64,000 bases of DNA from Macrostomum hystrix (GCA_950097015.1 CATNEN010000011.1:2294001-2358000), one strand, 5' to 3'. Positions 1 to 64,000 are shown, counted from the stretch's first letter. Numbers and translations: made by a program. Notes: generated by a model from the letters alone, not told the origin.

Positions 1-121
1 AGAGTGATATTTCTTGGAAAGACGAGTTTGCGAGTGAATGATATTTCTTGGAAAGACGAGTGTTCAAGAGAGTGGTATTTCTAGGAAAGACGAGTGTTTA
101 AATGAGTGATATTTCTTGGAA
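1..121 (-). repeat. ~32-33 bp satellite (TTTCCAAGAAATATCACTC... family), inverted relative to 9396-10130; continues beyond the window start
   Basis: Reverse complement of 1-121 matches 9396-9512 base for base over ~117 nt, including variant units (CATTTAAACAC, TCCTAGAAATACC). Confidence 0.9.
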
Positions 122-467
122 AGTAGTATGCAATTGGGGCTATCTGGGAAAACTTTTACGCAGTCTCCATGATCGCCAATCTGTTAACTTTATTATTCCC
201 GAAGAGATCAGGTAAAAAATGGTCCTCGCCTCTCCAAAAGTCTGTCTCTAAATTCTAAATTCTCCACTTCATTTTTAAAGTACATATTCCACAAAATGTA
301 CTTAAAATGGGTCAATATCTTTCCGAGTCGTATTCTTTGAGTAAACTATTCTAGGACAAACATTATTGCAGCCTCCATATTAACATTATTATTATTCCCA
401 AGGAGATCAGGAACAAGGGTACCTGCCTCGCAAAAAAGCTGTCTCTATTGTCTTAACTGATTATTCT
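122..467 (+). repeat. Left terminal inverted repeat of the Polinton relic
   Basis: Aligns by eye to the reverse complement of 9050-9395 with scattered mismatches (roughly 5-7%). Contains an internal direct repeat TTATTATTCCC..GAGATCAGG...CTGTCTCTA. Confidence 0.9.
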
Positions 468-619
468 GAGGAAATATTGGCCCAACGTTGATATCAATGT
501 CCGTAACATTAATCTAACAGTTAAGAGTCCCTGGTTTCATAAGTATGGAGTAACCATAAAGGACTATGACAGCTACTATAAAATTTTGCTGAAATCATTA
601 AGCAATTGTAATTTTTCTC

Positions 620-745
620 TCACATACTCTCAATGATCAACGTCAATACAAAATCTTCATTGTTGAAATCAATATTCCAACACCATCTTCCCTCTCAAAC
701 TGCAGCACAATCTCGTGAATCACCTTATTACTCAATACAACTCAT
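620..745 (-). pseudogene. Second copy of the penton (minor capsid) C-terminus in the left arm
   Basis: 470-745 is the reverse complement of ~8490-8767. Reads VVLSNKVIHEIVLQFEREDGVG/IDFNNEDFVLTLIIESM* with a 1-nt frameshift. Confidence 0.75.
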
Positions 746-915
746 CTATTATTCTTATCCGGTGTTGTATTGTTAACGACAATCGTTATTGCTCATGTGC
801 TATTTTGTTCTAGAATTATCTTCGCGGCAGTTCCACAGCAATCCAAATTCATGAGTTATATGTATTACACAATCTATAAGGAGGCAGCCTCCAACTTGTC
901 CTGTCGAATTAAACA

Positions 916-1139
916 ATGTCTCAAGAGTTGACTTCAGAGCTATCTGAGCGGTTACAATCAACGGAGGATATTAAAACCGTTTTTCGACGCATTCTGCAGG
1001 AGTTTGTGCCTGTCGAAAAGCAAGATGAATGTGTAAGGCCATGATTGATAAACTCTATTTACGCTATCCCCCATCGGCTACATCTGCAGCAGACTTTGCC
1101 GCCCGTCTTAAGGAAAAATTGAAAATCATTCTCGAATGA
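916..1139 (+). pseudogene. Small frameshifted ORF of unknown function inside the Polinton relic
   Basis: MSQELTSELSERLQSTEDIKTVFRRILQEFVPVEKQDECV/AMIDKLYLRYPPSATSAADFAARLKEKLKIILE*. Coding-like, one frameshift, no family recognised. Confidence 0.35.
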
Positions 1140-1184
1140 AAGTCACCTTCCTGCCACCACCACATGAAAAGCTTAGAAAGCATT

Positions 1185-1442
1185 CTACAGTCTGATGCTG
1201 ACTTCTGGCGCAACACGTGAACTTTTAGACTGCTTGCTAACTGTTCCGGCAGATTTTTTTACGTTGCTAGGCAACCATAATTCCCCATTGAGAGGCACAC
1301 GAGCAACCCCCCTATACCAAACTATTGATTTTTGGCGCGCGGTAAAAATTTCTCTAATGAATTTGGACAAGTATACAAACAGCTGTGACTGACTGTATAC
1401 GTTCATTTTTAATTGCTCAGCCAGTAGAGTTAAATCAAGCAC
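1185..1442 (-). CDS. Hypothetical 85-aa ORF inside the Polinton relic
   Basis: ORF track; non-repetitive and flanked by other viral-type remnants; no family recognised. Confidence 0.3.
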   Translation of the reverse strand: MLDLTLLAEQLKMNVYSQSQLFVYLSKFIREIFTARQKSIVWYRGVARVPLNGELWLPSNVKKSAGTVSKQSKSSRVAPEVSIRL

Positions 1443-1519
1443 TAAGCCTTCTCAACTCCCAGTTCTTTCAGAAGAATTCAAAGTTTTTTATTTGGCGCAT
1501 GCAATACAAAGCCTGCCCC

Positions 1520-1800
1520 ATCTCCCAAACAGCCACCAATCCCCAACCCAAAATTTGACTTACAAAAAATAACAGCTTTAACTGGCTTCCGCGCGAGCGA
1601 CTCCTTCCATGCCCACTCGACGCCCCCATATTGTCTAGCATTCTGAGCATTTCTTTATCCCAGCGAGTCTTCCCCTCTGGAGAATCCCTATACTTAATGT
1701 CATGCCACACAGACAGAGTCTAGCTCATTCACAGGCTCATGTCCAGGATTTGGATTATCGTTTTTATCTATAGCTGTATTTCAAGCGGATTACCGCCAGA
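1520..1800 (-). pseudogene. Parvovirus-type phospholipase A2 (PLA2X) remnant typical of Polintons/adintoviruses
   Basis: Joining frames gives GNPLEIQL/DKNDNPNPGHEPVNELDSVC/WHDIKYRDSPEGKTRWDKEMLRMLD.../WKESLARKPVKAVIFCKSNFGLG. This matches the N.LD..C..HDI.Y catalytic motif and the K.G.G tail. At least three frameshifts. Confidence 0.8.
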
Positions 1801-1812
1801 GCGTGGTAAAAA

Positions 1813-1943
1813 TTGACAGATCAGAAACTTCAAAAGCTCTACTACGACGACAAAGGATTCTTTGTAGGAAAAAAAATGCAGTCACCAAACTCGCAGAAGT
1901 AAGTAATGAATCAAAACAAACAGTTGAAAGTTGGCTCTCTAAG
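1813..1943 (+). pseudogene. Polinton-type integrase N-terminal remnant
   Basis: (L)TDQKLQKLYYDDKGFFVGK/NAVTKLAEVSNESKQTVESWLSK (frameshift in an A-run). Resembles the L.K.YY...G...G..A+.KL...V..WL.K start of Polinton/Ginger integrases. The DDE core is absent. Confidence 0.7.
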
Positions 1944-1948
1944 CCTAA

Positions 1949-2017
1949 GGAATCATGAACTTTGACCCTGCAGAAAAACCTATAGGCTCTCATTGGGTCT
2001 GTTGTGTAATTGATTAA
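1949..2017 (+). pseudogene. Adenain (adenoviral-type cysteine protease) remnant with catalytic His
   Basis: GIMNFDPAEKPIGSHWVCCVID* matches the GI+N+D....G.HWV motif. Fused directly to the integrase remnant. Confidence 0.7.
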
Positions 2018-2045
2018 AAAACTAATTTTTATATAAGAAATAGAA

Positions 2046-2431
2046 ATGAAACACGGAAACCCTTACATAACTGTAAGAGAAATCATTGGCTGTCTAGAGC
2101 ACTATGAAGATCTTAAACTAAACGGGTTCCATATGGTTATTCTCTTCCCATTCTGCTGGCTATCTGTACACGCCTCATTAGCGTTACATTAGAAAATGAA
2201 ATAAAGATAACAGAGAACACTGACTTTGAAATTTACTTGTCAAGTACTCGTCAATTAAAATCAATTATTAAGGTGAAGTTGCAGTTGGCTGACGTTGCCA
2301 AGTGGTACTTTAGTAATCCTTCAGTGTATCCGAGATCTCACCCCTTTGTTCAACGTCTAATACATCAAGTACTCTATGCACAAGGGATGGGATTTCCTAT
2401 AGACAACATTCCTCTTCACGGAACTGACTAG
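2046..2431 (+). pseudogene. Frameshifted ORF of unknown function inside the relic
   Basis: MKHGNPYITVREIIG... continues after a frameshift into the 2237-2431 ORF frame; no family recognised. Confidence 0.3.
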
Positions 2432-2434
2432 ATT

Positions 2435-2583
2435 AAGCCTAACTCGCTGCTCATAGAGGTCTTGAATGTTTTTAAACTCATCCTCTGAAATGAACTTGTC
2501 TTCAATCGCCTTTGAGATGTACCTGATTATTGAGTTCGCTTCATGACCTTCGCTTCATGACAAATCTGTTGCACGCCTCTTTG
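2435..2583 (-). pseudogene. Remnant of a conserved Polinton hypothetical ORF (LNSI...SKA..D..IS.EEF type)
   Basis: Minus frame reads NSIIRYISKAIEDKFISEDEFKNIQDLYEQRV, recalled as a recurrent Maverick accessory ORF motif. Confidence 0.5.
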
Positions 2584-3165
2584 GCTGAGTCTGAGTCTGA
2601 GTCTGAGTCTGAGTCTGAGGCTGAGGCTGAGTCTGAGGCTGAGTCTGAGGCTGAGTCTGAGTCTGAGGCTGAGTCTGAGGCTGAGGCTGTCTGAGGCTGT
2701 CTGAGTCTGAGGCTGAGGCTGAGTCTGAGGCTGAGTCTGAGGCTGAGTCTGAGTCTGAGTCTGAGTCTGAGGCTGAGTCTGAGTCTGAGTCTGAGTCTGA
2801 GTCTGAGGCTGAGTCTGAGGCTGAGGCTGAGTCTGAGGCTGAGTCTGAGTCTGAGGCTGAGGCTGAGTCTGAGGCTGAGTCTGAGGCTGAGTCTGAGTCT
2901 GAGGCTGAGGCTGAGGCTGAGGCTGAGTCTGAGGCTGAGTCTGAGTCTGAGTCTGAGTCTGAGTCTGAGGCTGAGGCTGAGTCTGAGGCTGAGTCTGAGG
3001 CTGAGTCTGAGGCTGAGTCTGAGGCTGAGTCTGAGTCTGAGTCTGAGTCTGAGTCTGAGTCTGAGTCTGAGTCTGAGGCTGAGTCTGAGTCTGAGGCTGA
3101 GTCTGAGTCTGAGTCTGAGGCTGAGTCTGAGTCTGAGTCTGAGTCTGAGGCTGAGTCTGAGGCTG
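2584..3165. repeat. (CTGAGT/CTGAGG)n hexamer microsatellite
   Basis: Directly visible; accounts for the SLRL/DSAS low-complexity part of the 2541-3314 ORF. Confidence 0.97.
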
Positions 3166-3731
3166 TCTTCTTTTCGCTTTCCCCAGTCGTTGTATATCCT
3201 ACTCAAATACTGGGTGTGTCTTGTTACGGTTTGTTTGATTCTTTCAATCTTTGTTCGCACTTTCGTTTGCAATGCTGTAAGATCTGATTCTGCTGCTGTG
3301 AGTCTCGAACTCAATCTCTCATGCAGGGTGGATGACCTAAGTTATAAATTTTGAACTTTAGTTGTATTTTCTGCTACTCTTCCTTCCACCAAGTTTGCTC
3401 GATTATCAGTGGCAGTTCTCAGAGTGGCGATGTCTGATCTCAGGGTGGTTATCGCTGCAACAAGAGTATCAAGTGTATCCCGATCGCGAACAAACTGTAA
3501 ATATAGTATGTCAATCTCTTCCTTCCGCTTTGCTACGTTCAACCGGAGGTATTCCATGTTTATTTGTTGTTGGTGTGCTGCCCGCTCTAGGGCTTTCAAG
3601 CGATCTTTAATGAGTTTGATTTCTGGAATTTTTTCGTCAACCTTTATATAGCGCCTGTCAAGGTATGAAACTTGAGCACTAGTGAGTGTGCTTCCACGAT
3701 CCAACGATTCACCTGCAAAATTAATATACAT
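3166..3731 (-). pseudogene. Coiled-coil (fibre/structural-like) Polinton ORF split by one in-frame TAA
   Basis: ORF 3342-3731 (MYINFAGESL...) and ORF 2541-3314 share one frame, separated by TAA plus 9 sense codons (LRSSTLHER). Heptad-like leucine spacing runs across the stop. Confidence 0.55.
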
Positions 3732-3792
3732 TTTAATAATTGATTTTAAATTACAGTTCTTTTTTCCTTATTGATCATCATAAACTGGTAAG

Positions 3793-3903
3793 GTTATGCC
3801 GTCCTCTTGTAAAATAATTTTCTATCTGCTTCTGTGGGCCTGTCATGCAATCAAGACAATCAAATGCTTTCTACCCTTTTCTAGCTCATCTGGTTGGGGT
3901 AGA
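3793..3903 (-). pseudogene. A32/FtsK-like packaging ATPase remnant (Walker B region)
   Basis: LPQPDELEKGRKHLIV/(D)CMTGPQKQIENYFTRGRHN. YFTRGRH.N after a hydrophobic-DD Walker B is characteristic of Polinton ATPases. Frameshift at Walker B. Confidence 0.78.
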
Positions 3904-3904
3904 A

Positions 3905-4129
3905 GTTTGGTCTTTGGAGTTGCTTACCATTGAGGTAGAGCTCCGGGACAGCCGAAGCGTCCCTGGGGTTCATGGAAAAGACTCCAATTTCGCATTTGTC
4001 CGGGTTGAGGCGGAGGAGCCATCTGCTGCTCCATTTGGCGACTCCGTCAAGCGCTGCCTGGAGTTTGCGCTGGGCTTCTCTGATGCTCCTGCCTTGGCTC
4101 CAGATGGCGAGTTCGTCCGCGAACAGGTG
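3905..4129 (-). mobile_element. Non-LTR retrotransposon (LINE) reverse-transcriptase fragment
   Basis: HLFADELAIWSQGRSIREAQRKLQAALDGVAKWSSRWLLRLNPDKCEIGVFS...PELYLNG. This is the (Y/F)ADD motif (here FADE) followed by the LQ..L..+..W...W.L.LN..KC signature. Confidence 0.85.
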
Positions 4130-5850
4130 CTGTTGTTGTGGCGGTTGTTGCTGTTGTTGTAGCAGTTGTTGCTGTTATTGTAGCGGTTGTTGCTGCTGCT
4201 GTGGCGGTTGTTGCTTTTGTTGTGGTGGTTGTTGCTGCTGTTGTAGCGGTTGTTGCTGTTATTGTTGCGGTTGTTGCTGCTGCTGTGGCGGTTGTTGCTG
4301 TTGTTGTTGCGGTTGTTGCTGCTGCTGTGGTGGTTGTTGCTGTTATTGTTGCGGTTGTTGCTGCTGCTGTGGCGGTTGTTGCTTTTGTTGTGGTGGTTGT
4401 TGCTGCTGTTGTAGCGGTTGTTGCTGTTATTGTTGCGGTTGTTGCTGCTGCTGTGGTGGTTGTTGCTGTTATTGTAGCGGTTGTTGCTGTTATTGTAGCG
4501 GTTGTTGCTGTTATTGTAGCGGTTGTTGCTGTTGTTGTAGCGGTTGTTGCTGTTGTTGTAGCGGTTGTTGCTGTTATTGTAGCGGTTGTTGCTGCTGCTG
4601 TGGCGGTTGTTGCTGTTATTGTAGCGGTTGTTGCTGCTGCTGTGGTGGTTGTTGCTGTTATTGTAGCGGTTGTTGCTGTTGTTGTAGCGGTTGTTGCTGT
4701 TGTTGTAGCGGTTGTTGCTGTTGTTGTGGCGGTTGTTGCTGTTGTTGTAGCGGTTGTTGCTGTTATTGTAGCGGTTGTTGCTGTTGTTGTGGCGGTTGTT
4801 GCTGTTATTGTAGCGGCTGTTGCTGCTGCTGTGGCGGTTGTTGCTGCTGCTGTAGCGGTTGTTGCTGTTGTTGTGGCGGTCGTTGCTGTTGTTGTGGCGG
4901 TTGTTGCTGCTGCTGTGGCGGTTGTTGCTGTTGTTGTTGCGGTTGTTGCTGCTGCTGTGGTGGTTGTTGCTGTTATTGTTGCGGTTGTTGCTGCTGCTGT
5001 GGCGGTTGTTGCTTTTGTTGTGGTGGTTGTTGCTGCTGTTGTAGCGGTTGTTGCTGTTGTTGTGGCGGTCGTTGCTGTTGTTGTGGCGGTTGTTGCTGCT
5101 GCTGTGGCGGTTGTTGCTGTTGTTGTTGCGGTTGTTGCTGCTGCTGTGGTGGTTGTTGCTGTTATTGTTGCGGTTGTTGCTGCTGCTGTGGCGGTTGTTG
5201 CTTTTGTTGTGGTGGTTGTTGCTGCTGTTGTAGCGGTTGTTGCTGTTGTTGTTGCGGTTGTTGCTGTTATTGTAGCGGTTGTTGCTGCTGCTGTGGTGGT
5301 TGTTGCTGTTATTGTAGCGGTTGTTGCTGTTGTTGTAGCGGTTGTTGCTGTTGTTGTAGCGGTTGTTGCTGTTGTTGTAGCGGTTGTTGCTGTTGTTGTA
5401 GCGGTTGTTGCTGTTGTTGTCGCGGTTGTTGCTGTTATTGTAGCGGTTGTTGCTGTTGTTGTGGCGGTTGTTGCTGTTATTGTAGCGGCTGTTGCTGCTG
5501 CTGTGGCGGTTGTTGCTGCTGCTGTAGCGGTTGTTGCTGTTGTTGTGGCGGTCGTTGCTGTTGTTGTGGCGGTTGTTGCTGTTATTGTGGCGGTTGTTGC
5601 TGCTGCTGTGGCGGTTGTTGCTGTTGTTGTGGCGGTTGTTGCTGCTGCTGTAGCGGTTGTTGCTGCTGCTGTAGCGGTTGTTGCTGCTGCTGTGGCGGTT
5701 GTTGCTGTTGTTGTGGCGGTTGTTGCTGCTGCTGTAGCGGTTGTTGCTGCTGCTGGGGCGTTTGTTGCTGTTGTTGTAGCGGTTGTTGCTGTTGTTGTAG
5801 CGGTTGTTGCTGTTGCTGTAGCGGTTGTTGCTGTTGTTTTTGTTCTGGGT
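4130..5850. repeat. 21-bp minisatellite built from GTT/GCT triplets (e.g. GCGGTTGTTGCTGTTGTTGTA)
   Basis: Directly visible; produces the poly-N, poly-T/A, poly-C/G and poly-V/A ORFs. Confidence 0.97.
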
Positions 5851-5915
5851 ATTCTGTTTAGATAATCTGGAAGATATTTCATGACTTCCATCTGATCTGG
5901 CAAACCGAACCATTG

Positions 5916-6516
5916 TTAAAAGTGCTTGTACTTTTTTAATCTAGTCAGGCTGACATCGTTGTCGTAAATTATTTTCAAAACTTCTGGGACCTTCAGTATT
6001 TCTATATCCCTAGCAAGAGCAAAACTCACTAGATCTCTGTAGTTCAGCTGCTCCTCGGAGATTTTCTCTTGGTTCTTAGTCATAAAAGTCTGTAAGGTTT
6101 CTGTGAAAAGTATGCTTTTAGTTTCTTGTGAGCCTTTGACAGACATACAGTTTTTATTTATGTCTAGTACAGTATAAGTGTTTTTTCTCCATTTACTAAT
6201 CCCGAAAACATATTTCCCATCATGTTCTGCTGGTCCAAAAATGTTATCCGTCACTTTTAGTTGTGGTTGTTGTGATTCTGGTGGTGGTGTTTATCCAAAG
6301 CCTTTTGCACCTGGGTTTTTGTATGTCGTCAATAGTTTCTTTGACTTGATCAATATTTTTCTTAGCTTTTCCATACCCGGGTTTATGAAACTCTGTGGCT
6401 GCTTGGACCAACTCATTGTAGGATTGTTGCTCCTTATTGATTAGCCCGGTAACTCTCTTTTTTGCTTGTGCTAGCTTCTCCAATTCAGATAATTGCTGTG
6501 CATTTTTTCTCTTCAT
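5916..6516 (-). pseudogene. Conserved Polinton hypothetical ORF, split into two overlapping ORFs
   Basis: ORFs 6244-6516 and 5916-6254 overlap by 11 nt. The N-part (AKKRV...EFHKP) and C-part (TDNIFG..EHDGKYVFG...NYRDLV) resemble a recurrent Maverick ORF. Confidence 0.45.
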
Positions 6517-6639
6517 TTCTTATTTTATTTTTTTAGTTAACGATCCACTTACACCAGTTTTCTACAAAATTAACAACCCTTTTTGAGTGATGACAGCACA
6601 ATCAAAGCGACTGAGGTAAGAGTTCCCAGTCAGGAAAAT

Positions 6640-6961
6640 CAGAGTCAAACTAATGAATCTATTGACTAAGTAAGTTCTAAGTAACTTAACTACACCTAGA
6701 GTGTTGCGGACTGGGGTGGACCACACTAGAATGGATGTGAAGCTAACCGGAATCGAGTTGTATTTGGAAGTCATTGAGCCAAAGACCGCACTAAAAGCAG
6801 ATTATCTCAAGGCAATAGAGAAGGACATTGATGTCGCCTACACGGCCTACATGTGTCGAGATGAGCGAAACGAAACTAGAACAAACATCTGCATTAAAGA
6901 GGGATCATGCAGCAATCCAAGGTATATTATTATTAACATGAGAAACCCAAATAGTATTATA
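6640..6961 (+). pseudogene. Polinton major capsid protein remnant, part 1
   Basis: DVKLTGIELYLEVIEP...IKEGSCSNPRYIIINMRNPNS. PRYIII preceded by a K+..I.L strand fits the double-jelly-roll MCP. In-frame stop at 6671. Confidence 0.65.
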
Positions 6962-7812
6962 CGAGGGGTGTTTCAAAAGTACGAGAATTTAGTCATGACT
7001 TGCACAGTGGATTCGCTGTCTTTTGTGGTCCAGGGTCAACTCACGCGGCACCCACTTGGCACAGACTCGCGACCAGTTTAATTCCTTTAAGATGCGGCTC
7101 ACAGAAGCAATGGAGATGCTACAGACCTCCTCAACTTCACGCAATGTGGCAGAAGGATTGGCGCAGAGGTAATCACGGACAATCTGTTTGCTGTTGTCAT
7201 CCGTTGACGAGCGGGGGCGTCCCGACCTGGGCGCGTCACCACATCCTGTAGCACCATCGCGGAACGCCTTGCAGTGAGCATAAACCCGCGCTTGCGATAG
7301 TGCCTGATCTCCAAATGCCTGGTTCAGGTCCCGAGCGATATCGCATGGCTTCTTTCCAAGTTGAACCAGACCAGCGATAAAATGCCTTCCTTCGATCCAA
7401 TTTCTGAATGATCTTTCGGTCGTTCCATAGTCTCACTTGAAAGCACTTTTCAGTCAGGTCTCTCAGTCAAGCATTTGCAATTTTGAGCAGCCCCATGCAG
7501 CTTAAAAAAACAAAAAATTCCGAGGCAACTTTGCCCATAAACAACAGAAACCGGAGACAGTAGCAGAAGCAGCTGAGTGCGTCAGCAGCATCATTTGCAG
7601 TTTTCACGTTCTAAGCAAATTCTCAGGTGTACAGACCACAGACTAAAATCGTAATTTTTAATCTCGAGGTCTGGACTTCAATGTGAGATTTCACTGGTGC
7701 ATGTAGACCGATAGAGTTGCAACTGAAGCTGTGTGCTGTCCATATTTGCAAAATTACAGGTTACAGGTAAAAATGTATGACTAAATTCTCGTTACTTTTG
7801 AAACACCCCTCG
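6962..7812 (-). mobile_element. Mariner (Tc1/mariner) internal-deletion derivative, 851 bp
   Basis: TIRs CGAGGGGTGTTTCAAAAGT(A)ACGAGAATTTAGTCAT at both ends, with TA duplications at 6960-61 and 7813-14. Minus strand encodes a transposase N-terminus (...DAPRSGRP...LREV...SVSRILKELNWSRVCAKWVPRELT) with a frameshift near the start and no DDD domain. Confidence 0.93.
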
Positions 7813-8070
7813 TACAATACATGCATGGAAACGTGCGGTCCATTCAGCATGAAATCAGTGATAATCTTTACCCTGCACTGCCACAAAATGGATATTTCAG
7901 TCAGAACAAGAGCAAATTTTATTACAGTTAGTTGGTCGACTTGGCTGTGAAAGAGAACAATGGAATTGCTAACATAGCTCTTCAATATGTAACTCTATAT
8001 ACGATATTTGGTGCTGATGTGTCTGCCAGACAAATGCCTACTGATAACAGCCCTGTGAATATCGTGACTA
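7813..8070 (+). pseudogene. Polinton major capsid protein remnant, part 2
   Basis: Removing the mariner plus one TA rejoins in frame: NPNSIIQYMHGNVRSIQHEISDNLYP...FSQNKSKFYYS*LVDL...YTIFGADVSARQ...SPVNIV, resembling the F.H.N.....YP / ID.S+Q....VD+ MCP C-terminal pattern. Confidence 0.7.
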
Positions 8071-8215
8071 ATTATATAATAATAATAATTGCAGCAGGGC
8101 TGCGGGCAGTGGCACATCATTTGGTGACGCTAGACCCGCAAAAAATTTGCGGCTGCGCCCCAAATAAATGTGGCCTCGCCGTGGAATCGAGCTCAGGGAC
8201 CGTGGTGCGAGAGGC
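8070..8215 (-). mobile_element. tRNA-derived SINE family A, internally deleted copy
   Basis: (TAA)n tail at left and shared body GGCACATCATTTGGTGACGCTAGACCCGC. Head reverse complement is GGTCCCTGAGCTCGATTCC (B-box-like). Related to copies at ~28615, 30500, 44835 and 51965. Confidence 0.65.
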
Positions 8216-8615
8216 TAAATGGGATTTCTTCTGAGATTCCAGAAGAAAATCCATAAGGCGGAAGCACAGACTGCATCTCCTTCACCGGGGGCTGTTTCGA
8301 GGACCCAGCTAAGCGGTCTGTTCTTAGCGCCCAATATCGCAGACATTGTAAAGGGTTTGAATATTCTAATCAGAAGTAATCTCAGTCTTGATTGGCTATT
8401 CAAGGGAAAGCGAACGAATATTTTGTACAACATCTCAAACTCTGTTGCTGGAGGACAGATGCTGGTAGAGAAACCAAACCCAGTGAAAAGAGTTGTGCTA
8501 AGTAATAATTGGGGATTCACGAGATTGTGCTGCAGTTTGAGACGGAAGATGGTGTTGGAATATTGATTTCAACAATGAAGAGTTTGTATTGACGTTGATC
8601 ATTGAGAGTATGTGA
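8216..8615 (+). pseudogene. Polinton penton (minor capsid) remnant
   Basis: MGF...APNIADIVKGLNILIRSNLSLDWLFKGKRTNILYNISNSVAGGQMLVEKPNPVKRVVLSNN/IHEIVLQFETEDGVG/IDFNNEEFVLTLIIESM*. Fits the penton C-terminal GYKI.E.P....I..I.L.I.D.DG..IDF.GE pattern. Two frameshifts. Confidence 0.78.
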
Positions 8616-9049
8616 GAGAAAAATTACAATTGCTTAATGATTTCAACAAAATTTTATAGTAGCTGTCATAGTCCTTTATGGTTACTCCATACTTATGAAA
8701 CCAGGGACTCTTAACTGTTAGATTAATGTTACGGACATTGATATCAACGTTGGGCCAATATTTACTCATCTAGTTTGCATCGGTACTTACTCTTGTAATT
8801 GGGCTCGTGCTTGGCATAGTGAGATCCAGGAGAGAAGATTGGAAACATTTTCATTGAGAATTAATTTTTTTCGGAGGATGAGCATCCTAGGTTTGGGATC
8901 TTGAGTTTGGAATTGGGATCTTGGCGCTAATTTGATTGTCTTGATGCACTTTTTGGGCTGTGAGGCTCTTATCAGGAATATGGAGACAATTTTTTTGTAC
9001 AAGACTGATCTGGAATAGGCTGCGAAAATTTTTGTCCCAACTGATCTGG

Positions 9050-9395
9050 AATAATCAGTTAAGACTATAGAGACAGCTTTTTTGCGAGGCAGGTACCCCT
9101 TCACCTGATCTCCTTGGGAATAATAATAATGTTAATATGGAGGCTGCGATAATGTTTGTCCTAGAATAGTTTACTCAAAGAATACAACTCAGAAAGATAG
9201 TGACCCATTTTAAGTACATTTTGTGGAATATGTACTTCAAAAATGAAGTGGAGAATTTAGAATTTAGAGACAGACTTTTGGAAAGGCGAGGACCCTTATT
9301 TCCCTGATCTCTTTAGGGAATAATAAAGTTTACAGATTGGGGATCATGGAGACTGCGTAAACGTTTGTCCCAGATAGCCCCAATTGCATACTACT
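9050..9395 (-). repeat. Right terminal inverted repeat of the Polinton relic
   Basis: Reverse complement of 122-467; ends in ACTACT. Confidence 0.9.
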
Positions 9396-10130
9396 TTCCA
9401 AGAAATATCACTCATTTAAACACTCGTCTTTCCTAGAAATACCACTCTCTTGAACACTCGTCTTTCCAAGAAATATCATTCACTCGCAAACTCGTCTTTC
9501 CAAGAAATATCATTCACTCGCAAACTCGTCTTTCCAAGAAATATCATTCACTCGCAAACTCGTCTTTCCAAGAAATATCATTCACTCGCAAACTCGTCTT
9601 TCCAAGAAATATCACTCTCTTGAACACTCGTCTTTCCAAGAAATATCACTCTCTTGATCACTCGTCTTTCCAAGAAATATCACTCTCTTGATCACTCGTC
9701 TTACCAAGAAATATCACTCTCTTGAACACTCGTCTTTCCAAGAAATATCACTCTCTTGAACACTCGTCTTTCCAAAAAATATCACTCTTTTAAACAGTCG
9801 ACTTTCCAAGAAATATCACTCACTAGCAAACTCGTCTTTCCAAGAAATATCACTCGCTCTCGCACACTCGTCTTTCCCAGAAATATCACTCTCTCGAACA
9901 TTCGTTTTTCAAGAAATATCACACTTTAACACACATCTTTCCAAGAAATTTCTCTCTATCGAACATACATTTTTCCAAGAAATATCACACTTGAACACTC
10001 TTTTTCCCAGAAATATCACTCTCTCGAACATTCGCCTTTCCAAGAAATATCACTCTCAACACTCTTCTTTCCAAGAAATATCACTCTCAAACACTCTTCT
10101 TTCCAAGAAATTTCTCTCTATCTCGAACAC
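9396..10130 (+). repeat. ~32-33 bp satellite TTTCCAAGAAATATCACTCTCTTGAACACTCGTC, decaying rightwards
   Basis: About 20 visible tandem units starting immediately after the ACTACT terminus. Confidence 0.95.
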
Positions 10131-11119
10131 TCATAGTTCTACGAATCACAACTTTCGACGAAATGGGATTTCTCATTAAACTTCAGTCACAAAAAACTTA
10201 GCACATCAACATCCATTTTCTCCAAAAAGCAATTCAAATTTGAAATTTTCTGGAACCAAGGGCATAGATAATTATTTCTCAGAAAGCCGGTCACTGGAAA
10301 TCTGTTTAAACTGTCGAATCCACGCATGCGTCAGCGCCCAAAAATGGAATGTGAAAAGATATATTTTTTCGATTTTTGGTAAACGAGCAGTTTTGTAGTT
10401 CAAGTGCAGTCGAGTGGGTAATTTCGTAGATTACCTGCACAGATCCTGGTTGCTGGGCGTCTGTAAACAAATGCAGAATTTTATGTTTTTATATCAAAAA
10501 ATGGATTCCTAAAATTTAGAAATTTCCTGCTATCACCTACACTCGCGCACTTTACGATTTTTATTTAGGTTAGGCTAGAAAAGTTTAACCTGTTTTAATC
10601 AAGTTACGAGTATACTGCGATTCTAGTCTGCCGAACATGCCTGCTTGACCAACTTTTAGCTAGGTCTGCGGTTGCAACCTAGATTATTTCCTAATGTTCA
10701 GATGGTGTCTTAACGCACGAATTCCTTGCATGATCTTCAGATGTTTCAGATTTTACCTGCTAATTCCTAGCCTTATTCCTAGCCTTATTTAGATGAACGT
10801 AAATGTATAGAATGTGGCTATTGTCCCCCTGGGAATGACCCATTTATTTCAAATGTGTACTAATTATGCTACCTTAAATGATTAGTTTGTTTTTTCCTTT
10901 TGTAGCGGAAGTCAACGAAGGTAGATTTTTATATAGTATTTGTGCTTTTCTGAATCCTTTTGATTTATTTTACATTTGAACTGGTGCCAATTCGTTTCAA
11001 TCCATGATTTACTCGTAAAAAAAACAAATTTTAGGTTAAGTTAGATTTGTTTGCCGCTGGTGTCGGAAAGTTTTCTTTGATAATCTATTAGATCTGTCTT
11101 TGATTGAAGATCTGAATAA

Positions 11120-12370
11120 ATATTTGAGAATCCAGAATCTAAGAATCCCAATTCGCTGAATTCCAACTCCGAGACTCTCAAAGTCCCCATTTTAAGAATC
11201 CAAATTCTAAGAATCCAAATTCTAAGAATCTAACTTCCAAGAATCCAATTTCCAAGAATCCAATTTCCAAGAATCCAAATTCCAAGAATCCAATTTCCAA
11301 GAATCCAAATTCCAAGAATCCAAATTCCAAGAATCCAATTTCCAAGAATCCAATTTCCAAGAATCCAATTTCCAAGAATCCAAATTCCAAGAATCCAAAT
11401 TCCAAGAATCCAATTTCCAAGAATCCGAATTCTAAGAATCCAAAGTCCAAGAATACATATTCAAAAAATCCCCAATTCAAAGAATCCCAATTCAAAGAAT
11501 CCCAATTCAAAGAATCCCATTTCAAAGAATCCCAATTCAAAGAATCCCAATTCAAAGAATCCCAATTTCAAGAATCGAATTCCAAAGAATCCGAATTCTA
11601 AGAATCCAAAGTCCAAGAAAACATACTCAAAGAATCCCAATTCAAAGAATCCCAGTTCAAAGAATCCCAATTCAAAGAATCCCAATTCAAAGAATCCCAA
11701 TTCAAAGAATCCCAATTCAAAGAATCCCAATTCAAAGAATCCCAGTTCAAAGAATCCCAATTCAAAGAATCCCAGTTCAAAGAATCCCAATTCAAAGAAT
11801 CCAAGTTCAAAGAATCCCAATTCAAAGAATCCCAATTCAAAGAATCCAAGTTCAAAGAATCCCAATTCAAAGAATCCCAATTCAAAGAATCCAAGTTCAA
11901 AGAATCCCAATTCAAAGAATCCCAATTCAAAGAATCCAAGTTCAAAGAATCCCAATTCAAAGAATCCCAATTCAAAGAATCCCAATTCAAAGAATCCCAA
12001 TTCAAAGAATCCAAGTTCAAAGAATCCCAATTCAAAGAATCCCAATTCAAAGAATCCCAATTCAAAGAATCCCAATTCAAAGAATCCCAATTCAAAGAAT
12101 CCCAATTCAAAGAATTCCAATTCAAAGAATCCCAATTCAAAGAATCCAAATTCTTAGAATCCCAATTCAAAGAATCCCAATTCTTAGAATCCCAATTCTT
12201 AGAATCCCAATTCTTAGAATCCCAATTCTTAGAATCCCAATTCTAAGAATCCCAATTCAAATAATCCCAATTCTAAGAACCCCAATTCTTAGAATCCAAA
12301 TTCTTAGAATCCCAAATTCTTAAAATTCTTATTCTAAGAATCCCGATTCTAAGCAACCCAATAGAAGAAT
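11120..12370. repeat. 15-bp minisatellite AAGAATCCCAATTC(A/T)
   Basis: Directly visible; source of the ELGFF/NWDSL ORFs. Confidence 0.97.
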
Positions 12371-12859
12371 CAATATTTTAAGAACTCAGATTCTAATAGT
12401 CACAGTTTTTTATCCTTCAAATTCAGTAATCTGAATGGCAGTTTCAGTTAATTGGCTTTCCTTGCTTTTATCCGTATTAAAATACAATACGTCACAAAAA
12501 CGTCTCCTAGATGTGGTTTTATCTCTTATCGAACGAGACACATAAAGTGTGAATAAAGTTCTGTTGTTAAGCTTTAGTTCGTGACTTTTTGTGAATTTGA
12601 AATACGTGTATCAAATGAGTCCACTGATCTATTGATTTTCAAACCACTGTTGGTAGAAGTTCCGTGCAACAGCTGTGCAACTTCTTAAAGTCGTGATAAA
12701 CTAGAATTTCAAAATAGCTTGGTTGAAGCAATCTTTCAAACATTCATTTTTTCGAAATCCCTAAAAAATCCTTTCTTTTAAATCTCGATTCTTCAAAATC
12801 CTAATTTTCCTAAAACCCAGAAGTTGAGCTAACTGAAGCACATTTCTAAGAATCCTTAA

Positions 12860-13444
<585 letters not shown>

Positions 13445-13559
13445 TAGCGCGTCTTATGGCTGGATTAGATAGCGAAAAGGTGGGGATATCTCTTCGAGAA
13501 ACAAAAATAAATTCCCCTCACGGGATAAGTTAGGATTCCTTTTATGGGATGAGGTGGAA

Positions 13560-16500
13560 ATTCTCTGCAAGTATCCATGTAGGATAGGATTTCTCTTTCT
13601 AGGTGGGATGGGATTTCTCTTCCTAGGTGGGATGGGATTTCTCTTTCTAGGTGGGATGGGATTTCTCTTTCTAGGTGGGATGGGATTTCTCTTTCTAGGT
13701 GGGATGGGATTTCTCTTTCTAGGTGGGATGGGATTTCTCTTTCTAGGTGGGATGGGATTTCTCTTTCTAGGTGGGATGGGATTTCTCTGTCTAGGTGGGA
13801 TGGGATTTCTCTTTCTAGGTGGGATGAGATTTCTCTTTCTAGGTGGGATGGGATTTCTCTTTCTAGGTGGGATGGGATTTCTCTTTCTAGGTGGGATGGG
13901 ATTTCTCTTTCTAGGTGGGATGGGATTTCTCTTTCTAGGTGGGATGAGATTTCTCTGTCTAGGTGGGATGGGATTTCTCTTTCTAGGTGGGATGAGATTT
14001 CTCTGTCTAGGTGGGATGGGATTTCTCTTTCTAGGTGGGATGAGATTTTTCTGTCTAGGTGGGATGGGATTTCTCTTTCTAGGTGGGATGGGATTTCTCT
14101 GTCTAGGTGGGATGGGATTTCTCTTTCTAGGTGGGATGGGATTTCTCTTTCTAGGTGGGATGGGATTTCTCTGTCTAGGTGGGATGGGATTTCTCTTTCT
14201 AGGTGGGATGGGATTTCTCTTTCTAGGTGGGATGGGATTTCTCTTTCTAGGTGGGATGAGATTTCTCTGTCTAGGTGGGATGGGATTTCTCTTTCTAGGT
14301 GGGATGAGATTTCTCTGTCTAGATGGGATGGGATTTCTCTGTCTAGGTGGGATGGGATTTCTCTTTCTAGGTGGGATGAGATTTCTCTGTCTAGGTGGGA
14401 TGAGATTTCTCTGTCTAGGTGGGATGGGATTTCTCTTTCTAGGTGGGATGGGATTTCTCTTTCTAGGTGGGATGGGATTTCTCTTTCTAGGTGGGATGAG
14501 ATTTCTCTGTCTAGGTGGGATGGGATTTCTCTTTCTAGGTGGGATGAGATTTCTCTGTCTAGGTGGGATGAGATTTCTCTGTCTAGGTGGGATGAGATTT
14601 CTCTGTCTAGGTGGGATGGGATTTCTCTTTCTAGGTGGGATGAGATTTCTCTGTCTAGGTGGGATGGGATTTCTCTTTCTAGGTGGGATGAGATTTCTCT
14701 GTCTAGGTGGGATGGGATTTCTCTTTCTAGGTGGGATGAGATTTCTCTGTCTAGGTGGGATGGGATTTCTCTTTCTAGGTGGGATGAGATTTCTCTGTCT
14801 AGGTGGGATGGGATTTCTCTTTCTAGGTGGGATGGGATTTCTCTGTCTAGGTGGGATGGGATTTCTCTTTCTAGGTGGGATGAGATTTCTCTGTCTAGGT
14901 GGGATGGGATTTCTCTGTCTAGGTGGGATGGGATTTCTCTTTCTAGGTGGGCTGAGATTTCTCTGTCTAGGTGGGATGGGATTTCTCTTTCTAGGTGGGA
15001 TGGGATTTCTCTTTCTAGGTGGGATGGGATTTCTCTTTCTAGGTGGGATGGGATTTGTCTGTCTAGATGGGATGGGATTTGTCTGTCTAGGTGGGATGGA
15101 ATTTCTCTTTCTAGGTGGGATGGGATTTGTCTGTCTAGATGGGATGGGATTTCTCTGTCTAGGTGGGATGGGATTTCTCTTTCTAGGTGGGATGGGATTT
15201 CTCTTTCTAGATGGGATGGGATTTGTCTGTCTAGATGGGATGGGATTTCTCTGTCTAGGTGGGATGGGATTTCTCTTTCTAGGTGGGATGGGATTTCTCT
15301 TTCTAGGTGGGATGGGATTTGTCTGTCTAGATGGGATGGGATTTGTCTGTCTAGGTGGGATGGAATTTCTCTTTCTAGGTGGGATGGGATTTGTCTGTCT
15401 AGATGGGATGGGATTTCTCTGTCTAGGTGGGATGGGATTTCTCTTTCTAGGTGGGATGAGATTTCTCTTTCTAGGTGGGATGGGATTTCTCTGTCTAGGT
15501 GGGATGGGATTTCTCTTTCTAGGTGGGATGAGATTTCTCTGTCTAGGTGGGATGAGATTTCTCTGTCTAGGTGGGATGGGATTTCTCTTTCTAGGTGGGA
15601 TGAGATTTCTCTGTCTAGGTGGGATGGGATTTCTCTTTCTAGGTGGGATGAGATTTCTCTGTCTAGGTGGGATGGGATTTCTCTTTCTAGGTGGGATGAG
15701 ATTTCTCTGTCTAGGTGGGATGGGATTTCTCTGTCTAGGTGGGATGGGATTTCTCTTTCTAGGTGGGATGAGATTTCTCTGTCTAGGTGGGATGGGATTT
15801 CTCTTTCTAGGTGGGATGGGATTTCTCTTTCTAGGTAGGATAGGATTTCTCTGTCTAGATGGGATGGGATTTCTCTGTCTAGGTGGGATGGGATTTCTCT
15901 TTCTAGGTGGGATGGGATTTCTCTTTCTAGGTGGGATGGGATTTCTCTGTCTAGATGGGATGGGATTTCTCTTTCTAGGTGGGATGGGATTTCTCTTTCT
16001 AGGTGGGATGGGATTTGTCTGTCTAGGTGGGATGAGATTTCTCTGTCTAGGTGGGATGGGATTTCTCTTTCTAGGTGGGATGGGATTTCTCTTTCTAGGT
16101 GGGATGGGATTTCTCTGTCTAGGTGGGATGGGATTTCTCTTTCTAGGTGGGATGGGATTTCTCTTTCTAGGTGGGATGGGATTTCTCTTTCTAGGTGGGA
16201 TGAGATTTCTCTGTCTAGGTGGGATGGGATTTCTCTTTCTAGGTGGGATGAGATTTCTCTGTCTAGATGGGATGGGATTTCTCTGTCTAGGTGGGATGAG
16301 ATTTCTCTTTCTAGGTGGGATGAGATTTCTCTGTCTAGGTGGGATGAGATTTCTCTGTCTAGGTGGGATGGGATTTCTCTTTCTAGGTGGGATGGGATTT
16401 CTCTTTCTAGGTGGGATGGGATTTCTCTTTCTAGGTGGGATGAGATTTCTCTGTCTAGGTGGGATGGGATTTCTCTTTCTAGGTGGGATGAGATTTCTCT

Positions 16501-18720
16501 GTCTAGGTGGGATGAGATTTCTCTGTCTAGGTGGGATGAGATTTCTCTGTCTAGGTGGGATGGGATTTCTCTTTCTAGGTGGGATGAGATTTCTCTGTCT
16601 AGGTGGGATGGGATTTCTCTTTCTAGGTGGGATGAGATTTCTCTGTCTAGGTGGGATGGGATTTCTCTTTCTAGGTGGGATGAGATTTCTCTGTCTAGGT
16701 GGGATGGGATTTCTCTTTCTAGGTGGGATGAGATTTCTCTGTCTAGGTGGGATGGGATTTCTCTTTCTAGGTGGGATGGGATTTCTCTGTCTAGGTGGGA
16801 TGGGATTTCTCTTTCTAGGTGGGATGAGATTTCTCTGTCTAGGTGGGATGGGATTTCTCTGTCTAGGTGGGATGGGATTTCTCTTTCTAGGTGGGATGAG
16901 ATTTCTCTGTCTAGGTGGGATGGGATTTCTCTTTCTAGGTGGGATGAGATTTCTCTTTCTAGGTGGGATGGGATTTCTCTTTCTAGGTGGGATGGGATTT
17001 GTCTGTCTAGATGGGATGGGATTTGTCTGTCTAGGTGGGATGGAATTTCTCTTTCTAGGTGGGATGGGATTTGTCTGTCTAGATGGGATGGGATTTCTCT
17101 GTCTAGGTGGGATGGGATTTCTCTTTCTAGGTGGGATGGGATTTCTCTTTCTAGATGGGATGGGATTTGTCTGTCTAGATGGGATGGGATTTCTCTGTCT
17201 AGGTGGGATGGGATTTCTCTTTCTAGGTGGGATGGGATTTCTCTTTCTAGGTGGGATGGGATTTGTCTGTCTAGATGGGATGGGATTTGTCTGTCTAGGT
17301 GGGATGGAATTTCTCTTTCTAGGTGGGATGGGATTTGTCTGTCTAGATGGGATGGGATTTCTCTGTCTAGGTGGGATGGGATTTCTCTTTCTAGGTGGGA
17401 TGAGATTTCTCTTTCTTGGTGGGATGGGATTTCTCTGTCTAGGTGGGATGGGATTTCTCTTTCTAGGTGGGATGAGATTTCTCTGTCTAGGTGGGATGAG
17501 ATTTCTCTGTCTAGGTGGGATGGGATTTCTCTTTCTAGGTGGGATGAGATTTCTCTGTCTAGGTGGGATGGGATTTCTCTTTCTAGGTGGGATGAGATTT
17601 CTCTGTCTAGGTGGGATGGGATTTCTCTTTCTAGGTGGGATGAGATTTCTCTGTCTAGGTGGGATGGGATTTCTCTGTCTAGGTGGGATGGGATTTCTCT
17701 TTCTAGGTGGGATGAGATTTCTCTGTCTAGGTGGGATGGGATTTCTCTTTCTAGGTGGGATGGGATTTCTCTTTCTAGGTAGGATAGGATTTCTCTGTCT
17801 AGATGCGATGGGATTTCTCTTTCTAGGTGGGATGGGATTTCTCTTTCTAGGTGGGATGGGATTTCTCTTTCTAGGTGGGATGGGATTTCTCTGTCTAGAT
17901 GGGATGGGATTTCTCTTTCTAGGTGGGATGGGATTTCTCTTTCTAGGTGGGATGGGATTTGTCTGTCTAGGTGGGATGAGATTTCTCTGTCTAGGTGGGA
18001 TGGGATTTCTCTTTCTAGGTGGGATGGGATTTCTCTTTCTAGGTGGGATGGGATTTCTCTGTCTAGGTGGGATGGGATTTCTCTTTCTAGGTGGGATGAG
18101 ATTTCTCTGTCTAGGTGGGATGGGATTTCTCTGTCTAGATGGGATGGGATTTCTCTTTCTAGGTGGGATGGGATTTCTCTTTCTAGATGGGATGAGATTT
18201 CTCTTTCTAGGTGGGATGGGATTTGTCTGTCTAGGTGGGATGGGATTTCTCTGTCTAGATGGGATGGGATTTCTCTTTCTAGGTGGGATGGGATTTCTCT
18301 TTCTAGATGGGATGGGATTTCTTTTTCTAGATGGGATGGGATTTCTCTTTCTAGGTGGGATGGGATTTCTCTGTCTAGGTGGGATGGGATTTCTCTTTCT
18401 AGGTGGGATGGGATTTCTCTGTCTAGATGGGATGGGATTTCTCTTTCTAGGTGGGATGGGATTTGTCTGTCTAAATGGGATGGGATTTCTCTTTCTAGGT
18501 GGGATGGGATTTGTCTGTCTAGGTGGGATGGAATTTCTCTTTCTAGGTGGGATGGGATTTGTCTGTCTAGATGGGATGGGATTTCTCTTTCTAGGTGGGA
18601 TGGGATTTCTCAATCAAGGAAGGATGGGATTTTACCATCCAGGTAAGACGCGATTTGACTTTGCAGTTAGAATGGGATTTCTCTATCCAGGTGAGATGGG
18701 ATTTTTTAAACTACTAAATG
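13560..18720 (+). repeat. 24-bp minisatellite GTGGGATGGGATTTCTCTTTCTAG (~210 units) filling the TMEM184 last intron
   Basis: Directly visible; source of the 1719-aa and 1726-aa ORFs. Confidence 0.98.
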
Positions 18721-18831
18721 AACTCTGCAACTAAAAGGTGGGCATATTTTAATCGGATTAAAAGTACATTCTCTGAGCATGCTACCGCATACCTCATAAT
18801 AAATTATGACTTCTGCGAAAAATCCATACAG

Positions 18832-19152
18832 CAAAACACAGGTCGGGCAGCTGCCAAAGACGAACTAGACGATTTGCCGCCTCCATCGGCTCCGCCGCAA
18901 GACAGCTTCAAAGAGTACAAAGACCTCGACGATGATAATGAGGCTGCTATTAGAAAAGAATACAAAGACAATGACGCTAAAGCTGCTTCTCCTAGTGGCA
19001 AAGCTAGACAGGCCGCCTACGATGATGGTTCGAATCCGGCCGCGGTTGGCGCGTCCTCGGCGAGGTCCTACGGCTCAGCTGACAACGGCGGGCTTCCAGT
19101 TCCTTCCAGAGGTTCGGGCACGTCGGAGAAGGCTCAACTTTTGGACGATTAA
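18832..19152 (+). CDS. TMEM184: TMEM184 terminal coding exon (disordered acidic tail ending ...EKAQLLDD*)
   Basis: CAG acceptor at 18829-31 gives phase 0, matching the upstream donor. GC-rich coding-like sequence. AATAAA follows the stop. The acceptor context is weak. Confidence 0.7.
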   Translation, partial: QNTGRAAAKDELDDLPPPSAPPQDSFKEYKDLDDDNEAAIRKEYKDNDAKAASPSGKARQAAYDDGSNPAAVGASSARSYGSADNGGLPVPSRGSGTSEKAQLLDD

Positions 19153-19289
19153 ATCATGAAGATTGTTGACATTATTCAACTTGGAATGGATGGGATTAGT
19201 ACTGTACTGGTGTTGTTGCTGTTGTTGGGTATTTAACTGTCGTGCAGTTGTTCATTTATGATTACATGTACGGTTTCTGCGTTGCGTCT

Positions 19290-19295
19290 AATAAA
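19290..19295 (+). terminator. Putative poly(A) signal of TMEM184
   Basis: AATAAA ~140 nt after the stop, followed by T-rich sequence. Confidence 0.5.
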
Positions 19296-19354
19296 ACTAG
19301 TTTTTCGTTATTTCTTGCCTCGATTTCGATGTACTTTCAGTCAGACTAATCTTT

Positions 19355-20020
19355 GTTAATCTAATCACTTTATCAATCTAATCACTTTATCAATCTAATC
19401 TTTTTATCAATCTCATATCTTTATCAATCTAATCACTTTATCAATCTAATCACTTTATCAATCTAATCTTTTTATCAATCTCATATCTTTATCAATCTAA
19501 TCACTTTATCAATCTAATCACTTTATCAATCTAATCATTTTGTCAATCTCATATCTTTATCATTATAATCTCTTTATCAATCTAACCTATTTATCAATCT
19601 TATCAATTTATCAATCTTATCTCTTTGTCTATGTTATCTCTTTGTATATCTCATTGTTTTCTTAGTCTTATCTCCTTATCAATCTTATATTTTTATCAAT
19701 CTCGTTGCTTTTTCAATCTGATCTCTCTATCAATCTCATCTCTTTATCAATCCAATCTCTCTATCAATCTCATCTCTTTATCAATCCAATCTCTTTATCA
19801 ATCTCACATTTTTATAAATCTAATCTCTTTATCAATCTCATCTATGTATCAATCTCATCTTTTTTTCTATGTTATCTCTTTGTCTATCTCCTTGCTAATT
19901 CCTAGTCTTGTCTCCTTATCAATCTTATCGTTTTATCAATCCCGTCGCTTTTTCAATCTCATCTCTTTGTCAATCTTATCTCTTTCTAATCAAACTTCAT
20001 TATCAATCTCATCTCCCATT
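19355..20020. repeat. Degenerate ~16-bp repeat TTTATCAATCT(A/C)ATC
   Basis: Directly visible. Confidence 0.9.
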
Positions 20021-20789
20021 CTGTAATCGTGTCACTTCTAGTCACAATTGAGAGCTTGTTCTGTTAATTTTTTGTCTTCTAAAATCGTCTGCATGCAGCA
20101 TAAACAAAATTAGTTTTCTCAGCTAGTTTTCTCACTTTTACTTAATCACATCAGTGACGTCATGGGTTCAATCTACTGTTTACTTAAGTTTGCTTTTAAC
20201 TACAACATTATTAAGGCACCATGTTTCATGAGCATGTAGAAACTTGGACATATCGCTGTTGTTATCTCTTTTAAACGCGTGCCTTTTTGTTTTATTGCTC
20301 GTCTATTCTTTTTTTGTTTAAAACAAATTGAAATCCACATAGTTTTATTTTTCTACGTAGTCTTCCGTTTGCATTAGCTTTTTCTAGTTTTTATTCGTTC
20401 AACTTTTTCTTATGTCTACTCACAGTCCATTTGTTCTTGTTTTGTTAACTAAATTCAGTCTTTTGTAGGAAGTAAAGCGAAAAAAACGGATGCGGCTATA
20501 TTGTGTAAATGTAAATTATTTACAATAGTCCTTTGTCTTCCTTAGCAGTTGTGGTGTGGGGATGCGAAAGTTGTTTTAAAAGCGTGTTTTTTTAGTTTTT
20601 TCCAGCATGTCATTAGGTGGTAAATCATTGTCTCAAACTGTTATGGACAAGTATACATGTTGGCTGCGTGTTGTGTGTATCTGAAATTTGCTTTACCCAT
20701 TAACATTTTAAAAGCCTTAAACAGTTGCCTTATTTGATCGGAATTCAACTTTTCTCAGCCTAAACACAAACTAGGCGAACTACGATTCT

Positions 20790-21945
20790 TAATGCGATTC
20801 CTCCTTCAGTTCCTGTTGGTATTCCTTGCTAGTGCTTCGATTCCTGCTTCGATAACTGCTACATTACATGCTTTCGTTCCTGCTATTTCTGCTGCGATTC
20901 CTTCTTTAGCTCCTGCTGCGATTCCTTCTTTAGTTCCTCCTGCGATTCCTTCCTTAGTTCCTGTTGTGATTTCTTCTTTAGCTCCTGCTGCGGTTCCTTC
21001 TTTAGTTCCTCCTGCGATTCCTTCCTTAGTTCCTGCTGTGATTTCTTCTTTAGCTCCTGCTGCGATTCCTTCTTTAGCTCCTGCTGCGATTCCTTCTTTA
21101 GCTCCTGCTGCGGTTCCTTCTTTAGCTCCTGCTGCGATTCCTTCTTTAGTTCCTCCTGCGATTCCTTCCTTAGTTCCTGCTGCGATTCCTTCTTTAGCTC
21201 CTGCTGCGATTCCTTCTTTAGCTCCTGCTGCGATTCCTTCTTTAGCTCCTGCAGCGATTCCTTCTTTAGCTCCTGCTGCGATTCCTTCTTTAGCTCCTGC
21301 TGCGATTCCTTCTTTAGCTCCTGCTGCGATTCCTTCTTTAGCTCCTGCTGCGGTTCCTTCTTTAGCTCCTGCTGCGATTCCTTCTTTAGCTCCTGCTGCG
21401 ATTCCTTCTTTAGTTCCTCCTGCGATTCCTTCCTTAGTTCCTGCTGTGATTTCTTCTTTAGCTCCTGCTGCGGTTCCTTCTTTAGCTCCTGCTGCGATTC
21501 CTTCTTTAGCTCCTGCTGCGATTCCTTCTTTAGCTCCTGCTGCGATTCCTTCTTTAGCTCCTGCTGCGATTCCTTCTTTAGCTCCTGCTGCGATTCCTTC
21601 TTTAGCTCCTGCTGCGATTCCTTCTTTAGCTCCTGCTGCGATTCCTTATTTAGCTCCTGCAGCGGTTCCTTCCTTAGTTCCTGCTGCGATTCCGTCTTTA
21701 GTTCCTGCTGCGATTCCTTCTTTAGTTCCTGCTTCGATTTCTTCTTTAGTTCCTGCTGCGATTCCTTTCTTAGTTCCTGCTGCGAGTCCTTTCTTAGTTC
21801 CTGCTTCGATTCCTTTCTTAGTTCCTGCTGCGATTCCGTCTTTAGTTCCTGCTGCGATTCCTTCCTTAGTTCCTGCTGCGATTCCGTCTTTAGTTCCTGC
21901 TGCGATTCCTTCTTTAGTTCCTTCTGCGATTCCTTCCTTAGTTCC
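20790..21945. repeat. 24-bp minisatellite GCTGCGATTCCTTCTTTAGCTCCT
   Basis: Directly visible; gives the AAIPSLAP / GTKEGIAA ORFs. Confidence 0.95.
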
Positions 21946-22167
21946 TAATGAATGGCGAAATGCATACTGGAAAGGAGCTCTCTTCTGATTGGTCAATAGG
22001 CTTCTAGAAACTTTGCGACCAATGAAAATGATTGCCACTAAGCGAACTGTTGTTCCTAAGAAATTTCGACCAGAACTGAATGCTATAAAGATTGCGACAT
22101 GCTGAAGTGGTCCATTTAAAATTCAGTAGAGCCTCTCAAAATCATACTTACATCGCCAGTCATAACC

Positions 22168-23391
22168 ATGCTAGCTCATCTGGCTTCACAAAACGAGTGT
22201 CTCCTTCGTGAAGGCCAATCAAATTTGAGCACAGTTAACGGTAGCCGATCACCAGGCTCTAACGGCATGATTCCCTATCTGTGGATCACCTGCATTCTGG
22301 CCACACTCAACGCTGTCACCAACGGCTTCTCGCTAATTGTATTTGTTCTGGATCGCAAAAATGTAAGCATGCGTCGCCTGCTACTCCTCCTGTCGCTATC
22401 TGAGACTGTGCTCAACATCTGCATGTCTGTGAACCTATGCGTGATGCTCAGTGTTGGAAACGAGCATCAGTTTTCCACCTATCCAAACCGAATCACGGTA
22501 TTGTTCTTCCTGTCATTCATGCTGTTCAATGCTTACATCATGATTCGCAACTGGTGCCTCGTCATGATCGCCGGCAGTCGCTGCGAGGTGGTCAGGAATC
22601 CTTTGAGTACCCGCAGCGGCCAGCTGTTCAGTCCCAGCCGGACTCTGTACGGCTACTCGGCTCTGAGTCTGGTGAGTCTGGCTGTGTACACACCGCGGCT
22701 GTTTGAATTTACCTGGATCGTCTACCAGTTGCCATGCAATGCCAGTCTGCATAACGATTCTAAACATGTTGAATACCTGCTGACAACACGACTGCATCAC
22801 ATCCTTGATGCCATCCCAGCCTACGGTTACTACAAGACCATGGTTCTGTACCCGCTGCAAACCATTCTGCCAATATTTCTGATTGCTCTGCTCAGCTTTC
22901 TCATTGTGGTCACGCTGCGTAGGCGAGAGATGCAACAGTCGCTGCCACAACAGGGTCAGGCAGCAGCCAGGACCAGTCAGGACGCCGCCACCAAGACTGT
23001 CATGGTGCTGATGCTGGCCTTCATTGTATGCGAGCTGCCTACCTTCATCTTCTTTGTGCTCAATAGAACCGTTTTCAAAGCACTGTCCAATTATGAGCAG
23101 GTGAGAACTCACACGACATTCATTGGCAACATTCTGGTTTGCCTAGATAGCTTCAGCAACTTCATCATCTACAGCAGCACCAGCAACAGCTTTCGTGATA
23201 CTGTTCGGCGAATATTTCGCCTACAAGACGGCGCAAAGGCTAGACGCTTGGTAGCGGCTGGACACCAGAACTATGTGCCCCTGAGGGCCTGCGACCCTCG
23301 CCTCAGCAGGGGATATGGTGTTGATGCACCGCTGGCTGCTGCTGCTGCTGCTGAGGTAGCATGTGCACCTGTGGAATATGATAGAATCTGA
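22168..23391 (+). CDS. Intronless class A peptide GPCR (FMRFamide-receptor/Srw-like), 407 aa
   Basis: Seven hydrophobic segments. TM3 RNWCLVMIAGSRC (DRY variant), TM4 YTPRLFEF, TM6 F.VCELP and TM7 LDSFSNFIIY are typical of protostome FMRFamide-R-like receptors. Confidence 0.9.
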   Translation: MLAHLASQNECLLREGQSNLSTVNGSRSPGSNGMIPYLWITCILATLNAVTNGFSLIVFVLDRKNVSMRRLLLLLSLSETVLNICMSVNLCVMLSVGNEHQFSTYPNRITVLFFLSFMLFNAYIMIRNWCLVMIAGSRCEVVRNPLSTRSGQLFSPSRTLYGYSALSLVSLAVYTPRLFEFTWIVYQLPCNASLHNDSKHVEYLLTTRLHHILDAIPAYGYYKTMVLYPLQTILPIFLIALLSFLIVVTLRRREMQQSLPQQGQAAARTSQDAATKTVMVLMLAFIVCELPTFIFFVLNRTVFKALSNYEQVRTHTTFIGNILVCLDSFSNFIIYSSTSNSFRDTVRRIFRLQDGAKARRLVAAGHQNYVPLRACDPRLSRGYGVDAPLAAAAAAEVACAPVEYDRI

Positions 23392-23889
23392 TTGCCAGAA
23401 ATATTGCTGAATTTTTTGCCAGTTTCTAGACTCTAGGGGGGGTAAGGCTAATAAATCTAATTCTTGGAAAAAAGAGGACTTTAAAATCGAATGAATTTTC
23501 TGCCCGTTTAGGAAGTGAATTTTTAGCAAATTTTTAGCTAGAATATCACCTTCATATGCTCGAAACATGTCTCACACTCGTTAAATCAAAGATAAAATTT
23601 TCACTTCTCTATTTTTATTGCAATCCGAAAAAACTGTGCATAATTCGTTATCAAATGTCCATAAAAATTTCCATCAACTAACAGTTCAAAAATGATATGC
23701 ACTACTTTTTTGTCATTAGACTGATCATAGGTAATTGTCTATTGTGTTTTAATGGAAACTACGAGCATAATTATAAAGATTTGTATTTAGGTATCAGTAA
23801 TATGTGTAATCAATAAATTTCTTAAGTAATAAAAATATACAAAGGCGCAATATTCCTTGAATTTTTTTTTCAATATTGAGACTTGAGAG

Positions 23890-24545
23890 CTCTGTAAGCC
23901 AGAGTGAGATAGGGAGTAAGGGAGAGAGACTGGTAGAGAGAGGGGAGAGAGAGGGAGAGTGGTAGAGAGGGAGGGAGAGAGAGGGAGAGTGGTAGAGAGG
24001 GAGGGAGAGAGAGGGAGAGTGGTAGAGAGGGAGGGAGAGAGAGGGAGAGTGGTAGAGAGAGGGGGAGAGAGAGGGAGAGTGGTAGAGAGGGAGAGTGGTA
24101 GAGAGAGGGGGAGAGAGAGGGAGAGTGGTAGAGAGGGAGAGGAGAGAGGGAGGGAGAGAGAGGGAGAGTGGTAGAGAGAGAGTGGTAGAGAGGGAGGGGG
24201 AGAGAGGGAGAGAGGGAGAGTAGTAGAGAGAGAGTGGGAGAGAGGGAGGGGAGAGAGGGAGAGAGGGAGAGTGGTAGAGAGAGTGGTAGAGAGGGAGGGG
24301 GAGAGGGAGAGAGGGAGAGTGGTAGAGAGAGTGGGAGAGAGGGAGGGGGAGAGGGAGAGTGGTAGAGAGAGTGGTAGAGAGGGAGGGGGAGAGGGAGAGA
24401 GGGAGAGTGGTAGAGAGAGTGGGAGAGAGGGAGGGGGAGAGGGAGAGTGGTAGAGAGAGGGGGAGAGGGAGAGTGGTAGAGAGAGAGTGGTAGAGAGAGG
24501 GGAGAGAGGGAGAGTGGTAGAGAGAGGGGAGAGAGAGAGGGAGAG
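23890..24545 (+). repeat. Purine-rich (GAGAGG/GTGGTA) low-complexity array
   Basis: Directly visible. Confidence 0.95.
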
Positions 24546-24567
24546 AGGAGGACTGTCTCTAACGCCG

Positions 24568-24740
24568 CAGGCACTGGCACGGCAAAAAAGGTGAAGAAGG
24601 TCAGGCAAGATTGAAAAGTGCCGAATTTTTGTCAGGGCAAAATCAACGATTTTCATAAATGCATAGAAAACGGTGTTATATAGGTGTAAGAGAATGATAG
24701 CGAAATGAGCTGTGCGCGTGAATGTAGTATGTTCATGTTT
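24568..24740 (+). repeat. Dispersed ~180-bp repeat, copy 1 (copy 2 at ~25645-25840)
   Basis: Both copies share GCACTGGCACGGCAAAAAAG...GGTCAGGCAAGATT...AACGATTTTCATAAATGCA...GATAGCGAAATGAGCTGTGCGCGTGAATGTAGTATGTT. Confidence 0.85.
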
Positions 24741-25839
24741 GTAAAGTACAGTGGGTCGTAGACTCCAAGTAAAAAGCGCCAAGGATGACTGGTTGTAGAG
24801 TGTGTAAAAACCAACGGCCGTTCTGACCCAAAAAATCGATTAAAATAGAGCATTGAATGATAAGAGAGTGCAGTGGAGCAGAATACGAGAGAAGCAATCA
24901 AAGATTTGTGTTCCGGTTCTAGACGGCTGCGGCAGAGCAACTCGCGTTGTAGTGGCGAGCCACGCTGTCCCGTACTGTAGCGACCAGCCTGTCGGACCCT
25001 CATTGTATACATCTGCGCCAGTTGTTAGGATTTAGGATTTATATTCAATTCAATCATGGGAAAAATGATAAAAAGTTAGGCTGTTTATCGCTCTGAAGCA
25101 CACAATTCAGGCTTTTCAATGCCAACCGCGTGCCTTTCAAACAAACAGATCGTGTCATCTACAGGAACCGACAGGGAGGAGAAAGGGAGAGAGGGGAGAG
25201 CATCCTTAATCCCAGGCGGGAGTGAAATAGCGCAAAATCGAGTATTACGGTCTAGTTAAAATTTGTCGATATTTCGAATACCGTTTTTTAATATTCGTCA
25301 GCGCAGAAAGAAAGCAAGATTTATTGGGCGCGAAAGGATTGCATATATGAATTTTTAAATGCCGATATTAAATCGATCGAAATAGGAAGGGAGAGAGGTG
25401 AAAACCGTTGCATGAAGCCGTAGCCAGAACATTACAATGGCTCAGACACTCTAATGCCGAGTGGCTTCAAAGACTCAACTTCTCAGCGGTCCTATCTGAA
25501 TGCTCTTTAAGTTTTATAAGCAAGCGAAAATTAAAAAAAAAATTTGTGCGTGGTTAGAAGAAACACGAAAGGAAGGATTAACTAACAAATAATTATTGAA
25601 AATGCTGCATTGGCACTTGACACAGCGACAGAAAAAAACTAAAAAAGCACTGGCACGGCAAAAAAGAGAAGGAGGTCAGGCAAGATTTAAAAGTGCAGAG
25701 CTTTCGATTATATTATAATCTTCGTCGGGACAAAATTAACGATTTTCATAAATGCAGTGAACACGATTATATATAGGCGATTATATAAAATAACGATAGC
25801 GAAATGAGCTGTGCGCGTGAATGTAGTATGTTTATGTTT

Positions 25840-26300
25840 GAGGGAGAGAGGGAGACTGGGAGAGAGAGGGGGAGATGGGAGAGTGGGAGAGTGGGAGATT
25901 GGGAGATTGGGAGAGTTGGAGGGTGGGAGAGTGGGAGAGTGGGAGATTGGGAGAGTGGGAGAGTGGGAGAGTGGGAGAGTGGGAGAGTGGGAGAGTGGGT
26001 GAGTGGGAGAGTGGGAGATTGGGAGAATGGGAGAGTGGGAGAGTGGGAGATTGGGAGAGTGGGAGAGTGGGAGATTGGGAGAGTGGGAGAGTGGGAGATT
26101 GGGAGATTGGGAGAGTGGGAGAGTTGGAGAGTGGGAGAGTGGGAGAGTGGGAGAGTGGGAGAGTGGGAGAGTGGGAGAGTGGGAGATTGGGAGAGTGGGA
26201 GAGTGGGAGAGTGGGAGAGTGGGAGAGTTGGAGAGTGGGAGAGTGGGAGAGTGGGAGAGTGGGAGAGTGGGAGATAGGGAGATAGGGAGAGTGTGGGAAA
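25840..26300 (+). repeat. (GGGAGAGT)n octamer array
   Basis: Directly visible. Confidence 0.95.
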
Positions 26301-26821
26301 GGGAGACATGGGCAGTGGCTTGACTGATGAGTTAGGGGAGAATGGAAGACTATAAAGAAGTGTGTAAGAAGTTGGGTTGAGCTAGCGTGCGTTACTGGTA
26401 TATGGCAGTAATGAGTTAAGCCCAGCATCAATTTCCCTGTGAGTGCAATCTAAAAGCACTCGAGCCACAAAGAAGCTACAGCGGCGCAGATTAAATATCT
26501 CATCAAGGAATATCTTATCGTTGCACCCAGCCTCCCTCGTGTTATCCTGGCCTAAGCCGTCTAACGCTGCGACGGATCTGCAGGCGATCAAATTGTACCC
26601 ATCCTTGACAGGCTGATGCGGTGGAACCAAATGCAGTGATTTCATGTATGAATAAACGGACAAATCGGATCGCACGGCATGCATTCTGGAAAGGATATTG
26701 CATTTATTAGTCTGTCTGAGCTCGTGACACACACGGGTGTAGCGATCGATAGATCAACTAAAAATGATATAATCCCAAAAACTGATTCTCTGCGCTTGGT
26801 CGCTCGCAAAACCTTCGTCTC

Positions 26822-28225
26822 TTGGAGAGGGAGAGGGAGAGGGAGAGGGAGAGGGAGAGGGAGAGGGAGAGGGAGAGGGAGAGGGAGAGGGAGAGGGAGA
26901 GGGAGAGGGAGAGGGAGATGGAAAGGGAGAGGGAGAGGGAGAGGGAGAGGGAGAGGGAGAGGGGGAGTGAGAGGGAGAGGGAGATGGAGATGGAGAGGGA
27001 GAGGGAGAGGGAGAGGGAGATGGAGAGGGAGAGGGAGAAGGAGATGGAGAGGGAGATGGAGAGGGAGAGGGAGAAGGAGATGGAGAGGGAGATGGAGATG
27101 GAGATGGAGAGGGAGATGGAGAGGGAGATGGAGATGGAGAGGGAGATGGAGATGGAGATGGAGAGGGAGATGGAGATGGAGATGGAGAGGGAGATGGAGA
27201 TGGAGAGGGAGATGGAGATGGAGATGGAGAGGGAGATGGAGAGGGAGATGGAGATGGAGAGGGAGATGGAGATGGAGAGGGAGATGGAGATGGAGAGGGA
27301 GATGGAGAGGGAGATGGAGATGGAGAGGGAGATGGAGATGGAGAGGGAGATGGAGAGGGAGATGGAGATGGAGAGGGAGATGGAGATGGAGATGGAGATG
27401 GAGATGGAGATGGAGAGGGAGATGGAGAGGGAGATGGAGATGGAGATGGAGATGGAGAGGGAGATGGAGAGGGAGATGGAGAGGGAGATGGAGAGGGAGA
27501 TGGAGATGGAGAGGGAGATGGAGAGGGAGATGGAGATGGAGATGGAGAGGGAGATGGAGATGGAGAGGGAGATGGAGAGGGAGATGGAGAGGGAGATGGA
27601 GATGGAGATGGAGAGGGAGATGGAGATGGAGATGGAGATGGAGATGGAGATGGAGATGGAGATGGAGATGGAGATGGAGATGGAGATGGAGATGGAGGGA
27701 GATGGAGAGGGAGATGGAGATGGAGAGGGAGATGGAGATGGAGAGGGAGATGGAGAGGGAGATGGAGATGGAGATGGAGATGGAGATGGAGATGGAGATG
27801 GAGATGGAGATGGAGATGGAGAGGGAGATGGAGAGGGAGATGGAGATGGAGAGGGAGATGGAGATGGAGAGGGAGATGGAGAGGGAGATGGAGATGGAGA
27901 GGGAGATGGAGATGGAGATGGAGAGGGAGATGGAGAGGGAGATGGAGATGGAGATGGAGAGGGAGATGGAGATGGAGATGGAGATGGAGATGGAGATGGA
28001 GAGGGAGATGGAGATGGAGAGGGAGATGGAGAGGGAGATGGAGATGGAGAGGGAGATGGAGATGGAGATGGAGAGGGAGATGGAGAGGGAGAGGGAGAGG
28101 GAGATGGAGAGGGAGAGGGAGATGGAGATGGAGAGGGAGATGGAGATGGAGATGGAGAGGGAGATGGAGAGGGAGATGGAGATGGAGATGGAGAGGGAGA
28201 GGGAGAGGGAGTTGAGGGAAAGGTT
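26822..28225 (+). repeat. (GGAGAG/GGAGAT)n hexamer array, ~1.4 kb
   Basis: Directly visible; source of the RG/EM/DG ORFs. Confidence 0.97.
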
Positions 28226-28699
28226 TCTTGTTAGAGCAATGGGAGAAGTGGTAATATTCGATGGGAGAACTAATATTCATTAGTCGGTTCCTGTAGATGA
28301 CTGAAGCCGTACTAATTCAAACACAGCGATCTCTCTGTTTGAAAGAGATCGGGGAAAACTGGCGCAGATTTGACGGAAAAAACTAACTTCCAAATCTGAA
28401 TTTGGATAAATTTATTAGAAATTTTAATGTGTTTGTCGGACAACGTATTAACAAAAACTGACGAGTGGAAATTTCTGTTAAACTGCGCAGGTGATAAAAA
28501 TATCGGCTTTATGCATTATCGCTACGATGCAAATTGTTCATTTTAAATCCTTGAAAAACTGCATTGTGATAAATAGTTTAAATGTATGCTGGTATCTAAT
28601 TTAGTATACTTAGGCACAGTGAGAGTGTACACAGCCTGAGGATTAGAAGGCAGATGTACACACTTGTTTAAGTGTGCTCAGGAGTCAGCGAAATTGTCA

Positions 28700-29480
28700 T
28701 TATCTCCTTAATCGAGTTTGAGTAGATCCCCTAATCGAGTTTGAGTAGATCCCCATAATCGAGTTTGAGTAGATCCCCATAATTGAGTTTGAGTAGATCC
28801 CCATAATAGTTTGAGTTGATCCCCATAATAGTTTGAGTAGATCCCCATAATAGTTTGAGTAGATCCCCATAATAGTTTGAGTTGATCCCCATAATAGTTT
28901 GAGTAGATCCCATAAGCGAGTTTGAGTAGATCCCCATAATCTCGTTTGAGTAGATCCCATAAGCGAGTTTGAGTAGATCCCCATAATAGAGTTTGAGTAG
29001 ATCCCCATAATCGAGTTTGAGTAGATCCCCATAATCGAGTTTGAGTAGATCCCCATAAGCGAGTTTGAGTTGATCCCCATAATCTAGATGAGTTGATCCC
29101 CATAAGCGAGTTTGAGTTGATCCCCATAATCTAGATGAGTTGATCCCCATAATCGAGTTTGAGTTGATCCCCATAATCGAGTTTGAGTAGATCCCCATAA
29201 TCTAGATGAGTTGATCCCCATAAGCGAGTTTGAGTTGATCCCCATAATCTAGATGAGTTGATCCCCATAATCTAGATGAGTTGATCCCCATAATCGAGTT
29301 TGAGTAGATCCCCATAATCGAGTTTCAGTAGATCCCCATAATAGAGTTTGAGTTGATCCCCATAATCTAGATGAGTAGATAAGCGAGTTTGAGTAGATCC
29401 CCATAATCTAGTTTGAGTTGATCCCCATAATCTAGATGAGTTGATCCCCATAATCGAGTTTGAGTTGATCCCCATAATCG
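28700..29480. repeat. ~22-24 bp minisatellite GAGTTTGAGTAGATCCCCATAATC
   Basis: Directly visible; abuts a partial reverse SINE-A copy at ~28615-28700. Confidence 0.93.
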
Positions 29481-29929
29481 ATTACTCATACTCAAGTCGA
29501 GTTTGAGTATAATTACAAATCTGTGCTCTTGTCCACACTGGTGTTAGTGTCAGCTATCTCCAAGTTGGCACTCAGTATCCAGCGAGGCTGAACTAATATG
29601 TATTCAACATCGATTTCTGCATCTTCGCGCGGGGCACTCCAACGCGGTATACTCAGCTTAGATTTTGCAATCTTCCCTAAACTCTGCTGTCAGTGTATGG
29701 AGTGCCGCGTAAGAGAGGCTTGTAAGATGAAGGATTAACTTGTTTTTTAGTCTATTTTTTCTCTGCGTGCAAAATTCACTAAATTTTTGTGTGCAGGTGT
29801 CAGGGTGTGAATAGTTTGTTTTTGTTTTTTTGCAGTCAATCTTTTTTTCAGTACACAATTCTTACGATTAACATTTTTCTGTTCTTTTGCTAACTTATTT
29901 ACATTCACTTTGTTTACAGAACTGAGTGA

Positions 29930-30285
29930 GCATAGAATGGATTGCTAATCTATGTAATGAATAGATTAAGGAATAGAATGGATTGCTAATCTATGTAATG
30001 AATAGATGAAGGAATAGAATGGATTGCTAATCTGTGTAATGAATAGATTAAGGAATATAATGGATTGCTAATCTATCTACTGAATAGATTAAGGAATAGA
30101 ATGGATTGCTAATCTATCTACTGAATAGATTAAGGAATAGAATGGATTGCTAATCTATCTACTGAATAGATTAAGGAATAGAATGGATTGCTAATCTATC
30201 TACTGAATAGATGGAGGAATAGAATGGATTGCTAATCTATCTTCTGAATAGATGGAGGAATAGAATGGATTGCTAATCTATGTAC
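29930..30285. repeat. 41-bp tandem repeat GGAATAGAATGGATTGCTAATCTATCTACTGAATAGATTAA (~8 units)
   Basis: Directly visible. Confidence 0.93.
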
Positions 30286-30499
30286 TGTTGTTTTTAGGAC
30301 ATAAAATTTGCTCGCTTTATTTTCTTAGAAGCACTCTCTAGAGAATTTTCACAATGTCTAAGAGTTCTAAATTTAAAAAACCTAAAGTTGAACGAATATG
30401 ACACCAAACTTAATCAAGTTTTTTCTGTGCTTCCTTTGATTGAAAGAAATAACTTACTAGCCTTTGGAAGCATTCCGTAGCAAATGGAGAGTGATAGTT

Positions 30500-30712
30500 G
30501 GAGAGCGAAAATCGAGGTGGTTCTTTCCGTTTCGCTGACTCCTGAGCACACACGCACACAGATACCCTACTCAGGCAACATTGCCCTGACTTTCTCATCG
30601 TCAGGCAGTGTAAACTCTCCACTGTGCCTAATTGGAGGTTGGACCTCAAGGCCGTAAATTGCATGACAAGCCACCAAGCCTTCTCTCTGCGGCTGCGCCC
30701 CAATAGAATTTG
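30500..30712 (-). mobile_element. SINE family A, partial copy
   Basis: TTTCGCTGACTCCTGAGCACACACGCACACA...GGAGGTTGG...CGTAAATTGC...CTGCGGCTGCGCCCCAA is shared with the other family A copies. Confidence 0.7.
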
Positions 30713-31149
30713 AGACTTAGCATAAAAAACACTGACATCTACTTGTCTAGTCTCATTGGGTAGAATATATTTCTACGTATACGTTCTAAGTAAGCCTGAA
30801 TTGTGGCTATAATTAAAGGGCCATGATGTGATGTACCAGACATTTTGATTGGCCAGCTAGATTATGATAAGAAATCTTAGATTAGAATTGCTTTAAGACT
30901 GGAGGCAAACTTATCCAATTATTGATTACACACTTGATTGCCTTCAGTCTGTTGGTTGGGAACTCTGGGAACTCAGCTAATTTGCAGATTACTGGGATCT
31001 TCGATATAAATTGATCGTTAGTCCGAGTTGATGAGGCTGAAATGACGTATAAATTCGCGCAGGATAGGCAGTAAAGATGGGATAAATTTATAGAACATGG
31101 GTACTTAACGAATTAGCTTATGTATGAGTAACTGGGAATAACTGGAAGG

Positions 31150-32210
31150 GAGATGGGAAAATGGAGAGATAGGCGAGATGAGTGAGATGAGACGAGAGAT
31201 AAGTGACATGGGAGATGTGAGGTAGGAGATGGGAGATTTTGGAGATGGGAGATTTGGGAGATGGGAGTTTTGGGCGATGGGAGATTTGGGTGATGGGAGA
31301 TTTTGGAGATGGGAGATTGGGGTGATGGGAGATTTAGGCCGAGAGACAGAGAGGGGCAGAGAGACAGGGGAAGGGGGGAGTTAGAAAAAGGGAGAGAGAT
31401 ATTTTGGGCCTTCTAGACTAATGGGCAGCTAGAAAAAACAAGAATTTACGTACAGAACAATAATTAGGAAGAATGTTTCTGCAATAAAGCAGCAAAACTT
31501 CGTAGAACATTTCTGGTCAGTAAAATAGCTGTTTGGCTTAGCAGAAAAGCAAGATTAACAAATAATAATTAGCATACAACTACTGCAGATTAATTAGTAC
31601 AGATTACTAGTCCAATAAAAATCGATACAAGTTCCCAGTGATTGATAATTTGCGTCGTAATCAGATGACATGTACTTAACTCCAGAGTGCGCCATGACAG
31701 GAATTTGTCGACCAGTATTGAAATATTCTGGGGGACAGTGCATCGTCTGCTATTTAGTGAGTCAGTGCATCGTCGATTTAGACTGGAGAGGCTAAATTGG
31801 GAGACAAGTTAGAGATCAGACGGAGGAGAAATTAGAGATTGGACAGGTGTGAAATGCGAGATTCGATAGGTGTGAAATGCGAGATTCGATAGCGGAGAGA
31901 TTAGAGATTGAAGGAAAGAGTGATGGGAGGTGGGAAAAATGGGAGACGGGAGAAATGGGGGATGGTAGAAATAGGAGATGGTAGAAATGGGAGATGGTAG
32001 AAATGGGAGATGGGAGAAATGTGAGATGGGAGAAATAGGAGATGGGAGAAATGGGAGATGGGAGAAATGGGAGATGGGAGAAATGGGAGATGGGAGAAAT
32101 GGGAGATGGGAGAAATGGGAGATGGGAGAAATGGGAGATGGGAGAAATGGGAGATGGGAGAAATATGGGGTGGGAGAAATGGCAGATGGGAGAATTGGGA
32201 AATGGGGACC
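31150..32210 (+). repeat. Two G-rich GGGAGATGGGAGA(A/T)AT arrays (31150-31380 and 31920-32210)
   Basis: Directly visible. Confidence 0.9.
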
Positions 32211-32424
32211 GATGAGAACACTGATCCATACCGGAGAAAGTACATTGCCATCTGAGCAGCTAAGTCTTAATCTTCTTAGCTTGCCCGTTGAAAAAATGAT
32301 CTCGCTGGCTGGTCAGATTTTATCGATTAATCAATATCCAAGAACCTGCTATGCGATAGGTTCTGACACGGATATAAAATATTATTGGAAATATTTCCAA
32401 TTTTAAAGTTTCTCGTGAGATTCT

Positions 32425-32451
32425 ATCTATCATTCTATCTATCTATCTATG

Positions 32452-32531
<80 letters not shown>
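32425..32531. repeat. (ATCT)n microsatellite
   Basis: Directly visible. Confidence 0.97.
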
Positions 32532-32989
32532 CATAGTCAATATATATTAGCTAGTGAATTGAAGCCATTGTGGGTGAAACTAATGAGCTAGTTTCATTGC
32601 AGCGACACACTTCTTCTTCTCAATGAGATGTTTCTGCTTTCAGCAACACCTGTCGATGAAAGTAAATGAGTTGCCGAATTGGACAGTAATCTGGCGATGT
32701 AATTATTGCTCTGCGCGTCTCCTGTTTGCTGGTTAATAGAAAAGAAACATGTCCTGATCAGCCTCATTTGACCAGTGCAGCAGCTGCTTGGGAATATATA
32801 TTTCAAATAACTCACCTGCTAAACTGCAATACTATAATACTGCTCCACAATCACATGATGTATTTTATGAGTATGAGCAGTATTTTATTGTCAAGTCACT
32901 CAATTCCCAAGTTGAAAAAAGAACAGCGACAAGACCATTTATACTTTTCTTGAGTTTCTACTCTTTGCGTAACTTTCCTCCCGTTATCT

Positions 32990-34388
32990 CTCCCAAATCT
33001 CCCATCTCCCAAATCCTAAATCTCCCAAATCCTAAATCTCCCAAATCCCAAATCTCCAAAATCCTAAATCTCCCAAATCCTAAATCTCCCAAATCCTAAA
33101 TCTCCCAAATCCTAAATCTCCCAAATCCTAAATCTCTCAAATCCTAAATCTCCCAAATCCTAAATCTCCCAAATCCTAAATCTCCCAAACCTCCCATTTC
33201 CCAAATCTCCCATCTCCCAAATCTCCCATCTCCCAAATCTCCCATCTCCCAAATCTCCCATCTCCCAAATCTCCCATGTCCCGAATCCTAAATCTCCCAA
33301 ATCCTAAATCTCCCAAATCCTACATCTCCCAAATCTCTCATCTCCCAAATCTCCCATCTCGCAAACCTCCCATTTCCCAAATCTCCCATCTCCCAAATCT
33401 TCCATCTCCCAAACCTCCCATTTCCCAAATCTCCAATCTCCCAAACCTCCCATTTCCCAAATCTCCTATCTCCCAAATCTCCCATCTCCCAAATCTTCCA
33501 TCTCCCAAACCTCCCATTTCCCAAATCTCCAATCTCCCAAACCTCCCATTTCCCAAATCTCCAATCTCCCAAACCTCCCATCTCCCAAATCTTCCATCTC
33601 CCAAATCTCCCATCTCCTAAATCTCCAATCTCAAAATCCTAAATCTCCCAAATCTCTTATCTCCTAAATCTCCAATCTCCCAATCCTAAATCTCCCAAAT
33701 CTCCAATCTCCCAAACCTCCCATTTCCCAAATCTCCCATCTCCCAAATCTTCCATCTCCCAAATCTCCCATTTCCCAAATCTCCCATCTCCCAAATCTTC
33801 CATCTCCCAAATCTCTCATCTCCCAAATCTCCCATCTCGCAAACCTCCCATCTCCCAAACCTCCCATCTCGCAAATCTCCCATCTCCCAAATCTTCCATC
33901 TCCCAAATCTCCCATCTCCCAAATCTTCCATCTCCCAAATCTCCCATCTCCCAAATCTCCCATCTCCCAAATCTTCCATCTCCCAAATCTCCCATCTCCC
34001 AAATCTCCCATCTCCCAAATCTTCCATCTCCCAAATCTCCCATCTCCCAAATCTTCCATCTCACAAATCTCCCATCTCCCAAATCTCCCATCTCCCAAAT
34101 CTCCCATCTCCCAAATCTTCCATCTCCCAAATCTCCCATCTCCCAAATCTCCCATCTCCCAAATCTTCCATCTCCCAAATCTCCCATCTCCCAAATCTTC
34201 CATCTCACAAATCTCCCATCTCCCAAATCTCCCATCTCGCAAACCTCCCATCTCCCAAACCTCCCATCTCGCAAATCTCCCATCTCCCAAATCTTCCATC
34301 TCCCAAATCTTCCATCTCCCAAATCTCCCATCTCCCAAATCTCCCATCTCCCAAATCTCCCATCTCCCAAATCTCCCATCTCCCATCT
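32990..34388 (-). repeat. C-rich TCTCCCAAATC(CTAAA/TCCCA) ~16-bp arrays, opposite polarity to 31150-32210
   Basis: Directly visible. Confidence 0.95.
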
Positions 34389-34904
34389 CCGATTAGAATT
34401 ATTATTATTATTAACTTAATTTGCCGTTATTTTGTTCTCTGCGCATTGTCATCGTTATGTTTTGAATTTCCAAATGTTTAACTATCTATGCTCACTGCTA
34501 ATCGCTGCTAATGATCAGTGATCACACTAAGTTTAGCCTGTTTTCAAGAGAGATTTTGACAACTGAATAATAATTATTTCAGCCTTTACCCATTCTAAGG
34601 CAGCTTTTTAAAGCGGTAACGATATATCTATATTTTGTTGAGATTATTGCATTTAGTTCTTGGAAGCTGTCTCACAATTAGTTCAAAGAATTCAATTATT
34701 TGTCACGAAGATAAGCCATTTTTCATGTGGCCGAAAAAAATAAATTACGAGCGTATTATACACAGAAACTTACCGTCTGATTTGATATCATAAATCACTC
34801 TACCGTTCTAAAGCATTTACATTTTACTGTTTGTACTGCAAGTAGGCAACTAAAGATGTTTAAATTGCCTAAGGGTTTACGATAGATAAAAACGCACAAA
34901 AATT

Positions 34905-35660
34905 TAAAATCGAAGTTGGAATCGTATATAGAATCGAAGCTGGAATCGTATATAGAATCGAAGCCAGAATCGTATATAGAATCGAAGCTAGAATCGAATA
35001 TAGAATCGAAGCTAGAATCGAATATAGAATCGAAGCTAGAATCGAATATAGAATCGAAGCTAGAATCGAATATAGAATCGAAGCTAGAATCGAATATAGA
35101 ATCGAAGCTAGAATCGAATATAGAATCGAAGCTAGAATCGAATATAGAATCGAAGCTAGAATCGAATATAGAATCGAAGCCAGAATCGTATATAGAATCG
35201 AAGCTAGAATCGAATATAGAATCGAAGCTAGAATCGAATATAGAATCGAAGCTAGAATCGAATATAGAATCGAAGCTAGAATCGTATATAGAATCGAAGC
35301 TAGAATCGTATATAGAATCGAAGCTGGAATCGTATATAGAATCGAAGCCAGAATCGTATATAGAATCGAAGCTAGAATCGTATATAGAATCGAAGCTAGA
35401 ATCGAATATAGAATCGAAGCTAGAATCGAATATAGAATCGAAGCTAGAATCGAATATAGAATCGAAGCTAGAATCGAATATAGAATCGAAGCTAGAATCG
35501 AATATAGAATCGAAGCTAGAATCGAATATAGAATCGAAGCTAGAATCGGATATAGAATCAAATCGTGTATAGAATCGAAGCTAGTATCGTATATAGAATC
35601 GAAGCTAGAATCGAATATAGAATCGAAGCTAGTATCGAATATAGAATCGAAGCTAGAATC
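34905..35660. repeat. 24-bp (2x12) minisatellite TAGAATCGAAGCTAGAATCGAATA
   Basis: Directly visible; recurs at 36560-36980 and 37900-38550. Confidence 0.95.
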
Positions 35661-38314
35661 CTGATCAGCCTCATTTGACCAGTGCAGCAGCTGCTTGGGA
35701 ATCTATTTTTCAAATAACTCACCTGCTAATCTGCAATACTATAATACTGCTGCACAATCACATGGTGTATTTTATGAGTATGAGCAGTATTTTATTGTCA
35801 AGTCACTCGATTCCCAAGTTAAAAAAAGAACAGCGACAAGACCATTTATACTTTTCTTGAGTTTCTACTCTTTGCGTAACTTTCCCCCCGTTATCTCTCC
35901 CAAATCTCCCATCTCCCAAATCCTAAATCTCCCAAATCCTAAATCTCCCAAATCCTAAATCTCCCAAATCCTAAATCTCCCAAATCCTAAATCTCCCAAA
36001 TCCTAAATCTCCCAAATCCTAAATCTCCCAAATCCTAAATCTCCCAAATCCTAAATCTCCCAAATCCTAAATCTCCCAAATCCTAAATCTCCCAAATCCT
36101 AAATCTCCCAAATCTCCCATCTCCCAAATCCTAAATCTCCCAAATCCTAAATCTCCCAAATCCTAAATCTCCCAAATCCTAAATCTCCCAAATCCTAAAT
36201 CTCCCAAATCCTAAATCTCCCAAATCCTAAATCTCCCAAATCCTAAATCTCCCAAATCCTAAATCTCCCAAATCCTAAATCTCCCAAATCCTACATCTCC
36301 CAAATCTCCCATCTCGCAAACCTCCCTTTTCCCAAATCTCCCATCTCCCACATCTTCCATCTCCCAAACCTCCCATTTCCCAAATCTCCAATCTACCAAA
36401 CCTCCCATTACCCAAATCTCCCATCTCCCAAATCTCCCATCTCCCAAATCTCCAATCTCCCAAACCTCCCATTTCCCAAATCTCCAATCTCCCAAACCTC
36501 CCAAACTAAAGATGTTTAAATTGCCTAAGGGTTTAAGATAGATAAAAACGCACAAAAATTCAAAATCGAAGCTGGAATCGAATATAGAATCGAAGCTGGA
36601 ATCGTATAAAGAATCGAAGCCAGAATGGTATATAGAATCGAAGCTAGAATCGAATATAGAATCGAAGCTAGAATCGAATATAGAATCGAAGCTAGAATCG
36701 TATATAGAATCGAAGCTAGAATCGAATATAGAATCGAAGCTAGAATCGAATATAGAATCGAAGCTAGAATCGAATATAGAATCGAAGCTAGAATCGAATA
36801 TAGAATCGAAGCTAGAATCGAATATAGAATCGAAGCTAGAATCGAATATAGAATCGAAGCTAGAATCGGATATAGAATCAAATCGTGTATAGAATCGAAG
36901 CTAGTATCGTATATAGAATCGAAGCTAGAATCGAATATAGAATCGAAGCTAGTATCGAATATAGAATCGAAGCTAGAATCCTGATCAGCCTCATTTGACC
37001 AGTGCAGCAGCTGCTTGGGAATCTATTTTTCAAATAACTCACCTGCTAATCTGCAATACTATAATACTGCTGCACAATCACATGGTGTATTTTATGAGTA
37101 TGAGCAGTATTTTATTGTCAAGTCACTCGATTCCCAAGTTAAAAAAAGAACAGCGACAAGACCATTTATACTTTTCTTGAGTTTCTACTCTTTGCGTAAC
37201 TTTCCCCCCGTTATCTCTCCCAAATCTCCCATCTCCCAAATCCTAAATCTCCCAAATCCTAAATCTCCCAAATCCTAAATCTCCCAAATCCTAAATCTCC
37301 CAAATCCTAAATCTCCCAAATCCTAAATCTCCCAAATCCTAAATCTCCCAAATCCTAAATCTCCCAAATCCTAAATCTCCCAAATCCTAAATCTCCCAAA
37401 TCCTAAATCTCCCAAATCCTAAATCTCCCAAATCTCCCATCTCCCAAATCCTAAATCTCCCAAATCCTAAATCTCCCAAATCCTAAATCTCCCAAATCCT
37501 AAATCTCCCAAATCCTAAATCTCCCAAATCCTAAATCTCCCAAATCCTAAATCTCCCAAATCCTAAATCTCCCAAATCCTAAATCTCCCAAATCCTAAAT
37601 CTCCCAAATCCTAAATCTCCCAAATCCTACATCTCCCAAATCTCCCATCTCGCAAACCTCCCTTTTCCCAAATCTCCCATCTCCCACATCTTCCATCTCC
37701 CAAACCTCCCATTTCCCAAATCTCCAATCTACCAAACCTCCCATTACCCAAATCTCCCATCTCCCAAATCTCCCATCTCCCAAATCTCCAATCTCCCAAA
37801 CCTCCCATTTCCCAAATCTCCAATCTCCCAAACCTCCCAAACTAAAGATGTTTAAATTGCCTAAGGGTTTACGATAGATAAAAACGCACAAAAATTCAAA
37901 ATCGAAGCTGGAATCGAATATAGAATCGAAGCTGGAATCGTATAAAGAATCGAAGCCAGAATGGTATATAGAATCGAAGCTAGAATCGAATATAGAATCG
38001 AAGCTAGAATCGTATATAGAATCGAAGCTAGAATCGTATATAGAATCGAAGCTAGAATCGAATATAGAATCGAAGCTAGAATCGAATATAGAATCGAAGC
38101 TAGAATCGAATATAGAATCGAAGCTAGAATCGAATATAGAATCGAAGCTAGAATCGAATATAGAATCGAAGCTAGAATCGAATATAGAATCGAAGCTAGA
38201 ATCGGATATAGAATCAAATCGTGTATAGAATCGAAGCTAGTATCGTATATAGAATCGAAGCTAGAATCGAATATAGAATCGAAGCTAGTATCGAATATAG
38301 AATCGAAGCTAGAA
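35659..38314 (+). repeat. Two tandem copies (1320 and ~1336 bp) of a composite unit derived from 32752-35660
   Basis: TCCTGATCAGCCTCATTTGACC starts at 32752, 35659 and 36979. Each copy = unique block + C-rich array + ACTAAAGATG block + AATCGAAGCT array. Confidence 0.93.
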
Positions 38315-40883
38315 TCGTATATAGAATCGAAGCTAGAATCGAATATAGAATCGAAGCTAGAATCGAATATAGAATCGAAGCTAGAATCGAATATAGAATC
38401 GAAGCTAGAATCGAATATAGAATCGAAGCTAGAATCGAATATAGAATCGAAGCTAGAATCGAATATAGAATCGAAGCTAGAATCGAATATAGAATCGAAG
38501 CTAGAATCGTATATAGAATCGAAGCTAGAATCGTATATAGAATCGAAGCTAGATGGTTTATTAAGTCTTGCTTTACTGTGACTAATATTTATTCGAAAGA
38601 ATTAATTCTAATAAATATTGCACTGGTTTTTCATAAAACATTTTTGTGAGTGTAATCTGTGTCCAGATTTGTACCAGAAAATCTAATTCTGCTTCTAATT
38701 AAATATAAAAAGAGTTCCTCATTCACGGGCACGTTCGCTTGCTTCAAAATTACTTTGTCCCTTCTGTTCTTTTAGTGCAAATGTTGAGCAAAAAATATAT
38801 ATGGTATTTCAGTACTTATCTGTCGAAATGATTTGATTGTGTTGACTGTTGATAATTTTCTGAAAGATGTCGAATTAAAAATTTTGGCATGTCGAAATAG
38901 GTCTATATTGCCCGGAAAGTTTCATATTTTGTTTTGTGAAACTTTTTTGTCGAAATTAGTTTTTTGTGTCGAAAATCGTTTATTTTGTACATTTATTGTA
39001 TTAGATTTTTTACAACAACGGTAGGATTAATGTCGAATAGTGTCAATTTTATGTCGAAATTATCAGAAAAATTTCCGAAAGTATTTGACTCCATATCAAA
39101 AGTGTTGAACAGGCTGGTTAATGATCTGATGCGTATACTGTACAAATACTGACGAAGCAAGTAAGGAAATATTCACTAAATCACTAGACTTCCCTACTAG
39201 GACAGTGTGGGCCAGCACATCGTCAGTCCGGCAACCTGAGTTACTCAATGAATATTTTCAATTTCCCTTCATTGGCCAATTTGGCCAGTCAATTTGGGAT
39301 CAAGTTTCAGCAGAAAGAACGACTGGGAGCTGTGAAATCGGAACTGAAATAATCGCTTTCTACGTGTGTGGCATCTGCTCTGCACGTACTGAAGTCAGGA
39401 CTCAGGATTTCTACTGGCATTTTTGTTCTGTGCGCATTTTTTTCGGTATTCTTTTCCTGTGCAGTTGACGATAAAACTCTCAGAATGGGAAATGCATGTA
39501 TTAAACAAGAATTAGTTTTAAAAGTGCACCATTTTATTTACGACCGATACGGCCCGTAATGGTATCTGGCCTTATAACAAGTAAACAACCGCAGCGGCAG
39601 CGCATCGGTTTCGGTACATGCGCACCAGTCAGATTAAAGACTATATTTAGAAGCTTTTCCCAGTGTTTATCACGTGGGTCTTTGGCTGCCTTTAACTTCA
39701 AGCCTCGCTGCGAGCAGGGAAAAAATAAAAGTACAAGCTCTGTTTGTCGTTGAATAATCCTAGGAGAATTCGGGTTGCAGCTAATCAAACTCTACCAAGT
39801 AGCAATGCCAAGAATTTGATCGAATTTCTGTCTACAGTCAGCCTCCCAAACTTGAAAAGGAACCAGCTAGACATGCTGAATTACATTAGAATGCTTCGAC
39901 AATTTAGAAGGCAGAAATTCATAAGCAGTTTAGACAGGACTTCATTGTGCTTTCAATTGAATTTAGAATTCTGATCGTGTTTTCATTATTTTTCAAATCA
40001 ATGAGTGTTTCTAGTCACAATTGTCCCTCTTCATTTTGTCTGCGGCTTCCTCTGTATCTCCACGTCCCCAGTCTCTCTGCCCCTTCCACTACCTCTCTGC
40101 CCCTTCCCCAGTCTCTCTGCCCCTTCCCCCTACCTCTCCTCTGCCCCTTCCTCGTTCCCAGTCTCACTGCCCCTTCCTGTCTCTGCCCTTTCCGTCTCTC
40201 CCCTTCCTCTTACACTCTCCCCCCAACTTGTCTGTCTCCCGTTCCTCTCCACAAAAAAGATTTTTCAATTGTTACCAGTCACAGTTGTGCTGTTGCTGTT
40301 GTGCAATTAAAAAAAATTAATTCTGCATGCAGCTATTTTGTTTTCTAGAATTACAGAAAAGTGTGTTTTTACGCCACTGCGCAATGACAAATACATGCGC
40401 AGTTTTTGCTGTTCTGTTTCGTCCCTGCGGCTGCGGGCAGCGAGTATGCAACCACTTTTCTGTTCCACCATCGTCAGAAATTCACAAATATGTTTTTGTG
40501 TCGCCAATGCGCCATTCATCGTAACAATGATTCCCACGGCCACTAGCTTCAAAAGCGCGGCAAAGTTTCTAGTAGGGCCTGGTTGCATTCTGGTTTAAGT
40601 TGAATTCAAATTGATCTACGTGAATTTTCAAATACCCATATTTTCTTTTTTTGCATCTCCCAAAATAAAAAAAACCAATCGCCATGAAAAATCCACGAGA
40701 CGGCCGCTAACATTTTCCGCTCTTTCAGTTGAAACAAGTTGCACAGAATCACAAAACATCGGCATCGTCGAGATATTCAACGATTCTCGTAGTTGACTGT
40801 CTGGCTGCAAAAATCACCAATAGGCATAATTTATCTGCTTACAAAATTTCATCATGAAACCATGTCGGCTATGATTGTTGATT

Positions 40884-41456
40884 CTCTATCTATTTGCAGG
40901 GGGCCCGGGGCACTTGTCGCACAAGCGACGGAGCGGCACGCCCCCAGACCGGCGAATTAGGCGCTTAGCGCCCATCGCGCCGCCTCACCTGAGCAGGCAC
41001 CACACACAGCAGCACAGACCAGCCGGGGAGGGCAGGAGGCACCCAGAATAGGCAGTAGTGCCCCCACCCCAGCCCCACACGCACAGAGCCGGAGGGCGGA
41101 AGGCTGATAAGAAATCAGTCCTCAGGGGGGTGATGAGTGTACACATATCCAATCGCGCTGACGGAAGTCCAGAAAGCGCGCGGCGGTGTACACCCGCCCC
41201 CCAGCCCCCGCAGGGCCTCACGCCCCAGCGCCAACGCACACAACTCACACAACGCAGAACAGGCACACACAGAAAGGTAGGAGCGAAGCTATTATTTCAA
41301 GCTTTGATTGCACGAAATATGGTGCACCTCCGCCGGTCGCTACTGTCCAAACCCTCCAACAGGTCCCGAAATTAATCGTGACTTGAAGGGAGATTCGAAC
41401 TAGCGTCCATTGGAGTGCGAGGCAGCGACGCTAGCCGCTGACCCACTCGCCCACAC
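40884..41456 (-). mobile_element. Full-length tRNA-derived SINE family C (573 bp) with 13-bp target-site duplication
   Basis: TSD ATGATTGTTGATT at 40871-83 and 41457-69. Head GGGCGAGTGGGTCAGCGGCTAGCGTCGCTGCCTCGCAC...AGTTCGAATC (A/B-box-like). 3' end ATAGATAGAG. Confidence 0.85.
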
Positions 41457-42169
41457 ATGATTGTTGATTATGTTGTATTGATTTTATCGTTTTTTATTAT
41501 ACTTGTATTATTGAATTAATATGGATTTTCCTCCTAGTTTCATATTGATTTAACGTTTTTCTTCCTAATCACCAGGTCTTCGACAAGAATAGCTTTATAT
41601 CTCGACGATGATGACATCGTTGACCGTTTTAAAAGCTTTAAAAGTTATTTCTTGAAAAGCGATCATTTTGGTTTGGGATCCATCGTGGGTATTTGAAATA
41701 CTTAAGATACTCTTGGACAAAGTTTAACCTAAAAAAGTGCAAAATAAAAGTACACAATCCTACAGACGAGATTTGAGAAGGAATTAATTATCTTTTTTGC
41801 AGCGTAATTGAATTTTGAATAATTAGCAATTGTCAAATCGGGCATTACTGCACGAGATAGGATGGGTCCACATTTCATAGCTTCTGCCATGCACTCTTCA
41901 GTTGGCCCATTAATAATTGACTTTAACATCTACTTGAATATGCAGCTTTGAAATTTATTATTTGTAGAATTCCAGTGTTATGCACAGCTTCCAGTGCCTG
42001 CTTCAGTGCACAAACCCTGAACTAAACTGGAATGATCTGGTTCAGCTCTGGACTTAGCAGCTAATCAAAAACTAATAACCCTGCCGAGGAAGAAGTATGA
42101 GTATTATCACACAAAGGATTCAACACGGATAGATAAAATACCTAAATGAAAGGGTGAGAAATGACGGCA

Positions 42170-42560
42170 ATATCAAAGAACCTAGAACCTAAAAAACTAA
42201 GAGGTGGCGGTAAGATCAAGAACCTAGAAAAAAAGAATGAGATGTCGGCGGTGGGAAAGAACCTAGATGAATGAATGAGATTTCGGCGGTGAGATCAAAG
42301 AACATAGATAAAATAATGATATTTCGACGGTGAGATCAAAGAAGCTACATAAAAGTATGAGATGAGATGTCGGCGGTGGGAAAGAACCTAGATGAATGAA
42401 TGAGATTTCGGCGGTGAGATCAAAGAACCTAGATAAAATAATGATATTTCGACGGTGAGATCAAAGAAGCTACATAAAAGTATGAGATGAGACAGGTGGC
42501 GCTAGATCAGAAAACCTATATGAAAATTTGAGAGACGGCGGTAAGATCAAAGGACGTAAA
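42170..42560. repeat. Degenerate repeats with CGGCGGTGAGATCAAAGAACCTAGA core, including a ~125-bp direct duplication
   Basis: Directly visible; core resembles the 45810-46375 unit. Confidence 0.75.
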
Positions 42561-43779
42561 TTTACCAGTAAGAGGTAAAAGCCGGTGACTCTTCATATCA
42601 TTTTAAAAACTTTATTAAAAGGTAAGCCAAACAAATTTAGTCAATAAAACAGGTTGGGAGTGAGATATCATTGCCATAATAGCACAATAAAAATGACTAG
42701 CTTGGATTAGCTCGCTGATGAGATATTGCGTAATAAAGGAACAGGTTAATAGAGTATAAATTAAAAAAGCAGACAAACTTTTATGTAGTTTTTTAGATTC
42801 GATGCTTGTAATCTCTGTGACGACTAGCAACCTAAAAAAGTTTTTTGAAAAATACATATTTACAAACTAAAGACAAACAAAAAACAATAAAATTTGAATA
42901 AATTCCTAGAATCGGACAACAATTAAAGACACAACAGGAAACCCATTTGTACACAGACAAGCTACAACAAAAGCATGCAGCGAATAGAATTCAGACTAGT
43001 AAATTATAGCACTGCAAAATTATAAAACTCATGGTAGAACTCATTTGCTGTTAATAACAAAATAGAATGCTTTGTAGCCTCTCGTTACATCATAACTAAT
43101 GAAAACAGCTGCGAAAAAGTCAGACAAGGTTTTGCAAAAATAGTTGTTCAATGACAAAATCTGGTAAACAAAAAACAAAAAAGTAAATGTTTCTAAAGTT
43201 CGATTTAAATTGCGTTTTTTTCACAAACAAGAAAAGTTAACGACATTGTCGTGATTAGTAATCGAAGTCATTGTTCATTTTTTCTATCATAGTTCGTGTA
43301 GCCAAATTTAAAATGGCTAGTCATATTCGATTGGTTGCTATTTTTAGAACATGAAGGGAATTCCCAAATTGAAACCCATTTTCTATTGTTAAGTGTTTCA
43401 CGTGTTACCTGTTAGATCAAGAACTCAGCACAGCAGAAATAAAGTTTTATTTGCTTCACTAGGTAAAATCACGATCTAAACACAGTTGTAGATGTACAAA
43501 AAGTATGAGAAAAAGACGAAAGAATGACGCCTTTAGACAAAAGTCTAGAAAAAATCGATACTTCATTAGAAGTGCCAGGTGACACCTGTGCGCGCGTTTG
43601 GCTGCGAAATATTTGTTGTAATAAGTGTCGCAGTTTGAGTATTGCAAATTAAATGTAATGCACTTACTAATACATTCGTTAATTGTAGGTTTGTTTAATA
43701 AAGTTTATAAAACTATATTACTTACTATTTAGAAAAAAAGTTAATAGACCCTTTCAGTTTTTGTTTTATCGTATAGCCC

Positions 43780-44010
43780 GATTAACACCTGATTTAATAA
43801 CTTCCCGGTACCTTATAATCACCTGGTCTAATTATCACCTGACCTAATTAACACCTAGATTAAGTGCCACCTGTACGAATTTACCCTAGGTTTAGTTCTT
43901 TTTGGGCTTAATTGTTGTCTAACCTAATTATCACCCGACTTAATTAAGACCTAGCGTAAATTTTTACCTGGTATAATTGCCGACTTGCCTAATTATCTGG
44001 TCATCTGGTC
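43780..44010. repeat. Degenerate 16-bp repeat TAATTATCACCTG.. (reverse complement of the 48130-48560 unit)
   Basis: Directly visible. Confidence 0.7.
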
Positions 44011-44122
44011 TGCTGATCACATCGTCAAGTTTTTACCTAGACTAACTATTACCGATAATTCGCGCCTGATTACCGAACGTACAATTGACCAACCGATTAC
44101 AATGAGATTCTAAAATGCCAAT

Positions 44123-44698
44123 CTAAAAATTTGCAACCAAGAAAGAGCAAAGCCAGGTAATAGCAGTCATCAGCGAACTCAGGTGTCCAGCGCTGATGGC
44201 AGATGTGCCCTTAGCGGTGCTAGTCCACCCGATGACGTCGACACTGTGCGGCTTTGATGGCGTCTGAAACACCAGCACCTCGTGCTTCTCGGACAAGCCC
44301 AGACTATTGCCGGCTTGCACCTGCACCTCATAATGAGCGCCAGGTTGTAAGCGTTCAATATTGTAGGCAGTTTCACCTGGTGGCAGCTGGGGGTTCAACG
44401 AATGCCAACCGGTGAGGACCCGCCGAACCACGGGCCTGTTGTCCGGACCCAGTTCGGCAACTACCTGGCGAATCCGGATGTGATACCTGTCAACAGGTAG
44501 GCCGCCATTGTTCAACACTCGCCAGCGTAGCAGGAAGGCGCGTGGGTCTTTGCTGACAAAGTCTTCTATCAGACGAAATTTAGTTGGAGGTGTGAGATCG
44601 CCAGTGGTGTAATTAATCTGGGCTCGACCGCCAACACCGGCAAGGTTTCTGGCGGCGATGTACACTTTGTAGTTGGTTCTCGGCTGCATATACCGAAT
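44123..44698 (-). CDS. NCAM: NCAM/Fasciclin II-like, exon 4 (end of FN3-1, FN3-2, GPI signal)
   Basis: Acceptor cactcAG at 44700-44699, phase 0. YMQPRTNYKVYIAARN and LQPGAHYEVQVQAGNSLG are FN3 motifs. Short hydrophobic C-terminus with no cytoplasmic tail. Confidence 0.88.
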   Translation of the reverse strand: MRYMQPRTNYKVYIAARNLAGVGGRAQINYTTGDLTPPTKFRLIEDFVSKDPRAFLLRWRVLNNGGLPVDRYHIRIRQVVAELGPDNRPVVRRVLTGWHSLNPQLPPGETAYNIERLQPGAHYEVQVQAGNSLGLSEKHEVLVFQTPSKPHSVDVIGWTSTAKGTSAISAGHLSSLMTAITWLCSFLVANF

Positions 44699-44834
44699 CT
44701 GAGTGTGTTTAAGCGATTTAGAACATTTAAAAGTGTTTGAAAATACGTCTGGCAGTAAAATTAAACTTTGGCGGTAGAATCAGAAAGTGCTGAATTAGTG
44801 GTGGCATCATGTGATTTACATGCATAATATATTA

Positions 44835-45700
44835 TTATTATTAACTGCTGGCAGCGGCACATTTGATGACACTAGACCTGCAGCCAGCGAGGAGGCAATT
44901 CTGCCCATTTCTCTGAATCCTGAGCACACACGCACACAGATGTACACTGGCACACGCTGACACCGGTGTGTACATCTGCCCTGACTTTTTCATCTTCAGA
45001 CAGTGTCCAATCTCACTGTGCCTTGGAGGTTGGCCCTAAAGGGCGTAAATTGCACCACAAGCCCCCAAACCTTCTCTCTGCGACGGCTTACTCCCGATTC
45101 GCCGAATCCCGATTCGCCGAATTCCCTCTTTGCCGAAAAAATTGCTAAGAACATTTTTTGCTGAGCTACCGTACCTCATTACACTTTTACTTTCGGCTCT
45201 ACAAGGATGTCCAGCAAGTTTTCCTTTTTCCGAAGTACCTGTGATGTTCTTCTTTGCTCACTTAATCTACGTTTCAGAAAGTTAATAAAAATTAGAAGCA
45301 AGTTTACAAGCTAATGAATGAAGAAAGTGCATTTCATTCAAGTTAGTTTTTTAATTAATTTCAATACAATAGAAATAGAGTTCCAATGTTTGACTAACAC
45401 TCAAAGAGGGCTATGGTTATGTGGTTTAATTTTAATTTATGATAAAGTAAGATGTATTGAATCAGGATTCGAGTTAGGAATTTCGGCGAATCGGGATTCG
45501 GCGAATCGGGAATTTCGGCGAATCGGGATTCGGCGAATCGGGAATTTCGGCGAATCGGGATTCGGCGAATCGGGAATTTCGGCGAATCGGGATTCGGCGA
45601 ATCGGGAATCGGCGAATCGGGATTCGGCGAATCGGGAGTAAACCCTCTGCGACTGCGCCTTAAGTGATAGAGGCCTCGCCGCGGAATCGAGCTCAGGGAC
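44835..45700 (-). mobile_element. SINE family A copy interrupted by a MITE
   Basis: (TTA)n tail at left, family A body to 45088, resumes at 45641 and ends with the GGCCTCGCCGCGGAATCGAGCTCAGGGAC head. Confidence 0.72.
45091..45638. mobile_element. 548-bp MITE with TIRs CTCCCGATTCGCCGAAT... flanked by TA
   Basis: Perfect inverted ends, TA at 45089-90 and 45639-40, subterminal tandem units (~2 left, ~10 right), non-coding interior. Confidence 0.85.
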
Positions 45701-45809
45701 ATAATGCATTAACATAATGCAAACGCATTAACTGCTCTTCCATTCATCCGGTATAGTATCGGTAACAGTTAGACGCAGGTTCAATATTTTATTAAGTAGC
45801 GGTGACTAA

Positions 45810-46375
45810 TCAATCGTGGCGGTAAGATCAAAAAAGAACAGGTGTGAATGGCTAATAAGTAGCGGTAAGATCTAAAGGAACAGGTGTGAATGGCTAATAA
45901 GTAGCGGTAAGATCTAAAGGAACAGGTGTGAATGTCTAATGTAGCGGTAAGATCTAAAGGAACAGGTGTGAATGGCTAATAAGTAGCGGTAAGATCTAAA
46001 GGAACAGGTGTGAATGGCTAATAAGTAGAGGTAAGATCTAAAGGAACAGGTATGAATGGCTAATAAGTAGCGGTAAGATCTAAAGGAACAGGTGTGAATG
46101 TCTAATGTAGCGGTAAGATCTAAAGGAACAGGTGTGAATGGCTAATAAGTAGCGGTAAGATCTAAAGGAACAGGTGTGAATGGCTAATAAGTAGCGGTAA
46201 GATCTATAGGAACAGGTGTGAATGGCTAATTAGTAGCGGTAAGATCTAAAGGAACAGGGGTGAATGGCTAATAAGTAGCGGTAAGATCTAAAGGAACAGG
46301 TGTGAATGGCTAATTAGTAGCGGTAAGATCTAAAGGAACAGGTGTGAATGGCTAATTAGCAGCGGTAAAATAAAT
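45810..46375. repeat. 41-42 bp tandem repeat GTAGCGGTAAGATCTAAAGGAACAGGTGTGAATGGCTAATAA (~13 units), NCAM intron 3
   Basis: Directly visible. Confidence 0.95.
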
Positions 46376-46476
46376 AAAAAACGCGGAGCTTTTCTGAGCA
46401 GTTACGGACGGAGAGATCAGACGAAACAGTTCAAAACTAGTAATTACTGGCGGCAAGATCAAACAAAGGCACTAAC

Positions 46477-47069
46477 TCGTATCCTGCCGTCGAGATCAAA
46501 CGCCGCCGGCCCGATCTCGGGTCCGTTGTTGACCCGATAGTGCAGCTCGTAGCCAATGAGGCGCACTCCACCTGTATCAGCTGGCGGTAACACGGTGAAG
46601 GACAAACAAGTCGGTGTGCTTTCCACCGTGTCCACCAGCACATCAGGTGTGCCGGGCCTTCTCGCCTCCAGCAGCAGGGCCGGCTGGGATTGCGCCCTGC
46701 CAAGCTGGTTGGTTGCTGTGCACACGTAGCTGCCATACACAGGTGCCCCAGGCGCAGGTGGTGAGACTCGAAGGACAGACACGGTCTCGTCCTGCAGTCT
46801 GGGAGTTGCCTCCGCGGCACTAGAAATTCCAGGTGTGCCCAGGTCGATCGGAGAGTCATTCAATTGCCAAGCAATGTCCGGCGCTGGGTTGGCTCGGGCC
46901 ACACAGCGGATCTCGACTTGGTGCTGCTGCCACGTGTACTGATGACTTGCCTGGCTGGGTTCGAGTATCACTGGCGGGTAGAGCACCTCCAGAAGGCCTG
47001 TGTAGGTAGCCGTGCCAGACTGAGTGCTGGCTATGCACGTGTACTTGCCACTGTCTGAGGGCCGCAGAT
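46477..47069 (-). CDS. NCAM: NCAM/Fasciclin II-like, exon 3 (end Ig4, Ig5, start FN3-1)
   Basis: Acceptor ggtAG at 47071-70 (phase 1, G|AT = D) and donor GTTAGT at 46476 (phase 0). DLRPSDSGKYTC, C.A.ANP.P.I.W and YGSYVCTATNQLG are Ig motifs. Confidence 0.92.
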
Positions 47070-47149
47070 CTACCGGTTGTTGGGGAATATCAAAATTTAG
47101 CTATCAAAATTGAGTCTTCTCAATAAGAGACCGTCTTAGTTGTTGTTTT

Positions 47150-47565
47150 AGGCTTGTGTTCAGGTCGTCAGACTCATGGCTTGAAGGTCGGGCGTTCGAT
47201 TCCCGACTCCACGAGAAAAATCTGTGTCCTTTTAGCAAGACACTTGACTCTGCATTGCTTCAGTTCACCCACCAGTCCATGGACTGAACAGCCGTACGCA
47301 GCCTTCAAATGAATGTGGTCGACAGGTACAGCCGCAGCTATTACGCGGCGCATCTGAAGGCTGCGTACGGCTGTTCAGTCCACGGACAGTGGGGGACGTC
47401 ACACCCACCCTCAATTACCCCAGCTGATGCTGGCACCCATTTGACAGCTGGGTGAACTGAAGCAACACAGAATTGATATCTTACTGAAGGACACAAATTG
47501 TTCCACTGGCGTCCCGAATCGAACCCCCGACAACTAAGTCGTTAGTCCGACCTTGTAGCCAATAT
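47150..47565. mobile_element. Two CORE-like SINE family B copies joined tail-to-tail (+ 47150-47340, - 47340-47565)
   Basis: GTTCGATTCCC B-box followed by TGTGTCCTTTTAGCAAGACACTTGACTCTGCATTGCTTCAGTTCACC, then the same family in reverse. Confidence 0.8.
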
Positions 47566-48129
47566 ACAGTATAGCTCAAAGATAGATACTTGTAGAGCGA
47601 AGCTGGCACATGTATAGACGTACAGTTCTTGAAACTAAAATATTGCACGCCGGAGGAAGCTTGTATAGCTCACAGAATTTCGGCTTGAATCTATTGAAAT
47701 TATAAGATTTAAACGTAGATCTCGCAGATTTTTATTACACATGTACTTTTATTTGATCACCATTTTAATTTGCGGCTCCCTAGATTCTAAATGAAGTCTC
47801 GCACACCCCAGTTTATTTCGGGTCAAATGATGGATCGCATCTAATGCCTCATCTATTTTTCCTATCTCATTTCATTTCATAATTTTAAATCTCCTGTTTT
47901 TTCAGATTGATTTACCTAAGAGGTTCAGCCCTACTCGAGGCGGTTCTCAATATCCTCATTTATCCTTCCGTTAGGATTCTGGCTAATGCAAACTTGTTGT
48001 AACATTATTGTATATTGAATAACTCGTAGTATAGAATAAGCATTATTCCATAGCATCGTATATACTAAACTATAGAATAAGAAATAATTATTCCAGGCTA
48101 TAATAAGACCTTTTTGACATTTCGGCCAC

Positions 48130-48560
48130 TTGATAATTAGGCCATGTGATAATTAGGCCAGGTTATAATTAGGCCAGGTGATAATTAGGCCAGGTGATAA
48201 TTAGGTCAGGTGATAATTAGGCCAGGTGATAATTAGGCTAGGTGATAATTAGGCCAGGCGATAATTAGGCCAGGTGATAATTAGGCCAACTGATAATTAG
48301 GTCAGGTGATAATTAGGCCAGGTGATAATTAGGCCAGGTGATAATTAGGCTAGGTGATAATTAGGCCAGGCGATAATTAGGCCAGGTGATAATTAGGCCA
48401 ACTGATAATTAGGTCAGGTGATAATTAGGCCAGGTGATAATTAGGCCAGGTGATAATTAGGCCAGGCGATAATTAGGCCAGGTGATAATTAGGCCAACTG
48501 ATAATTAGACAAGGTGATAATTAGGCCAGGTGACAATCAAGCCAGGTCATAATTAAGCCG
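48130..48560. repeat. 16-bp minisatellite ATAATTAGGCCAGGTG, NCAM intron 2
   Basis: Directly visible; runs up to the exon-2 donor. Confidence 0.96.
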
Positions 48561-48569
48561 GTGTCTTAC

Positions 48570-48817
48570 CGGATATCTCCATTTTGAGCTTAGCGTAGCC
48601 TGAGTTCTTCTCTTCGGACAGCTGCACCCGGCCGGACATCGCCGCAACGTCCTCTGCGCTGTCTCCGTCGCCCTCGCGCTGGAACTTCAAAGCGATGTCG
48701 GCCGAGTCGGCGCCCTGAGCCCTGCAGCTCAAAGCTGCCGTTGAGCCGACCTGGGCCGAGGCGTGCATCAGGGACTTCTCTGTGATGCGTGGCTTGTAGA
48801 TCACTTTCGGCGTGAGC
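48570..48817 (-). CDS. NCAM: NCAM/Fasciclin II-like, exon 2 (most of Ig4)
   Basis: Acceptor ctcaAG at 48819-18 (phase 2, GA|G = E) and donor GTAAGA at 48569 (phase 1). IYKPRI...GSTAALSCRAQG...AKLKMEI. Confidence 0.92.
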
Positions 48818-48974
48818 CTTGAGGAATTCAGAATGACAGTCTTTTAGGGATTTGTTTGGATATTGGATTTACCGATTGATTTGCTTGGTTTTTGGCCAAA
48901 TCCGTTTGGGTACGCAAATCGGTTAGGGATCTCGAGCTGTAATGTGGATCAGGGATTTGGAGAGACTGAAATTG

Positions 48975-49490
48975 TATTCTGTGATCAGAGGGGACCAGAA
49001 GGATGGGAATCAGGGGATTGTTGATCAGAGTGATGTGGATCAAATGGATAGGGATCAGAAGAATAGGGATCAGAGGGATAGGGATTAGAGGGATGGGAAT
49101 CAGAGGGATGGGATCAGAGGGATGGGGATCAGAAGCATGGGGATCAGAAGGGATGGGGATCAAAGGGATGGTATCAGAGGGATGGGAATCAGAAGAATGG
49201 GGATCAGAAGGGATGGGGATCAGAAGAATGAGGATCAGAAGGAATGGGGATCAAAGGGATTGGGTATCAAAGGGATGGGTATCAGAGGGATGGGGATCAA
49301 AGGGATGGGGATCAAAGGGATGGGGATCAAAGGGATGGGGATCAAAGGGATGGGGATCAAAGGGATGGGGATCAAAGGGATGGGGATCAAAGGGATGGGG
49401 ATCAAAGGGATGGGGATCAAAGGGATGGGGATCAAAGAAATTGGGATCAGAAGGATGGGATCAGAGGGATGGGATCAAAGAGATGCGATC
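48975..49490. repeat. 15-bp GGGATGGGGATCA(A/G)A minisatellite, NCAM intron 1
   Basis: Directly visible. Confidence 0.95.
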
Positions 49491-50154
49491 ATTGTGACGG
49501 AGATTTAAAATACGCTCGTATAAATATATTGTTGTTTAGTATCGTTTAAAAGCCTAGATTATTTTGATGAGACGATGAAATGACATCAAACTATGCATGA
49601 CGTAATCAATGATAAAAAAGCAACTCGAATGAGAATGAGTATGTGAATGAGAACAGCTCCAAGACTTGAAGCATCAATCCATGCAGACTCAAATTGATGG
49701 ATGGGTGAATCTGCACAACCCCCGTGGATCAAGTCCTTGCCATAAGTAAAGCTTTATTTTTATCCCTAATCTTTTATCCTCACGAAACACAGGCCCCATT
49801 GCTTCTATCAGTATCAAGTTTCGCGATCAAGGCATTGCTACATTTTTCTGTCTCTAAGCAGTCGGCAGATTTAGGTTTTCTGTTTTTTTTACGGAGAATA
49901 TTGTTGCCAGACAGAATACATTAGATGCTGGACTTATAGCAGGAAAATCTAATATACATATTTACGTATATTATATTCTCAATTAATTTACCTCTTGTTT
50001 TTTCCCAATTGATATCAGGTTGTTTTACTCTATGGGATTTTGTAGCCTAGTAGTTAAAGCATCGGTTGGACATTTCACCAAGCGGTCGTGAGTTCGATTC
50101 TATTGTTTTATTATTTTATTATTATTATGTTTTTATATAGAACAACGAGGCTAT

Positions 50155-50420
50155 GGGGTTCTGCCTAGAGGTTAGAGCGTCGGACTCACGACTTGAAGGT
50201 CGGGGGTTCGATTCCCGACTCTACTGGAACAATCTGTGTCCTTTAGCAAGACGCTTAACTCTGTATTGCTTCTGTTCACACAGCTGTGGCAACTGGCGGT
50301 GGGTGTAGCGTCCCCCCAGTCCATGGACTGAGTAATCGTACGCAGCCTTCAGATGCGCCGCCCAACAGCCGCGGCTGCACTTTTTGACTAATTGGGGCCG
50401 GTATAAGCAATTATCATTAC
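50155..50420 (+). mobile_element. CORE-like tRNA-derived SINE family B
   Basis: A-box-like GCCTAGAGGTTAG and B-box GGTTCGATTCC, then a body resembling the MIR CORE (GTGTCCTTTAGCAAGACGCTTAACTCTG...). Confidence 0.8.
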
Positions 50421-51064
50421 TTTAATTACTGTTATTTACTCTACTCTGCTCTATTCTATTCACTTCTCTCATTCTTTAAAATGTTGGTATCATTAATTTT
50501 CTCTGTTATCGATTCAAAGATATTAGGCTTATTTACAAAGAGTGCATGATTTTGTTTAACTGCATTAGTACCAGGAAAAATTTAACGACCGTTTTCGTAT
50601 CGAAATCAAACTAAATAGAAAATAATTGTTCACTTCTTCGAAACACATTAAGCAGCGTGCGATTCTGGTCTAATGGCTTAATTGGAATTTTTCTGTAGTT
50701 TTTATAGAAAGTATATAGTCACTAGTAACAGGCCGAGTGACGTAGAAGACGAAATTACTTGCCAAATGAATCAATTTTTCGGCTGCGATGGCAGGTTGAG
50801 CTTGATCGATAAATTTGCTGGCAAAACAGGAAAACTATTTCTGCATCATCTGCTTGAGTTGGTGCTGATGTAGCCAATTTCTACCGGAGGTGCGCATGGA
50901 TACTAAATCCATCTGAACAGACACCCCACTCCTCTTCTTCTCTGCTTCTTAGCACTGCAATTTTTTTTCCGTCCAACCTTCTCAACCTCTTATCTGAGCT
51001 CTGCCTATCTTTATTATATCTTATCTAGCGATCTGATCTCGTCTGTGACCTTTTTATGTCTCCG

Positions 51065-51300
51065 ATTGCGCGGCGCATATGAAGGCTGCGTACGGCTGTT
51101 CAGTCCATGGACTGGGGGGAAGCCACACCCACCCCCAATTGCCCCAGCTGATGATGGTACCCATTTAAGAGCTGGGTAAACTGAAGCAATTCAGAGTTAA
51201 GTGTCTAACTAAAGGAAAAAAATTGTTCCAGTGGAATCGGGAATCGAACCCCCGACCTTCTAGTCGCGAATCCGACGCTCTAACCACTAACCACTAGGCA
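51065..51300 (-). mobile_element. CORE-like SINE family B
   Basis: Reverse-complement copy of the 50155 element. Confidence 0.8.
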
Positions 51301-51964
51301 AAAAACGCAGACATTCGTTAAAAATGCATAATCCAAGTGTGAGATAGGGAGGGCAGCACAACTAGATAATATAGAAGTTGGAAAGAAATTCAATTTCCTA
51401 GGGGGAGAGCTAGGAGAAGCAGATTAGAAAATATTGGCATTGGGACAAGAACTTTTTTCAGGGAAGGCATTAAATTATACAGAAATCTAGGCACGTGGAA
51501 AAATAGCCTTCCCAAACCTAATAGGCAGAGTTCTCTAAGTTACGTAATAACCTTGCAATACACTACCCAGCGCGCAGCATGTGAAATGAGTTACACTGTT
51601 ATATTGTTCTACACGTCGACAGAATATAATATAAAAACCAATGCTATATTTGCTACTATGGGTCTGCTCACGTGAGCACAATATATGAATAAGCTTCGGA
51701 ATTTTTATTGAAAGGTCAGGAGTTCGAATCTCAGTCCGAAATAATAAACTTTTACCCAGCCGAGCAAAGCACTTAATTATCCATCGATAAAAAAATGCTA
51801 GAAAATGTGTAGTATGTGTATGTGTATGTGTAGTATGATTAGCTGAAACGGAAATTCGGGTGTACATGTGTGGCGACCTCCCCTGTCCATGAACTCAACA
51901 ACTGTACACGGACTTTAGAAGTGCCATTGATTAGCTGCTGCTGTGTAGCCCAAATTGGCTAATA

Positions 51965-52190
51965 AAAAATAATAATTGCAGGAGGGCTGTGGGAAATGGC
52001 ACATCATTTGGTGACACTAGACCCGCAGCCAGCAAGGTGACAATTCTGCCCATTTCGCTGACTCCTGAGCACACACGCACACACAGGTGTGTACATCTGC
52101 CCTGACTTTCTCGTCGTCAGGCAGTGTACACTCTTAGTGAGTGACTTGGAGGTTGGCCCTCAAGGGCGTAAATTGTACGACAAGCGCCCC
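51965..52190 (-). mobile_element. SINE family A, 5'-truncated copy
   Basis: AATAATAAT tail followed by the family A body. Confidence 0.72.
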
Positions 52191-52714
52191 TTGTTCCTTG
52201 TTCTAAAACAGAACAATTCGGTTCTATAGTAGGAGCTGGACCTCTTAAAAAGTTTGGGAAAATGAATCTGGTCTATTGAATAATTACTATATAATATCTT
52301 GCTTTATATACCAGGCCTCAAAGATGCTGGGAATAAAACTAAAGAGAAATTATTCTTCATTTCGATTGGTCAAAGCTGAAGCCTTCTAAAAGTCTTTTTG
52401 GTTGGAGAGTAAGGGGATTAAAGATTAGAGACATGTAGCGGTTACGACTCAGCGCATGCGTTAGTGTGAGATTTATTAGTCTAACTAGAAAGCTCTGCAC
52501 AAAATCCAATAAAAAGCTTATAAAACTAGCTTGATAATGCAATAAAACTGTTTAATATACTGCTTTATTTTTTGGAGTGTGGAATTAAGACCTGCTATGG
52601 GGCTGAAATTGTATGGGTAAAATCTAGTAAAGTAGTGAAGCTCTGTCACTTATCCTGAAATACTAACCCTAGAGCTTAAATTTACAAATACTGAACCTGA
52701 TTCCTACGGTCTTA

Positions 52715-53005
52715 TGGCTTATGTCGAAATCCCATCACAATCCTGTCGAAATCCCACCCTTCTGTCGAAATCCCACCACATTTCTGTCGAAATCCCATCA
52801 CATTTCTGTCGAAATCCCATAACTTTAGTCGAAATCCCATCACGTTTCTGTCGAAATCCCATCACATTTCTGTCGAAATCCTATAAAATTTCTGTCGAAA
52901 TCCCATCCCTTCTGTCGAAATCCCATCCCTTCTGTCGAAATTCCATCCCTTCTGTCGAAATCCCATCCCTTCGGTCGAAATCCCATCACTTTTGTCGAAA
53001 TGCCA
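52715..53005. repeat. ~19-22 bp repeat TGTCGAAATCCCATC.., NCAM intron 1
   Basis: Directly visible; starts ~50 nt from the exon-1 donor. Confidence 0.93.
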
Positions 53006-53057
53006 TCACTGGCCAACTTGGTAAGATCTAAGGTCAAATAAAAGTCACGTGACTCAC

Positions 53058-54226
53058 TCCATCATGTCCGTCACCAGGACGCCAGCCTCCTGAATAGTCA
53101 GGGTGGCGCGGCAGGCAAACGTCGGCACCGGACGAAGAAACGCCGCCTCATCGGGCTCCACCTGATTCGGCCCGGCTGCTCCGTTGCCCATGAAGTTGAA
53201 CACTTTGAGCACAGATTTGGTGAGCACCCGCTGCTGTTCCGTTGATGGCTCGTCCCGCCGGCTGGCGAAGGCGAACTCAGTCAGGCTGGCAGGATCGGAG
53301 AAGTCGATCGGCCGGCCGCGGACCAGCCAGTCGATTTGGGCCGCTGGCCAAGAATCCACGAGGCAAGCGAATTCGTTAGTGAGGCCTTGAACCGCTTTAC
53401 CGTCTTCCTTTTCGCTGCCGCCAACGCCGACAATCCAGGGTCCACGAACGATGCGCGGATTTCTATAGACGCGCAGCTGAACAACTTGCACATCGATTTG
53501 AGCGTCCAGGTCGCTGGTGCCACCAGAACGCAGGCGGCCCTGACAGGCGTAGGCACCTGCGTCCTCCGGGGAAGCTCTGGAGACAAGCAGGGTGGAGCCA
53601 TTCGCTCGAATCCGAGAATTTGCAACTGGCGAACTGACGTCGAAGATTCGTCTCTGCTTGCTGTACCAGGACACGTCGACATTGTCGACGGAGCCAACTG
53701 GCGTACAGAAGGCCTGGCCATCGCTGCCCTGACGCAGCCATTGAACTGGGGAGGCCGCCAGGCGAAGTCGATCGATGACATCCACCCGGAGGCTGGCGGC
53801 GGCGCCGGTTTCTTCGTCTTTGCAAACAAAGATGCCAGAGTGACGCTCGCGAGAGACGTGTGGCGCCACCAGAAGAGCGGTTGCTAAGCGACCATTGTCC
53901 GCCGTGTCTGTCAGGACAAAATCGGCCTCCTGGTCTGCCGGAGATCCGATGAATATATTTACGGAGCTACCGTCAGGTTCCAGCCAAGTCAGGCCGCCGA
54001 CTGCCGAGTGGCGACTGCGTTGAAGGCAGCAGCTGAGCAGCAGGCGTTCGCCGGTGAACACCCGCTTGGGACGATCGCCGCTGCTGACGCCGGGCTCGTT
54101 CAGTGTCGGACAGTAGCCGGGCAGCTCCTGGCTGGCAACGCTTTTCGCTGCGACCGACAGAAGGCCGATGAAAGCGACGAGAGTTGTTAGGATGACTGAA
54201 GTCTTTATGACAGACATGCCAATCAT
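53058..54226 (-). CDS. NCAM: NCAM/Fasciclin II-like, exon 1 (signal peptide, Ig1-Ig3)
   Basis: ATG at 54226 (or 54217) followed by a hydrophobic signal peptide, three Ig repeats (C...W...G.F/Y.C) and donor GTGAGT at 53057. The four exons sum to 2586 nt = 861 aa + stop. Confidence 0.92.
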
Positions 54227-55360
54227 TCGACCACTTCGACCGTTGAGTGGTCGCTGGGTGGCTACAAAGTTTAGCAAGATAAGTGGAAATCTAAATTTAT
54301 GGATAATTAACGATTAATTAATATGATTTTATTGTTATATTACATTTTTGCCTTGAATAGATGTGTAGAAGCTAAATACTTACATTTAAATGTCAAATCT
54401 CTGTAACTTATTAATGAAAGTAATAACAAATATAAGGTGTACGTAATAGTATTGACTATTGTATAGCCAGTTTAGTTATATAAAAAATATTATATTAAGT
54501 AAAATGCTTTTTTTGAACGACAAATGTTTAAGTGAATCGAAATGAATCAGTGAAACGTGATTGAATGACTCTTCTGACCACAAACTTCATCATACTACCA
54601 CTACCAGCAACAAACGTTTTTCACAGAAAATAAAAAAAGCTTAAAAAACATATAGACTACGATTAAAAAAAAGGAATTCTCAAGACAAAAGTTCACAATA
54701 TTTTTTTAAATAAAAATAAATAAAAATGCTTGGTTTAAATATATATTAAAAAGACACAAGATATGTGGGCTTAAACCATTCTGGCCAATCTGGGATTTAA
54801 GTTTAATGATTTTTTAAATCACAAAAATTGTAATGAAAAAAATTGTTTGTAGTCGAATCGTTCTGAATTTTGTTCTTATAAAAGTATAGATACGTATAGC
54901 TTAGATTTTTGCGGGTATATATTGAATTATATTGTATAGCAGTAAATAGTATATACTGTTTTGCAATGCTTGAGAAATATGAAAAAGTATAGCTATTTAG
55001 TTATTAGGATCTGTTGACAGAAGATAAATCTCGAAATTAACATCACCTTCTATTTCTTATAATTCCATAAAATCAAGCTTTTAAATTGTCGAATATTGCC
55101 AAATTAAAAAAGCTGTCCATTTAGAGTCCCATTTCGATTTGCTGCACATACGCTTTTAAATAGGTTTGCAACTTAAAAACACGAACAGACTCGTTGACAT
55201 ATGTATTAAGAGAACAACATTGTATTATACAAGACATAAACACAACTACATAATTTATTTTATATGCCTTTAATTAACTTTAGATTTTTACTAGAATAAA
55301 TACTCCGATAAAAAAGGATCCATTTTGTTTTATCGTTTTAAACTCGTAAACCTCCGTTTT

Positions 55361-55680
55361 ATAATAATAATAATAATTGAACCTACACCTGCACCTACAA
55401 TTGGGCCAGATGTGCAGCTGACAGCTCAGCCGCAGCTATTGCGCGGCGTATATGAAGGCTATTTATGTCTGTTCAGTGCATGGACTGTGGGATGTCATAC
55501 CTTACCTCAGCTGATGCTGGTACCAATTTAACAGCTGGGTACGTGAACTGAAACATTGCAGAGTTAAGTGTCTTGCCAAAGGACACAAATTGTTCCAGTG
55601 GAATCGGGAATCGAACCCCCGACCTTCTAACCACTCGCGAGTCGCGAGTCCGACGCTCTAACCACTAGGCTACAGCCTCC
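55361..55680 (-). mobile_element. Near full-length CORE-like SINE family B with (TTA)n tail
   Basis: Reverse complement has A-box TAGCCTAGTGG, B-box GGTTCGATTCC, GTGTCCTTTGGCAAGACACTTAACTCTGCAATGTTTCAGTTC...CTGTTAAATTGG (MIR-CORE-like) and ends ATTATTATTATTAT. Confidence 0.88.
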
Positions 55681-56852
55681 TACAACCTTCGTTTAACATT
55701 TTAACAGTAATCTTAATTAGGCAATCGAAGTAACAAACTTGTAATGCCTTTAAAGCAACATATGACTGCTAATATTAAGCTGCGTTTTCGATCAAACTTT
55801 ATGTACGATTTATGACGTTCTTTCTACGTTAGCTATCCACATTAAGATCCTGGTAGAGCCTTTAAACATCATTTTTAAAAAGAACAAGCCTTTCATTTTT
55901 TCGATTCGAAAATGGAAGCACCATCCATACATGGACTATTTAATATTAACTGTTAACTGTTTATTTATTATTTTATTAAACTGTTTGGACGTACAAACAA
56001 AAGCTTACATTGCCAGAAAGTGAAACAATTTTCTACACATAGTAACACGTTTATTTTTATTTTGTACTTCGTTTTTAACCAAATTTTAATGTTAAGTTAA
56101 AAAAACTTAAATAAGAGTAAAACTATGAAAAGTGTTAAAACCGATGCAAATGAAATTAAAGAAGATACAAAACTCTCATTGGGGCAAATAGAGACATTTG
56201 GACGCGAAAGCCAAAAGACATCTTCAGAAAACTTATAAAAACTATGTAAACTGTAATTTCATGCGTATTACATGTCATAACTGCGAACTAGTAGAATCGA
56301 TAGTAGCAATATTAGGATATGATACCAAGCTGTGTAAGATTTTGGTGCCGGATCTTAAAATAAAACCAAAATGAAGTCATTAGAAATGCTGTTAACACTT
56401 TAACTGCAGTAAAAAGATCGCAGATACTAAGAGCCAATCAGGCTAGTGAAAATTAAATATGATAATTTTTAAAGACTTGCAAAATTATTTTTGTGAATAA
56501 TGACAGCAGAGAAAGAAGCGAAGAAGCTAAGTGTTGCGGCATGACATAAAGTTTGTCTTGGGCGCTAAATAATAAAATAAATTTACTTAATTTCTAACAC
56601 ACCGCGATACTCCTATTGTGTTCGAGCAATATTTTTTGCTACTGAACACGATTCTGATCTATATTATTTTCATTCCGAACTTTTAAATCTAAATCAATGT
56701 ATAGAGAAATTATTCAATGACAACATTTGTATTAAATAAAGATAAAAAAGCTAACTGACTTCTCTTAAAAAGGAAAAGTCGTGAGAGTCTACGAGATCCG
56801 AAAAATGTCGTATTTGCAACTAGACACAACTAATTAGAATCGGTGTTGGACA

Positions 56853-57118
56853 CTAATCAACGCTTCGGTTTGGTCGATAGAATTTCACTCGACCCGGATA
56901 GATCTCGCTGATATTAACGCCCTGCCTGCGACTGGCAGCTTTGAATTTGTAGCCCAGGTGTAGAAACCTGTGCACCGCCAGCGTGCTGTTGTCGCTGTCG
57001 TCAATACGCCAGCGCTTCTCTTCCAGGGTGCGACAGCCGGCGAGGGCGACGCTCCAGTGGCTAATACCGACTGCGGCCGAAGCGTTTCGGGGGATGATTC
57101 GATAGCAGGGAATGTCTT
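56853..57118 (-). CDS. GT32 glycosyltransferase, last exon
   Basis: Acceptor gtcAG at 57120-19 (phase 1). Reads ...DNSTLAVHRFLHLG... to TAG at 56855-53. Phases are consistent, total 375 aa. Confidence 0.85.
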
Positions 57119-57129
57119 CTGACTTTATT

Positions 57130-58380
57130 TTAGATAGTAAAAACTAGGTGTAGGATGATGGAAACCAGTGTAGGATGATGGAAACCAGTGTAGGATGATG
57201 GAAACCAGTGTAGGATGATGGAAACCAGCGTAGGATGATGGTAACTAGTGTAGGATGATGGAAACCAGCGTAGGATGATGGTAACTAGTGTAGGATGATG
57301 GAAACCAGCGTAGGATGATGAAAACCAGCGTAGGATGATGGAAACCAGCGTAGGATGATGGAAACCAGCGTAGGATGATGGAAACCAGTGTAGGATGATG
57401 GAAACCAGCGTAGGATGATGGAAACCAGTGTAGGATGATGGAAACCAGTGTAGGATGATGGAAACCAGTGTAGGATGATGGAAACCAGAGTAGGATGATG
57501 GAAACCAGTGTAGGATGATGGAAACCAGTGTAGGATGATGGAAACCAGTGTAGGATGATGGAAACCAGTGTAGGATGATGGAAACCAGTGTAGGATGATG
57601 GAAACCAGTGTAGGATGATGGAAACCAGTGTAGGATGATGGAAACCAGTGTAGGATGATGGAAACCAGTGTAGGATGAGGGAAACCAGCGTAGGATGATG
57701 GAAACCAGTGTAGGATGATGGAAACCAGTGTAGGATGATGGAAACCAGTGTAGGATGATGGAAACCAGAGTAGGATGATGGAAACCAGTGTAGGATGATG
57801 GAAACCAGTGTAGGATGATGGAAACCAGTGTAGGATGATGGAAACCAGTGTAGGATGATGGAAACCAGAGTAGGATGATGGAAACCAGTGTAGGATGATG
57901 GAAACCAGTGTAGGATGATGGAAACCAGTGTAGGATGATGGAAACCAGCGTAGGATGATGGAAACCAGTGTAGGATGATGGAAACCAGCGTAGGATGATG
58001 GAAACCAGCGTAGGATGATGGAAACCAGCGTAGGATGATGGAAACCAGCGTAGGATGATGGAAACCAGTGAAGGATGATGGAAACCAGTGAAGGATGATG
58101 GAAACCAGCGAAGAATAATGGATAGCAGCGAAATATAATGGACACCAGGTGTAGGATAATGAAAACTAGGCGTAGGATGAAGGAAACCAGATGTAGGATA
58201 ATGGAAACCAGGTTTAGGATGAATGAAACCAGGTGTAGGATGAATGAAACCAGGTGTAGCATAAATTAAACCAGGTGTAGGATAAATGAAACCAGGTGTA
58301 GGATGAATGAAACCAGGTGTAGGATAAATTAAACCAGGTGTAGGATGAATGAAACCAGGTGTAGGATTCCAACCGTCAAA
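57130..58380. repeat. 19-bp minisatellite GTAGGATGATGGAAACCAG(T/C) filling almost the whole GT32 last intron
   Basis: Directly visible. Confidence 0.97.
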
Positions 58381-58408
58381 TAACTGAAACAATTAGACTC
58401 CCACTCAC

Positions 58409-58789
58409 GAGTATAACGGCACTTCTGCTTCCAATTAAGTCCCGAGTCCAGCAGTGGCGACATGACCTTGGCTTCCAACAGAGCAATGGGCGCCATTGAC
58501 GCGTCCCTGTTAACCACATCCGAATACTGTTTGTACTTCTGCGTCAACAGGCGCGGCCCAGTGCTGTCGAAAGCGTTCCCAGTCCGGCTAAAACTGGCCA
58601 TGGCATCGATCATGACCTTAAAAAACGGATGACCGGGCGCTGAGCCCATCGCTGAGTTCATTGCGCTGAACGGCATCGACCATAATATATTGCTCTGTTC
58701 TGTTCGCTCCTGGTCAAGAAAGGCTGGCAGGCGTGACAAGGCGGGAAAGAAGGGCCGCTTGCACTCGATGTCCATGTCTAAGTAGATGC
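58409..58789 (-). CDS. GT32 glycosyltransferase, coding exon 3 (DXD motif)
   Basis: G|GIYLDMDIEC, SAPGHPFFKVMI and STGPRLLT. Acceptor at 58791-90, donor GTGAGT at 58408. Confidence 0.92.
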
Positions 58790-58941
58790 CTGGTCGATTG
58801 ATAATAAATAATTGCACTTTTTATTTATTAGATAAAAAACAACGAATGCTATTTCTTAGTAGGTTAATTAGGAAGTTTACCTAAATTCGTCGTTAATTCG
58901 ACTGCAAAACATGTCTTCTTTTCTTGGTTTATAAAAGACAT

Positions 58942-59074
58942 GGACTTCTCTAGCTAGCATCTGGACTGGAAGGCTCTGCCCCAAGTCTACAACGTGAGGC
59001 TATTTATTTCCCGGCTGATAAAACCAACATGTATTTCACCAGCAATCCTAGCTAGATGCTAGCTAGAGAAGTCC
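58942..59074. mobile_element. 133-bp MITE-like hairpin element with 21-bp perfect TIRs
   Basis: GGACTTCTCTAGCTAGCATCT at 58942-62 and its exact reverse complement at 59054-74; no clear TSD. Confidence 0.6.
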
Positions 59075-59666
59075 CTGATGAAAGCCATTTTTCCACTCGG
59101 TCTAAAATATACATCCACTTTCTATTCGAATTATAGTTCAATTTATTATTCGTCAAAACGACAAGGTCAGTAAATATGAATGTACACGTAGTACAGTAGC
59201 GTTTCAAACGACAAATTTTTTATAAATGAAAATCTATCTTTCAACGCGATTTCCTCAAACTGAATAATAATGGGTCAGTTAAAAAAACATGCAGAACGTC
59301 AATAAGTTTGATTTGAGGGCTAAAATTTAGACTGCCGAGATAAGAGCTGAGATCATACTCGTAGTTATCTTACAATTCAGTTTATGATCTTCTCACCATC
59401 CCGCTATCTTCTGATTGGTCCACATTTAACCCCACCTTTAGCCTTAGCCTTAAGTTAGCCATTTTCTCTAACCCGTGTCTCACCTACTGACTACCGTCCC
59501 AACGCTCTTATCTTATCGCAGATGGCTGCCGCATCGTAATAATATTCACAATTCACACAACTGCTGCTAAAAGTTGACTATAACGTGCAACTCTTAAATT
59601 GATGTTTGTCTTATATGGGTAATAAAATATGGTTCTAAAATCGTTATTTTTTTTATTTTTACTTAC

Positions 59667-60084
59667 CGCCAAAATGGTGCAGCACAATATATCGTATAGA
59701 ATCGGCCCTCTCTAAATTGTCTTTGTAACTGCGATATTTTGCTAGAAAATTAGGATATTTGCTAGCAATAAAAGCCTCGGCATCGATGTCTCGCCACAGA
59801 TAGTAATCCCAGTCTGGATTCAAGGTCAAGCAGCTATTTATCAATGGCAGATAGTTCTCGTAGACCATTTCACTGGGAAAAGTTTGATGCAAAATCTTCG
59901 GAATGGACATTGTTGCCGACTTAGACCCAGCTGGGAAATTTTCACTAAGTGTTGAAGCATTGTCGCGCCTTGACTGAATACACCAAACACCGTCAACTAG
60001 GATTGGATGAGCCACTGGTGGCAACATGCCGCCTGGTATAACATGCGTGTGCAGTCGAAACTCCGGCACTCCAACAACCAGTAG
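59667..60084 (-). CDS. GT32 glycosyltransferase (MIPC synthase/SUR1-like), coding exon 2
   Basis: IPKILHQT...LNPDWDYYLW.D.DAE.F...YP.F...Y...LERADSIRYIVLHHFGG is the glycosyltransferase sugar-binding (DXD) family signature. Acceptor at 60086-85, donor GTAAGT at 59666. Confidence 0.93.
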
Positions 60085-60376
60085 CTGGCAGAATTGTGGT
60101 TTATTCAGGGATTTTTATTAAGCTCAATGGATAGTCATATTTTGTACAATCTAAACACCCTGTACCTCAGTGGGCAGTCATTGTCTTTACCCTGTAACTC
60201 AGTGGGCAGTCATTCACTTCACCCTGTACCTCAGTATGTAGTCATTGCATTCACAATGTATATCAGTATGCAGTCATTGTCTTCACCCTATACCTCAGTG
60301 CGCAGTCATTGTCTACAGACTAAACCTGCTTCAAAAAGCTTTAAAGCTTTTTGATGTCAAACAAATATTCACTTAC

Positions 60377-60439
60377 CCATAAGATAGTAAGGCCAAATAC
60401 TATAGATGCCAAAAGTTTTATTCTAGACTTTCTAGTCAT
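60377..60439 (-). CDS. GT32 glycosyltransferase, coding exon 1 (type II membrane anchor)
   Basis: MTRKSRIKLLASIVFGLTILW with donor GTAAGT at 60376, phase 0. Joins LLVVGVP to give a basic tail plus TM helix. A likely 5'UTR exon ends at the donor at 60991. Confidence 0.8.
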
Positions 60440-62939
60440 AGAACTTTGTGCCTAGTTGTCTTTAATTCAAGTTCAATTGAAAGCTAGAAGGTTCAACAAA
60501 GGCTGAAATAAACATGCAAAATTAAGTTTAACTAATGGCAGCAGATAGGTTTTCGAGGCAGCAGATAGTATATTTAGCTATAATAAAGGATTAATACTAA
60601 ATGGCTGCATCTGTCCTATTGTCTTTTTCTAAGAGATAAAAACTGATTAGGATTTGCATGAATAAATTTATTTATCTAGTGTCAAATTATTGAATTAATC
60701 ACTAATACAAAAAAAAATTCTAAATATATAGCTTATTGAAATTTATAGAAAACCTAGCTCTTAGCTAGTCATCATCATACATGCGCAACCTCCCAAATCT
60801 TAGCCAGCTGTGCTACGTAGTTTTTGCTCTATTTACAACTTAGTTCGTTTCATTGATTAATTTACGACTTAGTTTGCTCTTATTTGCTCTCTTTTTCTCT
60901 CCCTCTTTTCTGTTTCTTCACGCCTCCTTTTTTGTCCCTTGGTCCCCCCCTTTGATTTTTTGCACTTGGTCAATTGGTTTCTGCGACTTACCTTGCTTGG
61001 CCCTCGTTTCACCTGGCCGGTTTGGCCGGGTGTCACGCATATATGGTCATCATTCACAACAAAGGTTACATTCAAATTATCTAAATGTTCATTATTAAAA
61101 AATAGGTAAACAAAACTATATGCTATAGGAGTCTTGACCTTATTTAAATATAGGGCCTAAGCATAGTAGGATAGGCAAATGTTGTTGGATAGTCACATAA
61201 CTAGTTGCGTCAAACCAAGTATGATTTATAATAAACAATAGAGTTAGCTATTAGCAAATTAAAAAAATTGAAATTGAAATTATAAAGACTTAGTTATCAA
61301 TCATAAAGACTTAGTTATCAATCATAAAGAACATATAGCTAGGCTACAAACAGTTGTTTGGTTTCTTAGAGTTCTTACCATTTTTTCTCTTTAAATATAT
61401 TGACTGACTACCAATGCAATTGTCTTTACAGTGCAGTGTCAGGTGAGCTCCTGAATGGCGTTTTCTTGCCATTAACTTGCTGTCCAAGAAAAAGAAAGAT
61501 TTGCTAGGGTCCTACACTGGAGCCAGAAACAGAGGATTGATTAGAAATGTCTTATAAGTAGGCCCACTGAAAAAAGAAACAGACACATGCATAACAAACA
61601 TATTCTTACAATACAAATAAAAGTCTTACAACCATTATGACATTGTCTATAAATAAACTTTTTGAGCATTATCAATTGAGTGTTGTTACAGTACTCAGCA
61701 AATAAGCTATTTTTTACTTTAAATTATAATTAATTAGTGTGCTTATTAGTCAACATTAAATAGTAAGTAATTAGTCATTAATATTAGATAGGACCTATAC
61801 TATTGGTCAATTATTAGTCATTAGTACAATGCACTAGTCTTCAAGAGTAGTAGGACCAGCGGTGATCAGCGCGCGGTATCATACATGCAGAATCATACTA
61901 ATAGCATTAAATATAAATGTAAAATATATTATAGGCCTAAAGCAGCAGCGGTAGCGCGACCAAGACCGCCACAGCTCTGACTGGCGCCAAGGATAGGGGG
62001 ATGTCGCCACGTTTCCTCATTCTTAATTGGCCATTTTTGGGGTGGGTGGGGTATCCACTCTTCCGTACAGAGGGGTGGACGAAGGATTTGCGACGATTTC
62101 GGAATAAGGTAGTTACTAGGGCCTAGTTATTCATTCATAATTTATTCATATTCATTCATGAATAATAAATATTCGCCAGCTTTTATTATCATATTTCTGA
62201 ACATTTTGTAATGTAGACAATAACGAGCTTCATCGGCAGCAATTTGTTTTTTAAAGTCCGGAAAGACTAAAGATAAATCTGTTAAAAACAGCTGTACATT
62301 TTTCATTCAACTTGATTACAAATTAATTTCTGCGCATTTTTAATTATAAAACAAAATAATTATTGCATTATTGTATAACACTTGTTTTATTTTATGACGT
62401 TGCCATAACGCAAAGCATGACCACGATTTCCATTTTGGTTAATAAACTGATCATAAACTAACAAATAAACTAACATCGTTACACTCGTCTCCCTTCCGAA
62501 GCTTTGGAACTACCGAAAGTAACATGATAGGTAAAGCGCATAAGAAATACTTTGCTTACAATTTTTAGAATTACGGAGATTCGAGTTGTACTTATTTTTA
62601 ACTAGGAAAAATTACAAAAATGCAGCATTTTAAAAAACCATCGTAGAGACCTAAACTGGACAATAATTGAAGTTATTACGAAACAGACAGCAGTGGCAAA
62701 ATGCAAAAAGCACTTAGCAAAAGACAAAAAATAGTTGGCGTAGAACACAAAAGCTGACAAAAAAAGACTAAAAATATATAGGCAAAACCGTTACCAGCAT
62801 TTCAAAAAATAAGTAAAAATCCTTTTAGGCTAATGAGGAAAACTAAAGCAAAAAGCAAAAACTTATTTAGCAAATTTTTGCAAAAAATCGAGTTCTTTTT
62901 TAGCATAAAGTTACGATTCCAACGTTCCAAAGAAAACTG

Positions 62940-63175
62940 ACATTGCAACGAGGCAGAACTGGCAACGACGCGGCTCGAAGTCCATGGCGACGTAACAGAA
63001 TCCTTGGTGGCGTTGACTGCAGCACCAGCTTGTCGCACATCTTTGGATTAATTAGCGAGGCATTGGGTCCGGGATCTAAGAGGGCGATGATCTGCGTTTC
63101 GCCTACTTCTACTTGGACATAAAATTCCGTCTTATAGCTGTTGGGCAGGTCGGAAGTAACTTCGGCGCACTTTGG
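62940..63175 (-). mobile_element. LTR-retrotransposon aspartic protease fragment
   Basis: Minus frame not in the ORF track: TEFYVQVEVGETQIIALLDPGPNASLINPKMCDKL matches the YV.V.+....+.AL+D(S/T)G...SLI retropepsin pattern with a degenerate DPG. Confidence 0.65.
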
Positions 63176-64000
63176 GCCTGGTGAAACTTATACTTTTACA
63201 TCAATAGCTCAGTCTCTAGATTTTCCGGCGTCAACGACACGCCCGAAGGTCACGCTGGTGCCCACTAGCGGATGGCTCAAAGCCGAATCCATGAGAGGTT
63301 GGGCTAGCTGCATGGGACAGGTGCACAAAAACAGAATCACCTATCTGAGACGATTAGATGTACCCATAGGAATGCTTCCAGAGGGTCACAACACGTACCG
63401 CGCTCCCTTGGCGGGCTACTTTGCCTCCCTCTCTCTATTTCCCTCCCCTATCTCCCTCTCAACTCATTAGTTGTAACCTATGTCACCCAGCGATCTCTCT
63501 ATATCATTGTACTTTTTGTACTGCATGCATGACAGGTTGTATTGATTTAGTGTTCTGATCATGACCTTGTGTATGCAGTATCCAAGGGTCTCTTTGCAGT
63601 TTTTATTTTTAGAAACTGTAATCCATAGCATAAATCTTTTTATACAATGACGTATTTTTAGTATCTAGTCCACGTATAAACACCACAACTGACTTTTTTG
63701 GTGGCAAAAGCTGTTAAGCGAATCGCAACGCCAATTAATTACTGCTCTGTGACTGGCGGCACGATCGAACAGCGATAAATATTTTTAAGGATTGTCAAGG
63801 AGAATAATTTAAAAGGCAAACAGCAAAAAATGCAAATAATGGATTTGTAAAATAAAACTCATTCTCTTCTCCTTTGTCTTGACTCTTTAGGCCCCAATTT
63901 CTATCCTTCTATGACGTGTCTCATGTGCATGTACATTACCTCATAACTTAATATGATCTCGTCTCTGTCTCTCTCCATCCATCTCTCATCTCCCCCAGTC

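Follow-up and report, generated by a model that had tools for sequence, protein, structure and literature searches.

Complete Polintons (Mavericks) are published as elements of 13-25 kb with terminal inverted repeats (TIRs) of 100-1500 bp; their PX protein is the penton (PMC4028283), and Krupovic et al. counted elements of less than 10 kb as incomplete. Among the genes described in adintoviruses are PLA2-like genes and coiled-coil or fibre-like genes (PMC8502044).

The locus considered here is a region of ~10 kb at the start of a 64-kb window (the whole stretch of 64,000 nucleotides that was analysed). It is probably a decayed viral fossil, left by an adintovirus-like dsDNA virus of the Polinton/Maverick type that entered the germline by integration, was internally deleted and has been decaying in place. 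Endogenous remnants of Polintons and adintoviruses are common in invertebrate genomes, and the present copy would be an ordinary decayed example. An earlier reading of the same DNA by motif spotting (the first-pass annotation) appears to have picked out the right kind of element, while overstating the number of genes that can be recognised in it and the positions of its ends.

Inverted ends and the penton remnant

The region is bracketed by an inverted repeat: in a self-comparison of the window, positions 2-743 match 8490-9515 with 95-98% identity (95.5% for the arm pair 2-466/9049-9515 and 96.4% for the pair 467-743/8490-8768). Each end is made up of a 34-bp tandem array and ~0.7 kb of unique sequence. 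The left array (1-123; at least 3.6 units by TRF), which is cut by the start of the window, is an inverted copy of the right array (9394-10132; 21.9 units by TRF), whose units become more degenerate toward the outer side, and the two are mirrored in register, with 2-152 being 99% complementary to 9365-9515. The unique part of the left arm (124-804; 95-96% against the right arm) matches with high identity as far as 743 and more weakly to ~804; that of the right arm, delimited by its comparison with the left (8490-9393), carries ~280 bp (8769-9048) that are absent from the left arm.

The first-pass annotation had described the element as lying between intact AGTAGT termini. The motif is indeed present at both positions (122-127, with its complement at 9390-9395), but the inverted repeat continues beyond it into the 34-bp arrays, and the left array runs past the start of the window. 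The 6-bp flanks of the motif are TTGGAA on one side and TTCCAA on the other, each the reverse complement of its counterpart rather than a direct duplication. The further claim that the replication and integration ends had been kept is not borne out: the inverted repeat does not stop at AGTAGT, and a target-site duplication of 5-8 bp is not seen next to the motif.

Homology to a protein family, together with the predicted fold of that family, establishes positions 8183-8612 on the plus strand as the remnant of a penton (minor capsid, single jelly-roll) gene, in agreement with the earlier call of a penton on this strand; it is the single viral gene demonstrated in the element. The remnant keeps ~120 C-terminal codons of ~278 (~43%), the N-terminal ~57% being gone, and it carries two frameshifts and no in-frame stops in the stretches matched by tblastn. 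It is 78% identical to one member of the family, P0001 (E 1e-35); its closest full-length relative, P0002, matches it over residues 159-278 (tblastn, E 2e-28), and hhalign of the remnant against the family profile gives a probability of 98.6% (E 7e-16). The family, whose proteins are ~260-280 aa long, is represented by 22 relatives among 1.84 billion representatives, all of them from metagenome or read-archive assemblies. Pfam has no model for it, and its sequence profile matched no chain in the PDB. The AlphaFold (AF2) model of the family (pLDDT 81.7), when searched with Foldseek, matched pentons of mavirus (6g41, E 9e-12), adenoviruses, Sputnik (3j26_N), adomavirus (LO5) and MELD virus at E 1e-11 to 1e-14, with E 1e-7 to 1e-6 for adenovirus penton bases in the comparison of P0002, and it also returned adintovirus pentons. 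A small penton family of this kind, which lacks a Pfam model and can be identified by fold comparison only, is thus a useful marker for annotating the lineage.

At its 3' end the penton gene extends into the right arm of the inverted repeat, and the left arm holds an inverted partial copy of this end (minus strand, outer bounds 623-804; tblastn with P0001). This left copy has one frameshift, which is common to the right copy, and two in-frame stops. The common frameshift suggests that the most recent copying between the arms took place when the penton gene had probably been broken already. This is a feature that a model of an intact virus that integrated and then decayed does not predict, unless the integrated arms later exchanged sequence.

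Protein-primed linear genomes can rebuild one end by copying the other. An inverted repeat that extends into a gene, as it does here, is expected if one end was copied from the other, and the penton frameshift common to both arms (which have since diverged by 4-5%) is the one hint in favour of the first-pass view of a genome that was already deleted and non-autonomous when it last replicated. Such a defective-interfering-like genome would have kept its inverted ends and taken its proteins from a complete relative, and copies with the same deletion junctions may exist. We consider this history unlikely: exchange between the arms after integration accounts equally well for the common frameshift, self-comparison found no further copy of the element in the 64-kb window, an exact look-up of ten window ORFs (seven of them from the element) in the protein collection found none of them, and the inverted repeat does not end at the AGTAGT motifs, where no target-site duplication is seen. 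That a defective Polinton-like genome was still replicating at the time of integration, its left end having been recopied from the right with the frameshifted penton tail and the 34-bp array included, is likewise improbable. If true, the locus would record in the germline how ends are repaired and defective genomes formed in a protein-primed animal virus, and the element would possibly be a member of a helper-dependent family. The combination of tandem arrays, unique sequence running into a capsid gene and a common frameshift offers a modest, descriptive clue to how the ends of such linear genomes are maintained or rebuilt.

The interior and its secondary DNA

The Pfam scan took in 45 ORFs or fragments from the region, with E<=10 allowed for the short motif pieces, and beyond weak coiled-coil matches it returned only RVT_1 and mariner-type HTH domains. 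No match to the pPolB, rve, protease, ATPase or capsid families was found in the scanned ORFs of at least 40 aa, nor was there any match to DNA_pol_B_2 or another polymerase in such ORFs between the arms, which bears out the earlier observation that no pPolB could be recognised; Peptidase_C5 and Pox_A32 likewise went unmatched in the scanned ORFs and pieces of the region. In the PDB, phmmer searches with nine pieces and one profile gave no match.

Three longer reading frames of 0.5-1.2 kb (about 1.2, 0.6 and 0.55 kb) survive in the interior. The first, on the minus strand at 2360-3731, is an ORF of coiled-coil type, as had been proposed; it has one in-frame stop, its Pfam matches are weak ones to coiled-coil families only (best E 0.0014), and a (CTGAGT)n microsatellite (2585-3165; TRF) fills its 3' part. 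The second, a frame of ~200 codons on the minus strand with one inferred frameshift (5919-6516), is probably what the first-pass annotation had taken for an ATPase. It ends next to a 21-bp minisatellite; a 124-aa frame within it was blank in Pfam, the PDB and a word search, and a single-sequence AF2 model of that frame reached a pLDDT of 39.8, which is too low for use. The third, on the plus strand at 6731-8077, is the earlier "MCP": the N-terminal part of a gene with ~180 codons of its own, interrupted by one nested mariner-like element and one in-frame stop and truncated on its 3' side. It adjoins the penton remnant, which is the neighbourhood expected for an MCP; it was blank in Pfam and the PDB, and a word search with its N-terminal piece, filtered by length so that longer relatives were excluded, was blank as well. 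The same frame was also considered as the missing N-terminus of the penton and rejected (hhalign against the penton profile, probability <1%). The three longer frames could be non-viral, because they have no detectable relatives.

The remaining leads come from frame translations and are shorter: two PLA2-like pieces in two frames on the minus strand (1471-1780), without a Pfam or PDB match; two pieces resembling an integrase N-terminus, in two frames on the plus strand (1810-1955), without a relevant Pfam match even at E<=10; and one 22-codon piece resembling an adenain-type protease (1949-2014, plus strand), without a Pfam match at E<=10 or a PDB match. Of the genes named by the first-pass annotation, the PLA2, the integrase N-terminus, the adenain, the ATPase with its Walker B motif and the MCP thus obtained no Pfam or PDB phmmer match, the ATPase and MCP calls being blank also in a word search of one piece each, and all five remain motif-level leads. 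The picture of a mosaic of 70-400 bp remnants describes, at best, the left part of the interior (~800-2430), while the right part contains longer frames.

Secondary DNA makes up ~3.7 kb, about a third of the ~10-kb element, and comprises two satellites, a non-LTR reverse-transcriptase fragment, a mariner-like insertion and a short interspersed repeat. In addition to the microsatellite within the coiled-coil-type ORF, there is the 21-bp minisatellite (4128-5838; 81.5 copies by TRF), which has a strong GC and AT skew. The reverse-transcriptase fragment of a non-LTR retrotransposon (3884-4174, minus strand; RVT_1, E 6.1e-5, profile positions 146-192 of 205) is secondary, non-viral DNA. Tc1/mariner elements are characterised by short terminal inverted repeats, a TA duplication and a transposase with paired HTH and DDE/D domains. 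The mariner-like element nested in the frame at 6731-8077 is ~0.85 kb long and has inverted ends of ~38 bp with flanking TA; it matches HTH_32 (E 3.7e-6) and HTH_48 (Mos1-type; E 0.009), both below the Pfam cut-offs, and it is probably internally deleted, since no catalytic domain was found in it. The short interspersed repeat has other copies elsewhere in the window (self-comparison). The satellites, the non-LTR fragment, the mariner-like element and the left-arm penton copy had all been missed at first pass.

It is also conceivable that the locus is not one element, and that two opposed end-fragments from separate Polinton-like insertions, or a host inverted duplication that takes in such an insertion by chance, surround unrelated host or transposon DNA. 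The interior from ~800 to ~8100 would agree with this, having no demonstrated viral relative (the penton tail excepted), as would the fact that both arms bear the same, penton-proximal end; by their ends, however, a pair of fragments and a single element look alike, because TIRs are identical at both ends by definition. We regard such a composite origin as rather improbable: the arms are mirrored in register down to the units of the arrays, and the compact divergent ORFs, together with the expected motif-level leads, suit a viral interior better than a host intron.

Host context and probable history

Outside the element, a TMEM184-type exon lies at 12860-13444 on the plus strand (Solute_trans_a, E 1.3e-37). 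It covers positions 158-266 of the 267 in the profile, and nothing similar to the earlier exons is seen upstream within the window, as the first-pass annotation had also noted; an intronic position in a TMEM184-type gene is plausible for the element. The window also encodes an Srw-type GPCR and Ig/FN3 exons which, with the TMEM184 exon, mark the host as an animal. Neither Rfam nor tRNA scanning of the window returned a match.

Returning to the decayed viral fossil as the probable reading, we infer a single integration event, deletion in place and an intronic position. A Polinton-type dsDNA virus would have integrated into the germline, probably into the TMEM184-type intron, with ends formed by long inverted repeats, each a 34-bp array followed by ~0.7 kb of unique sequence that runs into the penton gene from its 3' side. 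Loss of most of the interior would then have removed the polymerase, the core of the integrase, the packaging ATPase and the protease, together with any recognisable gene for a major capsid protein, leaving the penton tail, three broken reading frames and very short motif-like scraps. The non-LTR fragment, the mariner-like element, the short interspersed repeat and the two expanded satellites would be later arrivals, and the element would by now have no function of its own and be subject to neutral decay.

One insertion decaying in place is expected to collect nested transposons, frameshifts and stops and to undergo satellite expansion. The strong internal loss that had been proposed is supported by the length of the element, ~10 kb (~3.7 kb of it secondary), where complete elements reach 13-25 kb, and no replication, integration, packaging or major-capsid domain was detected in the scanned ORFs. 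The Polinton/adintovirus origin proposed at the same time is supported by the remnant with a penton fold and by the long inverted ends; what speaks against the viral fossil is that only one hallmark gene is demonstrated, and of that gene only the C-terminal 43%. The suggestion that the locus now serves, by co-option, to supply piRNA or siRNA against related active viruses is very unlikely to be right, for although long inverted arms could in principle yield double-stranded RNA if transcribed through, these arms lie ~7.7 kb apart and the decay (stops, frameshifts, nested insertions) looks neutral.

Comparison with described elements

The locus shares with defective-interfering adenovirus-type genomes and with non-autonomous DNA transposons a pair of inverted ends around a heavily deleted interior, and an end that was apparently copied from the other, here after a gene had been damaged. 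It differs from them in being represented by one copy (in the 64-kb window), with neither shared junctions nor helper dependence in evidence.

The Tlr elements of Tetrahymena are relatives of the Polintons in which a penton and an MCP are likewise encoded. Their long inverted ends, with short tandem repeats included, resemble those described here. They differ in their ciliate host and in having a helicase instead of pPolB.

Compared with the Polintons themselves, the element is shorter (~10 kb vs 13-25 kb), has no target-site duplication at the ends that had been proposed for it, and differs also in that pPolB, the rve core, an A32/FtsK-type ATPase, adenain and a double-jelly-roll MCP were not detected in it. 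Its penton stands far from those of mavirus and adenoviruses in sequence, P0002 having only 8-13% identity to the mavirus and adenovirus pentons and the window keeping the C-terminal 43% of the gene, whereas the predicted fold of P0002 matches, over its full length, the mavirus penton (6g41/6g42; E 9e-12, TM ~0.5) and the adenovirus penton bases (E 1e-7 to 1e-6). The kinds of leads seen in the interior, PLA2-like and coiled-coil, are those of genes described in adintoviruses. Finally, as in Polintons and adintoviruses, the unique inverted part lies within the 100-1500 bp range of their TIRs, the gene that survives in part is that of a single-jelly-roll penton, and the host is an animal.

The penton gene and its partial copy

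The penton is the only gene of this element that can be proven. It was called on the plus strand in the first-pass annotation, and the call holds: the stretch at 8183-8612 matches a protein family whose model has the penton fold. A word search linked the ORF at 8219-8563 to a 153-aa relative (P0001; 78% identity, E 1e-35), and an exhaustive search with P0001 returned 22 proteins among 1.84 billion representatives, mostly 240-280 aa long and matching via their C-terminal ~100 residues. The family has no Pfam domain and no protein names, and its members come from metagenome or read-archive assemblies; the contig that encodes one of them is 52.6 kb long and those of another reach 10.4 kb, and these could reveal the full gene set of the lineage. 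For the closest full-length member (P0002), AlphaFold gave a model with a pLDDT of 81.7 from a 16-member alignment (A1). Foldseek aligned this model from end to end with pentons of mavirus (6g41, E 9e-12) and Sputnik (chain 3j26_N), adenovirus penton bases, adomavirus LO5, a “putative penton” of a MELD virus and proteins of adintoviruses. Aligned to the family profile, the window's own penton ORF scored a probability of 98.6% (E 7e-16).

By tblastn, the remnant (8183-8612, plus strand) covers residues 159-278 of 278 and is spread over three frames, with two frameshifts and no stop in the parts that match; the first ~57% of the protein, at the N-terminus, is missing. The 3' end of the gene falls within the right arm of the large inverted repeat that brackets the element, so part of it recurs, inverted, in the left arm (outer bounds 623-804), where the reading is broken by one frameshift and two stops. 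This frameshift lies at the same protein position as one of those in the right copy.

Inverted repeat and element ends

The inverted repeat lies at the left edge of the window and pairs 2-466 with 9049-9515 (95.5% identity) and 467-743 with 8490-8768 (96.4% identity); some 280 bp (8769-9048) are present in the right arm and missing from the left. A 37-bp tandem repeat (8971-9053) falls inside this right-arm-specific stretch, and each arm carries two diverged copies (79%) of a ~60-bp subrepeat, e.g., 190-250 and 389-447. The AGTAGT reported as the termini is indeed found at 122-127, with its complement at 9390-9395, but these are not the points at which the inverted repeat stops: 34-bp tandem arrays flank AGTAGT outwardly on both sides (9394-10132 on the right; 2-123 on the left, where the window begins partway through the array), inverted and mirrored unit for unit, and the pair 2-152 / 9365-9515, which spans them, is 99% complementary. 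Insertion into a pre-existing satellite is rejected, as it would leave a directly oriented flanking array. Since the arrays are inverted they are part of the inverted repeat, and since this continues through AGTAGT into them, the true ends are farther out, the left one beyond the window start. Just outside the claimed ends stand the hexamers TTGGAA and TTCCAA, each the reverse complement of the other rather than a direct duplication of the defining target-site kind.

Other candidate genes

All frames of the left part were read for motif-like strings; every gene query stopped at a frameshift or stop, whereas a reading joined across these breaks would have given the PLA2, integrase and protease leads a more sensitive search. 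Strings resembling the claimed PLA2 (two pieces within 1471-1780, minus strand), integrase N-terminus (two pieces within 1810-1955) and adenain (22 codons, 1949-2014) are visible, but none has a relevant Pfam match even at E<=10, and the PLA2- and protease-like pieces are also without a match among PDB sequences. The integrase-like piece does run into the protease-like one, as described, but neither has Pfam support as such a gene. The “ATPase” is probably a 124-aa frame (5919-6290) within a minus-strand gene of roughly 200 codons (5919-6516, one inferred frameshift); the frame has no relatives in Pfam, PDB sequences or word search, a model built from the single sequence is too poor to use (pLDDT 39.8), and the ATPase call is not upheld.

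The “MCP” frame (6731-8077, plus strand) begins with methionine, is broken once by a nested mariner-like element and once by a stop, and terminates at the start of a short interspersed repeat. Pfam, PDB sequences and word search gave no match; all that fits is the position of the frame beside the penton, the place expected of an MCP or of one intervening gene (PMC4028283). That the frame is the missing penton N-terminus was ruled out by hhalign against the penton profile. The minus-strand coiled-coil ORF is real as an ORF (2360-3731, one in-frame stop), its 3' part taken up by a 581-bp hexanucleotide microsatellite. No scanned ORF of at least 40 aa matched pPolB, in agreement with the annotation, or rve, Peptidase_C5, A32-type ATPase or capsid families.

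Secondary DNA, host setting and decay

Of the roughly 9.3 kb from one AGTAGT site to the other, ~3.7 kb is secondary DNA: a non-LTR reverse-transcriptase fragment truncated at its 5' end (RVT_1 E 6e-5; minus strand, 3884-4174), an adjoining 1.7-kb, 21-bp minisatellite (4128-5838), the hexanucleotide array, the mariner-like element (about 0.85 kb; weak Mos1-type HTH matches, no catalytic domain found) and the short interspersed repeat just upstream of the penton remnant. The latter, an unclassified SINE- or MITE-like family, has partial copies at 51965-52027 (90% identical) and 45648-45700 (83% identical).

The window is AT-rich animal DNA, unlike that of humans and dense in mini- and microsatellites, with host-type coding content (Srw-type GPCR ORF, Ig/FN3 exons, TMEM184-type exon). 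The suggestion that the element lies in a TMEM184 intron is plausible from the exon arrangement: of the 267 profile positions, the TMEM184-type exon (12860-13444) accounts for just 158-266, and the stretch from 10133 to 12860 shows no sign of an earlier exon. Directly downstream is a 5.1-kb array of 24/48/72-bp units (13582-18704, 94% matches), open in several frames and yielding spurious ORFs of 1700 aa. The GPCR ORF (22168-23391, plus strand; 7TM_GPCR_Srw E 1e-14, 7tm_1 E 2e-7) is an intact single exon of 407 aa, with no identical sequence in the protein collection by exact look-up. Satellites of 16 and 24 bp alternate three times within 32989-38553 (32989-34385, 34901-35660, 35896-36496, 36564-36980, 37216-37832, 37900-38553), in what looks like a higher-order repeat built from the two. 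The minus-strand FN3 and Ig domain exons with DSCAM-like matches (44126-44689, 46462-46986, 53057-54277) probably come from a single large gene for cell adhesion whose introns are filled with satellites, and a 20-bp satellite (57148-58367) adjoins the downstream of two minus-strand glycosyltransferase exons (58332-58817, 59662-60069; Gly_transf_sug DXD region, E 6e-8).

Internal deletion is heavy: no domain for replication, integration, packaging or maturation can be detected. The element has clearly decayed in place, and a Polinton-like insertion, heavily deleted and decaying where it landed, is probably the best explanation. That it was already a defective-interfering or non-autonomous genome, as first proposed, seems unlikely. 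The frameshift common to both arms, which have since diverged by 4-5%, suggests that the penton was broken before the arms were last made identical, consistent with a genome defective at integration; at this single locus, an exchange between the two arms once the element had integrated explains it just as well. Decay in place, the reading we prefer, is the usual fate of such insertions. Polintons have inverted ends of 100-1500 bp and are 13-25 kb long; the penton gene, the Polinton-sized inverted ends and the animal host assign this to the Polinton/Maverick-type, adintovirus-like endogenous elements.
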